NCBI GenBank assembly: GCA_019358915.1
Contig: JAHHIM010000002.1
Location: 1 to 64,000 of the forward strand
Length of the DNA: 64,000 nucleotides
Direction: 5' to 3'
DNA from: Trichormus sp. ATA11-4-KO1
GTDB taxonomy: Bacteria > Cyanobacteriota > Cyanobacteriia > Cyanobacteriales > Nostocaceae
Shown in pieces: positions 1 to 64,000 of this stretch. The notes under the pieces are model-generated. The model ran no database searches. It was not told where the DNA came from and saw nothing but the letters and a program-made list of their open reading frames with translations. The position numbers and the translations under genes were made by a program. Numbering within the stretch: the first letter of the stretch is position 1; the number at the start of each line of letters is the position of its first letter.

Positions 1-125
1 TTTTAAGTAAGAACTCTCCAGCAACAGTTAATATGAGAAACTTTGTAAATTGTGGCTATTTTAACTTCTTTAACGTCAAGAAAAATAACCCTTCATTATA
101 CCAAAAAATATTTATGCAAGAGTTC

Positions 126-298
126 TAGGGCTGATTCGTTCCCTAAAAGGGTTAAAATTGCAAGGGCAAATCCACAATTAAGACCGAAAATTTTGGCATC
201 TTCAGTCCGAAATACCTGATTCTTCTTTGCGTCTTTGCGCCTTTGCGTGAGATTATCCTCTTGACAAATCTCCAACACAAGCGAATGAAACAGCCCTG
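126..298 (-). mobile_element. 173-bp MITE, copy 1 (CAGGG-ended, ISAs1/Nezha-like)
   Basis: 127-297 is the exact reverse complement of 20917-21087; imperfect 18-bp terminal inverted repeats; no target duplication visible at this copy. Confidence 0.85.
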
Positions 299-326
299 GG
301 GTTGGGGTGAGGTTATCGAATTCACG

Positions 327-3300
327 TTAAATGAAGTGCAAAGGCAAATTGATACTAAAAGTAGTACCTTGTCCTACACCATCGCTAGTTGCTTGAATAG
401 TCCCCCCATGCAGTTCTACCAAATGACGAGCGATCGCTAAACCCAGTCCTAACCCACCTTGTCTGTGAGTACAATCTGCCTGACGATACCGATCAAAAAT
501 GTAAGGTAGAAACTCAGGGCTGATGCCGATACCAGTGTCACTGACTTCAATCATTACTGAGTTGTGAGTACTGTGTGACAGGCGTACTGTTACCTGTCCC
601 CCTGATGGAGTGAATTTGATGGCATTAGAAAGTAAATTGCCCAAAACTTGTAGCAGGCGGTTAGCATCTCCAGCAATGGGTGGAATTGACTGATCGACTG
701 CACAGTTTACGTGAATGTGCTGTGCATTGGCAGATGGATAAGCCGTCTCCACAGCTGCCTTGACAATATTCACCAAATTGACCTGGCTGATTTCCAGTTG
801 TAACTTGCCCCGGAGAATCCGGGACATATTCAGCAGGTCTTCTAAGAGTTTTCCCTGAGACTGGGCATTACGTTCGATGGTCTCTAAAGCCAAGGTAATA
901 GTGGGTGCATCCAGTTGCCGAGTTCGCAGCAGCTTTGCCCAGCCCAGAATTGCATTCAGTGGCGATCGCAAGTCATGAGATACCATAGCCACAAATTCAT
1001 CCTTAGTTTGATTGGCTGTCTCAGCTTCAGTGCGGGCAGCTTGTTCTAGCTGCAACAGGCGATCGCGTTCAGCTTCCAATCGCTTGCGATCGTCTATGTC
1101 TGTACTAGTACCAAACCACTTAATCACATTTCCTTGCTCATCCTTAATCGGCAAACTCCTAACTAAATGCCAGCGATAGCTACCGTCACGTTTTCTATAG
1201 CGTAATTCTTGTTCGTAAGGTTTCTCTGTCTGCAAGGCTTGTGTCCATTCCTGCATGACTGAGGAGAAGTCATCTGGATGTATAACTTGTGTCCAGCCTA
1301 ACCCCTGTGCCTCCTCAACCGTTTGCCCAGTTAATTCACCCCATCTTTGATTGACATGCTCACATTCCCCTTCGGTATTGCAAATCCAGACGAGTTGTGG
1401 TATGAGGTCTGATAAATAACGGTAGCGTTCTTCACTTTGACGCAAAGCTGTTTCAGCTTGTTTACGTTTGGTAAGGTCGAGAACAAAACAGACGCTATAA
1501 CCGTCCTTCTCTCTACCTTCGATTAAAGCAATTCCTAATAAAATCGGCACACGAGTCCCATCTTTACGAAAGTACTCCTTTTCAAAAGGGGTACAAGCGC
1601 CAGAGATTTGCAGTTCTCGGATTTTTTGCTGATCCAGGTCATAGTATTCTGGTGGTGTCATCCCATCCCAGCGAACATTTCCAGCTTCTAGTTCCGCACG
1701 GGTGTAGCCAAGCATTTTCAAAAAAGCATCATTCGCTTCATAAATCGAACCGTTGAAGTCACCGAAATAGACACCAACTATATTGGATTCCACAATCCGG
1801 CGGAACTTGGCTTCACTCTTTTGTAATGCTGCTTCAGCTTGTTTGCGATCGCTAATATCTGTCGTACTGCCAACTGTTCGCACTACCTGCCCATAACTAT
1901 CTCTAATAATTATTCCCTGATCTAGCACATACCGATACTGCTGGTTTTTGTGCCGCATTCTATACTCAAATGTATAGTAGTTTTCCTGATTAGATATAGC
2001 TAGGCATTGCTTCTTTAGGCGCGCTCTATCTTCTGGGTGAATTTGCTCTGTCCACCATTGATGGCTGGGTTCTGTTTCTGCCAAAGAGTAGCCCAAAATC
2101 CGGGTTAGTCCCTCAGTTCTGTCAACAATATTACTTTTTAAATCCCAATCATAAATTAGACAATTGACTGCCGCCGCCGCTAGTTGGAAACGTTCATTGC
2201 TTAGGCGTAGCTGTTCCTCTATTTGCTTACGAGCAGTAATATCAAAAGCTGTACCCACAATTTGGCGCGGTGAATTATCAACATTCCTGGTGAATACAGT
2301 ATCTCGACTACAAAACCAGCGCCATTCACCACTAGCATGTCGCATCCGATACTCAAACTCCAGAATACCACCATCATCAGCTGAGCCGATTAGTTGCAGA
2401 TGTTCAGGAAATCGCGCCCAATCTTCAGGATGCATTAAACATGCGAGAAACTCATTGCCCATTTCCTGAATTTGTTGGGGAGTATAACCCAGCAGCTTGG
2501 TAACTTGAATATTGGTATAGATATTTTGCCGTTCTATCAAATCATAAACGTACAAAATCCCTGGTGTTGTATCAGCAATGCGCTCAATGAACTGTTGACT
2601 CTCTCGTAATTTTGCTTCTGCGCGTTTTTTTTCGGTGACATCTCGCCAGGAAGCGACAAAGCCATCTCCCATTTTGGTGATGCGAATATCAATGGCTCTG
2701 GTGAAATTCTTTTGAATATCAAAGAAAGTTTGGATTAATGATTCTTTAACTAAAGGCTTACCTGTTTCTACAACTTGGCAACATTCATCAAACAAGCCAT
2801 TTTCTCGCAGATTAGGGAGGATTTTACCCAGATATTCGCCCTGCTGTTCCTCCTTGCTTTTCTGGTTAAAATCACAAGCTGCGGCGTTCACGTAATCCAC
2901 CAGAAAATCGACAATTCCACCCGTTTCATGACGAACGGCTGAAAAAATGCCGAAGCAATCTAGCATATTCTCAACTGAAGTCCGAAAACGCTCCTCACTG
3001 CGTTGCAATTCCTGACTTAATTGAGCGTTTTTAATCGCCGAATGGATAGTTGAGCGCAAACGCTCACCTGTTGTTTGTCCCTTAACTAAATAATCTTGGA
3101 CTCCACTTTTCATTGCCTGTACAGCCACAGATTCGTTGCCATAGCCAGTTAACATAATTACTGCTGGTATGACTCCCTGTGATTGCTGTTTTAATTGTGC
3201 CAGAAATTCCAAACCATCCAAGTCTGGCAGCAAAAAGTCTAATAAAATCCCGTCAGGCTGAAACTGCCGACATAATGTCAACGCTCCTTCTCCTGATTCT

Positions 3301-3410
3301 TCTTCGAGAATTGTGTAGCTGTATTCCTGGTCTTGCAACAGATAGCGACGATAAACCTGGCGGTCTTCAGGACAATCATCGACAATTAAAACAGTTAGCG
3401 GTTGCACCAT
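327..3410 (-). CDS. Hybrid sensor histidine kinase (N-terminal receiver, about 5 PAS/PAC, HisKA, HATPase)
   Basis: VLIVDD receiver; repeated PAS/PAC motifs; SHDLRSPL H-box; NAIKFT, DTGIGI, GLGLGL boxes. Confidence 0.93.
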   Translation of the reverse strand: MVQPLTVLIVDDCPEDRQVYRRYLLQDQEYSYTILEEESGEGALTLCRQFQPDGILLDFLLPDLDGLEFLAQLKQQSQGVIPAVIMLTGYGNESVAVQAMKSGVQDYLVKGQTTGERLRSTIHSAIKNAQLSQELQRSEERFRTSVENMLDCFGIFSAVRHETGGIVDFLVDYVNAAACDFNQKSKEEQQGEYLGKILPNLRENGLFDECCQVVETGKPLVKESLIQTFFDIQKNFTRAIDIRITKMGDGFVASWRDVTEKKRAEAKLRESQQFIERIADTTPGILYVYDLIERQNIYTNIQVTKLLGYTPQQIQEMGNEFLACLMHPEDWARFPEHLQLIGSADDGGILEFEYRMRHASGEWRWFCSRDTVFTRNVDNSPRQIVGTAFDITARKQIEEQLRLSNERFQLAAAAVNCLIYDWDLKSNIVDRTEGLTRILGYSLAETEPSHQWWTEQIHPEDRARLKKQCLAISNQENYYTFEYRMRHKNQQYRYVLDQGIIIRDSYGQVVRTVGSTTDISDRKQAEAALQKSEAKFRRIVESNIVGVYFGDFNGSIYEANDAFLKMLGYTRAELEAGNVRWDGMTPPEYYDLDQQKIRELQISGACTPFEKEYFRKDGTRVPILLGIALIEGREKDGYSVCFVLDLTKRKQAETALRQSEERYRYLSDLIPQLVWICNTEGECEHVNQRWGELTGQTVEEAQGLGWTQVIHPDDFSSVMQEWTQALQTEKPYEQELRYRKRDGSYRWHLVRSLPIKDEQGNVIKWFGTSTDIDDRKRLEAERDRLLQLEQAARTEAETANQTKDEFVAMVSHDLRSPLNAILGWAKLLRTRQLDAPTITLALETIERNAQSQGKLLEDLLNMSRILRGKLQLEISQVNLVNIVKAAVETAYPSANAQHIHVNCAVDQSIPPIAGDANRLLQVLGNLLSNAIKFTPSGGQVTVRLSHSTHNSVMIEVSDTGIGISPEFLPYIFDRYRQADCTHRQGGLGLGLAIARHLVELHGGTIQATSDGVGQGTTFSINLPLHFI

Positions 3411-3412
3411 AA

Positions 3413-3865
3413 CTATTTGCTAACAGCATCAGGGAGTATTACTATATCTAACCAATAAGTTATGAAACTTTGAATAGTCTCAACTAATCTGTTGATATCG
3501 ATTGGTTTGAGCATATAACTAGCTACGGAAGAGCGATAACATATTTCGATATCTTTAGGATTAGACGAAGTTGTAAATACAACTACGGGAATATATTTGA
3601 AGTCTTCATCTTGCTTAATTTGTTCTAAAACTTCTCTGCCATCAGTTCCTGGTAAATTGAGGTCGAGTAAAATAATCGCCGGACGGGGAGATTTTTGGCT
3701 GCTATAAGCCCCAGTTTGGTAAATGAAGTCTAGCGCCTCATCGCCATCGGTACAGCGAAAGATAGGATTGACAACGGCTTCTCGTTTCATGACTCGACAC
3801 AAAGCTTCAAAGTCTTCGTCGCTATCTTCAATCACCAGTAAAGGTTTAGCAAAATTACCAATCAT
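3413..3865 (-). CDS. rcpB: Phytochrome-associated single-domain response regulator (Rcp type)
   Basis: LLVIEDS...LLDLNLP...FTTSS...KP receiver directly downstream of the phytochrome. Confidence 0.85.
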
Positions 3866-3874
3866 CAGTTCAGT

Positions 3875-6127
3875 CTACTCCTGCAATGTGAAATAGAAGG
3901 TACTACCTTCACCATAGGTTGACTCTACCCAAATTTTACCGCCATGTCGTTCGACAATTTTTTTGGCAATGGTCAATCCTGCTCCAGTCCCACCGCCATA
4001 TTTGCTTGGCCCGTGTAGTCGTTTGAAGATCCGGAAAATTGCCTCAAAATGTTTTTCTTGAATACCGATACCATTATCTCGCACGTAAAATACCATTGGT
4101 GCTGGTGACTCTTCGATATAGCCAATTTCAATCCATTTTTCGGCTTTATCGTTGTATTTAATGGCATTAGCAATTAAATTGTTAAAGACTTCAACTATCT
4201 GCACGCGATCGCAATACACTGTTGGTAGTGTTCTAGGAATACGAATCTCTACGTTCATCTCCTCAATTCTGGCGCTCAACAAGTCCAAACTGCGATGTAC
4301 GATACTATTAATATCTGTTTGCTGCCTAGAAAGGTCTACTCTTCCCAAGCGAGAAAAATGCAGCAGCGAATCGATTAAATCCTCCATGCGCTGAGTCAGA
4401 CGAATCAATGTTTTTAACTTTGTTTTACCTTCTTCATCTAAGATTTCGCCGTAATCTTCAATGAGGAAGTTAGAGTAATTGTGAATACCGCGCAGTGGTT
4501 CTTTTAAATCATGAGAAGCAATGTAAGCAAAAGCATCTAATTCGTTATTACTGCGTTCTAGTTCAATATTCAACTGGGCTAATTCATCTGCTTTCCGCAA
4601 CACCACGCCAATAATTGCGCTTCTCAATTCTAGCGCTGCATTCACCTCATAGGATTTCCAAGGATGAGATTTCAACAATACTGTTTCTTTCCATAATTCA
4701 AATGATTTGCGGGGTGATATATGTTTACTGCCATTTGCTTTCACTTCTACAGGTTTATTAGGATTACCTCCCCAATCAACAGTTTGTACTACTTCTGGGC
4801 GAAACCATAAAACATAGTTTTTTTGAGTTTTGGATATGGAAAGAACCATCAAACCACTAGCAACATCCCGCAATTTTTCTGCTTCTGGGTAAACTTGCGA
4901 TAGCGAATTGGTGTAGAAAATATCTTCATGTAAATTCTGATTTATCCATTCTACTAAATCCTGAATATCTTGTTGTGCTGGCGTGCTACCAATTGTAAAA
5001 AAATTGCCATGAAAACAGATTGCTGCTCCTTGAGCCTTGACAAGATTGAGGATATTTGGTTGCTTGTTAATTAAGCCGTCAATGAAGTTATTTTCTAATG
5101 ACATATACTCCACTAATTTGGAGTGATAATATTTTACCTGGATCTTAGATTCAACATCTTCACTATCTTCTTTAGCAGCCATTTCTAAAGATGTCATTTG
5201 CCCCAAGAATTCACAAGCATTGCGAATTTCATAGGGAATATATTTAGGTGTTTGATGATGACAAGCAATTAATCCCCATAGTTTTCCGTCTTTCATGATG
5301 GAAATTGACATGGATGCAGTCACGCCCATATTATGCATATATTCAATATGTATAGGCGAGACACTTCGCAATACTGACCTGCTTAAATCTAAAGGCTCGT
5401 CAGTTAAAGGGTTATTTGTTGGCACAATTGCCGCAGGTTGATAGTTAGCATCCGGTATCAGTCTCAGCCAGTTTTGGCTATAGAGTTTTCTAGCTTGTTT
5501 GGGAATATCAGAAGCTGGATAGTGCAAACCTAAATAAGGTGTCAAATATTCTGGTTTTTCTTCAGCAATAACACTACCACTCCAATTTTCATCAAATCGA
5601 TAGAGCATTACTCGGTCAAAACCTGTAAGTTTTTTTACTTCTTTGACTAGTATCTGACTCAGTTCTGTTAAAGTTGATGCCATCTGTAGCTTTGACATCG
5701 CTTGTTTAACTAAGTGATAAAATTTAAAAAAAACATTACTTTTTTCTAATAATCTAGGTTCTAACTCTAAAATTAAAATTTCATGGGAACGGTGAAGAAT
5801 ACCATCAAAATCTAGAGATTGCTCGCCTGTATTAATATTAAAATCAATGGGGTTGATAATTGGTAAATCATCTTGAGTTAAAGAATTTTTCAATAAATTA
5901 ATTTGGTCTGAGTCAAGCAAGTAATTTAAATTTTTATTAACTAAATCTTCAGGTTTCAATCCAATTAAATCAAATGTATTATTGCTAATTTGCAGGATAG
6001 TTAAATCTGCTTCTTTTAGTGCTAAAAGAACTCCGTGCGGCTGAATAGAGCCAGGAATATGAATTGGCTCTTTGTTACAGTTGCTGAGGTCAACTTGGAA
6101 GGGGATGGTAGTATCGTTAGTACTCAT
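3875..6127 (-). CDS. aphB: Bacteriophytochrome-type PAS-GAF-PHY histidine kinase (CphB/AphB type)
   Basis: N-terminal NCNKEPIHIPG cysteine, SDIP motif, SPIH (no GAF cysteine), PRKSF tongue motif, SHDLKEPLR H-box. Confidence 0.88.
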   Translation of the reverse strand: MSTNDTTIPFQVDLSNCNKEPIHIPGSIQPHGVLLALKEADLTILQISNNTFDLIGLKPEDLVNKNLNYLLDSDQINLLKNSLTQDDLPIINPIDFNINTGEQSLDFDGILHRSHEILILELEPRLLEKSNVFFKFYHLVKQAMSKLQMASTLTELSQILVKEVKKLTGFDRVMLYRFDENWSGSVIAEEKPEYLTPYLGLHYPASDIPKQARKLYSQNWLRLIPDANYQPAAIVPTNNPLTDEPLDLSRSVLRSVSPIHIEYMHNMGVTASMSISIMKDGKLWGLIACHHQTPKYIPYEIRNACEFLGQMTSLEMAAKEDSEDVESKIQVKYYHSKLVEYMSLENNFIDGLINKQPNILNLVKAQGAAICFHGNFFTIGSTPAQQDIQDLVEWINQNLHEDIFYTNSLSQVYPEAEKLRDVASGLMVLSISKTQKNYVLWFRPEVVQTVDWGGNPNKPVEVKANGSKHISPRKSFELWKETVLLKSHPWKSYEVNAALELRSAIIGVVLRKADELAQLNIELERSNNELDAFAYIASHDLKEPLRGIHNYSNFLIEDYGEILDEEGKTKLKTLIRLTQRMEDLIDSLLHFSRLGRVDLSRQQTDINSIVHRSLDLLSARIEEMNVEIRIPRTLPTVYCDRVQIVEVFNNLIANAIKYNDKAEKWIEIGYIEESPAPMVFYVRDNGIGIQEKHFEAIFRIFKRLHGPSKYGGGTGAGLTIAKKIVERHGGKIWVESTYGEGSTFYFTLQE

Positions 6128-6619
6128 GTTTAAGTCCTATTGATTACAACTAGTCTTGAGATGGCTCTCATGTTGTGGTATAGCAGTCTTGTGAAATTTT
6201 TGAAATACTCCTTATGGTTGAATAGTCCCCAGCCCAAGCATAACTATAAGTACAGACTTAATTAATTGCTTTTGTGCTATTTACTATTGACTGCCTTCAT
6301 GGGTAGACCACAATTCTTTTAAAATTGCTGTATTTTCACGTAAATCCCCGTTTACAGTAATGTAAATAAAATTTAAGAAAAATTAACTAAAATTACATTT
6401 TTCACAAAAATTATTAATAGAAATTTATTAAGGTATCTTCTGATACAGAAGACTTTGATCACCGAATTTTTAGGTGAGTTGAGTCATAGAAGTACCTACC
6501 ATCACTGCGAGAGAAGCAGGATCATTTGGGCATAAAAAAAAGCTGCGATCGCAGTAGAATTGCCAAAGGTATGGTGTGTAGGACAAAAACCAGCAGTTCG
6601 TTACAAATAATTATTACTT

Positions 6620-7066
6620 TTGCCAACACTAATGGAAGACCTTAGACAAGCTTCTCTAGCTCTTGCTGGCTTAGAAATTCTCGTAGTGGATGATGACGAG
6701 GATAGTCGCTTTTACATCTCCACCGTCTTGGAAGCAGATGGCGCAACTGTCATGACAGTTGCATCAGCAGCAGCAGCATTGGCAATGCTACCTGAGTTAC
6801 AGCCTGATATTTGTATCTGTGATATTGCTATGCCTGGTGAAGATGGCTACAGCCTGATTCGCAAAATACGTGCGCTGAAGCCAGACAAGGTTGGAGGAGT
6901 CCCGGCAGTTGCCTTAACTGCTTATGCTGATAGTGAAGATCGTCTCCGTGCCTTAGAGGCTGGCTTTCAGATGCATGTGGCTAAACCTGTTGACCCAGAG
7001 CAACTAGTCGTGACCATAGCAAACTTGATTACTTCTAGACATGGAAATTACCGAAAATCTCCATAA
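6620..7066 (+). CDS. Single-domain response regulator (start may be ATG 6632)
   Basis: ILVVDDD...CDIAMP...ALTA...KP receiver motifs. Confidence 0.88.
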   Translation: MPTLMEDLRQASLALAGLEILVVDDDEDSRFYISTVLEADGATVMTVASAAAALAMLPELQPDICICDIAMPGEDGYSLIRKIRALKPDKVGGVPAVALTAYADSEDRLRALEAGFQMHVAKPVDPEQLVVTIANLITSRHGNYRKSP

Positions 7067-7214
7067 ATCCCAAAATGGCATCCATGAACAAAAATCTATG
7101 AGATATTTGCACTAATTCGCTTGATTGAAGCCCTTTCCCTTCAACCCTTCTTGTCTGCGAGGCAAGAGAAAAGAAAGGCAAAATTAACTTTTTGTGATGT
7201 GAACCGAATAATTT

Positions 7215-7257
7215 GTATAAGAGATAACAATTTAATAGTAAAATAACGCACTAATAT
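7215..7257 (+). promoter_or_regulatory. NtcA-type site (GTA-N8-AAC) with downstream TAN3T -10 box, upstream of urtA
   Basis: GTATAAGAGATAAC at 7215-7228; TAATAT at 7252-7257 after a 23-nt gap; urt operons are known NtcA targets. Confidence 0.65.
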
Positions 7258-7329
7258 CTCAGTTTAAAGATTAATCTTGTCAGCTTTCCATGAGTTAGCT
7301 GGTACATTCCGAAGGAAATTCATCAAGAT

Positions 7330-8634
7330 ATGAGTAGACAATTTAACAGACGGAAGTTTTTAATCTACAGTTCTGCAACTATCGGTAGCAGCGTTTTACT
7401 GAAGGCTTGTGCGAATAACTCCCCAACCGCTACAGACAGTCCAACAGCTTCTCCGGCTGCTGCTACTGGTGGTGACACCATCAAAGTAGGTATTTTGCAC
7501 TCCCTGAGTGGCACAATGGCTATTAGTGAAAAAAGTGTTGTCGATGCTGAAAAATTAGCAATCAAAGAAATTAACGCTACTGGTGGTGTCTTAGGTAAAC
7601 AAATTGAAGCAATTACTGAAGACGGTGCTTCTAACTGGGATACTTTTAGAGAAAAAGCAACCAAGCTCATTGACCAGGATAAAACCGCCGTTATTTTTGG
7701 TTGTTGGACTTCTGCTAGCCGCAAGAATGTGAAGCCAGTATTTGAGAGCAAAGACCATATGCTCTGGTATCCAGTACAGTATGAAGGTCAAGAATGTTCT
7801 AAAAACATTTTTTATACTGGTGCTGCTCCCAATCAACAAATTGAGCCATCTGTTGATTGGCTATTAAAAAATAAAGGTAAACAATTCTTTCTAGTTGGTT
7901 CCGACTACGTTTTTCCCCGGACTGCTAACACAATTATTAAAGCTCAACTAGAGGCTTTAGGTGGCACAACAGTTGGTGAGGATTACTTACCCCTAGGTAA
8001 CGTAGAAGTTACACCTATTATCACTAAAATCAGGCAAGCTTTGCCCAACGGTGGTATAATTTACAACACTTTAAATGGTGATAGCAACGTTGCTTTCTTC
8101 AAACAATTAAGGGGGGCTGGATTGACGCCAGAAAAATATCCCTCTATGTCTGTAAGTATTGCAGAAGAAGAAGTTAAAGCCATTGGTGTTGAGTATCTTC
8201 AAGGTCATTATGCTGCCTGGAACTACTTCCAAACAGTAGACACACCTGCTAACAAAAAATTTGTAGAAGCCTTCAAAAAAGAGTATGGTGTAGACCGGGT
8301 AATCAACGACCCAATGGAAGCAGGATACATCGCAGTTTATTTGTGGAAACAAGCAGTAGAAAAAGCTGGCACTACTGACTTAGATAAAGTCCGCGCTGCG
8401 GCTTACGGTCAAACTATAGATGCGCCGGAAGGTCAAGTTACAATGAGCGCCAATCATCACATTTCTAAAGTTGTGCGGATTGGTCAAGTCCGGCAAGATG
8501 GTTTATTTGATATTGTCTATGCTACTCCTGCACCAGTTGAGCCAGTGCCTTGGAATCAATTTGTGAAAGAAACTAAGGGGTTTGGTTGTGATTGGTCAGA
8601 TCCAGCTAAAGGCGGTAAGTACAAGCAAGTCTAA
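7330..8634 (+). CDS. urtA: Urea ABC transporter substrate-binding protein
   Basis: Twin-arginine/lipoprotein leader; [31 protein letters not shown] motifs. Confidence 0.96.
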
Positions 8635-8643
8635 TACTAATTT

Positions 8644-8684
8644 GTAATTCGTAATTCGTAATTCGTAATTCGTAATTCGTAATT
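8644..8684. repeat. Heptamer tandem repeat (GTAATTC)x6, STRR-type
   Basis: Read directly; followed by inverted degenerate units up to about 8703. Confidence 0.9.
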
Positions 8685-8749
8685 AATTACTGATTACGAA
8701 TTATGTGACATTTGCTCAGGATTAGTTGAGATTTGTGGGAGAAGAATAG

Positions 8750-9904
8750 GTGCTAACAGGTTTCTTAGAGGCGGTATTTAATGGTATTAGTATTGGGTCG
8801 GTATTATTAATTGCTGCGTTGGGATTAGCAATTATTTTTGGGTTGATGGGCGTCATTAATATGGCGCATGGTGAATTGATGATGTTTGGTGCTTATACAA
8901 CATTTGTTGTGCAAAATGCCTGTAAACAGTTGGGTGGGGTTTGGTTTGATTTATATATATTTTTGGCTTTGATTTTTGCTTTTTTGTTCACTGCTGCTGT
9001 GGGGTTAATTTTAGAGCGAGGGGTGATTCGTTATCTCTATGGACGACCTCTCGAAACTTTATTAGCAACTTGGGGAGTGAGTTTAATTTTCCAACAGTTT
9101 GTTCGCAGTGTGAATTGGTTGTTGGTAATTGGTATAGTCTTATTTTGTTTGTTGTTTTTTGGAAGTTTACGGATTTTAAATTCTCGCACCAATTGGGGAA
9201 AAGTTCGTAATTGGTTTGTGGCAGTAATATTATTACTATCTCTAGGAATAACAATCGTCACCAGCAATTTATTAAGTGAACAGCAAGCACTGAATCAGCC
9301 TTTTTTTGGGCCTCGAAATTTAGATGTCACGGCTCCAACTTGGTTACAAGATGGCATAGCTTTGGGTGGTGTACAGTTGCCATTTGCTCGGTTATTTATT
9401 ATTGCTTTGACAATAATTTGTGTGGTAGGAATTTATCTATTTTTGCAGCGTTCTAATTGGGGATTAAAAATCCGGGCTGTGACGCAAAACCGCAGTATGA
9501 GTGCTTGTTTGGGTATCCCTACACAAAAAGTTGATGCGATTACTTTTGCCTTGGGTTCGGGGTTGGCTGGTGTGGCTGGTTGTGCCATTAGTTTACTCGG
9601 TTCTGTAGGGCCAAATACTGGACAGAACTATATTATCGACACTTTTATGGTGGTGGTTGTCGGTGGTGTAGGTAATTTGACAGGTACTATTGTCGCTGCT
9701 TTGGGAATTGGTACGGCTAATTTTTTAATTGGTTCTGGTACTTTGGCTTTTTTGTTATCGCCGATTCAGCCTTTAGCAGATTTTTTCAATTTCTTTGCGA
9801 CAACCAGTATGGCAAAGGTGATGGTGTTTGCATTGATTATCGCGTTTTTACAGTGGAAGCCTGCGGGGATTTTTCCCCAGAAGGGTCGTACTGTTGATGT
9901 TTGA
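8750..9904 (+). CDS. urtB: Urea ABC transporter permease
   Basis: GLAIIFGLMGVINMAHGE motif; position in operon. Confidence 0.95.
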   Translation: MLTGFLEAVFNGISIGSVLLIAALGLAIIFGLMGVINMAHGELMMFGAYTTFVVQNACKQLGGVWFDLYIFLALIFAFLFTAAVGLILERGVIRYLYGRPLETLLATWGVSLIFQQFVRSVNWLLVIGIVLFCLLFFGSLRILNSRTNWGKVRNWFVAVILLLSLGITIVTSNLLSEQQALNQPFFGPRNLDVTAPTWLQDGIALGGVQLPFARLFIIALTIICVVGIYLFLQRSNWGLKIRAVTQNRSMSACLGIPTQKVDAITFALGSGLAGVAGCAISLLGSVGPNTGQNYIIDTFMVVVVGGVGNLTGTIVAALGIGTANFLIGSGTLAFLLSPIQPLADFFNFFATTSMAKVMVFALIIAFLQWKPAGIFPQKGRTVDV

Positions 9905-9931
9905 ACCACAGAGGCGCAGAGGACTCAGAGA

Positions 9932-11053
9932 ATGAAGCAGAAAGGAGGAAGGTTAGTTTTAATTGAGGTTGGGATGGTGGTGGCGATCGCACTGATCCTC
10001 ATCTTAATTATGCCAGTTGTGCTGTCAGAGTTTCGTCTGAATTTGCTGGGGCGATTTTTATCGCTGGCGATTGTGGCTTTAGGTATTGATTTGATTTGGG
10101 GTTATACCGGATTATTGAGTTTGGGACATGGGATTTTCTTTGGTTTGGGTGGATATGCGATCGCAATGCACCTGAAATTACAAGTTCCCCCTGGCGAATT
10201 ACCTGATTTTATGGGGTTGTTTGGTATTACTGAATTACCTCGGTTTTGGCAACCTTTTTATTCTTTTCCCGTGGCGACAGTGGTTGTGGTGGTGATTCCC
10301 GGTTTACTAGCGGGATTATTTGGCTATTTAGTATTTCGCAATCGTCTCAAAGGTGTATATTTTTCTATACTCACTCAAGCCGCAGTGATTATATTTTTCA
10401 ACTTTTTTAATGGTCAACAACAACTATTCAACGGTACAAATGGACTCACAAGTTTTAGAACTTTGTTGGGAGCAGATGTCAACGATAGCAAAACACAATT
10501 CATTTTTTACAGTCTGACAGTAGTTTTTCTCGCCGCCACCTACGGAATTTGTCGCTGGTTGACAAGTGGACGCTTTGGCAGATTATTAATAGCCATTCGT
10601 GATGATGAAAGTCGGGTGAGATTTTCCGGCTATAACCCCACAGAATTTAAAGTTTTGGTGTTTGCAGTTTCCGGTGCGATCGCAGGTATCGCCGGAGCAT
10701 TTTACACTCTTCAAAGTGGTTCTGTCTCACCCAGATCAATGGATATTGCTTTTTCCATTGAAATGGTAATTTGGGTAGCAGTGGGGGGACGTGCTACATT
10801 AACTGGGGCAATTGTGGGTACATTATTAGTCAATTATGCCCGTACCTTTTTCAGTGAAGAATTTTCCGAATACTGGTTATTTTTCCAGGGCGGACTGTTT
10901 TTAATTGTGGTGACAGTTCTCCCTGACGGCATCATGGGATGGTTGCAAAGTCAAAAAATGGCTTTTTTCCACCGCCGTCAACAAATTGCTACATATCCCT
11001 CTTTAGAAGACGATCCCGAAGTGCAAAATGAACGCCAAAATCTTGGAAACTGA
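9932..11053 (+). CDS. urtC: Urea ABC transporter permease
   Basis: DLIWGYTGLLSLGHG and GVYFSILTQA motifs. Confidence 0.95.
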   Translation: MKQKGGRLVLIEVGMVVAIALILILIMPVVLSEFRLNLLGRFLSLAIVALGIDLIWGYTGLLSLGHGIFFGLGGYAIAMHLKLQVPPGELPDFMGLFGITELPRFWQPFYSFPVATVVVVVIPGLLAGLFGYLVFRNRLKGVYFSILTQAAVIIFFNFFNGQQQLFNGTNGLTSFRTLLGADVNDSKTQFIFYSLTVVFLAATYGICRWLTSGRFGRLLIAIRDDESRVRFSGYNPTEFKVLVFAVSGAIAGIAGAFYTLQSGSVSPRSMDIAFSIEMVIWVAVGGRATLTGAIVGTLLVNYARTFFSEEFSEYWLFFQGGLFLIVVTVLPDGIMGWLQSQKMAFFHRRQQIATYPSLEDDPEVQNERQNLGN

Positions 11054-11774
11054 AAACGTAACTGTAAGTTTTGATGGTTTTAAAGCGATAAACCAACTAA
11101 ACTTCAGCATGGATGCGGGAGAATTGCGGGTAGTAATTGGTCCTAACGGTGCAGGAAAGACAACTTTTTTGGATGTCATTACAGGCAAAGTGCAACCAAG
11201 CATTGGTAGAGTTTTATTTAAAGGGAAAAACCTACGTTCATTATCTGAACATCAAATTGCTCGATTAGGAATTGGACGGAAATTCCAAACACCTCGAATT
11301 TACTTAAACTTAACCTCCCGTGAAAATTTAGAAATTACCAGCAACCGTAATAAAAACGTCCTTTCAACTTTATTTCGACAGTCTCAACCTGCCGAAAAAA
11401 ACAATATTAAAGGATTATTAGAAACCATCGGTTTAACACCCAAAGCAGACATCCCCGCAGCCTTACTCTCCCACGGAGAAAAGCAACGCTTAGAAATTGG
11501 CATGTTAGTCGCCCAATCCCCTGACCTACTACTAGTAGATGAACCAGTCGCCGGGTTAACAGACGAAGAAACTCATAACATCGGCGAACTCCTATTAACA
11601 TTAGCCCAAAACCACTCAATTTTAGTAATTGAACACGACATGGAATTCGTGCGTCAAATTGCCCGTAAAGTTACAGTCCTCCACGAAGGTTCAGTACTGT
11701 GCGAAGGCAGTTTTACCGAAATCCAAAATGACCCCCGCGTCATCGAAGTATATCTAGGACAACAGCAAGAATAG
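11028..11774 (+). CDS. urtD: Urea ABC transporter ATP-binding subunit
   Basis: GPNGAGKT, IGRKFQTP, LSHGEKQ, DEPVAG. Confidence 0.95.
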   Translation: MNAKILETENVTVSFDGFKAINQLNFSMDAGELRVVIGPNGAGKTTFLDVITGKVQPSIGRVLFKGKNLRSLSEHQIARLGIGRKFQTPRIYLNLTSRENLEITSNRNKNVLSTLFRQSQPAEKNNIKGLLETIGLTPKADIPAALLSHGEKQRLEIGMLVAQSPDLLLVDEPVAGLTDEETHNIGELLLTLAQNHSILVIEHDMEFVRQIARKVTVLHEGSVLCEGSFTEIQNDPRVIEVYLGQQQE

Positions 11775-11853
11775 ATGAAGAATTCTCCTTCTTCCTCCTT
11801 TGCGCCTTTGCGCCTTTGCGCGAGTAAATCAACTGCCATTCAACACAACGACA

Positions 11854-12552
11854 ATGCTAAAAATTTCCAACATTAACGTCTACTACGGCGAAAGCCACAT
11901 ACTGCGTAACGTAGACTTGAGCGTACCATCCGGGCAAATGGTATGTCTAATTGGACGCAACGGTGTAGGTAAAACCACCCTACTCAAAACAATTATGGGA
12001 TTACTCCCACCCCGCAGTGGCACAATTAACTTAGCAGGGGAATTAATCAACCCCAAAACTCCTGATCAAAGGGCAAAAATGGGAATAGGTTATGTTCCCC
12101 AAGGACGAGAAATCATACCCCGTTTGACAGTCAAAGAGAATTTATTACTAGGCTTAGAAGCTAGACGCAAACCCATAAAAAAACCAGAAATTTCTGAAGA
12201 AATTTTTAATTTATTTCCTGTCTTAAAAACAATGTTGTCGCGAATGGGTGGTGATTTAAGTGGTGGACAACAACAACAACTAGCGATCGCCCGTGCTTTA
12301 ATGGGACAACCCCAATTACTCGTCTTAGATGAACCCACCGAAGGCATTCAACCCTCTATCATCTTAGAAATTGAAGCCGCAGTCCGTCGCATCGTCGAAA
12401 CCACAGGCATTTCTGTTTTATTGGTAGAGCAACATTTACACTTTGTGCGTCAGGCTGATTACTATTACGCCATGCAAAAAGGTGGTATTGTCGCCTCCGG
12501 TTCAACCGACGAACTCAGTCAAGATATAATTCAAAGGTTTCTAGCGGTTTAA
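11854..12552 (+). CDS. urtE: Urea ABC transporter ATP-binding subunit (start trimmed to ATG 11854)
   Basis: YYGESHIL, GRNGVGKT, LSGGQQQQ, DEPTEGIQP; the upstream TTG start lies in an 8-bp repeat. Confidence 0.93.
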   Translation: MLKISNINVYYGESHILRNVDLSVPSGQMVCLIGRNGVGKTTLLKTIMGLLPPRSGTINLAGELINPKTPDQRAKMGIGYVPQGREIIPRLTVKENLLLGLEARRKPIKKPEISEEIFNLFPVLKTMLSRMGGDLSGGQQQQLAIARALMGQPQLLVLDEPTEGIQPSIILEIEAAVRRIVETTGISVLLVEQHLHFVRQADYYYAMQKGGIVASGSTDELSQDIIQRFLAV

Positions 12553-12683
12553 TTTTTCCATAAATCTTCTTTGAATTGCCGTAATATCGTCGTTAACATA
12601 GCCCTTCAAAGAAAAACCAGACTGATGTACTGTAAAATATTGCTGTACTAGCAACCTCCGCTAATAACTAGCTGACATAGATT

Positions 12684-13442
12684 ATGAGCTTTTCTAGTAT
12701 TCCTGGAGTTTTTTTTGCTGACAATGCGATCGCTTCAATAGCTTTGCAGATTAGTGTACTGCTATCAGGTATAAGCAATTTTTTACTCCCACTACCATCT
12801 GAAGAATATCAACCAATCAAAGCAATTGAGCAGCCTGAGCAAGTTCAAGAGTCTTTGCATGTTCAAATCCCAGAAACACGTAATGAGGAACTAACCCAGT
12901 GTTTGAGTAGGGTAAGAGACTTAAGAGCAAGTCGAAACAGCAGCGTTAGCAGTAGTAAAGTTCCGTCAAACAACCCAAGCCGAAGGCATAGACCTATCGT
13001 TAGAGGTAGTAAAGTCCCGTCAAATAACCCAAGTGGCTCTGGTATTGGTATTGGTACTAATGTTAGCAATGAACAAAGAATAAGACGACGTCCGGCAGTA
13101 GTGATAGAACCAACACCTCGCAAAATTAACAATTCAAGTAATAGTCGAGCAAGTTGTACTCAATGCAGTGTTCAGTATCCAGAGTCAGCAAAACGACAAG
13201 CAATAGAAGGCAGAGTGGAGATAGTTGTCGATACTGACGAGAAAGGTAATGTGACGAATGTGCGTCTTGTTCGCTCTAGTGGAAACCCCATATTGGATGA
13301 AGAAACTTTGAGACAAGCGCGTAGCTGGAAATTAAAACCTTCATCTACCGGTAGACAAGGAGTTTCAATAGCAACTGAATATGCTTTACAGGGTTCATGC
13401 CGTTCTCTCGAATTACAAGAACGCCGACGTTACCGCCAATAA
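12684..13442 (+). CDS. TonB C-terminal-domain protein (energy transducer-like)
   Basis: YPESAKRQAIEGRVEIVVDTDEKGNVTNVRLVRSSG..ILDEE..W is the TonB_C pattern; hydrophobic N-terminus. Confidence 0.75.
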   Translation: MSFSSIPGVFFADNAIASIALQISVLLSGISNFLLPLPSEEYQPIKAIEQPEQVQESLHVQIPETRNEELTQCLSRVRDLRASRNSSVSSSKVPSNNPSRRHRPIVRGSKVPSNNPSGSGIGIGTNVSNEQRIRRRPAVVIEPTPRKINNSSNSRASCTQCSVQYPESAKRQAIEGRVEIVVDTDEKGNVTNVRLVRSSGNPILDEETLRQARSWKLKPSSTGRQGVSIATEYALQGSCRSLELQERRRYRQ

Positions 13443-13509
13443 AAGTTGTCGGTAGGATCGAGGTCGCAAAGCGATCGCTCTCCATCCTTAATATCCCGCA
13501 GATGTACTA

Positions 13510-14540
13510 TAGCGTTTACTAGTCTAATGAAGTACACTAATTAAGATAAATCAGTGCATCTACTCAAGGGTAAAAATGAAACCATATTCCCTCGACTTCC
13601 GCCAAAAAATATTTGATACATACTTGTCCGGTGGAATATCACAACGTCAATTAGCAAAGAAATTTTGTGTCAGTTTAGGTTTTATTGAGAAATTACTAAA
13701 GCAATATAGAGAAACAGCAAATATCGCTCCTAAAGTTAGGACAAAACAAACTCCTCCAAAGCTCAACGAAGAACAAATGAAGATTCTTGAAGAAATAGTT
13801 GAAGCTAAGAATGACTCGACTTTATCAGAAATTCGCTCAGAACTCAAAGAAAAAACAGGAATAACAATTGGTATATCTACGGTAGACAGGATGTTACAGA
13901 GGATAGAAATAAGCCTTAAAAAAAAACATTGCACGCCTCAGAGAAAGAGACGGAAAGAGTTCAACTATTAAGAGTACAGTTCTGGCTTCAACTTCATGGA
14001 ATACCGGCGGAAAACCTTGTCTTTCTTGACGAAGCAGGAGCTAATCTATCTTTAATAAGACACTCCGCTCGTTCTAAAAAAGGTAAAAGAGCGCATGGCT
14101 CACGACCTCAAAAACGCTGTAAAAATGTCTCTATAATTGGAGCAATTGCTCTCAAAGGCGTGATTAGTCAATATAGTATTTTAGGAGCATATGACGGACT
14201 GACATTTGAAGCTTACATTTCTCAAAAATTAGTTCCAAAGCTGTGGAAAGGTGCTTGTGTAATCATGGATAATTGTTCAATTCATAAAGGGGGAGATATT
14301 GAGAAAATAATCGAATCGGCTGGAGCTAAATTGATCTATTTACCACCATATTCTCCTGATTTTTCACCAATTGAAAACTGTTGGTCAAAAATAAAAAATT
14401 TACTACGTTCTCTTGAGGCTAGAAGTTATCCAGACTTAGCAAAAGCAATTGAAAGTGCTTTTAATCAAGTCTCCTTAACTGATATTTATAATTGGTTTAC
14501 CCATTCTTGCTATTGTACTTCACTAGACTGAAAAACGCTA
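13510..14540 (+). mobile_element. IS630-family insertion sequence, complete, 1031 bp
   Basis: Inverted ends TAGCGTTTACTAGTCTAATGAAGTACA / TAGCGTTTTTCAGTCTAGTGAAGTACA; TA duplication at 13508-13509 and 14541-14542. Confidence 0.93.
13576..14531 (+). CDS. IS630 transposase: orfA (13576-13971) and orfB (13929-14531) joined by a -1 shift
   Basis: MKPYSLDFRQKI HTH; FLDEAG, IMDNCSIHK, LPPYSPDFSPIE DDE motifs; A9 run at 13918-13926 in the overlap. Confidence 0.9.
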
Positions 14541-14548
14541 TATTCCCA

Positions 14549-14884
14549 TCAAATAAATTCAACACGGCTATTCATATCATTTAAATCCAACCACTCCCAG
14601 ATCATAATCAAGCTGCGTATAATGTTGCCTATTGACCGACTACCTTGACTACAGTAGACAATACCAGCGTGCTTAACATTTGCCTGATGTAGACGCAGAA
14701 AGTCTGCATCCTGAGTGAAGATGACTCTACCCTCATTTAGTGCAAACAACACTTGTTCCTCATCTGATACAGAGATGAGTCCTTGTTCAGGGGTGGTAGT
14801 CACATCAATACCACGACGACGCAACCCATCCGCGATCGCATTACTGACATTTTCATCAAGGTGAAATCGAATCGTTCTGAACAT
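14549..14884 (-). CDS. DUF5615 PIN-like protein (putative toxin)
   Basis: FHLDENV...SDEEQV...RVIFTQDADF...HAGIV PIN-like pattern. Confidence 0.85.
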   Translation of the reverse strand: MFRTIRFHLDENVSNAIADGLRRRGIDVTTTPEQGLISVSDEEQVLFALNEGRVIFTQDADFLRLHQANVKHAGIVYCSQGSRSIGNIIRSLIMIWEWLDLNDMNSRVEFI

Positions 14885-15188
14885 TTCGATTTCCTAGTTT
14901 TTGCTGGAGTAGAGAAGGAGTTTGTGCTTGTAACTGTTTAGCAAACTCTTCATCATCTCGAATCTGTTGCCTAATTTCTTCTAGATGATCGTGGTAATAA
15001 GCCAAAGCCGCATACACATCAGCTAAGGTAATGCTGGGATACTGAGAGACTATCTCATCTGAAGACAATCCTAGTCGTTCGTGCCAGATAACAATATCCT
15101 GTACTCGAATTCGATGGCCGACGATATGTGGTTTACCACCACATACATGAGGCGTGATTTCGATGTGTTCAGAAATCACTGATTCCAT
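14856..15188 (-). CDS. DUF433 protein (putative antitoxin)
   Basis: TPHVCGGKPHIVGHRIRV...ITLADVYAALAYY; overlaps the PIN-like gene. Confidence 0.88.
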   Translation of the reverse strand: MESVISEHIEITPHVCGGKPHIVGHRIRVQDIVIWHERLGLSSDEIVSQYPSITLADVYAALAYYHDHLEEIRQQIRDDEEFAKQLQAQTPSLLQQKLGNRNVQNDSISP

Positions 15189-15298
15189 AAATAAATTAGC
15201 CTTTTAGCCAAGATACATTACAAATACTAATATTATGGCTTTTTTACCAACCCCTGAGACACTGTGAATTTTTCTTGGTGTTGGGTTAAAAAAGAAAC

Positions 15299-16462
15299 AT
15301 GAAAATCATTAAACCCATCACCAATTGGTTAGAAATACGTGCTAGTGCCCCTGCATATACTGGTTGGGTACTAGCGGTAATTGCTATTTGTTTTTTTGGG
15401 GCTGCTGTGAATACAATGGCAGGCTGGCTGTATGCGATTAGCGGCGTTAGTCTTGCTCTTTTGGGTATAGCAGCAGTTTTACCACCGCGATCGCTTGTTG
15501 GTCTAGTTGTCATACGCCACTCCATTTCACCTGTATCAGCAGGCGATGAATTAACTGTGGAATTAGAAATCTGCAATCAAACACGACAACCTGTAAGCTT
15601 GCTACAAGTTGAGGATATACTGCCCTTTGTCTTAGGAAAACCAGTAAAAACGGCAATTGAAACAATTAAGAGCCAAAGTAGTTACCGTTGGGTATACTAT
15701 CAACCCACTCAACGCCGGGGTATTTATCGCTGGCACACAGTGGAACTTGGTTCTGGCGCGCCTTTAGGATTGTTTTGGTGTCGTCGTCAGCGTGAGTGTC
15801 CAGTAACGGCGATTGTTTATCCCACCGTGTTACCTCTGACTACTTGTCCCTTGGTAGATGAAATCGGGCAAGAAGAAAGCATCAGCAGCAATTCCCGTGG
15901 TAGACCCTTGCAGACTGCCACGACGGGATTAGTGCGATCGCTCCGTCCCTACCGCATTGGCGATCCTACTCGTCTAATTCACTGGCGTACCAGTGCCCGC
16001 TACGGGGAATTACGGGTGCGGGAATTAGAAATAGTTACAGGTGGACAGGAGATAATTATTGCCCTTGATAGTTCTAGTAATTGGGAAACAGACAACTTTG
16101 AACAAGCAGTAATTACCGCAGCATCACTGTATTTCTACGCACAAAAACAGCAAATGCCAGTGCAACTGTGGACAGCCGCCACAGGTTTAATGAAAGGCGA
16201 TCGCGTGGTTTTAGAAACTTTAGCAGCAACCACATATCAAGAAGATTTTAGCACTAGCGATCGCCAGAAAAATCCTTTGATTTGGCTAACTCAAAACCCC
16301 TTCAGCCTCTCTTCCTTACCACAGGGTAGTCGTTGGGTATTGTGGCAGAAGACGACTTCAACACCAGAACAAACAGTAATTAATTGGGATCACCCTGGTA
16401 TCCTTGTGCAAAGCGAACAAGCATTGCAACCACAACTGCAAAAACCATTACGTGCATCATGA
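15299..16462 (+). CDS. DUF58 domain membrane protein
   Basis: Two N-terminal TM helices; LRPYRIGDPTRLIHWRTSAR signature. Confidence 0.88.
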   Translation: MKIIKPITNWLEIRASAPAYTGWVLAVIAICFFGAAVNTMAGWLYAISGVSLALLGIAAVLPPRSLVGLVVIRHSISPVSAGDELTVELEICNQTRQPVSLLQVEDILPFVLGKPVKTAIETIKSQSSYRWVYYQPTQRRGIYRWHTVELGSGAPLGLFWCRRQRECPVTAIVYPTVLPLTTCPLVDEIGQEESISSNSRGRPLQTATTGLVRSLRPYRIGDPTRLIHWRTSARYGELRVRELEIVTGGQEIIIALDSSSNWETDNFEQAVITAASLYFYAQKQQMPVQLWTAATGLMKGDRVVLETLAATTYQEDFSTSDRQKNPLIWLTQNPFSLSSLPQGSRWVLWQKTTSTPEQTVINWDHPGILVQSEQALQPQLQKPLRAS

Positions 16463-16484
16463 ACTCACTGACTAGAAACATGTC

Positions 16485-16692
16485 TTAAAGAAGGAAGTGC
16501 TGTTGGAGTCAGAAGTCAGAAGGAAAATTAGTGGTGGTCACTGAGCAGTTCGACAGGAGTTCGGCGAAGGCTACTTCGACAAGGCTCAGTACAAGTCACT
16601 CGAGCCGCTCACTGTATCACCTGTCGAAGTGGGGATTTAAACAGAAGAAAGAAGACTTCTTCCTTCTTTCTTCTTCCCTCTTCCTTCGTTAA
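16485..16692. mobile_element. TTAA-bounded MITE-like element with nested short dispersed repeats
   Basis: TTAAAGAAGGAAG ... CTTCCTTCGTTAA inverted ends; 3' part shared with 54120-54173. Confidence 0.65.
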
Positions 16693-16796
16693 ATTTACTC
16701 AGAACTCCTTAAAGGTTGGGGAAAAACCCCCATCAATAGCCCCACGAGGCTGAGGTACAATGCAAAGAAATATTTAAATTATGAGCACCGATCCCC

Positions 16797-17162
16797 ATGA
16801 TCTCATCAGAAAATAACACAAAATCCACCGATAAAAGCCTAGAGGCAATGCGGCACTTTTCCGAACAATACGCCAAGCGTACAGGAACCTACTTCTGTTC
16901 TGAACCTTCTGTGACCGCAGTGGTAATTGAAGGACTAGCCAAACATAAAGACGAACTAGGTGCGCCTTTGTGTCCCTGTCGCCACTATGAAGACAAAGAA
17001 GCTGAAGTCAATGCTACATATTGGAACTGTCCCTGTGTCCCTATGAGAGAACGCAAAGAATGTCACTGTATGCTGTTCCTCACACCGGATAACGAGTTTG
17101 CTGGAGACAAACAAGATATCTCTTTAGAAACAATCAAAGAAGTGCGAGAGAGCATGGCATGA
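16797..17162 (+). CDS. ftrC: Ferredoxin-thioredoxin reductase catalytic subunit
   Basis: CPCRH, CPCVP and CHC motifs. Confidence 0.96.
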   Translation: MISSENNTKSTDKSLEAMRHFSEQYAKRTGTYFCSEPSVTAVVIEGLAKHKDELGAPLCPCRHYEDKEAEVNATYWNCPCVPMRERKECHCMLFLTPDNEFAGDKQDISLETIKEVRESMA

Positions 17163-17551
17163 GCGAAATTATGCCCCAAGAGTTTTGGCAAGGTGTAGAA
17201 CAGTTTAATTCTGGACAGTTCTACGCCTGTCATGACACTTTAGAGGCTTTGTGGATAGAAGCAAGCGAACCAGAAAAAACCTTTTATCAAGGCATTTTAC
17301 AAATTGCCGTGGCATTGTATCATCTGGGTAATCGCAACTGGCGAGGTGCGGTAATTTTACTGGGAGAAGGCAGCAATCGCCTGCGACGTTATCCATCTGT
17401 TTACGGCGGCATTGATGTGGACGAGTTCTTGAGCCAAAGTGCTGCATTGTTGACAGCATTACAACAAACAAGTACAGACAAAATAAGCGCTGGTAACTTG
17501 GGTGATCATCAGGTTTTGCCTTTGCCTCGGATTGTGCTGATTAACGATTAG
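17159..17551 (+). CDS. DUF309 protein
   Basis: FNSGQFYACHDTLEALW...QGILQIAVALYH. Confidence 0.9.
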   Translation: MSEIMPQEFWQGVEQFNSGQFYACHDTLEALWIEASEPEKTFYQGILQIAVALYHLGNRNWRGAVILLGEGSNRLRRYPSVYGGIDVDEFLSQSAALLTALQQTSTDKISAGNLGDHQVLPLPRIVLIND

Positions 17552-17578
17552 TAGAGACGTTCCCTGTAACGTCTCTAC
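17551..17578. repeat. Palindromic short dispersed repeat GTAGAGACGTT...AACGTCTCTAC
   Basis: Perfect 11-bp stem; related copy at 47343-47371. Confidence 0.8.
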
Positions 17579-17709
17579 AAGGGTTTTCGGCTCACGAATT
17601 TGCCTAACCGAGCAGTATTGAGGTAATCCAGGATATTAAGTTGGGGAATGGGAAGCTCTTTCTTATTTCCCAATATTATTGATACAGAATAAAATCATTG
17701 CCATCAAAA

Positions 17710-18171
17710 ATGGAAGAAAATATCTTGGCATTTACCACTGAGCATTTGGATGAATGTGCTCAGTTAGCTGTTGAAGTATTCAACGGTGAACCGATGAATC
17801 AGCAATGGACTATGGAAACAGCGAGAATCCGGTTGCAAGAAATCCTCAACACACCCGGATTTGTCGGGTTTATATGGAGAAAAAAAGCGATCCTGGGATT
17901 TGTTGTTGGCAATTGTGAGCAATGGGAAAACACTCTTCGCTTCGAGTTGAAAACAATCTGTGTCCGGCCTGACAAACAAGCTCAGGGAATAGGAACCAAC
18001 CTGCTTCATCAACTAGTAGACACACTGTTAACATTCCACGTTAGCTCAGTTTATCTTCTAACCTTAAAAGAGGGACTGGCTGAGGCTTTCTATACCAAGA
18101 ATGGCTTCCACAAGAGTCATCGAGTAGTATTTATGTCAAATCAACTTGTTTACTCAATGGCGAAACCTTGA
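17710..18171 (+). CDS. GNAT family N-acetyltransferase
   Basis: ICVRPDKQAQGIGTNLL acetyl-CoA motif; AFYTKNGF. Confidence 0.88.
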   Translation: MEENILAFTTEHLDECAQLAVEVFNGEPMNQQWTMETARIRLQEILNTPGFVGFIWRKKAILGFVVGNCEQWENTLRFELKTICVRPDKQAQGIGTNLLHQLVDTLLTFHVSSVYLLTLKEGLAEAFYTKNGFHKSHRVVFMSNQLVYSMAKP

Positions 18172-18299
18172 GGTTTGGCAAAGCGTCAATATTTCAGCCA
18201 GTAGTTATCCCAAGTTACTCCAGATTGTAGATTTTATCTCTGGACAAAGTAATTGAGATAATTAGTATACAAGCTGATATCCTAAATTCGTAATTAATT

Positions 18300-18797
18300 A
18301 TGCAGCCCTACTATCAATTGCCAATATCACAGATGCGTCGCTTGGGATTTGCCTTGATGCTACCAGCAGCATTTTTGGGTGTGTTGACATTTCCTACCCA
18401 AGTGCAAACTGCTACTGCACAAACATCTGGGGAAAATCGCCCTCTCACCATCCGCTCTGATGTGCAAGAATATAACGCGAATACTCAAGTAATTACTGCT
18501 CGCGGTAACGTGCAAATGTTGTATCCTGCCCGTCAACTGCAAGCAACAGCAGCTCAGGCACAGTATTTCAACAAAGAACGTCGGATTGATTTCAGTGGCA
18601 ACGTTTATATTTTACAACAGGGGGTCAATAGTATCCGTGCGGAGAAAGTGACTTATCTGATTGATGAAGGACGCTTTGTCGCTTTACCCCAAGCCAACCG
18701 ACAGGTAGAGTCTACCTATATGGTGAACGATGCAGAAATTGGCAGTCAAGCCCCTACACCTGCCCCAGCGACACCAAGTTTAAATCGTTCTAACTAG
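18300..18797 (+). CDS. lptA: LPS transport periplasmic protein (OstA/LptA)
   Basis: Signal peptide; ITARGNVQ...FSGNVYI OstA-like; upstream of lptB. Confidence 0.85.
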   Translation: MQPYYQLPISQMRRLGFALMLPAAFLGVLTFPTQVQTATAQTSGENRPLTIRSDVQEYNANTQVITARGNVQMLYPARQLQATAAQAQYFNKERRIDFSGNVYILQQGVNSIRAEKVTYLIDEGRFVALPQANRQVESTYMVNDAEIGSQAPTPAPATPSLNRSN

Positions 18798-18825
18798 CAT
18801 CAACCACTAAGAAAGGACGCGAATA

Positions 18826-19554
18826 GTGAAAATTGTTTTAGAAAATATTCACAAATCTTACGGTAAAAAAAATATCGTCAATCGCGTCAATCTTTCCATT
18901 GCCCAAGGTGAAGTCGTCGGCTTACTAGGCCCAAATGGTGCGGGTAAAACGACGACCTTTTACATTGCTACAGGCTTAGAAAAGCCTAATCAGGGAAGAG
19001 TTTGGCTGGATAATTTGGAAATAACCGGAATGCCCATGCACAAAAGAGCGCGATTAGGCATTGGCTATTTAGCCCAGGAAGCAAGTGTTTTTCGCCAACT
19101 CTCGGTACGGGATAATATCCTTTTGGTGTTAGAGCAAACCAATGTGCCAAGATGGGAGTGGTCAAGGCGAATACAAGCTTTACTGCGGGAATTTCGCTTG
19201 GAAAAAGTAGCCAATAGCAAAGGAATTCAACTTTCTGGTGGCGAACGCCGCCGGACGGAATTAGCTAGGGCGTTGGCTGCGGGACGAGAAGGCCCGAAAT
19301 TTTTACTTTTGGATGAACCGTTTGCCGGAGTTGATCCAATTGCGGTTTCCGAAATTCAGCAAATTGTGGCACGACTACGCGATCGCGGTATGGGTATCTT
19401 AATCACAGACCACAATGTCCGCGAAACCCTCGCCATTACTGACCGCGCCTATATTATGCGTGAAGGACAAATTCTCGCTTTTGGTAATGCTGACGAACTT
19501 TATAATAATCCCCTTGTCCGGCAATACTATTTAGGGGATAACTTTCAAGCATAA
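18826..19554 (+). CDS. lptB: LPS export ABC transporter ATP-binding protein
   Basis: GPNGAGKTT, LSGGERRR, DEPFAGVDP, TDHNVRETL. Confidence 0.96.
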   Translation: MKIVLENIHKSYGKKNIVNRVNLSIAQGEVVGLLGPNGAGKTTTFYIATGLEKPNQGRVWLDNLEITGMPMHKRARLGIGYLAQEASVFRQLSVRDNILLVLEQTNVPRWEWSRRIQALLREFRLEKVANSKGIQLSGGERRRTELARALAAGREGPKFLLLDEPFAGVDPIAVSEIQQIVARLRDRGMGILITDHNVRETLAITDRAYIMREGQILAFGNADELYNNPLVRQYYLGDNFQA

Positions 19555-19721
19555 ATTAATCATTAATAATTGCATTTTTTATTTTTACCTATTAAAACCT
19601 AATTAATTCGTTTCATTTTCTGAGTTTCTGAAAATTAGTTGGTGATAATTATGTAATTTTAAAGAGAATATTCGTGCTTTGCTTCACCTGGGGTGCCCAT
19701 ACTTAATCTTGATAGTTCCTT

Positions 19722-20897
19722 ATGTTATCAAAGAAGCTCAAGTCTTTTTACAACCTCAATTCACTACTGCCTTTTACGATCATGGATCGCTACCTCACCA
19801 ATGAATTGGTGGCACCATTTTTATTTGGTGTGGGAGCTTTTTCATCACTTGGCGTGACTATTGATGCTGTGTTTGACCTAGTGAGGAGAATTGTCGAGTC
19901 TGGACTGCCAATCAACATCGCTATTCAGGTTTTTTTATTAAAGCTGCCAAATTTTATTGTTTTAGCTTTTCCCATGTCCACGCTGCTGGCTACTTTGATG
20001 ACCTATAGTCGTCTTTCTAGCGAGAGTGAATTAATTGCCCTGCGTGGCTGTGGTGTAAGTGTCTATCGCATGGTGTTAACTGCTGTGATGTTAAGTCTTG
20101 TAGTCACAGGCATGACATTTGTCTTTAACGAGCAAATAGCACCAGCCGCCAATTACCAAGCAACTCTTACCCTTGAGCAAGCCCTCAAATCAGATAAGCC
20201 CACTTTTAAACAGGAAAATATTTTTTATCCTGAATATCGGGACATCCCACAGCCAGACGGTAGCAAAAGTAGAATACTGACACGCTTATTTTATGCCGAC
20301 CAGTTTGATGGTAAGCGCATGAAAGGTTTAACAATTATTGATCGCTCCACAGAAGGTCTCAATCAAATTGTGGTATCAGAATCTGCCCAGTGGAACGCTT
20401 CTCACAATGTTTGGGATTTCTACAACGGCACGGTCTATTTAGTAGCACCCGATCGCTCCTATCGCAACATCTTACGGTTTGAACACCAACAACTGCAACT
20501 ACCGCGCACACCGTTAAATTTGGCAGAAAAAAGCCGGGACTACGGCGAAATGAATATTACCGAATCCCTAGAACAATTAGCAGTAGAACGGATCGGTGGC
20601 GATCGGCAAAAAATTCGTAAACTTCAAGTACGTATCCAACAAAAAATTTCTTTGCCTTTTGTCTGTGTAGTCTTTGGCTTAGTGGGTGCAGCCATGGGAA
20701 GTATCCCCCAACGGACTGGGCGAGGAACAAGTTTTGCTGTGAGCGTCATCGTAATTTTTACCTATTACTTAATTTTCTTTATTAGTGGTGCAATGGGACA
20801 AGCAGGTATCCTTTCCCCCTTCATGGGAGCTTGGTTACCTAACTTTCTGTTTTTGGGAATCGGTTTATTCTTATTGATGCGGGTTGCTCAACGGTGA
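19722..20897 (+). CDS. LptF/LptG family permease
   Basis: MDRYL...ELIALRGCGVS...GAWLPN YjgP/Q pattern. Confidence 0.92.
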   Translation: MLSKKLKSFYNLNSLLPFTIMDRYLTNELVAPFLFGVGAFSSLGVTIDAVFDLVRRIVESGLPINIAIQVFLLKLPNFIVLAFPMSTLLATLMTYSRLSSESELIALRGCGVSVYRMVLTAVMLSLVVTGMTFVFNEQIAPAANYQATLTLEQALKSDKPTFKQENIFYPEYRDIPQPDGSKSRILTRLFYADQFDGKRMKGLTIIDRSTEGLNQIVVSESAQWNASHNVWDFYNGTVYLVAPDRSYRNILRFEHQQLQLPRTPLNLAEKSRDYGEMNITESLEQLAVERIGGDRQKIRKLQVRIQQKISLPFVCVVFGLVGAAMGSIPQRTGRGTSFAVSVIVIFTYYLIFFISGAMGQAGILSPFMGAWLPNFLFLGIGLFLLMRVAQR

Positions 20898-20915
20898 AGC
20901 AGATAGGGGGATGGG

Positions 20916-21088
20916 CAGGGCTGTTTCATTCGCTTGTGTTGGAGATTTGTCAAGAGGATAATCTCACGCAAAGGCGCAAAGACGCAAAGAAGAATCAGGT
21001 ATTTCGGACTGAAGATGCCAAAATTTTCGGTCTTAATTGTGGATTTGCCCTTGCAATTTTAACCCTTTTAGGGAACGAATCAGCCCTG
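20916..21088 (+). mobile_element. 173-bp MITE, copy 2, with 10-bp target duplication
   Basis: TIRs CAGGGCTGTTTCATTCGC / CAGGGCTGATTCGTTCCC (15/18 match); GGGGGATGGG at 20906-20915 and 21089-21098. Confidence 0.9.
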
Positions 21089-21278
21089 GGGGGATGGGGA
21101 GATTGGGAGAATAACTAACTAATGACTAATGACTAATGACTAAAAAATCTTGAAACGCTAGGATAAAGTCATCATCTACTTCGACTGAAGCATTTACTCA
21201 AAAAACGCCAAAAATTCTGACAGTCGTTGCTTTAAGCTTTGATCAAGTTTTGACACCTACTAATAAATTTCAGCAGCT

Positions 21279-22394
21279 ATGCCACATCGCCATTATCCCC
21301 CCGCCTACTTACGCTATCTCAAAGCCAGGTTATTAAATTTAGGCAAACCTAGTTTTTGGGGAACAGCAATTTTTTTATCCGTGCTAGGGTTGGTAATTCA
21401 GGAATACTTGTCTAATCCAAATGTGTTTACTGACCAGCCAAACCAAGAATTCACTTCTGTTCAGCCTAATAACTCCTTATCAGCAGAAGATAAAGCCATT
21501 GCGGCAGATATTGATAACTTACCAGCTTTGTTTAATGACTTTGATCAGGTAAGTCTACCGATACCACCTAGTAACCCTAAGGAAAAATCTCAGGCAAATC
21601 AGAGCAACAACTTACTCCAGGAAATTAGCAAACAACAGTCTGCTAACAGCACAACATCCAATGCTGTACCAGGAATGGTTAATAACACGCCTGCACCTCA
21701 GCCGAGAAATCCTTTTGTCTTAGAAGCAGAAAATTTATTGAGGTTGGGGGCGTTTGATAGTGGTAATCAGTCGTTAGGCATAAGCTCTTTACCAGCATCA
21801 TCTGAACCAACAGTAACAGCAGCAACATCTTCCATATCGGGAATTGGCAATAATCAAACCGAAAATAGTCCAAATACTTACTCAATTAGCCCCTTACGAA
21901 CCTCATTTAACCAAACCTTATCTAGCATAAGTGGTGAGACTTCAACTCAAATCAACTCTTTAGGGCAAACCTCCGTTGGTGGAGTCATGCAGACTCCGGG
22001 TACTAATAGTTCACCCAACCAAGCTTTTTCATCTAGTACTGGGTTAAACGCTGGGACTGGTTACATTCAACCGACTGTACCCAACAATTTACCACCAAAT
22101 TCCTACAATAACTTAAATAGCAGCCCAGCATTCCCTAGTCAAGTATCACCGACAACAGTCACATCACCTGTTAACGTTACTCCTGGTATACAAACTAATA
22201 TTGCCCCCTACTCTGTCCAGCCTCCTAGTCCAGATATTGTCGCACCAACAACCCCAGTAGTGGCTGACAGGAATGGTAATTTAATCTGGCAGCAGCCTAC
22301 TCAACAGCCGCAGTCTAATTTTTCGGTTCCTGGCCAGACACCAGGACAGGATCAAGGTAGAATTCAGATTGATAGCACCAATTTTAGATTCTAG
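21279..22394 (+). CDS. Hypothetical membrane-anchored Pro/Ser/Asn/Gln-rich protein
   Basis: 371-aa ORF; one N-terminal TM segment; low-complexity remainder. Confidence 0.75.
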   Translation: MPHRHYPPAYLRYLKARLLNLGKPSFWGTAIFLSVLGLVIQEYLSNPNVFTDQPNQEFTSVQPNNSLSAEDKAIAADIDNLPALFNDFDQVSLPIPPSNPKEKSQANQSNNLLQEISKQQSANSTTSNAVPGMVNNTPAPQPRNPFVLEAENLLRLGAFDSGNQSLGISSLPASSEPTVTAATSSISGIGNNQTENSPNTYSISPLRTSFNQTLSSISGETSTQINSLGQTSVGGVMQTPGTNSSPNQAFSSSTGLNAGTGYIQPTVPNNLPPNSYNNLNSSPAFPSQVSPTTVTSPVNVTPGIQTNIAPYSVQPPSPDIVAPTTPVVADRNGNLIWQQPTQQPQSNFSVPGQTPGQDQGRIQIDSTNFRF

Positions 22395-22407
22395 ATTTTG
22401 GTGTACA

Positions 22408-22632
22408 TTAACCATCGGCAATTTCCGCTTCATTTTCCTCAATAAAAACCTCAAGTTCAGCAATTTTATCCTTATTTAATAAAATTGCTTTCTGGAAAGT
22501 CTTGAGTCTTTTCTTCGGGTCTTTAATCAAATTTTTTAAATACTTGAGTTCTGTCGCTAAATCCTTTTCTATAAAAGTTTTAGTTGGGGAACGGTCAGTA
22601 ATTGTAGAAATAAAATCAAGATAATCAGTCAT
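22408..22632 (-). CDS. Small hypothetical protein abutting the Uma2 gene
   Basis: 74 aa; its ATG directly follows the Uma2 stop; helical composition. Confidence 0.5.
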   Translation of the reverse strand: MTDYLDFISTITDRSPTKTFIEKDLATELKYLKNLIKDPKKRLKTFQKAILLNKDKIAELEVFIEENEAEIADG

Positions 22633-23211
22633 CTATGCAAAAATCTGCTGTAAATTTAAAACAAAACCAGGAAGAACATCTTCACCCGATAAACTTGTGG
22701 GAGATTGTAAAAGTTCCGGTGCTTGATTAGGGCGATAAATTATTACTTGTTTATCTTTGGGATTAATTAACCAACCGAGTTGTAAGCCATTTGCTAAATA
22801 TTCTTCCATTTTGGCTTTAGTATCTTCCACATCATCAGTTTCCGAAACTAATTCCACGGCAAAATCAGGACACAAAGGGAGAAATTTCTTTCTTTGTTCT
22901 GCGGTAAGAGCTTCCCATCTTTCTATGCTTACCCAAGAAGCATCAGGTGAACGAGTTGCACCATTTGGTAATTTAAAACCAGTGGAAGAATCAAAAGCTT
23001 TTCCGAGCTTATTTTGTCTGTTCCAAACTCCTAAATCAAGATACAGTTCAAAATTACGGTTTCCCGTTTCTCCACCAGTAGGTGACATGATAATTAATTC
23101 CCCTTCAGCAGTTAACTCTAGCCGTAATTCTTTATTCACGGCGACAATTTGTGCAAATTCCTCATCAGTAAATTTCAGATTAGAAGGTAGTTGTAAGGTT
23201 AAAGCAGTCAT
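22633..23211 (-). CDS. Uma2 (DUF820) family endonuclease
   Basis: FDSSTGFKLPNGATRSPDASW, PDFAVELVS, LGWLINP. Confidence 0.93.
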   Translation of the reverse strand: MTALTLQLPSNLKFTDEEFAQIVAVNKELRLELTAEGELIIMSPTGGETGNRNFELYLDLGVWNRQNKLGKAFDSSTGFKLPNGATRSPDASWVSIERWEALTAEQRKKFLPLCPDFAVELVSETDDVEDTKAKMEEYLANGLQLGWLINPKDKQVIIYRPNQAPELLQSPTSLSGEDVLPGFVLNLQQIFA

Positions 23212-23395
23212 AATTAATTGCGCTCCACAAAAATCCTAGTTGCATCAAACCCATGTGCTGCTAATAGGTTTGACTTAGCCTCTACATCTACTTTATCCTG
23301 CTGGCTATACGCTCGTGTCTGAAATTACAGGTTAGCCTGCTTTTATTTAGGTGTAGATGCCAGGCGGCTGGCCGTTAGGCATCGCTATGATCAAA

Positions 23396-23467
23396 AGCGG
23401 GTGATGGGACTCGAACCCACGACGTTCACCTTGGGAAGGTGACATTCTACCACTGAATTACACCCGC
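23396..23467 (-). tRNA. tRNA-Gly(CCC)
   Basis: GCGGGTG acceptor stem; anticodon arm TCACC-TTCCCAA-GGTGA; GGTTCGAGTCC T arm. Confidence 0.96.
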
Positions 23468-23861
23468 AACTAATGATTAGTTTAAATAAAGCTAATTAAC
23501 ATATTATCACTATAATTGGCAAATCAGAATTCACAAACCAGGCTGATTCCCTCACCTCATCACACATCTGATGTATTCAGATCACCGCCATTGAGTAAAT
23601 GAATGTGAAACACTAATTTAGGATGGGTAAACCCCTATTTCTAGCTATTTGCCTAATGCACATCTACAACTTGCTACTTCTATAAATTAGGTAAGCATGG
23701 CCTATCATTGTGAGCAAGGCATAAAGGTGGCTAGCACCTACACCGAGACCTAAGCTACATAAGTATAAATCTGCATTGTCTGCAATTCCAGTAAAGGTAA
23801 ATCTGATGATGCAATTGTGACGACATTCCATAAATAATTCTTATCTATCTGAGCAACCAAT

Positions 23862-24737
23862 ATGTTCAATGCCACTGAAATTTTAATTGATGCTTTTGTT
23901 AAACAAATTCGCGAAGGCTACCGTCGCACATACGGCTGCTTAAAAAATGATTATCAAGATATTATTGCTTGGGCTGGTAATATGGCGCTGGAAAACATTG
24001 CCAATAGCGATGCCCTGTATCACAATGTGGAACACTCTGTCTTAGTTACCCTTGTCGGCCAGGAAATTTTACGAGGTAAACACATCCGGGAAGGTGGTGT
24101 CTCTAGTGAAGACTGGTTGCATTTTATTATTTCCTTAGTATGTCATGATATTGGCTATGTGAAAGGCGTTTGCCGACAAGACCAAGAGGCAGCAGGTTTA
24201 TATGCCACTGGTAAAAATGGCAGAATGATTTCTCTGCATCCTGGGGCTTCTGATGCTAGTCTTACTCCCTATCATGTTGATCGAGCCAAACTTTTCATTG
24301 ATGAGCGTTTTGGTGGTCACAAGTTGATAGATGCTGATGTCATCAAAAGTAATATTGAGTTAACTCGGTTCCCTGTGCCCGCAGCAGAAGACCATCAAGA
24401 TAGCGTTAGCTTTGCTGGCTTAGTCCGCGCGGCTGATTTGATTGGGCAATTAAGCGACCCACGTTATTTAAAAAAAATTACGTCTTTATTCTACGAGTTT
24501 GAAGAAACTGGGATGAATAAAGTTTTGGGTTATGAAACACCTGCCGATTTACGCAAAAATTACGCTAAGTTTTATTGGCATGGTGTTCATCCCTATATCA
24601 AAGAAGGGCTGCATTACTTGTCTTTGACACAGCAGGGTAAACAAATTCTGGCTAATCTTTACTCAAATGTTTTTGTTGTAGAACATGAGAAAAACCAAGA
24701 AGAACATCTATATTTAGTTGAGCAAAGACATGCTTAG
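23862..24737 (+). CDS. HD-domain metalloprotein (Npun_R2479-like)
   Basis: YHNVEH...CHDIG...HVDR...AADL HD-superfamily motifs. Confidence 0.85.
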   Translation: MFNATEILIDAFVKQIREGYRRTYGCLKNDYQDIIAWAGNMALENIANSDALYHNVEHSVLVTLVGQEILRGKHIREGGVSSEDWLHFIISLVCHDIGYVKGVCRQDQEAAGLYATGKNGRMISLHPGASDASLTPYHVDRAKLFIDERFGGHKLIDADVIKSNIELTRFPVPAAEDHQDSVSFAGLVRAADLIGQLSDPRYLKKITSLFYEFEETGMNKVLGYETPADLRKNYAKFYWHGVHPYIKEGLHYLSLTQQGKQILANLYSNVFVVEHEKNQEEHLYLVEQRHA

Positions 24738-24758
24738 ATATTAGTCATTAGCCATTTA

Positions 24759-24895
24759 TAGCGTTTCCTAATCTGCTGAAGTACTGAGTACATCGCTAAC
24801 AAAATTGGGCAATCTTTGCGTAACTCTGCGCTACCTTAGCGTCCCTCTGCGTTGAAAAAAATTATTTCTGTACCTCACTTAAATGGGAATCGCTA
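24759..24895. mobile_element. 137-bp IS630-type MITE
   Basis: Ends TAGCGTTTCCTAATCTGCTGAAGTAC / TAGCGATTCCCATTTAAGTGAGGTAC resemble the IS630 ends; TA on both flanks. Confidence 0.8.
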
Positions 24896-24934
24896 TATCT
24901 TAAACTAATGACAAATGACAAAGGACAAATAACT

Positions 24935-26053
24935 ATGAATTGGTGGCAAAGACTACAAAAAAATCCTTTGGCACGATTTGGGGCAATTGTGCTGTTAATT
25001 TTCTATGTGGCGGTAACTGCGGCTGATTTCGTTGCCCCGTATAATCCTCTTGCCTCACAGCCAAATGGTTCACTGTTGCCACCAACGCGGATTTATTGGG
25101 TGTCTCAAAAATCAGGGCAATTTATCGGGCCGCATATTTATCCTACAACCCAGGGAGATACTGACTTAGAAACAGGCGATCGCCAACTTATTGTAGACTT
25201 CCAAAAGCCCTCGCCTCTAAGTTTATTTGTCTCTGGGTCTCAGTACCGCCTATTACAGTTGCGGTTACCTCTACCCCCCAAGTGGGACGAAGTAACTATC
25301 TTTCCCGGTATCCCTTTAGATTGGCATTTGTTTGGCACAATTGGTGAAGCCAAGTTCAACATCTTAGGTACTGACGACCAAAGCCGCGACCAATTCAGTC
25401 GTCTAGTGCATGGTGGTCGCATTAGTATGTTTATTGGCATTATTGGGGTGCTGATTACCTTTCCCCTGGGTCTAATAATTGGTGGCATTTCTGGCTATTT
25501 TGGCGGTTGGATTGATAGCGTGATTATGCGCTTGGCGGAAGTGCTAATGACTTTCCCTGGTATTTATCTTTTGGTGACCTTAGGTGCCGTTTTACCACCT
25601 GGTCTAACCAGTACCCAGCGCTTTTTACTGATTGTGGTGATTACTTCGGTGATTAGTTGGGCTGGGTTAGCACGGGTCATTCGGGGACAGGTACTATCAA
25701 TTAAAGAGCGAGAATTTGTGCAAGCCGCAAGAGCAATGGGTGGTAAGCCAATTTACATTATTCTCCGCCACGTTTTGCCGCAAACGGCTACTTATGTCAT
25801 TATCTCTGCTACCTTGGCAGTTCCTAGTTTTATCGGTGCGGAAGCTGTATTAAGTCTGATTGGTTTGGGAATTCAACAACCAGATCCCTCTTGGGGCAAT
25901 ATGCTTTCCTTGGCTACCAATGCTTCTATTTTGGTGCTGCAACCTTGGCTAATCTGGCCACCAGCAGCGTTAATTATTCTGACTGTACTAGCTTTTAATT
26001 TACTGGGTGATGGTTTAAGAGATGCGCTCGACCCCCGGAGTTTGCGAAGATAG
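24935..26053 (+). CDS. Oligopeptide/dipeptide ABC transporter permease (OppC/DppC family)
   Basis: LGTDDQSRD, EFVQAARAMG, PSWGNML, GDGLRDALDP. Confidence 0.92.
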   Translation: MNWWQRLQKNPLARFGAIVLLIFYVAVTAADFVAPYNPLASQPNGSLLPPTRIYWVSQKSGQFIGPHIYPTTQGDTDLETGDRQLIVDFQKPSPLSLFVSGSQYRLLQLRLPLPPKWDEVTIFPGIPLDWHLFGTIGEAKFNILGTDDQSRDQFSRLVHGGRISMFIGIIGVLITFPLGLIIGGISGYFGGWIDSVIMRLAEVLMTFPGIYLLVTLGAVLPPGLTSTQRFLLIVVITSVISWAGLARVIRGQVLSIKEREFVQAARAMGGKPIYIILRHVLPQTATYVIISATLAVPSFIGAEAVLSLIGLGIQQPDPSWGNMLSLATNASILVLQPWLIWPPAALIILTVLAFNLLGDGLRDALDPRSLRR

Positions 26054-26102
26054 GATGGGGATAATTAAAAATTAAAAATTAAACATTAAAAATTAAAAAT
26101 TT

Positions 26103-26170
26103 GGTGTTGTTGATGTAAAATTCGATTTTACAGATAAGATTAGCGATTCTTACCCAAATTCAGCACCGCC
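26103..26170. repeat. Degenerate GGCGTTGCTGA-type miniature element
   Basis: GGTGTTGTTGAT ... ATTCAGCACCGCC imperfect inverted ends; related end at 38872-38897. Confidence 0.45.
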
Positions 26171-26268
26171 AAATTGATGACGAATTAAAAGTGAGGAGAC
26201 AGGGGATAAATCAATATATTTATTCCCCATCTCCTCTGCTAGAGTGGTTAACCTTGTTGATGCTGTGA

Positions 26269-27489
26269 TTAGGGAGCTAGGGCATTACCGCGAATTAGAC
26301 TACCAAGAGTCTTAGCAGTAATTTTCAGTTGGGTGAAGGGGTTGGCGGGGACGACTGTCTTATATAGATAACTATCGAATGTTAACTTTTGGACATCGAG
26401 GTCACCACACATTTCCACAAACGCTTCGCGGGTGGCGTCGGAACGGTAGAACACACTTTGCAGAATATCTAGCACCTTATAAGTGAGTCCGTATTTTTTA
26501 TCCCAACGCTTCAGGTAAATCTTCAGGTCGTTTTCTGTGGGAATACGCGCACCACTGTTAGATACTTCCACAATGGTTTCGGCACACATCCGCCCAGATT
26601 TAGCTGCAAAATAAATACCTTCACCAGAAGACTTGGTAACGTAGCCAGCCGCATCTCCCACCAAGGCAATCCGACCGACAACACGACGCGGACGGGGATG
26701 TTCGGGGATTGGGTGAGCTTCTACTTTAATGATTTTACCGCCTGCCAGCTTTTGGGCAGCACGGGAGCGGATACCAGCTTGCAACTGTTTGATACTGGCT
26801 TTGTTGACGTGCATTGTGCCAGTACCCACAGCTACGTGGTCATATTTGGGGAAAACCCAGGCGTAGAAGTCGGTAGAAACGTCATTGCCGACATACATTT
26901 CCGCTAGGTTATTGTAGTATGCCATTTTCTCCTGGGGTAGACGAATCCGCTCTTGGAAAGCGATCGCATAGTTATAATCTCCAGCATCCATTTCTTTGGC
27001 AATCCGGGAATTAGCCCCATCCGCCCCAATAATTAAATCAACTTTTAGGGTTTTAGTGATACCCTGTGCGCCGCCTTCTGTATGGTCAACGTAGTGAATT
27101 GTATAAGGGTCAGTATTGTTTGTGGGTATATCGAGTTTATGAACAGTGGCATTAATTAAATTTGCGCCTAGTTTTGCCGCGCGATCACGCAGGAACCCAT
27201 CCAGCACTTCACGGCGGCACATTCCTATATATTCATCTTCTTTTATCAGATTGATATCAACCTCACGATTGGAAGGTGAAATCATTTTCATCTTCCGGAC
27301 TTGGCGGTCAATAATCTCTGGTGGTAGGTCAAATTCACCTACCATACACAGGGGAATCGCACCCCCACAGGGCTTAGCATTGTCTAGTTTCCGCTCAAAC
27401 AGGTAGGTTTCAATTCCAGCCTTTGCCAGTGTTTCAGCAGCAGATGAACCAGCAGGGCCTGACCCAACAACAGCAACCCGTAGTGTCAA
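26269..27489 (-). CDS. chlP: Geranylgeranyl reductase (probable TTG start at 27489)
   Basis: LRVAVVGSGPAG, KPCGGAIPLC, GDAAGYVTKSSGEGIYFA. Confidence 0.96.
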   Translation of the reverse strand: MTLRVAVVGSGPAGSSAAETLAKAGIETYLFERKLDNAKPCGGAIPLCMVGEFDLPPEIIDRQVRKMKMISPSNREVDINLIKEDEYIGMCRREVLDGFLRDRAAKLGANLINATVHKLDIPTNNTDPYTIHYVDHTEGGAQGITKTLKVDLIIGADGANSRIAKEMDAGDYNYAIAFQERIRLPQEKMAYYNNLAEMYVGNDVSTDFYAWVFPKYDHVAVGTGTMHVNKASIKQLQAGIRSRAAQKLAGGKIIKVEAHPIPEHPRPRRVVGRIALVGDAAGYVTKSSGEGIYFAAKSGRMCAETIVEVSNSGARIPTENDLKIYLKRWDKKYGLTYKVLDILQSVFYRSDATREAFVEMCGDLDVQKLTFDSYLYKTVVPANPFTQLKITAKTLGSLIRGNALAP

Positions 27490-27929
27490 AGGTCTTCTCC
27501 CAATTTTTGATAAAAACATTTACCGAAAGCATCGTATCACGGAGTTTTGCCTGATTTTGCGCTCTCCCTTCAGGTTTTGACTGAAATGCAATATTCCTTA
27601 ATGTTTCGATACAAAAGCTGAGAGTAAAGATACTTAATTAGCAATTAAATCAGTAGATAGTAGTCAAATTAAACGGTTATAAATGCCTACCTTTAATTTG
27701 CCCTTAATTACACAATATAGTATACTTGTACTAAATAAGCCAGATCGCAAATGATGAGGCTCAAGCAAAGTATGCCGTTCGAGGAAAAAGCTGAAACCCT
27801 TAAGAGGATAGGTTTACGTTAACTTTCAATATAAAATAAAAATCTTTACAAACTGCTTAAAACTCTTGTCACATTAAGCTTTAAAATTAAAATATCAGTG
27901 ATTCACCCCAAGACTGAATCAAAACGTAA

Positions 27930-27952
27930 TATAATGCAGAATCCATTGCATT
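27930..27952 (+). promoter_or_regulatory. Putative higBA promoter -10 box with overlapping palindromic operator
   Basis: TATAAT at 27930-27935 overlapped by AATGCA-N8-TGCATT at 27933-27952. Confidence 0.5.
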
Positions 27953-27967
27953 TTTCTTGGGGGAGCT

Positions 27968-28267
27968 TTGCGTTTTCAGTTTAGGAAGAAGAAACTCGAA
28001 GCACTTTACGCAGAAGAAAAAGATGCTCATAAATACCCAGGTGTAGTTGATGACTTTTTTGAAGTCATGGCGATTATTGATGCTGCTGTAGATGAGCGAG
28101 ACTTATACGCTCAAAAAGGGTTGAGATTTGAAAAGCTCAAAGGAAAACGAGGAAAACAAGGACAGCGTTCCTTACGTTTAAATGATCAGTGGCGTTTAAT
28201 CGTGACAGTGGATGAGGATGAGCAAGGAAATTACCTCACAATAATCGACATCGAAGACTATCACTAA
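27968..28267 (+). CDS. higB: HigB-like toxin (RelE/ParE superfamily)
   Basis: FEKLKG.R.GQRSLRLNDQWRL...IEDYH. Confidence 0.9.
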   Translation: MRFQFRKKKLEALYAEEKDAHKYPGVVDDFFEVMAIIDAAVDERDLYAQKGLRFEKLKGKRGKQGQRSLRLNDQWRLIVTVDEDEQGNYLTIIDIEDYH

Positions 28268-28292
28268 CCGAGACAGCAAGAGATACAGCAAT

Positions 28293-29375
28293 ATGAGCCA
28301 GAATTTAGCACCAGCAAGAGTACCAACACCAGGGAAAATTTTAAGTCGAGAATTAGAAGCCCGTGGCTGGACACAGAAAGATTTAGCAGAAATTATGAGT
28401 CGTCCAGTTCAAACTATCAACGAAATTATCCGAGGAAGCAAGCAAATTACACCTGAAACAGCTATCGAATTGTCCCAAGCCTTGGGGACTTCTCCTGAGT
28501 TCTGGACGAACCTCGAAGCTAAGTATCGGTTGCATCTAGCAAGACAAGAAAAAAAGGAGCAAGACATAACCCGTAGAAGCCGATTGTATACTATTGCTCC
28601 TATTTCTGAACTAATCAAAAATGGCTGGATTCAAACAGCAGATTCTATTCATGAATTAGAACAGCAAGTTTGTCATTTTTTCGGTATATCTTCTTTAGAT
28701 GAAACACCCAAATTAGATGTTAATTTCCGTTGTTCAGAGCATCGAGAGCCAGAGCAAGCATCTCGAATAGCTTGGGTGAAGCGAGTAGAAAATCTAGCTA
28801 AACAACAAACCATTGCTAGTTTTGACCGTACAAAACTAGAGGCGGCTATTCCTGAAATTTTAGCTGGTACTGAACAAGTAGAAAGTATTATACAGATTCC
28901 TAAATTACTAGCAGATTTAGGCGTACATTTTGTAATTGTCCCACACTTGAGTAAAACTTATTTAGATGGTGCAGCATTTTATTTAAATGGTAATCCTGTT
29001 GTTGCATTGACATTGAGATATGACCGGATTGACTCATTCTGGTTCACCCTAATGCACGAGTTAGCGCATATTGTTTTAGGACATCAAGGAACTTATTTAG
29101 ACAACTTGGATGCTCTAGAAGAAAATGATGAGGAAATAGAAGCTAATCAAAAAGCGGCAAACTGGTTAATAAATCCTCAGACATTAAATAAATTTATAGT
29201 CAGGAGTAAAAAAGTCTTTTCTCGTAAAGCAATTGAAGAATTTGCTCTTGATCAACACAGACATCCAGGCATTATCCTTGGTCGCTTACATTATGACAAA
29301 TTAGTTCCCCATAAAAACTTAAGATCATTACTCGTCAAAGTTAGTCCCCTGTTGAACAACTGGATTGATAACTAA
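28293..29375 (+). CDS. higA: HigA-type HTH antitoxin fused to an ImmA/IrrE-like metallopeptidase domain
   Basis: PGKILSRELEARGWTQ...FWTNLE HigA HTH; FWFTLMHELAH (HExxH)...EIEAN. Confidence 0.88.
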   Translation: MSQNLAPARVPTPGKILSRELEARGWTQKDLAEIMSRPVQTINEIIRGSKQITPETAIELSQALGTSPEFWTNLEAKYRLHLARQEKKEQDITRRSRLYTIAPISELIKNGWIQTADSIHELEQQVCHFFGISSLDETPKLDVNFRCSEHREPEQASRIAWVKRVENLAKQQTIASFDRTKLEAAIPEILAGTEQVESIIQIPKLLADLGVHFVIVPHLSKTYLDGAAFYLNGNPVVALTLRYDRIDSFWFTLMHELAHIVLGHQGTYLDNLDALEENDEEIEANQKAANWLINPQTLNKFIVRSKKVFSRKAIEEFALDQHRHPGIILGRLHYDKLVPHKNLRSLLVKVSPLLNNWIDN

Positions 29376-29794
29376 GGCTAAAACCCTTGCTGTGCAAAAG
29401 TTGTGAAGATAAAAATGCAGTTTCTCACTAAAAGCTTGTACGTAGTACGCTACTACTATGCCAATTGAACCTTACTCTAATATTGGTGCAGAGTTTTACA
29501 ACGTGAGCATAAGGGTTTTAGGCTACAAAAATTGATAGGTTTCAAAACGATTATTACTGAGTTTGGCGGAAACAGGTTAGGGAAAGTCTTCAACCCCAAG
29601 GCTCCTCACAGTTTGCTACCCCTGATATCATACTAGCTTGTGTGTGCTTCTCATTCGAGTCCCTTTGATTGTGGCAGTTGCGCTCCCGAAAATGTCTGAT
29701 TCAAATTAACCAAAAGGATCTTAATATATGATATATGTAAAAAACGGTAATCCTAGCAAGAAGCCGTAGATTAACTTGCAGAGGTACAGCAGCA

Positions 29795-30811
29795 GTGGGC
29801 ATAGTCGTTGAGAATGTATCCAAAAATTTCGGTAGCTTTAAAGCCGTTGATGAGGTGAATCTGGAAATCAAGAGTGGTTCCTTAGTTGCCTTGTTAGGTC
29901 CATCGGGATCTGGTAAATCCACTCTGCTGCGGTTAATTTCGGGTTTGGAGATGCCAGATAGCGGTAAAATCTTGCTGACTGGGAAGGATGCTACATATCA
30001 AAGCGTCCAAGAGCGAAATATTGGATTTGTATTTCAACACTATGCTTTATTCAAGCATTTAACAGTGCGACAGAATATTGCTTTTGGTCTGGAAATTCGC
30101 AAGGCACCAGCTAAAAAAATTAAGGGACGAGTAGAACAACTGCTGGAGTTGGTGCAATTGAGTGGATTAGGCGATCGCTATCCATCACAACTTTCTGGTG
30201 GTCAACGACAACGGGTAGCCTTAGCCAGGGCACTAGCTGTAGAACCCAAAGTATTATTACTTGATGAACCGTTTGGCGCACTTGATGCTAAAGTCCGTAA
30301 AGACTTACGGGCATGGTTACGCCGCCTCCATGATGAAGTCCATGTTACCACTGTTTTTGTCACTCACGACCAAGAAGAGGCAATGGAAGTTTCCGATGAA
30401 GTCGTGGTGATGAATAAAGGACGAGTGGAACAAGTGGGGACACCAGCAGAAATCTACGACAATCCAGCTACGGCATTTGTGATGAGCTTCATCGGCCCTG
30501 TGAATGTGTTGCCCAACACTTCCAAGATTTTCCAGAGCAGTGGTTTCGATTCACCACATCCCCAAGTGTTTTTGCGCCCGCAAGATGTGCTGATTGAAAG
30601 ACAAGCTAATGGTACCACTGCACCAGCTACAGTGAGTCGGTTGATACATTTGGGTTGGGAAATTCAAGTGGAATTAACTTTGGATGATGGGCAAGTGGTA
30701 GCAGCGCATTTAACACGCGATCGCTTTAACGAGTTACAGTTAGAACCTCACCAACGGGTGTATGTAAAGCCAAAGGATGCGCGATCGTTTCCTCTGTATT
30801 ATTCAATTTAG
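29795..30811 (+). CDS. cysA: Sulfate ABC transporter ATP-binding protein
   Basis: [29 protein letters not shown]-terminal TOBE-like region. Confidence 0.93.
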
Positions 30812-31820
30812 ACGTCAGTTTCAGTAGTGCTGAGTGCTTTTTTCCTGGCTACAACAGTCAGTAATTCAAGTTGCTCGTATAAATAAATATGATTATTGTT
30901 ACGTGTATACGTATACTTGAATAATTACTTTACATTTTGAGATGAAGTGTGGGTGAAATTTACAGTGTTCAATTTTGAAAGTTGTACATGCTGTATTTTT
31001 GTCATTCTGACGTAATGGTATTATCACCGCTATGTAAAGGTAAGTATTTACATAAATCAGATGACGGACTGGATTAAAAAAATACATGGATGCACTACCT
31101 ATCACCAAAAACATGGTGAGTTATTCAATATATGCACAAAAACTTGCAAAAGCTTCAAATATCAAAACAGGCAGCCTTTATAAGAGTATTAATGTTACTC
31201 AATTAAGAGATACAGCAAGAAGCTGTAGGAGATTTTTCAAGCAGGTAAATAGCAAATAACATGGTGATAATAGGGCTTGCCAAACCTAATCTTAAATAGC
31301 AATAAGTCATAGCAGTATCTAAGCTGCTGTTTTATAGGTGTCAAAAATATCAAACAGCTACATAGCTTGCTATTGTTAGTAATGCTCGGTTTGTGGCGTG
31401 GCTGAGAATATCCTGTAAGTAATTTTTAACTATTGAGATCATCTCACAATTATTTAGACACCAGTTCTGTAAGTACAGTTAGTAACAGCCTCTTTGAAGC
31501 AAGAGCTAAACGTCGCCCCCAACAAATGCCTAGGTAATAGTATTTAAAACTATGTAGCCACTTTCAATGAAATGGCGAGCATTGGGAAAAATGTTAATGT
31601 TAGTAACACTTTAGTCACATATTAAACGTGTAAAACACATACAGTATTTCATTCCCTTTGCACTTCATGAAAACTTTATTTTTCGGGGAGCTAATATTGC
31701 GTGAAAATCGATAAAAGTAGACGCAATAAATGTTACTTTCACCTTATGATCTGAATCTCAACACTTACGTAAAAAAATTAGTATTATTGCTAACTCAAAC
31801 CCAAGATAAAGGAAAAGAAT

Positions 31821-32501
31821 ATGAAAATAATTTTTCGCTTGTCTAGAGTATTCATCCTGCAAGTCTTGACATTGGCTGCAATGTCTGGTGTCGCGATCGC
31901 ACAAGAAGTTCCAGCTGTATCTCAACAGAGAACCACCCAGAAACTTTGCTCTTTAGATCCAGTTGCAGATTTATTACCACCATTACCAAGCAGGCAAAAT
32001 AACTCTTTACTTTCTTACCTTGCCGAGGAAGGTTTTACCCAGAGCCAAGATGGTGCTTGGGTATGTTATGTCAACGATCCCAAGAAAGAGGAGCGTTATT
32101 TCACCCTGTTTAAGGTACAAGAGCTTGATGGCAAACTCATCGGTAGTACTTTTCTCGACGGCGGTAATTTGATAGAGGGGCAAGAAAATCGCAGCATTGA
32201 CTTTTTTATGACCCTTGTCGAGCATCACATGAATACCAGTCCAGAGAACCGTCAAAGTGTACGTAGATACTTAGAAACTTTCATTTCTCTGGTCAAGGAC
32301 AGAAAGATAGAAGCCTCTCGTCGTGGGTTTCTCTTTGACCAACCCAACCGTGCCTTAGTTTTGTACCACACACTCTCAACAGGAGAACTCAAAGGTACAG
32401 CAATCACAATCAACATTCAATCACCTAGTAAATTAAGTGCTGGGTCTGTGAAAAGTAGACCGCAACCATCTTGGAGAGAAATTTTAAAACCCCGTCAGTA
32501 A
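31821..32501 (+). CDS. Hypothetical exported protein
   Basis: AAAGGA RBS; signal peptide ending AIA-QE; no family recognised. Confidence 0.75.
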   Translation: MKIIFRLSRVFILQVLTLAAMSGVAIAQEVPAVSQQRTTQKLCSLDPVADLLPPLPSRQNNSLLSYLAEEGFTQSQDGAWVCYVNDPKKEERYFTLFKVQELDGKLIGSTFLDGGNLIEGQENRSIDFFMTLVEHHMNTSPENRQSVRRYLETFISLVKDRKIEASRRGFLFDQPNRALVLYHTLSTGELKGTAITINIQSPSKLSAGSVKSRPQPSWREILKPRQ

Positions 32502-32549
32502 TAATACTTGGTTTTTAATTATGCACAGTAAATGTTCTCTGTGGTTTAG

Positions 32550-33815
32550 TTGAGGTGTATCTTGTTCAAGTCAACTTTTAAAAGCATTGCCATTTTATTC
32601 TCATCTTTCGCGGTAGTGCTGACAATTTGCGAGTCAGCTACTGCACAGTTACGTGTTAACGAACGTTATTCTATCCCCCAAGGACAGGAGCCAGAGTTTC
32701 TGGAGTTTCAGCGTCAGCATAATGACAATATACGCCAGATAAGAGTTATGCCTGACTGTACTGTAGGAGTTGGTCTTGGCTGTAACAAAACTGCAACAGT
32801 AGTCGAGGAAATCATTAATCAGTCTAATGGTACTAACTACTATCAGATGTTGATGCGAGCAGCAGGTGGTCAAGATAACTACCGTAACTTTGCTGCCTTT
32901 TACGATAACAATCCTCAACTACCTAAAATTCCCTACGCCTCATTTTGGCGGAATGAAGATCCATCTATCGTAGACGGATATCGATACGTTCTTGGGCAAT
33001 CTGTAAGTCGCACTCCTGTGCCAGGACTGGAAGCTGTCACCAATAACTTTGCCTGGTCACCGTCATCGAGAGGTAGAGAAATCAGTCTCCGTGATGGATT
33101 GGTGAATTTGAAACTCTCTTACGGACGTGTCCTCTTAGAAGAGATATCAGCAATTCCCAACTTTGAACAGCAGGTTGATTCTCTAGATTTACCGCCAGAT
33201 ATGACTCAGTTTTATTTGAGTAATATTTCTAGAGGGTTACGCGCATTAAATACTGGTGATGAAAGAGCATTGAGAGAAAGCGTTTTAAAACTACTTTCCT
33301 ATCCTTACTCTCCAGGTACTCCCAATGATGGTTGGTATGGACGGAGATTAGTTACTGTTCCAGACACCTTGACTCCATCTGGAGTACAACCTCCTGGGGG
33401 AGATACTTTTCTGAGCGAAAATCCAGTACTGGGGGGAGAAGAAACGATTATTGCTCTAGATACTCCTTTCTTTGAAGAAGTTTTATTACCGTCAGGAGGT
33501 AGTTCCTGGCTACCTTATGCGGCCTTTATGCCTCTGCTTTTTTTGCTGTTTAGCCTGGGAGGAGATAATGACTCAAGTCAGCCAGCTAATGTCGTAGAAG
33601 TTATACCTGAAACTCCCAGCAATGTTATTCCCGATAACAACGGTTCTTCCAGCAATGAATTCCCTGAAGGTACGGGTAATCCAACTATTCCCCCACCGCC
33701 AACGGAGGTAGGAAAACAAGTGCCAGAACCATCAGCACTCAAAGCCTTACTTTTGTTAACTCTTGTACTAGGCATACTCAATTACAAACATCGATTTGTG
33801 CCAACAAAGGGCTGA
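32550..33815 (+). CDS. PEP-CTERM sorting-domain surface protein
   Basis: Signal peptide (ATA-Q); C-terminal VPEPS, TM helix, basic tail. Confidence 0.85.
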   Translation: MRCILFKSTFKSIAILFSSFAVVLTICESATAQLRVNERYSIPQGQEPEFLEFQRQHNDNIRQIRVMPDCTVGVGLGCNKTATVVEEIINQSNGTNYYQMLMRAAGGQDNYRNFAAFYDNNPQLPKIPYASFWRNEDPSIVDGYRYVLGQSVSRTPVPGLEAVTNNFAWSPSSRGREISLRDGLVNLKLSYGRVLLEEISAIPNFEQQVDSLDLPPDMTQFYLSNISRGLRALNTGDERALRESVLKLLSYPYSPGTPNDGWYGRRLVTVPDTLTPSGVQPPGGDTFLSENPVLGGEETIIALDTPFFEEVLLPSGGSSWLPYAAFMPLLFLLFSLGGDNDSSQPANVVEVIPETPSNVIPDNNGSSSNEFPEGTGNPTIPPPPTEVGKQVPEPSALKALLLLTLVLGILNYKHRFVPTKG

Positions 33816-33929
33816 TTTAAATAGCACTAATAAATATATCTGGAAAATATAATTTATTTTCATATAAACCAGATTTTACACATCTGCTTGAGTCTTAGCT
33901 GGATATCAGGTGGCGATCGCGTGGATAAA

Positions 33930-33958
33930 AAATCCCTCGGTAACTAGTCGAGGGATTT
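33930..33958 (+). terminator. Stem-loop downstream of the PEP-CTERM gene
   Basis: AAATCCCTCG ... CGAGGGATTT. Confidence 0.55.
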
Positions 33959-34069
33959 CAATTTTTAGTACTTTGCACATGAAATGTATCCCACTTACAC
34001 AGTGTATCTGTCCTTTTAAAATTAGGTGTGCCAAAATGCCAAATTAAAGTGACATGCACCATCTAATCA

Positions 34070-34789
34070 ATGACGGCTCTGAATTCTTTATGGCTACCCG
34101 TACCCACAGATTTAACTTTATTACCAGATAATATTCATGTCTGGCGAATTAATCTTGATGTTCCAGAACCACAGCTACAAAATTTGGTAGCAACCCTTTC
34201 CAGTGATGAATTGACTCGCGCTCACCGATTCCATTTTCAGGAGCATCGGCAGCGTTTCATCGCCGGTCGCGGTATCCTGAGGAATATATTGGGTAGCTAC
34301 TTGGGTATAGAGCCGCGACAAGTGCGGTTTGATTATGAAAACCGTGGTAAACCAGTATTAGCCGAAAATTTATCTCACAGTGGCTTATCGTTTAACTTGT
34401 CCCACTCTCAGGGATTAGCACTGTGTGCAGTGAATTATCATCGCCAAATCGGGATAGATTTAGAATATATCCGCCCAGTATCTGACCTGAAAGCCCTTGC
34501 CAAAAGGTTCTTTTTACCTGGAGAATATGACATGGTGCGATCGCTATCTGCTAACCAACAACAAACAGTGTTTTTTCGCTACTGGACTTGTAAGGAAGCG
34601 TATTTAAAAGCAACTGGAGAAGGATTAGCCCAGTTAGAACAAATTGAAGTATTGCTAAATCCCACAGAACCAGCCAAGTTGCAGACATCTCAAGATTGGA
34701 GTCTCTTCGAGCTAGCACCTGCTGACAATTATGTTGCTGCTGTTGCTGTGGCAGGTTTTGGCTGGCATTTGCAATGTTGGCAATATTGA
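34070..34789 (+). CDS. hetI: Sfp-type 4'-phosphopantetheinyl transferase (HetI-like)
   Basis: GKP...FNLSHS...IGIDLE...WTCKEAYLKATG. Confidence 0.88.
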   Translation: MTALNSLWLPVPTDLTLLPDNIHVWRINLDVPEPQLQNLVATLSSDELTRAHRFHFQEHRQRFIAGRGILRNILGSYLGIEPRQVRFDYENRGKPVLAENLSHSGLSFNLSHSQGLALCAVNYHRQIGIDLEYIRPVSDLKALAKRFFLPGEYDMVRSLSANQQQTVFFRYWTCKEAYLKATGEGLAQLEQIEVLLNPTEPAKLQTSQDWSLFELAPADNYVAAVAVAGFGWHLQCWQY

Positions 34790-34932
34790 TGGTCATTCTT
34801 CCGGTGATTCATTTCAATTTTCCAGAAAAACTGGGATAAATCGCGGATGAAGTTAAATACTTTTTAAATCACTCTGTTAATCTGAGTAAATTTCCCTAAA
34901 ATCTATCAAGAGAGAGCGCGAGGCTACGAAGA

Positions 34933-35721
34933 TTGGACGACAACTATCAAACTTACCTGAACCGGGTGGCGAGAATGACGCTACCAGAAGCTTACAGATC
35001 CCAAATTCAACATATCCAGGAATCTGCTAAGTTTCAATTGCATTCTGGATCTAGACAAGCCGCACCTTTTCCTGGGTATTCACTAATTACCCCACCTGCG
35101 GAAGCAGAAGCAAAAAACTCTGCTTTCTATTCCAACTTACAAGCCTACCAGCAGGAACTTCTACAGTTACCTGTAAACAGTGATTTGATTGTCCCTGTAC
35201 CCCCGGCTAGCTTTCATCTGACCTTGGCAGACTTGATTTGGGACAATGCTTATCGTCACGCCTGTGCAGAAAACCCTGAATTTGAACAACAATTACGCTC
35301 TTGTTGTGTTGAAATATTTCAGCAGTATCAACAATCCATGACAAGCGGGACTATGCCGATTCAATGGCAAATGTTGGGATTGATTGTGATGCCAAGAGCT
35401 GTAGGTGTTTGTTTAGTACCCCAAGATGAACGCTGCTATGAGCAGATTATTCAATTTCGCCGTAAAATCTATCAAAATCCCAAGTTAATTGCTTTGGGTA
35501 TTGAACAGCATTATCATTTTATGGCCCACATCACATTAGGCTATTTTGGAGAAATTTCGCCAGATTTAGACCGAACAAACCTCAGCACCATGCTTTCTCA
35601 GTTGAATCAGCAATGGCTGTTGAATTCTCCAGAATTTTTGATCCACCGCGTCGAACTGCGGAAATTTGACGATATGACCTACTATTATCGTGAACCAGAC
35701 TGGCCGAGTTTAGATTTTTAG
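34933..35721 (+). CDS. 2H phosphoesterase-fold protein (DUF1868-like)
   Basis: Two HxT motifs, SFHLTL and AHITLG. Confidence 0.78.
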   Translation: MDDNYQTYLNRVARMTLPEAYRSQIQHIQESAKFQLHSGSRQAAPFPGYSLITPPAEAEAKNSAFYSNLQAYQQELLQLPVNSDLIVPVPPASFHLTLADLIWDNAYRHACAENPEFEQQLRSCCVEIFQQYQQSMTSGTMPIQWQMLGLIVMPRAVGVCLVPQDERCYEQIIQFRRKIYQNPKLIALGIEQHYHFMAHITLGYFGEISPDLDRTNLSTMLSQLNQQWLLNSPEFLIHRVELRKFDDMTYYYREPDWPSLDF

Positions 35722-35726
35722 GAATT

Positions 35727-35788
35727 GGGGACAAGGGGATGAGGGGACAAGGGGACAAGGGGATGAGGGGATGAGGGGATGAGGGGAC
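35727..35788. repeat. G-rich STRR-type tandem repeats (GGGGACAA/GGGGATGA)
   Basis: Read directly between convergent genes; CCCAATG repeats follow at about 35819-35838. Confidence 0.8.
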
Positions 35789-35843
35789 AAAAGGTGATTA
35801 CTAATATTAAGTTTTTTTCCCAATGCCCAATGCCCAATCCTTG

Positions 35844-36623
35844 TTAAAATTCCTTTTGTTGATAAGCAAGATAGACAGCTTCTAAAAATACATCAGGGGC
35901 AAAGTTTTCTGGTAATTGCTCTATGTTAAGAATAGCTTTAACCTGATGAACTAACTGTAATCCTAGTGTGGTTCTTGCCTTGGATGTCATGGCATCCCGT
36001 CGCTGTAAATACTCACGAATTACCACAAAATCATCAGGTAATAATATTGATAAATCGGTAATTTGTAATAAATACTGATATAGTGACTTTGCTGGTTCGG
36101 AAATTTTTACAGTCGCCGACGCAGTGGGAATTTGGGCTTGAATGACAATTGTGCCAGATGCCAAATCACCCAGGCGTTTCTCACGGCGACTAAACATAAT
36201 TAAAAAAGCTCCAATAAATAAAAATTCATCAAAGGGTCGCAGTAAGCCTCTTAAAGTAGCTTGTTGTAGTCCAATGGGTCTGCCATTATCTCGCACCACA
36301 CGAATTTTAGCCCAGCGTTTGCCGGGAGTTTGACCTTGCCAAAAAGTTTCAAAAAATACAAAATAACCTACGTAAATAACGAAGAGAATGAAAAAGGCGA
36401 TCGCCACTAACCAAACAGCTGCGACGGCACCAAAATTCTCTGTCCAAAAATCCACTAACAACCCTGAAACAATTGTCCAAGCGATGATAAACACTGCTAA
36501 AGTCAAAGCCAAAATCTGATAATCAATCATCAAAGCCCAGGCACGATTACCGATACCAGCAAGGGTAAATTCTAGTTCTACACTTTCCGGAGTGCGGAAT
36601 TTAACACGGTTAAAAAGGTGCAT
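35844..36623 (-). CDS. RDD family membrane protein
   Basis: TPESVEL...R..A.MIDY...GQTPGKR...KRLGDLASGT. Confidence 0.9.
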   Translation of the reverse strand: MHLFNRVKFRTPESVELEFTLAGIGNRAWALMIDYQILALTLAVFIIAWTIVSGLLVDFWTENFGAVAAVWLVAIAFFILFVIYVGYFVFFETFWQGQTPGKRWAKIRVVRDNGRPIGLQQATLRGLLRPFDEFLFIGAFLIMFSRREKRLGDLASGTIVIQAQIPTASATVKISEPAKSLYQYLLQITDLSILLPDDFVVIREYLQRRDAMTSKARTTLGLQLVHQVKAILNIEQLPENFAPDVFLEAVYLAYQQKEF

Positions 36624-36643
36624 AATAGTTTTGGTAATGGCAT

Positions 36644-37507
36644 TTAAATTTGGCGATCGCGTAACTTCAAGCCTAAACCCTCACGGCGACTTTGCAGGTC
36701 ATAATAGATGACAGCTTTGACTGTTTGCCAAAACGGTACAATCAACGCACCGCCTGCGATGCCTAAAGCAATGACTAGTAAGTAAAATAACGGAACGAAC
36801 ACAGCATAATTTTCTGTTAATAAGGGTAAGAACACCAGCTGAATCGCAGTGGAAACAATCTGAATCAACACTTGGATAGGTAGTGTGATTAAAAAGGCTA
36901 CAAATGAAATCAACAGAATCCGCCAGACATAACCCTGAGTTAACTCCCAACTCCGACTAATAGCTGATGTACCATCAACATTCTCCTCAACAGCAAGGGG
37001 CAAATCCACCAAATAAAACCGTGTCACCAGCCACAAAACTGCCACCAATGCGACAATACCCACCACAAAACCAATCAGACTGAAGAAAAGCACAGTAGCA
37101 GGATTCCCTTGCTGACCTGTACCTCCAACTAGCGCTATTGATAAAATACCCAACAAAAAAATTAAAACCAGAATACCTACGCCAATTCCTATACCCACAA
37201 GAAAAAGTAACAACATCGCTAGCAAAAACTGCCACAATCGTGAATTGACGAAACGCTCACCTGATGAAATACTCTCAGGTTGATTGACTAATTCGCCAAA
37301 AGCCAAGCGGGAAATTAACGCTGTCAGTGCATAAAATTTTGCCCATCCATAAACTGGCACAATTAACCACACATAAGCCCGAAGAGCCAGTAAAAAATAA
37401 TCTTTGAGATGAGAACGATATAATCGCATTCCCGCACTCACAACATTGCCAACGCTCAATGGTTGCGTAGGAGTGGGAGAACCAAAATTTTCAGACATAA
37501 TAATCAA
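36644..37507 (-). CDS. Polytopic membrane protein (DUF975/GDPD membrane-anchor-like)
   Basis: Several TM helices; AISRSWELT..WRI; YYDLQSRREG. Confidence 0.8.
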   Translation of the reverse strand: MIIMSENFGSPTPTQPLSVGNVVSAGMRLYRSHLKDYFLLALRAYVWLIVPVYGWAKFYALTALISRLAFGELVNQPESISSGERFVNSRLWQFLLAMLLLFLVGIGIGVGILVLIFLLGILSIALVGGTGQQGNPATVLFFSLIGFVVGIVALVAVLWLVTRFYLVDLPLAVEENVDGTSAISRSWELTQGYVWRILLISFVAFLITLPIQVLIQIVSTAIQLVFLPLLTENYAVFVPLFYLLVIALGIAGGALIVPFWQTVKAVIYYDLQSRREGLGLKLRDRQI

Positions 37508-37578
37508 ACTTCCTAGAAATACTTAGTTGAATTTGAGGCTATCTTAAGGTACGTTAAGTCTTAATATTCCCAAAATTT

Positions 37579-38544
37579 ATGAATATTCAACGTTGGATTG
37601 CCCGACGAGAAATCAATTGGCAACGTTTAGATGCTCTATTACAGCAGGTAGAAACAAAAGGGCTAAAGTCATTACAGGCGTTGGAAATTAGAGAATTAGC
37701 GAGTTTGTATCGTTCTGTGTCGGCAGATTTGGCACGTGCCCGAACACAACAAATTAGCAATACTCTGATACAAAGCTTACAATCACTGACAACTCGTGCC
37801 TATACACAGATTTACCAAGGTTCGCGAAGGCAGGAATGGCACGCAGTTGTGGAATTCTACCGTTGGGGATTACCAGCAGTAGTGCAGCAAACATTTCCTT
37901 ATATTGCTACTGCTACCGTCCTGTTTTTATTGGGGGTAGTAGTTGCTTGGTGGTATGCGTGGCAAGACCCCACTTTTATGTCTCTGATAGTACCAGAAGG
38001 GTTGATTTCTCAGGTACGCGACGAGGGTAAATTATGGATGGGTTCGATTATCGGTATTGAACCTCTAGCATCTAGTGGTATTATGATTAATAATCTGGCT
38101 GTATCTTTTGGTGCTGTAGCTGGTGGAATGACAGCCGGAGCATACACAGCTTTTTTAATGATATTTAATGGCTTATTAATTGGTGCTATTAGTACCTTAG
38201 TTGGTCAAAATAATCTGGCTTATCCCTTTTGGGCATTTGTTTTTCCCCACGGTTCCCTGGAATTACCCGCTATTTTTTTTGCTGGTGGGGCAGGTTTTTT
38301 GTTAGCAAGAGCAATTTTATTTCCTGGTAAATATCACCGGGGTGATGCGTTAAAATTTTACGGTTCTCAGGCAGTACAGTTAGTATTTGGCATTGTGCCA
38401 ATGTTGATTATTGCGGGTATTATCGAAGGGTTTTTATCTCCCAATCCTCAGGTGCCAGACGCATTTAAATATCTATTTGGACTAGGATTATTTGTGTTGT
38501 TGGTACTGTATTGTAATCGCAAACGTCCTCAGATGAAGTGCTGA
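37579..38544 (+). CDS. Stage II sporulation protein M-like membrane protein
   Basis: LYRSVSADLA...INNL...FNG...PHGSLELPAI...AGIIEGF. Confidence 0.9.
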   Translation: MNIQRWIARREINWQRLDALLQQVETKGLKSLQALEIRELASLYRSVSADLARARTQQISNTLIQSLQSLTTRAYTQIYQGSRRQEWHAVVEFYRWGLPAVVQQTFPYIATATVLFLLGVVVAWWYAWQDPTFMSLIVPEGLISQVRDEGKLWMGSIIGIEPLASSGIMINNLAVSFGAVAGGMTAGAYTAFLMIFNGLLIGAISTLVGQNNLAYPFWAFVFPHGSLELPAIFFAGGAGFLLARAILFPGKYHRGDALKFYGSQAVQLVFGIVPMLIIAGIIEGFLSPNPQVPDAFKYLFGLGLFVLLVLYCNRKRPQMKC

Positions 38545-39009
38545 TGAAATTACAGCAAAGAGCCAGATTTTGCCGTGATGATTTCGGGTAGCATAGAATA
38601 TACCAAAATTTCAGAACTCTAGCTTTCTCTAGAATAAGTGCTACAGGTTTACTTCTTTTGCTGATTATTTTTTGGTGCGATCGCAATTTTATGAGAGTAA
38701 TCGCTTTTGGGTCTACCTCCTTTATTAGATAGCTAGTTATCCAATGCTAAATATTGTTGATGGGGTTTGTTCTTCCCGCTCCCTGGTTTGGGTGGAAGTG
38801 TGACCAGCAAAGACAAGCCGCCCCTCACGTATACCTTCAACCCTACCTTCCCAACCCTCAGGCGATCGCACAATTCATATCGTGATTCAGCAACGCCCAA
38901 TTGGGGGTAATTTAGCATAATAATATTAGTACTATAAATCGCAAGATTGAAACTATTGAAAACCCTGTAAAAAGCCAAAAACACGAGGGATTGGGGGTTT
39001 TGGATTGAA

Positions 39010-39081
39010 AGCCAGCAGTCGGATTTGAACCGACGACCTTCCGATTACAAGTCGGATGCACTACCACTGTGCTATGCTGGC
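39010..39081 (-). tRNA. tRNA-Thr(UGU)
   Basis: GCCAGCA acceptor; TCCGA-CTTGTAA-TCGGA anticodon arm; GGTTCAAATCC. Confidence 0.96.
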
Positions 39082-39408
39082 GAATATGGTTATTGCTTGC
39101 AAACGTTAACCGAATTCCCATTGTAACATAATAAATTTAACTGTCTACTGTCAACTACAAAAACTATTGATATTCTGATCTGAGAACGTATGGATGGTTG
39201 AGTGACGCATACAAGCGTCATGAAGCCGAAAAAAAATTAGTGATTTTATTTACTGGTAAAGTTGATAAATTAATATTCATAGCAAAAGCTAATTCAAATC
39301 CTGGACTGGACACAAAAATATTGGGTACAGGTTGAAAACTGTACTTTTTTTTGACCCAGCTAGGTAAAGGAACAGAAATCGCTCATTGTTCTTTACAGAT
39401 TCGGAAGC

Positions 39409-40329
39409 ATGGCAGCGTTGATAGGACGAGATTTATTAGGTCTGGCTGACCTCAGTCCCAGGGAACTTCAAGAACTCCTGCAATTAGCAACCCAACTCAA
39501 ATCACAACAGTTGAAGTTGCATTGCCATCAGGTATTGGGTTTGTTGTTTTCTAAAGCTTCAACTCGCACGCGAGTCAGTTTTACTGTGGCAATGTATCAA
39601 CTGGGTGGACAGGTAATTGACCTCAACCCCAATGTCACTCAAGTTAGTCGAGGGGAACCTATTCAGGATACAGCGCGGGTCTTGGATCGATATCTAGATA
39701 TTTTGGCAATTCGCACCTTTGCACAGCAGGAGTTAGAGACTTTTGCCGACTATGCCAAAATTCCTGTAATTAATGCCCTAACCGATTTGGAACATCCCTG
39801 TCAGGTATTAGCTGATTTATTGACAATTCAAGAATGCTTTGGTAAGCTTGCAGGCTTAACTTTGACCTACGTAGGTGATGGCAATAATGTGGCTAATTCT
39901 CTCATGTTAGGTTGTGCTTTAGTGGGTATGAATGTGAGAATTGCTACCCCTAATGGATATGAGCCAAATGCTGGCATTGTAGAACAAGCACGAGTAATTG
40001 CTAACAATAAAACCGAAGTTCTCCTCACTCATGACCCAGAATTAGCAGCTAAGGGATCTGCTGTGCTTTATACCGATGTCTGGGCTAGTATGGGACAGGA
40101 AACAGAAGCAGACGATCGCCTGCCAATTTTTCAACCTTACCAAATTTCCGAACAATTATTAAGTCTTGCTGAACCAGAGGCAATTGTTTTACACTGCTTA
40201 CCAGCCCATCGTGGTGAAGAAATTACTGAGGCAGTCATCGAAGGTTCTCAGTCACGAGTTTGGCAACAAGCGGAAAATCGCTTACATGCTCAAAAAGCTT
40301 TACTTGCCAGTATTTTAGGGGCAGAGTAA
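39409..40329 (+). CDS. argF: Ornithine carbamoyltransferase
   Basis: STRTR, HPCQ, DVWASMG, HCLP motifs. Confidence 0.97.
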   Translation: MAALIGRDLLGLADLSPRELQELLQLATQLKSQQLKLHCHQVLGLLFSKASTRTRVSFTVAMYQLGGQVIDLNPNVTQVSRGEPIQDTARVLDRYLDILAIRTFAQQELETFADYAKIPVINALTDLEHPCQVLADLLTIQECFGKLAGLTLTYVGDGNNVANSLMLGCALVGMNVRIATPNGYEPNAGIVEQARVIANNKTEVLLTHDPELAAKGSAVLYTDVWASMGQETEADDRLPIFQPYQISEQLLSLAEPEAIVLHCLPAHRGEEITEAVIEGSQSRVWQQAENRLHAQKALLASILGAE

Positions 40330-40416
40330 AAATTCACAGGGCAAAAGTTAATGAGAATAGTCTTTCTTTTGCCTTTCATCTTTTTACTTGATATCTTGTT
40401 ATTCGGGCTTTTTTGT

Positions 40417-40430
40417 AGTACTAATGTTCT
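40417..40430. promoter_or_regulatory. LexA box upstream of lexA
   Basis: AGTACTAATGTTCT matches the cyanobacterial consensus RGTACNNNDGTWCB. Confidence 0.88.
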
Positions 40431-40462
40431 AGAGACATTTGTATTTACTTCCCGATAGATTT

Positions 40463-41068
40463 ATGGAACGTCTAACAGAAGCTCAACAAGAACTTTATGA
40501 TTGGTTAGTAGAATACATCCGTATTCATCAGCATTCGCCTTCAATTCGGCAAATGATGCAAGCGATGAATTTGAAATCACCTGCACCGATTCAAAGTCGT
40601 TTAGATCATTTACGGACTAAAGGATATATTGAGTGGAACGAAGGCAAAGCGCGAACAATTCGGATTTTGCATCCTGTTAAGCAAGGTATCCCAATTTTAG
40701 GCACAATCGCTGCTGGGGGTTTAATAGAACCATTTACTGATGCTGTAGATCATTTAGACTTTTCTAATATTTCATTACCTTCCCAAAGCTATGCTTTACG
40801 AGTAGCTGGCGATAGCATGATTGAAGATTTAATTGCCGATGGCGATTTAGTATTTCTACGTCCAGTACCAGAACCAGATCAGTTAAAAAATGGCACAATC
40901 GTCGCTGCTAGAGTTGATGGCTACGGTACTACATTAAAACGTTTTTATCGCCAAGGCGATCGCGTGATCCTCAAACCTGCCAATCCTAAATACAACCCCA
41001 TTGAGGTACTGGCGATGCAAGTGCAGGTACAGGGTTCCTTAGTTGGGGTTTGGCGAGATTACAACTGA
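40463..41068 (+). CDS. lexA: LexA repressor (start ATG 40463)
   Basis: LTEAQQE...PSIRQM HTH; IAAG cleavage site; GDSM serine and TLKR lysine of the S24 dyad. Confidence 0.96.
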   Translation: MERLTEAQQELYDWLVEYIRIHQHSPSIRQMMQAMNLKSPAPIQSRLDHLRTKGYIEWNEGKARTIRILHPVKQGIPILGTIAAGGLIEPFTDAVDHLDFSNISLPSQSYALRVAGDSMIEDLIADGDLVFLRPVPEPDQLKNGTIVAARVDGYGTTLKRFYRQGDRVILKPANPKYNPIEVLAMQVQVQGSLVGVWRDYN

Positions 41069-41138
41069 ATGGGGATTGGGGGAAGAAGCAGGGGGGAAGC
41101 AACTTCTCTGATACCCAATAACTAATAACTAATGACTA

Positions 41139-42614
41139 ATGACTAATTATTTAGTGCAGCAACAGCCTAGTTTTAGGTTGAAATTTCCATTTGCTAGGGA
41201 AGGCAAAAGCAGTTATCAGACTCGTCAACCATTACCAGGATGTCCAAGTGTGCCTGTATCTCTGCAATTGCGGCAGTATCAGCGACAAGCTATTACTAGC
41301 TGGTTTGCCAATAATGGCAGAGGTACGCTGAAAATGGCTACTGGTAGTGGTAAAACTATCACAGCATTAGCGATCGCTTGTGAATTATATCAGCAAATTA
41401 ATTTACAAGTGTTGTTGGTGGTGTGTCCTTATCGTCATCTTGTCACCCAATGGGCGCGGGAATGTGAGAAGTTTAATTTACAACCTATTTTAGCTTTCGA
41501 GAATTTACGCACTTGGCAAAGTCAACTGTCTACGCAACTTTATAATCTGCGTTCCGGTTCGCAAAACTTTGTCACTGTGATTACTACCAACTCGACATTA
41601 ATTAATGATGGGTTTCAGTCGCAACTTAAGTATTTTCCCCCGAAAACTTTAATTATTGGTGATGAAGCGCATAATTTAGGTGCACCAAAATTAGAAGAAA
41701 ATTTACCGCGCCGTGTAGGATTGCGCCTGGCTTTATCTGCCACACCGGAGAGGTATTTTGATGATTACGGTACTCAATCTTTATTTAATTATTTTGGCCC
41801 GGTTCTTCAACCAGAGTTTACCTTGAGGGATGCGATCGCTCAAGGGGCTTTGGTACATTATTTGTATTATCCAATACTTGTAGAATTAACTGAGGCGGAA
41901 AGTATTGCTTATTTAAAGTTAACTAAAAAAATTGGGCGATGTTTATTATATCGAGAACGAGAAAATAGCGAAGTAGGAAACTTTGAAGACAACGAAGATT
42001 TAAAGCCTTTATTAATGCAACGCGCCAGGTTAATTGGTGCGGCGGAAAATAAATTAACTGCTTTGCGAGATTTAATGGCTACTCGCCGGGAAACTACTCA
42101 CACACTTTTTTATTGCAGCGATGGTTCTCAAGAAACTGGACAACGTTCATCTTTGCGTCAACTCAAAGCTGTTGCCAAAATTTTGGGAGTAGATTTGGGA
42201 TATCGGGTAAGTACCTATACTGCACATACTTCTTTAAAAGAACGAGAAGTTTTACGCTGTCAATTTGAAAGTGGTGAACTACAAGGTTTAGTGGCAATTC
42301 GCTGTTTAGATGAAGGCGTTGATATTCCCGCAGTTAAAACTGCGGTAATTTTATCCAGTTCTGGTAATCCTCGCCAGTTTATTCAGCGCCGAGGTCGAGT
42401 TTTACGTCCTCACATGGGTAAGGAACGCGCCACTATATTTGACATGATTGTTTTGCCACCAGATTTAGATCGGGAAACTATAGAAGTGGAACGCAATTTA
42501 TTAAAAAAAGAATTGCGCCGCTTTGTGGAGTTTGCCGATTTAGCTGACAACGCCGGCGAAGCCAGAATGAAATTACTGGATTTACAAAAACGTTATGGAT
42601 TATTAGATATTTGA
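41139..42614 (+). CDS. SF2 DEAH helicase (phosphorothioation-associated restriction enzyme-like, XPB/Res-like)
   Basis: MATGSGKT, DEAH, SATP, DEGVDIP, QRRGRVLR; no nuclease domain recognised. Confidence 0.85.
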   Translation: MTNYLVQQQPSFRLKFPFAREGKSSYQTRQPLPGCPSVPVSLQLRQYQRQAITSWFANNGRGTLKMATGSGKTITALAIACELYQQINLQVLLVVCPYRHLVTQWARECEKFNLQPILAFENLRTWQSQLSTQLYNLRSGSQNFVTVITTNSTLINDGFQSQLKYFPPKTLIIGDEAHNLGAPKLEENLPRRVGLRLALSATPERYFDDYGTQSLFNYFGPVLQPEFTLRDAIAQGALVHYLYYPILVELTEAESIAYLKLTKKIGRCLLYRERENSEVGNFEDNEDLKPLLMQRARLIGAAENKLTALRDLMATRRETTHTLFYCSDGSQETGQRSSLRQLKAVAKILGVDLGYRVSTYTAHTSLKEREVLRCQFESGELQGLVAIRCLDEGVDIPAVKTAVILSSSGNPRQFIQRRGRVLRPHMGKERATIFDMIVLPPDLDRETIEVERNLLKKELRRFVEFADLADNAGEARMKLLDLQKRYGLLDI

Positions 42615-42957
42615 TAAACAGAAAATAGCAAAGAAGGTAGAAAATAAAAGTTTTATATGTATTTTTTTATTAAAAATGTATTAATTATCAGTTGATATGG
42701 GAAAATATAATTATGAATTTGATCATAATGGGGTGTAGCTTGCTTTAAAAATTTATGTTACACTTCATTGTAATAAAAGCCTAATATTTAAAATACCAGA
42801 AAAAACTTTAAAAAGAAAGCTTTTTTTCAAAGAAATTTGAGTATTTCCAAAGACACTTTACTAAAACATAAAGATAACGCTAATAGTAACTCTACGGATG
42901 CAGATATAGCAGTAGAGACGGCTAAAATAGAAAGAAAACTTGATTTAAAAGCCTGAA

Positions 42958-43131
42958 ATGCCACTAGAGACAAATATCGAGAATGTGCAAGAACCAATTA
43001 CCAGTGCGCCACCAGAAGTGCGACAAATTATTGAGCGAGTATGGAAGTTGGAAAAAGGTAGGTTAGATAAGAAAATTAACAGCCACATTAATGAAGAAAT
43101 ATTAGACATTGTGAAGGAAGAGGTGCAATGA
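42958..43131 (+). CDS. 57-aa small protein coupled to the ATPase (not in the ORF track)
   Basis: Hand translation MPLETNIENVQEPITSAPPEVRQIIERVWKLEKGRLDKKINSHINEEILDIVKEEVQ; ATGA overlap with 43128. Confidence 0.8.
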   Translation: MPLETNIENVQEPITSAPPEVRQIIERVWKLEKGRLDKKINSHINEEILDIVKEEVQ

Positions 43132-45200
43132 AACTAACTTCAATTAAGCTGTGCAATTTTCGCTCCTTTTATGGTATAACTCCAGAAATCATCCTGGCTG
43201 TGGGAGATGTTCACAACACCACAATTATTCATGGCAATAATGGTTCTGGTAAAACCAGTTTGTTGAATGCTTTTACTTGGGTATTATATGAAAAATTTAG
43301 TGCGGCTTTTGCCTCCACAGAACAGCTAGTTAATAAGCGGTCAATAGCCGAAGCGCAAAAAGGTCAAGCTGTGGAATGTTGGGTAGAAGTTGGCTGGGAA
43401 CATGAAGGTAAACGCTATCGTGTCAAACGTTCCTGTCGGGTTTACAAAAATGAAAGTGACTTTGAAGCCGGCAAAACTCAGTTAAGTATGTGGGTAGGTG
43501 AAGATGATGGCAAATGGTATTTACCACCACAACAACCAGACGATATCATTAATCAAATTTTACCTGCGAGTTTACATCAATATTTTTTCTTTGACGGTGA
43601 ACGGATTGAAGAAATAGTTCGTTCTGACAAAAAAGCTGAAATTGCTGAAGCAACTAAAATTTTCTTAGGTGTAGAAGTTATTAACCGTTCTATTAGACAC
43701 TTAGGAGAAGCTAAAAAAACTTTAGAAAATGAATTAAAAGCTATTGGTGATGCAGAAACAAAACAGCTACTAAGACAGCAAGAAAAAATAGAAAAAGAAA
43801 GCGATCGCATCACTAAGCGACAAGTAGAAATTAAACAAGAATTAGAATATCAGCAGACATTTAAAAAAGAGACAAGTAACCGCTTGTTAGAGCTTATGTC
43901 TGCCAAAGACCTGCAAGAAAGATGGCAGGATTTAGAATTACAGAAAGCAGAAAATCAGCAAGCATATAAGAAAAATAAAGAAGCACTGAAAAAAATAATT
44001 TCTGCACGGGGTTACACAGTGTTGCTTTCAGAGACTACATCTCAATTTCGGGAAATTATTGATACTTTAAAGCAGCAAGGTGAGTTAACATCGGGAATTT
44101 CGCGGGAATTTGTCAATGAATTATTGCAATCTCAGCGCTGTATTTGTGGTGCTGATTTAAGGACAGGAACTCCCAACCATGAGCATATACAAGCTTGGCT
44201 AAATAAAGCAGGTTCTTCGTTAGTAGAAGAAACAGCAATCCGTATGGGTGTCCAAGTAGATGAAATTGATAAACAAGCTACGATTTTTTGGGAAGAAGTT
44301 GATAGAGAACAAGAGAGAATTAATCAGTTAAGACAAACCATATCCCAGGTTGAGGGTGAATTAGATAGCCTTCAAGAAAAACTGCGAAAAGATGCCAATG
44401 AAGAAATTAGCAGTTTACAAAAACGCTTAGATGGAATTGAAAAGAAAATTGATGAATTGAATCGAGAACAAGGTGCAAATCAACAACAACTTGTTCATTT
44501 AAAAACAGATATTGATGCTTTAGGCAAACAAATTTCCAAGCAGAAACTGAATGAAGAAAAACAAATATTAGCACAGCGCCGCATCAATGCTACTCAAGAT
44601 GCCATTGAAAGGTTAACAGAAGTTCGGAATCGTCAAGAAACACAATTCCGTCTGCAATTAGAAAAGCGAGTACAAGAAATATTTAATGATATTTCGGTGA
44701 CTCCATATATTCCTAAAATTAGCGATAAATATGAATTAACATTGGTAGAACATACGGCTGGTATAGAAGCACCTGTTGCAGCTTCTACAGGAGAAAATCA
44801 AATTCTCAGTTTATCTTTTATTGCTAGCATCATTGATAAGGTGCGGGAATGGAGTGAAAAGCGCAAAATGATGATGCTTCCCGACAGCAGCACTTTCCCA
44901 ATAGTCATGGATTCACCGTTTGGGAGTTTGGATGAAATTTCTCGACGACACATAGCCGGGACAATTCCCAAATTAGCAAATCAGTTAATTGTGTTAGTAA
45001 CTAAAACTCAGTGGCGGGGTGAAGTGGAAGAGGAAATGGCAAACAGAATTGGTAGGGAATATGTACTTACCTATTACTCTTCTAAGTTAGATTGTGAACA
45101 AGATTATATTGAGTTGGGAGGGGAAAGATTTCCTTTGGTGCGGCAAAGTCCCAATGCGTTTGAGTATACCGAAATTATTGCAGTAGAACGACATATTTAA
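43128..45200 (+). CDS. Rad50/DndD-like coiled-coil ABC ATPase with CxC hook
   Basis: GNNGSGKT Walker A, FFFDGE, long coiled coils around CICG, ASTGE signature, IVMDSPFGSLD Walker B/D-loop. Confidence 0.88.
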   Translation: MKLTSIKLCNFRSFYGITPEIILAVGDVHNTTIIHGNNGSGKTSLLNAFTWVLYEKFSAAFASTEQLVNKRSIAEAQKGQAVECWVEVGWEHEGKRYRVKRSCRVYKNESDFEAGKTQLSMWVGEDDGKWYLPPQQPDDIINQILPASLHQYFFFDGERIEEIVRSDKKAEIAEATKIFLGVEVINRSIRHLGEAKKTLENELKAIGDAETKQLLRQQEKIEKESDRITKRQVEIKQELEYQQTFKKETSNRLLELMSAKDLQERWQDLELQKAENQQAYKKNKEALKKIISARGYTVLLSETTSQFREIIDTLKQQGELTSGISREFVNELLQSQRCICGADLRTGTPNHEHIQAWLNKAGSSLVEETAIRMGVQVDEIDKQATIFWEEVDREQERINQLRQTISQVEGELDSLQEKLRKDANEEISSLQKRLDGIEKKIDELNREQGANQQQLVHLKTDIDALGKQISKQKLNEEKQILAQRRINATQDAIERLTEVRNRQETQFRLQLEKRVQEIFNDISVTPYIPKISDKYELTLVEHTAGIEAPVAASTGENQILSLSFIASIIDKVREWSEKRKMMMLPDSSTFPIVMDSPFGSLDEISRRHIAGTIPKLANQLIVLVTKTQWRGEVEEEMANRIGREYVLTYYSSKLDCEQDYIELGGERFPLVRQSPNAFEYTEIIAVERHI

Positions 45201-45220
45201 TAAATGGCGTTGCTATGTGA

Positions 45221-45471
45221 CAATACCTTAGCCAATTTACGAGGGTGAGATGATGATGCTTTAACCATTAACTCCCATTTCTCGCTCGGCTTGGCAACAA
45301 CAATCAGCCATAAAAATTCCTTTAAGGTTTCCCACAAGGGTTTTTTAACGTATTGACAGCAGGATAAGGGTTTGGGATGACAAACTACCTTTTTATCGAA
45401 ACGCTTATGTATGCTTATTTTTGCCAGTTTTGCCAAAAATTATCAAGGCTCTTATTTTGGCTAAGGTATTG
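45221..45471. mobile_element. 251-bp MITE (CAATAC-ended, IS4-like) with 7-bp target duplication
   Basis: Perfect 15-bp TIR CAATACCTTAGCCAA; TATGTGA at 45214-45220 and 45472-45478. Confidence 0.9.
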
Positions 45472-45720
45472 TATGTGAAAGTATGAATTAGTTCAAAGGG
45501 TGACAATAGTTGCAAAACCAAGCTAGATAAAGGTTTGGACGATACAGATCCCTGGAATAAACAGACTGAAATTGAATGCTGATTGAGAATGAACTGTCAC
45601 ATCGTGATTTCTGGATAGGTTTGTATGGTTTCAATTGGATAGTAACTTGGAATGAGTGTCAAGCATGGGTCAAGTTCCTTGACAGTTCCATTTGCAATAC
45701 TTACGTATTGATTGGTGGGG

Positions 45721-45771
45721 TTGACAGACAAATACTATTAAAGTTATATTAATTTCAGAATGACTGTTCTG
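45721..45771 (+). promoter_or_regulatory. tetR promoter (TTGACA-N18-TATATT) and operator CAGAA-N6-TTCTG
   Basis: -35 at 45721-45726, -10 at 45745-45750, palindrome at 45756-45771; second operator copy at 46390-46405. Confidence 0.7.
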
Positions 45772-45779
45772 GTTTAGCA

Positions 45780-46373
45780 ATGCCTCGACATAAGGAATTC
45801 GATCCTGAAACTTGCCTCGACCAAGTTATGCGCTTGTTCTGGCAAAAGGGGTACCAAGATACCTCAATGGCTGATTTAGTGGAGCATTCAGGTGTGCAAC
45901 GCTATGGCCTGTATGAAACTTTTGGTGGCAAACAAGAACTGTTTCAGCGTGCGCTGGACTGGTATCTAAGTACTGTTATCGCTCAACGTTTAGCAATGCT
46001 TGAGAGAAACAAGCCTGAACCTTCCTTGATGGAGATTAAGCAATTCTTTGAGCAATTCATCGAACATCTTGATCATCCTTCTAGTTCGTTGGGCTGCCTA
46101 ATCTGCAATACGGCTGTTGAAGTTCCATCACACGACAAAACAGTTGTATCTAAGGTTCAGCAGTACTTTGAGCGGCTTCGCCGGAGTTTTGCGCGAGCGC
46201 TAAACAGAGCTAAGCAGAACGGCGAAATAGCCGAGAATACTGATATTCCGCAGGTTACTGAGTTTTTAGTCGGAAGTGTACTTGGTCTGACAGCCTATGC
46301 GCGATCGCCTGCTCCCAGGAAGGATGTGCAAACTTACGTCAGAGGCATTCTCGCAATGTTAGAGCATCTTTAA
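45780..46373 (+). CDS. TetR/AcrR family regulator (NemR/ComR-like)
   Basis: MPRHKEFD...FWQKGY..TS..DL...LYETFGGKQELF; GCLICN. Confidence 0.92.
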   Translation: MPRHKEFDPETCLDQVMRLFWQKGYQDTSMADLVEHSGVQRYGLYETFGGKQELFQRALDWYLSTVIAQRLAMLERNKPEPSLMEIKQFFEQFIEHLDHPSSSLGCLICNTAVEVPSHDKTVVSKVQQYFERLRRSFARALNRAKQNGEIAENTDIPQVTEFLVGSVLGLTAYARSPAPRKDVQTYVRGILAMLEHL

Positions 46374-46389
46374 TTTTTTTGCTTTATTC

Positions 46390-46405
46390 CAGAATAGTTG
46401 TTCTG
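46390..46405. promoter_or_regulatory. Second TetR-type operator CAGAA-N6-TTCTG
   Basis: CAGAATAGTTGTTCTG upstream of the SRPBCC gene. Confidence 0.65.
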
Positions 46406-46448
46406 ATATTTTCCCAATCAATACTAAACTAACCACAGGAACCAAATA

Positions 46449-46877
46449 ATGAGACAAACTGTAATCGCCGAACAAGAAATCTCAGGTCAAGCCGATGCGA
46501 TATGGGACACGATCAGTGCAGGTGGAAATGTGCATAAATGGTTTTCCACTATCATTCAAAGTTGCCAATTGGAAGGAACAGGTGAAGGAGCTTCGCGATT
46601 GTGCACCATGATCGATGGAAACGAACTCAAAGAACGGATTGTTGAAGTTAATCACGCTGTACGTCGGTTTCGTTATGCAATTGATCAACATCCACTTCCC
46701 GCAAAAGATGTTATTGCTTTCATTGAAGTCAAAAACGCTGGTAATGGACGTGCTTTCATTTCCTGGGGCGCTGAATTTGAAGCCAGTGAAGAGACTATTC
46801 CTCAAATCAAAGAGACCCTTCATGGACTTTATATGCAAGGCATCCAGAGCTTAGAAAATTATCACAAGACAATTTAA
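46449..46877 (+). CDS. SRPBCC / polyketide cyclase-like protein
   Basis: ADAIWDTI...HKWF...G.GASR...LKERI...FRY pattern. Confidence 0.85.
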   Translation: MRQTVIAEQEISGQADAIWDTISAGGNVHKWFSTIIQSCQLEGTGEGASRLCTMIDGNELKERIVEVNHAVRRFRYAIDQHPLPAKDVIAFIEVKNAGNGRAFISWGAEFEASEETIPQIKETLHGLYMQGIQSLENYHKTI

Positions 46878-46998
46878 CAGTTATCAGTTCATTAGTAAAA
46901 CACCATACCAATTGCTGGAAGGGGTTAGTGGCAAGTTTAAATCCTTCAGCATACGCCTGTTTACTGTTCACTGTGCCATCTTCACAGGAGAAATAGTC

Positions 46999-47250
46999 AT
47001 GTCTGTGCTCAAAGCCTTGACAACGCGAAATGTCGGAAAAATTGATCGCGTCATTCGTAGCTTTCCTACTTTAATTGTTGCCTATTTGTACTTCATGGGC
47101 ATGATTTCGGGTTGGCTCAGCATTATTTTAGGTATTTTAGCTTTAATGCTGTTGTTAACAAGTATTCTAGGTTCATGCTCTATCTATTATTTTCTGGGAT
47201 ATTCAACCTGTCCCATAAAAAAATCAAGAAGAAACATTGAGCAGAACTGA
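46999..47250 (+). CDS. DUF2892 (YgaP-like) membrane protein (start ATG 46999)
   Basis: AGGAG RBS; NVGKIDRVIR, two TM helices, C.IY..LGYST. Confidence 0.85.
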   Translation: MSVLKALTTRNVGKIDRVIRSFPTLIVAYLYFMGMISGWLSIILGILALMLLLTSILGSCSIYYFLGYSTCPIKKSRRNIEQN

Positions 47251-47300
47251 AAGCGCGCGATCGCAGGTTGACACAGCAGAAATATTCGGTGGTGTCACAG

Positions 47301-47392
47301 TAGACATCTCCAGAAATTAAATATGCGTTATCCAGAAACCTTGTAGAGACGTAGCAGTGCTACATCTCTACATTCTTTTTCCAAGACGTCTA
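47301..47392. mobile_element. 92-bp miniature element with nested palindromic repeat
   Basis: TAGACATCTCCAGAAA / TTTTCCAAGACGTCTA inverted ends; internal GTAGAGACGTAGCA-TGCTACATCTCTAC hairpin. Confidence 0.6.
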
Positions 47393-47533
47393 GTGATAGA
47401 TGTCTAGTGATATTTGTCGCTGCTAACCTTAGCCGTTATGGCGCAAGTCTTCGGTGCGGACAGTGCTTTAAGATGGTTGTTGTGGTAGCCAAAGCTGGAA
47501 TTTACTTCAACCCCCAAGTTTGCAGTATAAGTT

Positions 47534-48280
47534 ATGCAAGATCGCAAAAAATTGATAATTTTCCTACAAGAGTCACTAGAGAATAAAGCCACACGAAAAA
47601 CAAAGATGTGGTGGGAAAAGTACATGAAGGGAGTTATTCCGTTTAGAGGGGTGGGAATTCCTGAAATCCGCGATCTCATGACAACATGGCTCAATGAATA
47701 TGGCATCAAAGACTTGTCCAAGGAAGATCAGCTAGAGCTGGCTTTAGCATTTTTTCAAGAACCGATCGCAGAGGACAAATTGGCTGGCATACTTTATCTC
47801 CAGTACTACTTATACGATCAATTTGCTTGGGAAGTTTTACTAAAGAAATATGAAGCTCTGTATACAAATAATTTGATATTTGATTGGAATACTTGTGATT
47901 GGTTCTGTGTACGAGTGCTGAGTCCAACAGTTGCCAAGCATGGTGTAGGATGTGCCGAAGTAATTTCATCATGGAGAAATTCTGAGAATCTTTGGCAAGC
48001 AAGGTCTTCAGTTGTTGCTTTCGTTAAGGTTACATCGAATGAAAGCTACTACTTATGTATACAAGAGTCTTGTCATACTTTGATCCAGAGACAGGAAAGA
48101 TTTGCTAAGACATCTGTTGGCTGGGTCTTGCGAGATATTTCTCAGCATAACGAGGGCTTTGTCAAATCCTTTATTGAGAGTCACATTCAATGGTTCTCTA
48201 TTGAGAGTCTCAGGAATGCTGTAAAGTATTTGGATAAAGAGGAGCAACAGAAGTATATAAAGTTGCTCAAAGCGGCATAA
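47534..48280 (+). CDS. DNA alkylation repair protein (AlkD-like HEAT-repeat)
   Basis: YMKG..PFRGV..P, WNTCD, NLWQARSS, K..GWVLR. Confidence 0.82.
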   Translation: MQDRKKLIIFLQESLENKATRKTKMWWEKYMKGVIPFRGVGIPEIRDLMTTWLNEYGIKDLSKEDQLELALAFFQEPIAEDKLAGILYLQYYLYDQFAWEVLLKKYEALYTNNLIFDWNTCDWFCVRVLSPTVAKHGVGCAEVISSWRNSENLWQARSSVVAFVKVTSNESYYLCIQESCHTLIQRQERFAKTSVGWVLRDISQHNEGFVKSFIESHIQWFSIESLRNAVKYLDKEEQQKYIKLLKAA

Positions 48281-48291
48281 CAGCAAAGTTA

Positions 48292-48565
48292 CCAATTTTA
48301 AACATCTTTGGCAAAACTAAACATACATTGTTTTTTGATGGTGACTTATGGACGATACCAGAAATGAGACAATCAAAAAAACTCAAAAATTTTGAGAAGT
48401 AAAAAATGTCTTTAATATCAGAAGCAAAAATTAAAAATATAGATCACCTAGGAATAGTAGCTGGGCTAATTGATGAAATAGGAATATGAGTCTTAATCAT
48501 CCTGATTTTTTGCTATTCTCTTGATGTAATCTCTTTGTACTTCAATTTGAAGTGCGGAATGTGGG
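48292..48565 (+). mobile_element. Internally deleted IS1634-family element
   Basis: 27-aa ORF 48406-48489 with IDHLGIVAGLIDEIG (IS1634/DUF4277 N-terminus); TGCGGAATGTGGG right end; left boundary approximate. Confidence 0.7.
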
Positions 48566-48694
48566 TTAATAGAAACCAACTGTGGAAGCTTTACAGCCAA
48601 TAGCAGTGCTGACAGTACGTGATAGTGATACTACGAGAGAATAGGCTTTCTAAACTTTACGTCTTACGTCAGGGAGATATTTGGCTGTAATGTA

Positions 48695-48767
<73 letters not shown>

Positions 48768-48842
48768 TGGGGCTGTTTGTTAGCCACGATTAATTAATGT
48801 AGCAAACATATATTAATTTAGCAAGGACTTGAGGAAAAAAAT

Positions 48843-49712
48843 TTATGCTGGTTTCAATTTCAACTTGACCCAGATGAAAACGGCAACAAAGAACAAAAAC
48901 TGGACAAGAACAATACTAGGCCCTGATGCCAGATTGAAAAGACCAGAAACGATGATGCCAGACATACTTGTAGTGGCACCAACTATCAATGACACGAACA
49001 GAAAACGGTTAAAGTGATGACTCATCAGTTTGGCTGTGGAGGCGGGAATCACCAAAAAGGCATTTACCAGTAAAACACCGACAGCTTTAATTGCCACGGC
49101 AACAGCTAGTGAAAGCAAAATCACAAACCCATACCGATACAATTGAACTGGAATACCTTGTACTTGCGCTACATCGGGGTTAAGCGTCAATAAAATTTGC
49201 TGTCGCAGGGTTGATAGTAAAAATATGCTACTTCCTACCAATACAACCAGCGTCAACATCAAATCTGTTGCGTCGATCGCTAAAATATCACCGAACAGCA
49301 CTCTCATCAAGTTGCCGCGATAACCCTGAACTAAGCTAGTAAGTATCACACCAAGGGCTAATGCTCCCGATAGCACTATACTCAGAACGCTATCGCTAGC
49401 TAAATCGGTTTTGTCAATAAAGTACAGGACAATCACACCGAAAACTAAGGTAAAAGGCAACAGCATCCAAGTTGGATTTAACTGTAGTAACACACCTAAA
49501 ACTACGCCTACTAATGCTGCATGACCAACAGCATGACTAAAAAAAGATAGCTGGCGCAAGGTAACAAAACTACCAAGTAAACCCCCAAGTATTCCCATTA
49601 ACACAGCGCCTGCGATCGCTCTTTGCATGAAGGGAAATTGTAACAAATTCACTAAGTCCATACTAGTAGTGATAACTAGCCAATTTATCTGACAACTAAA
49701 GCACAAAGACAT
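48843..49712 (-). CDS. znuB: Zn/Mn ABC transporter permease (start may be ATG 49661)
   Basis: FMQRA...SHAVGHAAL.G...LFGDIL...VGVLLV. Confidence 0.88.
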   Translation of the reverse strand: MSLCFSCQINWLVITTSMDLVNLLQFPFMQRAIAGAVLMGILGGLLGSFVTLRQLSFFSHAVGHAALVGVVLGVLLQLNPTWMLLPFTLVFGVIVLYFIDKTDLASDSVLSIVLSGALALGVILTSLVQGYRGNLMRVLFGDILAIDATDLMLTLVVLVGSSIFLLSTLRQQILLTLNPDVAQVQGIPVQLYRYGFVILLSLAVAVAIKAVGVLLVNAFLVIPASTAKLMSHHFNRFLFVSLIVGATTSMSGIIVSGLFNLASGPSIVLVQFLFFVAVFIWVKLKLKPA

Positions 49713-49898
49713 AAGTTCAATTTACACACGAAACCAAGTAATTGTAATATATTTTTTTAGCTTGATTATATTAATAATAGGCAAAGTTTTAGAAATGTAA
49801 ATTTAAAAGCCAGTAATTTTTACTGTAATTAAATTTGATTATCAAAACACATACTGATTGAGTATAATTTAAGATAGATAACTATAAATAACGATATT

Positions 49899-50210
49899 GT
49901 GCAACACCTAGCAGATCAAGTTCTCAGCAGCGAAAAAGCTCAACGCATGGCAGAATTTTTTAGTTTCTTAGGAGATGCTAATCGCTTACGAATTCTTTCT
50001 TTTTTGGCTAAGAAAGAACTATGTGTTAGTGATTTAGCAGCATTACTAGATATGAGTGAATCTGCTGTTTCTCATCAGCTACGCAACTTAAGAGTAATGC
50101 GCTTGGTTGGCTATCGTAAGCAAGGTCGTAATGTGTTCTATCACCTCCACGATAATCATATCTTCCATCTTTATCAGGCTGTGGCTGAACATTTAGATGA
50201 ACCTGAATAA
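49899..50210 (+). CDS. ArsR/SmtB family Zn-sensing repressor
   Basis: ELCVSDLA...SAVSHQLR; alpha5 site DNH-x10-HLDE. Confidence 0.9.
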
Positions 50211-50222
50211 GCAAGTCGCCAC

Positions 50223-50257
50223 GTCAAAAGTAAAAGCAATATTTATTTACTTTTGAC
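50223..50257. terminator. Hairpin between convergent smtB-like gene and znuC
   Basis: GTCAAAAGTAAA ... TTTACTTTTGAC 12-bp stem. Confidence 0.55.
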
Positions 50258-50352
50258 TTTTAAGTTATCTCAAATAGAGATAGATAAAATCGTTGGCAAT
50301 TACTGGAACAATCTTTTAGTCAAGAGTTTTCATCTCAAATCCCAACTTGCTA

Positions 50353-51123
50353 TTAGTGACGATGTCGATAGGGACTAAAACCAAGGCCGTAGGTTGCTAA
50401 GAGGTTTTGGGGGGAAAGCGCAATTTCTGGCTGACCAGTACAAACAACGGTTTGATTGAGGCAAAGCACGCGATCGCATTGGCGACTCACCATATCAATA
50501 TCATGAGAAACCTGTAACACTGTCCAACCCTCCTCCCGTTTTAACTCGTGGAGTAAAGCATAAAAATCTGCTGTACCTTGCACATCAACCCCAGCAAAAG
50601 CTTCATCTAATATCAACAATCTCCGAGGAATTACTAAACAATAAGCTAGTAATACCCGCTTCAATTGACCGCCGCTAAGAGTACCAATAGCTTGATGTCG
50701 CAGATGATAAGCATCAGTTCGCCGTAAAGCTTCCGCTATTGCTACTAATTTTTTCGGATCTCGTTTCCATAACTTGCTAAAAAACGAATTCTGCTTTTTA
50801 CTTTCATTTGCCCATCCCAGTCCTACCAATTCACCTACAGAAATCGGAAAACTGCGGTCAAAAATGAAATTTTGGGGCATATAGCCCAAGCGGTAACGCA
50901 ATTTCCCTAGCTTGGTAATTGGGAGACCAAATATTTCAATAGTGCCAGCACTGCGGGGAATCAAATCTAAAATCGCTTTTACCAAAGTACTCTTACCCGC
51001 ACCATTGGGGCCAACTATGGCTGTATCTGTTCCTGGCAACAATTCAAAAGAAATATCTCGAACAGCTAAATAACTGCCTTGATATACATTTAATCCCTCT
51101 ACTTTTAAAATGGGCGATGTCAT
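50353..51123 (-). CDS. znuC: Zn/Mn ABC transporter ATP-binding protein
   Basis: GPNGAGKS, LSGGQ, SHD; His-rich tail. Confidence 0.88.
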   Translation of the reverse strand: MTSPILKVEGLNVYQGSYLAVRDISFELLPGTDTAIVGPNGAGKSTLVKAILDLIPRSAGTIEIFGLPITKLGKLRYRLGYMPQNFIFDRSFPISVGELVGLGWANESKKQNSFFSKLWKRDPKKLVAIAEALRRTDAYHLRHQAIGTLSGGQLKRVLLAYCLVIPRRLLILDEAFAGVDVQGTADFYALLHELKREEGWTVLQVSHDIDMVSRQCDRVLCLNQTVVCTGQPEIALSPQNLLATYGLGFSPYRHRH

Positions 51124-51214
51124 TAGTCCTGGATTATTAGTAATTTGTAATTAGTAATCGGTCATAACCTGAGAACAAACGATCAAGAAGATATCGCTGC
51201 CTTTAACATCTAAA

Positions 51215-52237
51215 CTAATTACATCCAGTCTCCAGGGTTTGCAAGTTAGCTTTCATCGCCTGGAAGTAATACTGTGGATTTGTCTCACCAGTTTCTAAAG
51301 AATTCAAAGTCCGCACAGTTACATTCAAGTCTTGGGAAAGACTGGTTAATAATTTATCATCCACCCCTGGTTCGCTAAACAACGCTTTAACGTTGTACTT
51401 TTTCACGGCATTGATTGCTTTTTGCACATCTGCTGGCGACAGTTGATCTTCAGGAATTTGCACCACAGCAACTTGTTTCAGATTGTAGCGCTGAGCTAAA
51501 TATGGAAAAGCATCATGAAAGGTAATAAAGGTACAGTTAGGAGTTTTCTGTAAAGTTTGCTGAAATTCGTTATTTAAACTTTCTAATTCCTGAATAAAAG
51601 TCGCAGCATTTGCTTCATACGTAGCTTTATTAGCAGGATCAGCAGCAATTAATCCGTCCCGAATATTTGTGACCTGCTGTTTTGCCAAAACTGGATCTAA
51701 CCAAACGTGAGGATTTCCGTCTGCATGATCATGGCTATGACCGTGGCTATGGCCTTTTGCTGCTATTTTATCAACAGGTGAAATTTCATTTAATGGTTTA
51801 ATACCTTCACTGGCATCAATTTCAGTTAATTTGGGATTCTGGGCATTTTTTACAGTGTTTTCTAAAAATTCTTCCAACCCCAGACCATTTTTCACCAAGA
51901 CACTTGCTGTGGCGATCGCTTTTACATTCTCTGGTGTCGCTTGGTAATCATGTACTTCCGTACTCGGTGGCACTAAAATTGATACATCTGCCGCATCACC
52001 AGCTACAGCTTTGGTAAATAAATACGTTGGCAAAATCGTCGCCACCACTTTAGTTTTTTCTTGAGAGGCTGGACTCGAAGCCGCCTCTTGTGCTTGGGGT
52101 GACTGTTCACCAGTTCTTGCCAAATTTGTGTTGGATTGGTTACAGCCAACAGCTACCGCCAATGTAAACAAAGTCACGACAAACAACACGTTCTTTCTTT
52201 GTCTGCTTGATCTAAGTCCTAAAAGATTCCCAATCAC
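51215..52237 (-). CDS. znuA: Zn/Mn ABC transporter lipoprotein
   Basis: VGC lipobox; EVHDY, His-rich loop, NPHVWLDP, FHDAF. Confidence 0.9.
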   Translation of the reverse strand: MIGNLLGLRSSRQRKNVLFVVTLFTLAVAVGCNQSNTNLARTGEQSPQAQEAASSPASQEKTKVVATILPTYLFTKAVAGDAADVSILVPPSTEVHDYQATPENVKAIATASVLVKNGLGLEEFLENTVKNAQNPKLTEIDASEGIKPLNEISPVDKIAAKGHSHGHSHDHADGNPHVWLDPVLAKQQVTNIRDGLIAADPANKATYEANAATFIQELESLNNEFQQTLQKTPNCTFITFHDAFPYLAQRYNLKQVAVVQIPEDQLSPADVQKAINAVKKYNVKALFSEPGVDDKLLTSLSQDLNVTVRTLNSLETGETNPQYYFQAMKANLQTLETGCN

Positions 52238-52508
52238 AGTTTTTCTCCTCTAACCCTAATACTTGCTCTGCCTTGGTCAAAATTTTTATTGACGATGACA
52301 GTAGCTTTATATTGTAGAATAAGTCTCATTCTCACACAATACTGTAAAAATAGCTTTTTGTATAAAAAACAACTTACTTATCACTTAGCCTATGAATAAT
52401 AATTGCTTAACTTTTAGTGTTAAAAAAATTGCGCGCTACTGTTAATATCTTTTTTAAGAAAATGTGTTCTCAAAAAACTCGGTGTGAGTGTAGCTATCCA
52501 TAAATTAA

Positions 52509-52517
52509 GTGTGAGGA
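52509..52517 (+). promoter_or_regulatory. Putative Yfr1 sRNA target site in the porin 5' UTR
   Basis: GTGTGAGGA is complementary to the Yfr1 motif ACUCCUCACAC and overlaps the RBS; partial GTGTGAG at 52482-52488. Confidence 0.6.
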
Positions 52518-52521
52518 AAAA

Positions 52522-54123
52522 ATGCAAGAGTTAGGAAAATATTTACTAGCTAGTCCAGTATTTTGCGGCACTATGCTATTGTTTAATGCTGCTGTTTTTG
52601 CAGGTGAAATATCCACAACATCGGTAATAAATCAGCCTTTAACTATAGATAATTCAGAGACAAAAGCTCAGGTAATGGCGCAAATTACCTCAGTTTCTCA
52701 GTTATCAGACGTACAACCTACAGATTGGGCTTTCCAAGCATTGCAGTCGTTGGTAGAGCGTTACGGTTGTATTGCTGGGTATCCCAATACCACTTATCGT
52801 GGTAACCGCGCACTGACAAGATATGAATTTGCAGCTGGTTTCAATGCTTGTCTTGATCGGGTTAACGAGCTAATTGCCACAGCCACTGGCGATGTTATAA
52901 GACAACAAGATTTAGCGCAACTGCAAAGACTACAAGAAGAATTTGCCGCAGAACTAGCTACACTTAGAGGCCGTGTGGATGCACTAGAAGCACGCACATC
53001 TGAACTGGAAGCGAATCAATTTTCTACTACTACCAAATTGCAAGGAGAAGTTGTCACAGTTATCAGTGATGTTTTAGGTGGCAACAGAGTTAACAATCAA
53101 AACATTACAGACAAGAATACAACTCTAGGGGTGCGGGCACGAGTTGAGTTTGTCACCAGTTTTACAGGGAGAGACACCTTGTTTACGAGAATCCAAGCCA
53201 ATAATATTCTCAGCCCTAACATTGGTACACCAGAAGGTAACTTATTCTTCGCTGGTGAGGATGGTAATACTAATGCGGAAATAGATGCATTATTTTACGA
53301 ATTTCCTTTGGGTGCAAGAACACAAGTAATTGCGATCGCCAATGCAGGTGCAGCAGATGACATCACTGATACCGTAAATATCTTTGACGGTGATGGCAGT
53401 TCTGGTGCTCTATCTACTTTTGGTACACGCAACCCCATCTATAACCAGATGGATGGTGCAGGGTTGGGAATCACCCATGAATTCAGTGATAGATTGGCAC
53501 TAAGTCTGGGGTATTTGAGTGGTTCAGCTAATGACCCTGCTCCCAAGAATGGTTTGTTTGATGGTGCATACGGTGCGCTGGCACAGTTGACAGTGAGACC
53601 AAGCGATCGCATTGCTGTAGGCTTAACTTATATCCATTCTTACAGACAGCCACTACTTACGGGTAGCAATGCAGCAACCTTTGCTCCCTTGGATTTAGAT
53701 GATGATGGTACAATAGATTCCGCCTTTTCCAGCAATTCCTACGGTATCCAAGCATCTATTGGCATCAGTGAAAGATTAGTCTTAGGTGGTTGGGCTGGAT
53801 ATACAACTAGTCGCACCTTAAGTGGAAACCGTGGAGATATTGATATTTGGAATTATGCCATCACTCTCGGCTTCCCTGACCTTGGTAAAAAAGGTAATTT
53901 AGCTGGAATTATTGCTGGTGTAGAACCTAGAGTGACAAGTTCCAGCGTCGCCGGATTAAGTAGAGATAGAGATACTTCCTATCATCTTGAGGCATTCTAC
54001 CAGTACCAGCTGACTGACAATATCACTATTACCCCAGGTATCATTTGGCTGACATCCCCAGACCATAACAACAACAACGATGATGTTGTTATCGGTGCGT
54101 TAAGAACTACATTCAGTTTTTAA
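52522..54123 (+). CDS. SLH-domain / OprB-type cyanobacterial porin
   Basis: SVSQLSDVQPTDWAFQALQSLVERYGC SLH, QFSTTTKL, terminal RTTFSF. Confidence 0.95.
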   Translation: MQELGKYLLASPVFCGTMLLFNAAVFAGEISTTSVINQPLTIDNSETKAQVMAQITSVSQLSDVQPTDWAFQALQSLVERYGCIAGYPNTTYRGNRALTRYEFAAGFNACLDRVNELIATATGDVIRQQDLAQLQRLQEEFAAELATLRGRVDALEARTSELEANQFSTTTKLQGEVVTVISDVLGGNRVNNQNITDKNTTLGVRARVEFVTSFTGRDTLFTRIQANNILSPNIGTPEGNLFFAGEDGNTNAEIDALFYEFPLGARTQVIAIANAGAADDITDTVNIFDGDGSSGALSTFGTRNPIYNQMDGAGLGITHEFSDRLALSLGYLSGSANDPAPKNGLFDGAYGALAQLTVRPSDRIAVGLTYIHSYRQPLLTGSNAATFAPLDLDDDGTIDSAFSSNSYGIQASIGISERLVLGGWAGYTTSRTLSGNRGDIDIWNYAITLGFPDLGKKGNLAGIIAGVEPRVTSSSVAGLSRDRDTSYHLEAFYQYQLTDNITITPGIIWLTSPDHNNNNDDVVIGALRTTFSF

Positions 54124-54173
54124 AGAAGGAAGAAGACTTCTTCCTTCTTTCTTCTTCCCTCTTCCTTCGTTAA
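54120..54173. repeat. 54-bp minimal form of the TTAA-bounded element
   Basis: Same ends and 3' sequence as 16485-16692; overlaps the porin stop codon. Confidence 0.7.
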
Positions 54174-54188
54174 TATTGCAAAATCTCA

Positions 54189-54224
54189 AAAGAAGACGTA
54201 AAAAAATCACTTTGCGTCTTCTTT
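54189..54224 (+). terminator. Hairpin downstream of the porin gene
   Basis: AAAGAAGACG ... CGTCTTCTTT followed by T-rich sequence. Confidence 0.55.
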
Positions 54225-54325
54225 ACTTTTTGCATGGAATCAAAAAAAATAGTAAGATTACTGATATTGTCATCTTATGATGACAATAAAATTATCAATT
54301 TTGCCGAAAAACTACTTGGCAGGCA

Positions 54326-54438
54326 AAAAAAAAGACCAGCCTCCCACAGCCGGTCTATAAAATATTTTTTTGCGTTGTCTTCTCAATAGAGTCAAAACCA
54401 AATTGCGCGTTCCCAAAATGCGACGGGCAACTTTTCTT
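54326..54438 (-). ncRNA. Putative small RNA (possibly PsrR1/SyR1-like)
   Basis: -10 TACAAT at 54450-54445; intrinsic terminator AGACCGGC-loop-GCTGGTCT plus T run; no ORF; family assignment from memory only. Confidence 0.5.
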
Positions 54439-54603
54439 AACAATATTGTAACAGTCAACACAGTTTTTTCGTAAATATCTACAAAAAAAAGATATGCCCA
54501 AAAGAAGTGAGCCTCTATCTTTTAGAAGAATTTAATGATGCTACGAGACAGAGATGAAGGGACAAGGGGAATAACCAGTGCCCCATTCCCTATTCCCTAT
54601 TCC

Positions 54604-56337
54604 CTATTCCCTATTCCCCATTACTAATTGTGGCTGACCCCAAAGAATACGCTCTTGCTTGTAAATAGCAATCCCCGGTTTGGCTCCTTTGGGTTTGTAA
54701 ACGTGCTTTGGCTGAGTATAAACTACTGGTACTTGGTCACTCTGACGAGCGCGACTGTAATAAGCCGCAAGATTCGCCACAAATTGCAAATCGGCTGCTT
54801 CTGGAACAGCACCAGGTTCTAAACGCAGTAGCACATGACTTCCGGGAATTTCTTGAGCGTGGAACCACAAGTCATAATCTCCAGCAACACGAAAGCTCAA
54901 CTGGTCATTTTGGCGATTGTTACGACCGATTAAGACTTCAAAGTCGTTAGGGGTACGGTAACGATGGAAGTTAGTGCTGGCAGTTTCGTTGGCGCTGCGA
55001 CTACGGTAGCCTGGATCTTCCAGATATTTTTGTCCAATCAGCTCGTCGCGGATTTCTTCTAGGGATTGCAAATCTTCTGCTGTTTGGTAGTGATCTATTT
55101 GAGCGATCGCCGCTTCTACTTGCTCCAAATAGCTAATTTCTGACTGTACCTCGAATAGTAGCGGTTCTACAGCAGCACGAGCGCGTTTTAATTTTTGATG
55201 CTGTTTGTAAAGGCGTTGGGCATTTTGCACAGCATTTTTATCTGGCTGGAGAGCGATCGCTATGGGCTTACCTGTTTCAAAATCAGAAAGGATAATTTCT
55301 TTCATACCTGGTTCCCAGTTTTGCAGGTGAGCCATCAATAAATCAGCTTTTTCACGATACTCATCAGCTTGATCTGATTGCTGTAAGCGTTCAGTAAAGG
55401 TTTGCGCCTTATTCCGTAATTTTGCCAGAATATTCTGCAATTTCTGGCTCAGTTGATGGCGTAACTGAGCAAATACCTGTTGATTCAGCTCGTCAGTGTA
55501 GTACTTGTTGAGTAAGGTTTGGATGTTTTTTTCTGGTGCAACCGCACCCCAACCCATGACGGTATATCCATTGGCTGTCCAAGCTGGTTGAAATTTATTT
55601 AATTCTAAAGCTTGCAGCCATTCTTGCCAGCGTGCAAATAACCTTTGCCATTCATCAGGTTTCAGGTGATCAGTGGTGGTTTCTGGTGCTAAATCGGCTG
55701 CCAATAACATAGACTCTACCAATGCCGCACTTAAACCGCTATAACTTTTGAGCAGTTGACGCTTAATTGTACCGGGGACTAAACTGACTCGTTCTTGCCA
55801 GCGTTCTGGAGATTCATGCAAACTAGGAACAGGTCCAGTAAGTTTTGGCGGTATTTCATAAGGCTGTCCAGTTTGGATGGGACGGACACTAGATTGGTGC
55901 TGACCAACTTGATGAGCAGCAGTGATGATCATATTATTGTCATCGGTGAGGATAGCGTTGCTGTATTTGCCCATCACTTCTACATATATATGATATAAAG
56001 CGCTTTCTCCGGGACGACGGGCAAACTGTAAATCAACAACACGTTCCCAAGGCGCGATCGCTTCAATGGCCACCAACGCCAGACCACCCAACTGATGCAC
56101 TAGTTGTTGGCTGAAGGTGAAGGTATCTGGTAATCGTGGTGGCGCTTCGCCAATACAAATGCGCGCAGCTTGGGGATGCCAAGAAATCTCTAACCAACTG
56201 CGCTGGTTGATGGTGCGTAAAGCGATCGCAATAGTATGGCGATCGCGTTGATAAACTTGTTCTAAGCGAGATGGCAGCCAGTGAGCGCGGAGTTCGCTAC
56301 AAGCAGCTGTGAGGGTAGTAAAGTCAACTGGTTGCAC
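54604..56337 (-). CDS. rqcH: NFACT / RqcH (FbpA-like) ribosome quality control protein
   Basis: WERVV, EVMGKYSN, NAQRLY, GRNNRQND, WFHAQEIPGSHV. Confidence 0.9.
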   Translation of the reverse strand: MQPVDFTTLTAACSELRAHWLPSRLEQVYQRDRHTIAIALRTINQRSWLEISWHPQAARICIGEAPPRLPDTFTFSQQLVHQLGGLALVAIEAIAPWERVVDLQFARRPGESALYHIYVEVMGKYSNAILTDDNNMIITAAHQVGQHQSSVRPIQTGQPYEIPPKLTGPVPSLHESPERWQERVSLVPGTIKRQLLKSYSGLSAALVESMLLAADLAPETTTDHLKPDEWQRLFARWQEWLQALELNKFQPAWTANGYTVMGWGAVAPEKNIQTLLNKYYTDELNQQVFAQLRHQLSQKLQNILAKLRNKAQTFTERLQQSDQADEYREKADLLMAHLQNWEPGMKEIILSDFETGKPIAIALQPDKNAVQNAQRLYKQHQKLKRARAAVEPLLFEVQSEISYLEQVEAAIAQIDHYQTAEDLQSLEEIRDELIGQKYLEDPGYRSRSANETASTNFHRYRTPNDFEVLIGRNNRQNDQLSFRVAGDYDLWFHAQEIPGSHVLLRLEPGAVPEAADLQFVANLAAYYSRARQSDQVPVVYTQPKHVYKPKGAKPGIAIYKQERILWGQPQLVMGNRE

Positions 56338-56584
56338 AACAATTAGTCGCTGGCTTTCAAACGTCGATGCTCAGTATATGCTATCTTGTCTAGCTCAACG
56401 TTGATTAACACAAAAAGTGGTCAGCCAATTTTCACTGAAACCAATCACGGTTTGGGATGATTGCCGTCCGGATTTTTCATGTAAAAAATAAAAGGGAAAA
56501 GGTAAAACAGCAGATTTCTGCTTCCTTCTTCTTTCTTCATGCTCAATTGTTACCCATTTCCGATTACCAAACAGGGTGAGAGCT

Positions 56585-57853
56585 TTATTTACTGATTAAT
56601 ACTGGTTCTTTGGCTGGTTGCTGCAAAAGTTGGGTGTAAAGTTCACCTAACTGAGTTGCCACGCCATCCCAACTAAACTTGGTTTCAACGCGCTTTCTAC
56701 CAGCTTTACCCAATTCGTCTCGCCATTGTGGATTTAACAAAATTCTATCAATAGCAGTTGCAAACGCAGCTACATCTTGTGGTGGTGCTAACAAACCTGT
56801 GACTTCGGGAACCACGGTAAACTGAAGTCCGCCAACATCACTTGCTACTACAGGTGTACCACTAGCCATTGCTTCAATTGCTACGAGTCCAAAGGGTTCG
56901 TAGTGACTAGGAACAACGCAAACATCAGCAGCAGCGTAATAAGTTGGTAAGATTTCTTGACTAAGACGACCGGGAAGGGTGGTAAAGTCTCTCATCCCTA
57001 ATTCGTTGATGATATTCTCAATGCGATCGCGCTCAATCCCATCACTATTACCGGGTGTACTACCACCACCAATAATTAGCTTAAGGTGATTATTGCCCCG
57101 TAATTGAGACTCATTGACTGCACGTACTAAGGTTTCTATGCCTTTACGCGGGTCAAAACGTCCTACATATAATACAAGTTTAGTATCTGGATCAATCCCC
57201 AAGTCGGCTCTAGCTGTTTGGCGGTCAATCGCACCAAATCGCTGAATATCTGTACCACAAGGAATGATGTCAATATTACCTTTAGTGGAAACGAGCGATC
57301 GCATGTGTTCCTGTTCTTGGGGACTTGTGGCGACAATCCGTTCTGCTGTCTCCAACACCTCTTTTTCTACTGCTAATCGCTGACTAGCAATTAAGGGAAT
57401 CGTTTCTATGGTCTTGTATTTTACTGCTCCTAAAGAATGGTAAGTATGAACCTGCTTAGTATCTTGGATTTTCTTCAGTTGCATACCTACCCAGCTAGAG
57501 TGCCAGTAGTTTGTGTGAACCAATTGATAGGTAATGTTATTTTCTTTTTGAAATTTGAGGAAATTATCCAAAAATTCTGGTGTGTGTTCCAGAAGATTGT
57601 CTCTTGGCACGAACTCCACAGGTCCAGCTACTAAACGAATAGTGCGACAATTTGGGCTAAATTGAACAATTGTGTTTTGTTCTTCACTTACTTTCCGAGT
57701 AAACATATCAACTTGCCATCCCAGCTGCGCCAATGCTTCACCCACATGACGCACATAAACGTTTTGTCCTCCAGCTTCTTCTTTACCAATTTCAATCGCC
57801 GGGTCTCCGTGAACGGAAATTAAGGCAATCCGTTTTCCAGTAGTAGCGTTCAT
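56585..57853 (-). CDS. spsB: GT4 glycosyltransferase; minimal sucrose-phosphate synthase
   Basis: ISVHGDP...EAGGQNVYV, HTYHSLG, GRFDPRKG, EPFGLVAIEAM; symbol from resemblance to Anabaena SPS-B. Confidence 0.72.
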   Translation of the reverse strand: MNATTGKRIALISVHGDPAIEIGKEEAGGQNVYVRHVGEALAQLGWQVDMFTRKVSEEQNTIVQFSPNCRTIRLVAGPVEFVPRDNLLEHTPEFLDNFLKFQKENNITYQLVHTNYWHSSWVGMQLKKIQDTKQVHTYHSLGAVKYKTIETIPLIASQRLAVEKEVLETAERIVATSPQEQEHMRSLVSTKGNIDIIPCGTDIQRFGAIDRQTARADLGIDPDTKLVLYVGRFDPRKGIETLVRAVNESQLRGNNHLKLIIGGGSTPGNSDGIERDRIENIINELGMRDFTTLPGRLSQEILPTYYAAADVCVVPSHYEPFGLVAIEAMASGTPVVASDVGGLQFTVVPEVTGLLAPPQDVAAFATAIDRILLNPQWRDELGKAGRKRVETKFSWDGVATQLGELYTQLLQQPAKEPVLISK

Positions 57854-58299
57854 AGTTTGTGTGTTGCTGTTTTTCAGAAGGTATTGGGCGTTTCTAGGTT
57901 TGCTAGGTGCAAACTTAGTTATGTTGAGAAAATTTGAGTAATTTTTATTTTAATTTAATTGTGTCAAACCTTTTGATATATTCACTATCTGGTCTATACT
58001 TCTTTGCTCTGTAATTGTATTTAATATCTTTATATATCAAGAATTATACTCATATCTAATTCTTGTGATAGATGAACCTCGATTTAATTAGTGTTAACTG
58101 TGCAGATATACTCTTCTAGATATTATTAATGAATACGTCAAGCGATCGCCAATCATTAGTACTGAGATTAAAAGTAATTTTATATCAGACTCCTAATTCA
58201 ATAACAAAACTCAGTACACATCTATTCTCTTGTTTCCCTTAGGGTGATGCCTCCAACACTCCAAGGCAGTAAGCACCAGTTGCTCATGGAGAAATTCAC

Positions 58300-58341
58300 G
58301 CCAGTGAGGTCTTGGAGGAAAACCGCCAAGACCTCACTGGC
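58300..58341. repeat. Palindromic dispersed repeat within a degenerate miniature element
   Basis: GCCAGTGAGGTCTTGG ... CCAAGACCTCACTGGC perfect 16-bp stem. Confidence 0.75.
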
Positions 58342-58484
58342 TCACCTGTTCCTTTCCTAGGTAAGCAATTTCATAAATCAAATCGGATTACTACAATTAT
58401 TAAGCTCACGGGGAAGCAAGGTACATTTAACGTTTTGTTCGTTTTTTTCCTGAATTCACAAAATCCTATTGCTCCCCAATCAAC

Positions 58485-59348
58485 TTATTGATCTTTTTGT
58501 GACAATTGCCAGAGTTGGATTTCATAACAGAGATGACGTTCAAAAATTGTGCGTGCTTCTAAACCCTCAACAATCAGCTTTTGCACCCAGCGATTAAATA
58601 TCCAACGACCGAGTGCATGTAATGGTGGAACTGCGATCGCTACTAAATCGGCAATATACTTGATAGTACTCAGCCCAAAAGTGCGGAAATTTTCAATACA
58701 TAAGTCAATCGTTGGTGCAATCTGAGATGAGATATCTTCAGCTTGAACTAATTTGAATCCAGCCTCCTCTAACGCTGCGTGAAGCACACTAGCAACATGA
58801 CAATTGGAGAAGATGCCTTCATGGTATTTGGCATCAACGCGGATCATATCGGCAAGCAGCAGGTAGCCACCATTGTTAAGCAAATGAGCAGCACCTTGAG
58901 CAAGATCATCAGCAGCAATATATTGGCTACTTTCACTGAAAAGTATGAGGTCGTAGGGGTGAGTTTGCTGGAAATCTTCAAATTTTGTTAAGTGAAATAC
59001 TACCTGACCGTTGGTGTGATCTATAAACTTCTTTTGCTGGAACGGATCAGGTGCTAATCCCTCAACAGCAAAGCCACGATCTTTAAGGTAAGCTGCATTA
59101 CCACCAATGCCACAGCCGACATCAAGCAGGTTGTTTGTTCCGGCTGGGATGAAAGTCAAAAGTTTAGCTACATAGGCTTCCTGAGCGATGCGTAACCGCA
59201 CAAGAGTCAAATCCTCAGTGGAGGCTGGAAGAGGTTCCCAATATCCGTAATGCAGATAGGATGAACCTGTAAGTTCTAAATAGTAATTGATCGCAGCATT
59301 TTGGTAGCGAGTCGCTTGAGAAATATGAATTAACTTTGATTGAGACAT
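58485..59348 (-). CDS. Class I SAM-dependent methyltransferase
   Basis: LHYGYW and LLDVGCGIGG motifs. Confidence 0.88.
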   Translation of the reverse strand: MSQSKLIHISQATRYQNAAINYYLELTGSSYLHYGYWEPLPASTEDLTLVRLRIAQEAYVAKLLTFIPAGTNNLLDVGCGIGGNAAYLKDRGFAVEGLAPDPFQQKKFIDHTNGQVVFHLTKFEDFQQTHPYDLILFSESSQYIAADDLAQGAAHLLNNGGYLLLADMIRVDAKYHEGIFSNCHVASVLHAALEEAGFKLVQAEDISSQIAPTIDLCIENFRTFGLSTIKYIADLVAIAVPPLHALGRWIFNRWVQKLIVEGLEARTIFERHLCYEIQLWQLSQKDQ

Positions 59349-59891
59349 TGGTAAATATAGTATGGTCAGCCAGATATAAGTTTGCCCCTGGGAAAAGCCG
59401 CAAAAACAACAAGAGCCGTTTCCACGCTTACTGCTCTAAGAGGTTGTTTTAAAAGGGTCTTTCCATGTCATATTGAACGCAGCGTAGCGGAGTGAAATAT
59501 CTCAGTATATAGCTCAAACCAAGGATATTCTGGATTCTTTCCTCCGGCACGTCTTCGCCGGTAAGCGCAGCTATGCCTGTCAGGGCTTTACGTTAGTCGC
59601 TTATTGGGAAAACCTCCAAGACCGCACTAACTCACTACAAACCTTTAATTATTTACGTCATCCTACTTACAATACAACAATACTAATACAAGTATTCAGG
59701 CTATTTTAGTTTAAATACGAAACGCTACCTCCACCACTAAATTTTTAAAACTTACAGTAGAGATAGCATTTATTTACTAATTTAGGTAGACCTAAATAGC
59801 ATTTTTAGTAACGTAATGACTGCTCTTGCTTAGATTTGCTGGTTAAAGTCATATCAAATATGAGCAAAACCCAAATTACAATTTATTACAG

Positions 59892-59999
59892 TTATTGACT
59901 TAATCCATCATATCTATTTGGATCTTTTTTCTCCTTTTTTTTATCAGGATCTTTCTTAGGTTTTTTAGCTTCTTTGTTGCCTTTTTTTTCCTTAGACAT
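59892..59999 (-). CDS. 35-aa lysine-rich small protein (not in the ORF track)
   Basis: GGAGA RBS then MSKEKKGNKEAKKPKKDPDKKKEKKDPNRYDGLSQ. Confidence 0.65.
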   Translation of the reverse strand: MSKEKKGNKEAKKPKKDPDKKKEKKDPNRYDGLSQ

Positions 60000-60095
60000 A
60001 ATTATTCTCCAATGTGGTAATAAGTAAAGTAGCTACAAGGTGAGTCAAAGTCTTTTCCAGACAATATTCTTTTACACAAATAATTTGTTTTCAAA

Positions 60096-60275
60096 CTATA
60101 AAATGTTCCAGAAGTAGAGAAAGCCTTGACCGGAAAACACTTCAATCAAAGCGACAGCTAAAAAGCCTAACATTGCTAAGCGACCATTCAAAATTTCGGA
60201 TTGAGGAATAAAGCCCCAAAACCTAGCATTGCGTTTCTGGGAAATCAACTGTGTAGCTTTTGTAGTATCTGACAT
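60096..60275 (-). CDS. hli: High-light-inducible protein (HLIP/SCP), 59 aa (not in the ORF track)
   Basis: Hand translation ...[32 protein letters not shown] with the ExxNGRxAMxG motif. Confidence 0.92.
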
Positions 60276-60426
60276 AAGTAATACTCTAAAATGTTCTATT
60301 TCAGAAATTCATAAATCACCTAACAAATACTGCCTGCTCGCTACTAAGAATATAGCTGTCAGCCTATAAATCCCTCTGAAATTCATTGCAGAGGTAATTA
60401 AGCAGTGATGTTAGAACTAGCTGACC

Positions 60427-60912
60427 CTACTGAAGACCAGCGATTAGGTAGTCGAAGTAAGTGCTCACTTCGCTAGCGTCTTCTCCTGACAACATTGAGG
60501 TGGCGACATTCTTCATCGCACGGATACCTTCGGCAACAGCTTCAATCGGAGTGCCGAGAGATTTGTACATTTCCCGAGCACCAATAATCCCAACCTCTTG
60601 AATTGGTGTGGACTCACCAGCCACGACACTATAGGTAATCAAGCGCAGGTAGTAATCCATATCACGCAGACAAGTTGCAGTCATTTCCTGACCGTAAGCA
60701 TTGCCACCAGGTGAGATAATATCTGGGCGCTTTTGAAATAGCTGATTTCCAGATTGCTTCACAATAAGCTCCCGGTTTTCAGTTAAGACCTGAACAAGGC
60801 GCAGACGGCGCTCACTACTCTTGACAAAGTTCTTAATCGGCTCCATATCTCCAGGACTGAGATAGCGAGCTTCGGCATCCGCCTTGAGAATCGACTTTAT
60901 AATTAGGCTCAT
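60427..60912 (-). CDS. apcA2: Allophycocyanin alpha-like subunit (stand-alone paralogue)
   Basis: [31 protein letters not shown]; no apcB adjacent. Confidence 0.85.
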
Positions 60913-61444
60913 CAACAAATTCCTTCAAAAAATGAAATTATGTTTGCTCTCAGTTAATTTCAAGGTCTACTTAATTAGTAGGCTGAGACAAAAACTACTG
61001 GTAAAGAGCTTACATTTTTTACTCACGACCCGAAACTTTAGACCAACCATCACAAGCAATGAGGCTTTCTTTTATTCTTCTGCGCTTGTGTTTAAGTTAG
61101 ATGTTGCCTAGATGTTGCCAAATAACTTTCAGGCGTTGTGTTTAATATTTCCCAATTCCTGATATTCTTCTCAACTTTTCTATTCAGCAAGAACAGATAA
61201 TTAATTAAATTTTCTTGTATGTTTTAACTATAGCAGTTTTATTTTAGAAAAAAATTATCCAAGTAAAACTCTTTAGTCTTAATCATGGCATAATACTTAG
61301 ATAAAGTTATATTTTTAAAGATAATTTGATACATAAGGTAAATATTTAAAAATTGTCATATGACTTCCAATGTCTACTACATATACATTTCAGCCTAAAA
61401 GTCTAAAAATACACGTTCTTAATCTCAATTAAATCCAAAGATGG

Positions 61445-61575
61445 TAAGTAGGTGGGTGGGAAAATTTATCGCTAGGATAAGGCAGAAGGCAGAAGGCAGG
61501 AGGCAGAAGGGAAGAGGGTTTTAAGCTGATTCATTTTTCTTTACATAGTTGATTTTATTTGTGCCTACCTACTTA
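61445..61575. mobile_element. 131-bp miniature element with GGCAGAA repeats
   Basis: TAAGTAGGT ... ACCTACTTA inverted ends. Confidence 0.65.
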
Positions 61576-62206
61576 GAAATTTATTTTCCGATACTTCATG
61601 AAATGCCTCCACTTCAGAACAAAATGCAGAAGCAATCGAAAACTGCAATTGATGCTTAAGGATTAGTCAAACTATTCTGAATCCCAACTGAATAATCAAA
61701 ATTTACTAATGAGCAAAAAATAAGATGTTTTCTGGGGTAGATTTTTAGAAATTAATTGATTATGCAATCAGAATTGAAAATCTATGACTCTATGTATAAA
61801 ATAGATACAATTATGTCATAATAGACTTTACTACCGATAACAGTGTCATATACATCATTAGCACAGTGTTAATTTCTACCTAAATAGACCCTGAGATAGA
61901 GGATAATATTAATGTTGCAGCTTCTATGATCTCTGCCGCACTAATGTCAAAATATATTAACTAAGATATATTTACATATCTCTCTATCTCATATAAGAAT
62001 AAAGTTATCTAAAGTGTATTTTAAGACATTTATTGTTATAAGTAATGTGCCTTTGTTCTAATTAAGTTAGCTTCTTTATACGAAATGCAAATTTAGTAAT
62101 CTACTAAATACAAAAATTAAGCTACACGGACTAATAAGCAAATTGAAGTAACCCTTTTTCATGCATTTGCTCCACCAAAGTAAACCAAAATTGCACAAAG
62201 ATTTTT

Positions 62207-63796
62207 ATGAAAGCACTATTGATTTATCCTCAATTTCCCCAGTCATTTTGGTCTTACGATCGCTTCATGAAAATCGCCGGACTCAAAGCTGTTTTGCCTC
62301 CGTTGGGAATTATTACAGTAGCAGCACTTCTCCCTCAGGACTGGGAAATTAGATTTTGCGATCGCAATGTCAACTTTGAAACCGAGGCTGATTGGGAGTG
62401 GTGTGACCTAGTAATCCTCTCGGCGATGCTGGTACAAAAGCCAGACTTCCACTCCCTGATTCAAAAAGCAGTGCGCTTAGGCAAAAAAGTCGCAGTCGGT
62501 GGCCCATACCCCACTTCTGTCCCCCAAGATGCCCTTGACTCTGGAGCACATTATCTGGTTTTGGATGAGGGGGAATTAACAGTTCCCCAGTTTCTGGAAG
62601 CCCTCAATCAAGGTAAGGAGCAAGGAATATTTCGCTCTCTGGAAAAACCTGATGTCACTCAAAGCCCAATGCCGCGTTTTGACTTGCTGCAAAGGGATGC
62701 TTACTTGATGATGGCTATCCAGTTTTCTCGCGGTTGTCCCTTCAATTGCGAATTTTGCGACATTATTACACTCTACGGTCGTAAACCACGTACTAAAGAA
62801 CCCCACCAGACCATAGCTGAGTTACAAGCACTTTATGATTTAGGCTGGCGCGGGTCACTCTTCATTGTTGATGATAATTTTATTGGCAATCAGCGTAACG
62901 TCAAACGCTTCTTACGAGAATTGATTCCTTGGGTAAAGCAGCACAATTATCCATTCACCTTCATCACTGAAGCTTCTGTAAATTTGGCAGAAGATGATGA
63001 ACTGTTGCAATTAATGAATGAAGCAGGCTTTTATGCTGTCTTTCTCGGCATTGAAACTCCTGACCAAGATAGCCTGCAAACAACGCAAAAACTGCAAAAC
63101 ACTCGCAATCCGCTCATCGCAGCCTGTCGGAAAATTAATGACGCAGGGATGCTGATATATGCAGGGTTTATCCTGGGTTTTGATGGCGAACGACCAGGTG
63201 CAGGAGAACGCATCCAAGCTTTTGTGGAACAAACCAGTATTCCTCAACCTATGTTGGGTATTCTCCAAGCTTTGCCCAATACGGCTTTATGGAACCGTCT
63301 GCAAAAAGAGCAGCGTTTAGTAGAGGGTGTTGGCGTGACTGAGGTAGGAGACCAGAATAGTTTGATGAATTTTGTCCCCACCCGTCCCGTAGCTGAAATC
63401 GCTAGGGAGTATGCAGAAGGTTTCTGGACATTATATGAACCTAGGAATTATCTCAGACGTTGTTTTCAGCAGTGTCTCAGTATTAACTCGCCAGTGGAAC
63501 GAAAGCAAACTATGCAATTTTCTCCAGGTAAAGGGTTGCGGTTGGTTGCTCAATTAATTTGGTATCAGGGCTTACGACGGTCGGAAATTCGCTGGCAGTT
63601 TTGGCAACAACTATGGACGATTTTGCTGAAAAAACCTCAAGTTTTGAATATGTATTTAGGTCTATGCGCTGCTGGCGAACATTTTTGGGAGTACCGCGCT
63701 TTAGCTAGGCAACGAATTACTCAACAACTAGGCTACGACCCACTGAGAGTTTCTGTGCTACCTGAGCAAGAACCAATGCTGATGAGAAAAAACTAA
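62207..63796 (+). CDS. B12-binding radical SAM protein (HpnP-like, DUF4070)
   Basis: PPLGIITVAA...VAVGGPY B12 domain; RGCPFNCEFC cluster motif; DDNFIGN. Confidence 0.88.
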   Translation: MKALLIYPQFPQSFWSYDRFMKIAGLKAVLPPLGIITVAALLPQDWEIRFCDRNVNFETEADWEWCDLVILSAMLVQKPDFHSLIQKAVRLGKKVAVGGPYPTSVPQDALDSGAHYLVLDEGELTVPQFLEALNQGKEQGIFRSLEKPDVTQSPMPRFDLLQRDAYLMMAIQFSRGCPFNCEFCDIITLYGRKPRTKEPHQTIAELQALYDLGWRGSLFIVDDNFIGNQRNVKRFLRELIPWVKQHNYPFTFITEASVNLAEDDELLQLMNEAGFYAVFLGIETPDQDSLQTTQKLQNTRNPLIAACRKINDAGMLIYAGFILGFDGERPGAGERIQAFVEQTSIPQPMLGILQALPNTALWNRLQKEQRLVEGVGVTEVGDQNSLMNFVPTRPVAEIAREYAEGFWTLYEPRNYLRRCFQQCLSINSPVERKQTMQFSPGKGLRLVAQLIWYQGLRRSEIRWQFWQQLWTILLKKPQVLNMYLGLCAAGEHFWEYRALARQRITQQLGYDPLRVSVLPEQEPMLMRKN

Positions 63797-64000
63797 ACGA
63801 GCAGGTGATCGCATGAAGTACATGACTCTTTGAGCGATCGCTATTAACAAAGCTTATTGCCACAGACATAGTTTAATAGTTCAACATATGTAATAGACAC
63901 TAACAGTTAACAGAGATGGTAGACAATAACCAACTAGAGATACGCCACATTAGTCCTAAAGTCAGAAAGTTGATTAAAATGTACGCTGCTGTTAATAACT

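Follow-up and report, generated by a model that had tools for sequence, protein, structure and literature searches.

The three genes lying directly behind lexA in Trichormus sp. ATA11-4-KO1 are almost certainly an intact pbeABC set, which constitutes the first half of a DndBCDE-PbeABCD phosphorothioate (PT) system that is complete though split, with the remaining genes of the system located on another contig (C1) of the same genome. By analogy with an archaeal PbeABCD system, there is about an even chance that this trio functions as an ATP-driven scanner of DNA that does not cut, which would stall unmodified invading DNA, and a split Dnd-Pbe system with such a scanner is the best explanation overall, in which we place slightly better than even confidence. 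The PbeABCD system is already published, and the nuclease-free form described here is a variant of it that is kept by most genomes of the order Cyanobacteriales. The window analysed consists of 64,000 nucleotides (contig JAHHIM010000002.1, positions 1 to 64,000, forward strand), and the features of the locus are listed in Table 1.

Table 1. Features of the lexA-pbeABC locus (positions within the window)
Feature	Position	Strand	Remarks
argF-like ornithine carbamoyltransferase (presumed)	39409..40329	+	ORF; conserved upstream neighbour, outside the system
LexA box AGTACTAATGTTCT	40417..40430	+	46 nt 5' of lexA ATG
lexA	40463..41068	+	201 aa from ATG; in-frame TTG at 40439
pbeA, SF2 (ResIII-type) DEAH helicase	41139..42614	+	491 aa; PADLOC PbeA, TIGR04095
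Predicted -10 element TAAAAT of separate pbeBC promoter	42923..42928	+	35 nt 5' of pbeB ATG
pbeB, small protein	42958..43131	+	57 aa; stop overlaps pbeC start
pbeC, CxC-clade Rad50-like coiled-coil ABC ATPase	43128..45200	+	690 aa; C338-x-C340 hook, ASTGE signature
MITE	45220..45472		253 bp; 24-nt terminal inverted repeats

Organization of the locus

All of the elements listed in an earlier sequence-only reading of this DNA, viz. a LexA box, lexA, a helicase, a 57-aa ORF and a 690-aa ATPase on one strand, are present, with a spacing of 70 bp between lexA and pbeA. That reading did not include the 343 bp gap between pbeA and pbeB, which contains a conserved -10-like hexamer. The ORF upstream of lexA, which judging by its sequence features is argF-like, adjoins lexA in 34/35 loci. 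At the other end, a MITE, of which the genome has 6 near-identical full-length copies, begins 19 bp past the pbeC stop, at the site where many relatives carry on towards pbeD and the dnd genes, and it is followed by unrelated TetR, cyclase and alkylation-repair genes. The placement of MITEs right after the ATPase thus holds for this one element, other short repeated elements being located near 47300 and 48500. It had also been stated that the window lacks Dnd genes and nucleases; no match to DndC, DndE, DndD or pbeD was found in it, but one Uma2 putative nuclease is present at 22636-23211, far upstream of the trio.

Regulation of the locus

The product of lexA is well identified (TIGR00498, 205 bits versus a cut-off of 111; Pfam LexA_DNA_bind and Peptidase_S24), and its box is the same 14-mer that is listed for lexA (alr4908) of Nostoc PCC 7120 (PMC3091678). 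A LexA box with at most one mismatch is found 43-52 nt 5' of lexA in all 35 loci, and pbeA lies directly behind lexA in every one of them; the bare consensus gives 92 strand-hits across the genome. However, pbeA is separated from pbeB in 14 of the 34 resolved loci. In the published transcript map of PCC 7120, whose conditions include none with DNA damage and whose genes were matched to the pbe genes by position and size, the unit TU03346, 'lexA-[alr4909]', extends 470 nt beyond lexA and reaches no further than the initial few hundred bases of the helicase. PCC 7120 itself is not one of the 80 loci compared. The unit TU03348 has its own TSS and covers an ORF of 174 nt plus the beginning of alr4911, the mapped start being 21 nt 5' of the ORF matching pbeB, and the argF counterpart forms a transcript of its own (TU03344). 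One of the hexamers TAAAAT, TAAGAT or TAGAAT is present at -31 to -41 of pbeB in 20/26 relatives (hand count), and a promoter scan was at chance level (21 versus 15.7 +/- 4.2). A modest hairpin (-18.7 kcal/mol), lacking a U-tract, folds in the lexA-pbeA gap. From this information, a separate promoter appears to serve pbeBC and pbeA is likely transcribed by read-through from the lexA promoter, with LexA control likely covering the helicase only.

No LexA box was found in the pbeA-pbeB gap or before pbeB, pbeD or dndC of this genome. The sequence-only reading of an SOS-wired module is thus retained as regards the link to lexA, but probably not for pbeBC. Adjacency alone proves little, because the argF-lexA junction is equally conserved but its genes are separately transcribed. 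Further, a LexA box was found in 0/22 cases before the short pbeA in genomes of the order outside the lexA-linked lineage (background 45/579 windows), and due to this SOS control should not be regarded as general to the short PbeA; in a further set from outside this lineage, the box precedes pbeA in 1/12 cases.

Identification of the PbeA, PbeB and PbeC proteins

The ATPase is identified by PADLOC as PbeC (1181 bits). Its assignment as DndD is rejected, as it scores 172 bits with TIGR03185 against a cut-off of 246 and possesses a CxC hook, whereas the true dndD on C1 scores 729 bits and lacks CxC. The CxC motif, which in this protein reads CICG, is present in all 34 non-DndD rows of the ATPase alignment, and the ASTGE signature, described earlier as degenerate, is the norm of the PbeC family. 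In the predicted structure (pLDDT 82.6) the hook lies between long helices. The best matches in a fold search are with Rad50, and Lamassu LmuACB structures are also listed (E 8e-11 and 4e-10); however, no Lmu family is among the best 25 of the 68 PADLOC matches of PbeC. The comparison with Lamassu made from the letters alone is hence borne out only at the level of the fold, the families matched best in PADLOC being PbeA and PbeC.

The 57-aa protein gave no HMM match with PADLOC, TIGR or Pfam profiles, and a search of the ESM Atlas yielded only unnamed cyanobacterial clusters. Its gene is identified as pbeB from its position, orthology and conservation: the protein shows 39-91% identity over 30 orthologues, its dN/dS is 0.09-0.16, and a small ORF abuts pbeC in 78/78 loci and likewise in HKD-bearing systems. 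A complex model of PbeB with PbeC has a score of 0.60 (best control 0.00), its runs share at least 86% of contacts and the partner pLDDT is at least 73. The mark used for this score is reached by 116/157 solved complexes versus 2/215 mismatches, but among those reaching it only 18 solved complexes, and both mismatches, score 0.60 or less, and the model thus provides a weak indication that PbeB may bind PbeC.

The helicase is PbeA by PADLOC (E 1.9e-164), although it aligns only to positions 240-681 of the 682 in this profile, and it matches TIGR04095 across the whole model (672 bits; cut-off 600). It retains Walker A, DEAH, SAT, LDEG and QRRGR motifs, but alignment with long orthologues indicates that it lacks the N-terminal HKD/PLD nuclease domain. 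Profile positions 1-237 have no match anywhere in the genome, and neither does a profile made from 13 cyanobacterial HKD domains. A detached HKD gene as a stand-in was considered and rejected, as none is found in 42/64 genomes of the order including this one, and the hits in others are nearly all in long frames of other proteins. The pbeA of this genome therefore belongs to a nuclease-less variant and not to a canonical PbeABCD member. The short PbeA proteins of the order form one clade (42 rows, SH-aLRT 99 in a quick tree; 29 rows, SH-aLRT 98), these trees being quick and FastTree reconstructions without bootstrap. In contrast, 11 of 12 complete PbeA orthologues outside the order retain the HKD domain, and HKD-bearing orthologues have a patchy distribution elsewhere in the class (15/130 genomes). 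The helicases with and without HKD are about 70% identical. In a literature search, cyanobacterial Pbe that is linked to lexA or devoid of HKD did not come up in any paper.

Partner genes on the second contig

On C1, matches to TIGR04062, DndC, DndD, DndE and TIGR04096 are all over cut-off and dndC, dndD and dndE are without stops; two intact DGQHR/DndB-like genes and an intact dnd-linked methyltransferase are also present. The pbeD gene (C1:225229-225690; TIGR04062, 196 bits; 153 aa) does not adjoin pbeC here, but it follows pbeC in relatives. As this protein has no PADLOC PbeD match and no BLASTP match to DndE, the name PbeD is given on position, size and co-occurrence. Whichever way the contigs join, pbeD and the dnd genes are more than 110 kb from the trio. 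A Uma2 gene (PADLOC PDC-S03) lies between dndC and dndD, and about 24 loci in this genome have Uma2-like genes. No cysteine desulfurase (DndA or IscS-type) was found in the dnd cluster; a PLP-site motif of this enzyme matched three ORFs elsewhere in the genome, without HMM confirmation. As regards DndFGH-type genes, TIGR03238 (dnd_assoc_3) had zero matches in the genome, though no positive control matched either. A long DGQHR protein (C1:221727-223325), specific for the order in the class sample (10/11 versus 0/130), was considered as a replacement effector and rejected as an obligate partner: it is found in 51/60 relatives, 5 others having the system without it, and its alignment looks DndB-like over its length.

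These results bear upon the two options put forward in the sequence-only reading. The link of this helicase and ATPase class to phosphorothioation is upheld, and the option of a modification-independent module does not hold for this genome in view of pbeD and the full dnd cluster on C1. Of the other option, a half Dnd locus whose distal genes were replaced, the retained half is correct, but the distal genes have been moved rather than replaced.

Distribution and selection

Of 60 relatives, the same 56 carry PbeC, DndC and PbeD (TIGR04062). In a sample of 151 genomes of the order, PbeC is found in 128, PbeC with DndC in 119 and neither in 21. DndC thus accompanies 119 of the 128 PbeC carriers; the 9 carriers without a DndC match are drafts, and 3 of them also lack DndD over cut-off. 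Two genomes have DndC and DndD but no PbeA or PbeC matches. The losses of PbeC fall by whole genera, and it is retained in 85-93% of the genomes of the order, nearly always as a single copy. By hand count, pbeD is within 10 kb of pbeC in 28/56 carriers, and the two are more than 100 kb apart on one contig in 6/56, due to which it can be concluded that their separation is tolerated. Decay of the trio had also been envisaged earlier, but its dN/dS is 0.05-0.16 (0.05-0.11 versus a same-genus relative), a level equal to that of argF and lexA, and these values indicate that it is under purifying selection. A near-fixed single copy with argF-like dN/dS is atypical for defence genes. Variable nuclease-like genes (Pfam) occur between pbeC, pbeD and dndC in many relatives. 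A gene for a HNH protein of ~320 aa is found in 32/80 close loci, and also beside HKD-bearing systems, but it has no match in this genome; two relatives (G058 and G055) carry second HKD-helicase modules within the native pbe locus. This gene content indicates that the pbe locus attracts nucleases.

Proposed mechanism and alternative explanations

In the split Dnd-Pbe system that we favour, with gene roles assigned as in the sections of PMC10853773 used here, DndC, DndD and DndE along with a housekeeping cysteine desulfurase would set sulfur marks on host DNA. A PbeC dimer, shut by its CxC zinc hook, would bind PbeB and PbeD, a DndE-type DNA-binding partner supplied from the other locus, and read the sulfur mark; PbeA would be recruited and would translocate on or remodel DNA. 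The nuclease-less PbeA would block rather than cut, as in the archaeal system, any cutting coming from an optional nuclease in trans. Expression of pbeBC would be from its own promoter, while pbeA would be transcribed by RNA polymerase reading on from the lexA promoter, which is autoregulated, with LexA possibly setting the helicase dose under stress. A flavour of defence comes from the archaeal PbeABCD, for which the part of PMC6459918 considered here reports that SNJ1 plaques were down about 10^4-fold, that PT was required, that viral DNA was uncleaved and that pbeBCD without pbeA retained low resistance. However, a non-cutting scanner is argued against by the PLD of the tested archaeal PbeA and by the mechanism in PMC10853773, in the portion considered, which includes HKD cleavage. 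As HKD and HNH matches are both lacking, there is no obvious effector in this genome.

A possible but doubtful alternative is that the nuclease was lost at the base of the order and that PbeABCD is now a domesticated housekeeping arm at the service of modified DNA of the host itself. It would act as a second scanning motor which places or renews marks (PT or those of the dnd-linked methyltransferase), or else in the processing of oxidised PT sites and the resulting breaks, with the helicase raised under LexA. The single, near-fixed clade of short PbeA (PbeC 128/151), as against the patchy HKD forms, the dN/dS values matching argF and lexA, and the Rad50 folds agree with this possibility. So do the reports, in the parts of these papers used, that PT oxidation breaks strands, with a repair or replacement step proposed without identified machinery (PMC6435447), and that dnd is vertically inherited in Cyanobacteriales without DndFGH (PMC8569181). 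However, no LexA box was found before the short pbeA outside the lexA-linked lineage (0/22) or before pbeB, pbeD and dndC here, the loss of PbeC and DndC from 21/151 genomes indicates that they are not essential, two genomes keep DndC and DndD without PbeA or PbeC, and the literature examined gives no repair phenotype. A fuller form of this scenario, in which domestication occurred once at the order base, the nuclease was shed, Dnd-Pbe became near-core, the lexA promoter took over the helicase in heterocyst-formers and PbeABCD repairs or renews oxidised PT sites, is speculative and commands somewhat less credence again.

It is improbable that PbeABCD serves as an effector platform, scanning DNA and licensing a separate, interchangeable nuclease (~320-aa HNH, Uma2-family, PIN or GIY-YIG) which cuts in place of the lost HKD. 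The variable nuclease-like genes of many relatives and the Uma2 gene next to dndC here fit with this, but no one nuclease is common to all carriers, the HNH gene also accompanies HKD-bearing systems and is without a match here, and one Uma2 copy is weak evidence where some two dozen such loci exist. A modification-independent, SOS-wired three-gene DNA-sensing module of the Lamassu type is very unlikely. The order of effector, small protein and ATPase genes and the LmuACB fold matches resemble such a module, three genomes of the order (G225, G264 and G248) have pbeA and pbeC without a DndC match and without DndD over cut-off, no DndC over cut-off is found in 9/15 of the carriers outside the order, and solitary pbeAC is common elsewhere according to the part of PMC6459918 considered. 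However, the whole dnd cluster and pbeD are in this genome, PbeA and PbeC are the families ranked first by PADLOC, and pbeBC is without a LexA box and probably has its own promoter. Practically no credence is given to a decaying remnant left after MITEs and cargo displaced the dnd genes, a reading which is already refuted by the sequence data: the adjoining MITE, the unrelated genes beyond it and the truncated helicase might suggest it, but the motifs are intact and family-typical, dN/dS is low even versus the same-genus relative, the truncation is order-wide and the dnd genes are intact elsewhere in the genome.

Significance of these results

If these results hold, then the cyanobacterial dnd clusters that have been called orphan (i.e. 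without a restriction arm), a status from which an antioxidant origin of PT had been argued, nearly always have a nuclease-free PbeABCD. Because the pbe/dnd locus is often split, window-based scans flag such fragments as solitary. The helicases that carry HKD and those that do not, at ~70% identity, form a natural pair for asking if DNA cleavage is required for Pbe defence, a question on which PMC6459918 and PMC10853773, in the parts considered, disagree. Through the fixed lexA-pbeA junction, if it holds, a role in stress or repair can be put to the test in Nostoc PCC 7120. A domesticated PbeABCD, if true, would be the missing machine by which oxygen-producing cells repair or renew oxidised PT sites of their chromosome. 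The order concerned is the largest of bloom-forming and nitrogen-fixing cyanobacteria.

Comparison with known systems

PbeC shares the coiled-coil ABC ATPase fold with Lamassu (LmuABC) and Rad50/SbcC at a sequence identity of 10-14%, the likeness to Lamassu being less than that to Rad50; unlike Lamassu and SbcC, it has no Mre11/SbcD-type or LmuA-type effector beside it. The system resembles the DndCDEA-PbeABCD of Haloterrigena jeotgali A29, as presented in the part of Xiong et al. 2019 (PMC6459918) used here, in its PbeA helicase, PbeC ATPase and partnership with dndCDE at the genome level, and also in the sizes of PbeB (66 aa there, 57 aa here) and PbeD (152 and 153 aa). However, PbeA here lacks PLD/HKD, pbeD is on another contig, pbeA is behind lexA, and the four pbe genes, which form one transcript in that archaeon, apparently form at least three units. 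With the CxC ABC-ATPase/DndE-cognate system, as covered in the sections of Rakesh, Aravind and Krishnan 2024 (PMC10853773) considered, it shares the CxC zinc hook, the sister clade of DndD, the small protein, the tandem with a DndD-DndE system and the extra nucleases nearby. It differs in that the vast majority of those systems have a helicase-fused HKD, and the small protein, described there as rapidly evolving, is under purifying selection here; the words 'cyanobacteria' and 'LexA' do not occur in the main text of that paper, so far as considered. The name of TIGR04095, 'DNA phosphorothioation system restriction enzyme', implies a nuclease, but the helicase here is without this domain. Lastly, the vertical dnd inheritance and varied or broken operon layouts reported for Cyanobacteriales dnd systems in the part of Jian et al. 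2021 (PMC8569181) used, where the term 'pbe' is absent from the text, are shared by the present system, and the lack of DndFGH reported there may be shared as well. That work concludes that cyanobacteria are without PT restriction components, whereas in our analysis PbeABCD accompanies dndC in most of the genomes.

Organization and identity of the lexA-linked genes

The LexA box, lexA, the helicase gene, the 57-aa ORF and the ATPase gene sit at the positions where a sequence-only reading had placed them, and beyond the MITE lie unrelated genes (TetR, polyketide-cyclase-like, YgaP-like and DNA alkylation repair).

Features of the lexA-linked locus and other genes and elements noted in the window
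Feature	Position or length	Remarks
Phytochrome histidine kinase, response regulator, multi-PAS hybrid kinase	330-6127	consecutive
Split IS630-like transposase (HTH_32, DDE_3)	13576-15188	next to DUF433/DUF5615 pair
HigB-like toxin gene, then HTH + IrrE-like peptidase (M78) gene	27968-29375	
Candidate tRNA-like stretch	38912-39121	upstream of argF; judged from translation pattern
LexA box	40417-40430	
lexA	40463-41068	
Gap lexA-helicase	70 bp	
DEAH helicase, 491 aa (pbeA)	41139-42614	
Gap helicase-small ORF	343 bp	AT-rich
57-aa ORF (pbeB)	42958-43131	stop overlaps ATPase start
690-aa ATPase (pbeC)	43128-45200	
MITE, 253 bp	45220-45472	next after ATPase; six near-identical full-length copies in genome
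Two more short repeated elements	~47298-47390, ~48485-48567	downstream of MITE
Zinc-type ABC uptake genes, ArsR regulator, OprB porin	48843-54123	

The best PADLOC families for the helicase and the ATPase are PbeA (E 1.9e-164) and PbeC (1181 bits), and the system is one already known, PbeABCD. PMC10853773 describes PbeA as a fusion of an HKD nuclease with an SF2 helicase; PbeB is there a small protein, PbeC an ABC ATPase with a CxC hook, and PbeD a DndE cognate. The closest named relatives of the helicase are nearly all from Nostocaceae, and on this basis and that of PMC8569181 we take the order to be Cyanobacteriales. The helicase passes the TIGR04095 cut-off, and the ATPase does not reach that of DndD (172 vs 246 bits). 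The predicted model of PbeC shows a two-lobed head and long coiled coils (pLDDT 82.6, pTM 0.56), with Rad50 as its top fold and sequence match among solved structures. The CxC is present in 34/34 non-DndD alignment rows, and the ASTGE motif, earlier regarded as a degenerate signature, is the norm for this protein (S553 invariant and T554-G555-E556 conserved at 90% or more in 35 rows).

Association with dnd genes

The sequence-only reading had held that the trio was either independent of DNA modification or the retained half of a Dnd locus whose distal genes were replaced. The genome search found the distal genes intact on another contig, C1, which goes against the first proposal for this genome and leaves the genes of the second relocated rather than replaced. 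The genes of the region C1:214432-225690, all free of internal stops, are TIGR04062 (interpreted as pbeD), a pair of DGQHR/DndB-like genes, dndC, a Uma2 gene, dndD, dndE and TIGR04096, a dnd-linked putative methyltransferase. This locus and that of the trio on contig C2 are more than 110 kb apart whichever way the contigs join. C1:221727-223325 (L038:15728-17326) encodes a DGQHR/DndB-like protein of 532 aa that is divergent from dndC and occurs in 10/11 Cyanobacteriales genomes and 0/130 others of a class-wide sample, and in 51/60 relatives; in another genome, inserts of several kb break the long DGQHR gene into three parts (G051:C1:683962-693138).

The trio travels mostly with dnd, and does so in this genome. 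PbeC, DndC and TIGR04062 are each found in 56/60 relatives, the same four genomes lacking all three, and PbeA in 55/60, the extra miss being a genome with pbeBC at a contig edge. In a 151-genome sample of the order, which overlaps the 60 relatives, 119 genomes have PbeC and DndC, 21 neither, nine PbeC only and two DndC only; kin genomes do not count as independent cases. The nine PbeC-only genomes are all drafts of 130-250 contigs; six have DndD over the cut-off and three (G225, G264 and G248, the last with a split pbeA) do not. Nor is the trio decaying, as judged from its coding sequences: dN/dS values against four relatives (Nei-Gojobori) are 0.05-0.10 for pbeA, 0.09-0.16 for pbeB and 0.08-0.12 for pbeC, near those of argF (0.06-0.08) and lexA (0.04-0.11).

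The usual order in relatives is argF-lexA-pbeA-pbeB-pbeC-[variable genes]-pbeD-DGQHR genes-dndC-dndD-dndE-methyltransferase. Of the 80 closest loci, 63/78 have pbeD after pbeC inside the fetched flank; in 8 it is missing from that flank, and 7 are unresolved. By hand count, pbeC and pbeD are less than 10 kb apart in 28/56 carriers across genera; the remainder include contig breaks and six genomes where they are more than 100 kb apart on one contig. Since a same-genus relative is likewise split, with other flanking genes, the MITE is at most a possible cause of the split. Other insertions were also seen: about 16 kb of genes separate pbeB from pbeC in G036 (L058:4429 to L059:2464), the sole case among mapped loci, and an element with a group II intron reverse transcriptase/maturase and HNH interrupts pbeA in G037 (L122:3273-7339).

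The lexA link and transcription

In 35/35 loci (G052 plus 34 members of the family, three further family carriers being excluded for contig breaks) pbeA lies directly behind lexA, with no gene between and a spacing of 17-466 bp, and the LexA box is kept. Among the 80 closest loci a script found this adjacency in 76/77; the single exception is an artefact that stems from another, weak match. However, argF-lexA adjacency is equally stable (34/35), which weakens the lexA-pbeA adjacency as evidence. pbeA is parted from pbeB in 14/34 resolved loci across genera and in 1/78 close loci.

More direct evidence comes from the PCC 7120 transcript table of PMC10287535. It lists a separate unit for argF, a lexA unit extending 470 nt beyond lexA into alr4909, and a 660-nt unit with its own start site that comprises a 174-nt ORF and the beginning of alr4911. 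The level of this last unit rises modestly when nitrogen is removed (values given: 0.62 and 1.28). We infer from spacing and a nearby dndD that these genes are pbeA (alr4909), pbeB (the 174-nt ORF) and pbeC (alr4911); from lexA start to small ORF is 2531 nt in PCC 7120 vs 2495 here. Brackets in the table, undefined in the accessible text, are read as partial coverage. A -10-like hexamer matching the PCC 7120 start precedes pbeB here and in 20/26 relatives. No LexA box was found before pbeB, pbeD or dndC in this genome, or before pbeA in any of 22 order genomes where it is not behind lexA. An older operon prediction has alr4908 by itself (PMC3091678), and bioRxiv 2022.07.04.498681 describes Anabaena LexA as a global regulator beyond SOS repression. 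The proposed SOS wiring of the trio would thus apply to the helicase, by probable read-through from lexA as in PCC 7120, and probably not to pbeBC, which have no box and appear to have their own start; likely the helicase alone is under LexA control, and in the lexA-linked lineage only.

Loss of the nuclease domain

Nuclease loss and fixation set this variant apart. Against the PbeA profile, the helicase aligns over positions 240-681 only. The aligned native PbeA proteins of the order, 42/42, are short, with lengths of 457-548 aa, and group in a single clade, with support of 99 (SH-aLRT, quick tree, 55 rows) and 98 (FastTree, 41 rows, run without the long-branch outgroup and without 13 Nostocaceae rows). 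In the class-wide sample PbeA occurs in 10/11 order genomes vs 15/130 others. Of these 15, eleven are complete (704-758 aa) with an N-terminal domain bearing YHEK and GSANES, which the strict HxKxxxxD pattern does not match, although Pfam PLDc_2 matches two domains homologous to it; the others are one independently short protein (G137), two contig-end cuts and one truncated. DndC over the cut-off is missing in 9/15 of these carriers. The short PbeA of G137 (L076:3682-5073) is in a genome without a DndC match or DndD over the cut-off. The HKD-domain profile has no match in this genome nor in 42/64 order genomes; its strongest matches in the order are a fragment in G049 and, in both G058 and G055, a second, divergent HKD-helicase module. 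This module, with an ATPase, lies inside the native dnd locus (L047:3969-8627 in G058; L214:4992-8877 in G055, its ATPase apparently in pieces) and shares about 25-35% identity with its native counterpart. As the short/long split coincides with taxonomy, the simplest reading of the sequences is that the nuclease was lost once, at the base of the order; any causal tie of this loss to fixation rests on one single event.

Possible function and relation to known systems

Our literature search found no paper on the lexA-pbeA junction or on Pbe as regular partner of cyanobacterial dnd, and no report of order-wide HKD loss, such loci possibly being listed in supplements of PMC10853773, PMC6459918 or PMC8569181. 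According to PMC8569181, cyanobacteria lack the restriction components of phosphorothioate (PT) systems; pbe is unmentioned there.

The reading we favour is a non-cutting scanner that acts in defence. Its main rival gives the genes a housekeeping task, in which they would place, renew or repair marks; this rival is supported by the near-core retention of pbe genes in the order, by the PbeA nuclease loss and by the known breakage of PT under oxidation (PMC6435447). The locus attracts nucleases: a gene for a ~320-aa HNH nuclease, absent from this genome, is present in 32/80 close loci (32 of L128-L207), often adjoining pbeD (also L068:11195-12160, L060:11942-12886). Its N-terminal part may resemble sulfur-binding wHTH domains. 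A PbeB-PbeC complex model scores 0.60 vs 0.00 for the best control, with runs agreeing in at least 86% of contacts and partner pLDDT of at least 73. The score mark was reached by 116/157 solved complexes and 2/215 mismatches, only 18 of the former and both of the latter scoring 0.60 or less among those reaching it; the model thus weakly suggests that PbeB binds PbeC. In the scanner reading, PbeC, PbeD and PbeB would read the PT mark and PbeA would translocate and block, stalling invading DNA without cutting. This reading draws on the nucleases attracted to the locus and on the archaeal experiments, for which PMC6459918 gives PT-dependent protection of ~10^4-fold, with cleavage not seen.
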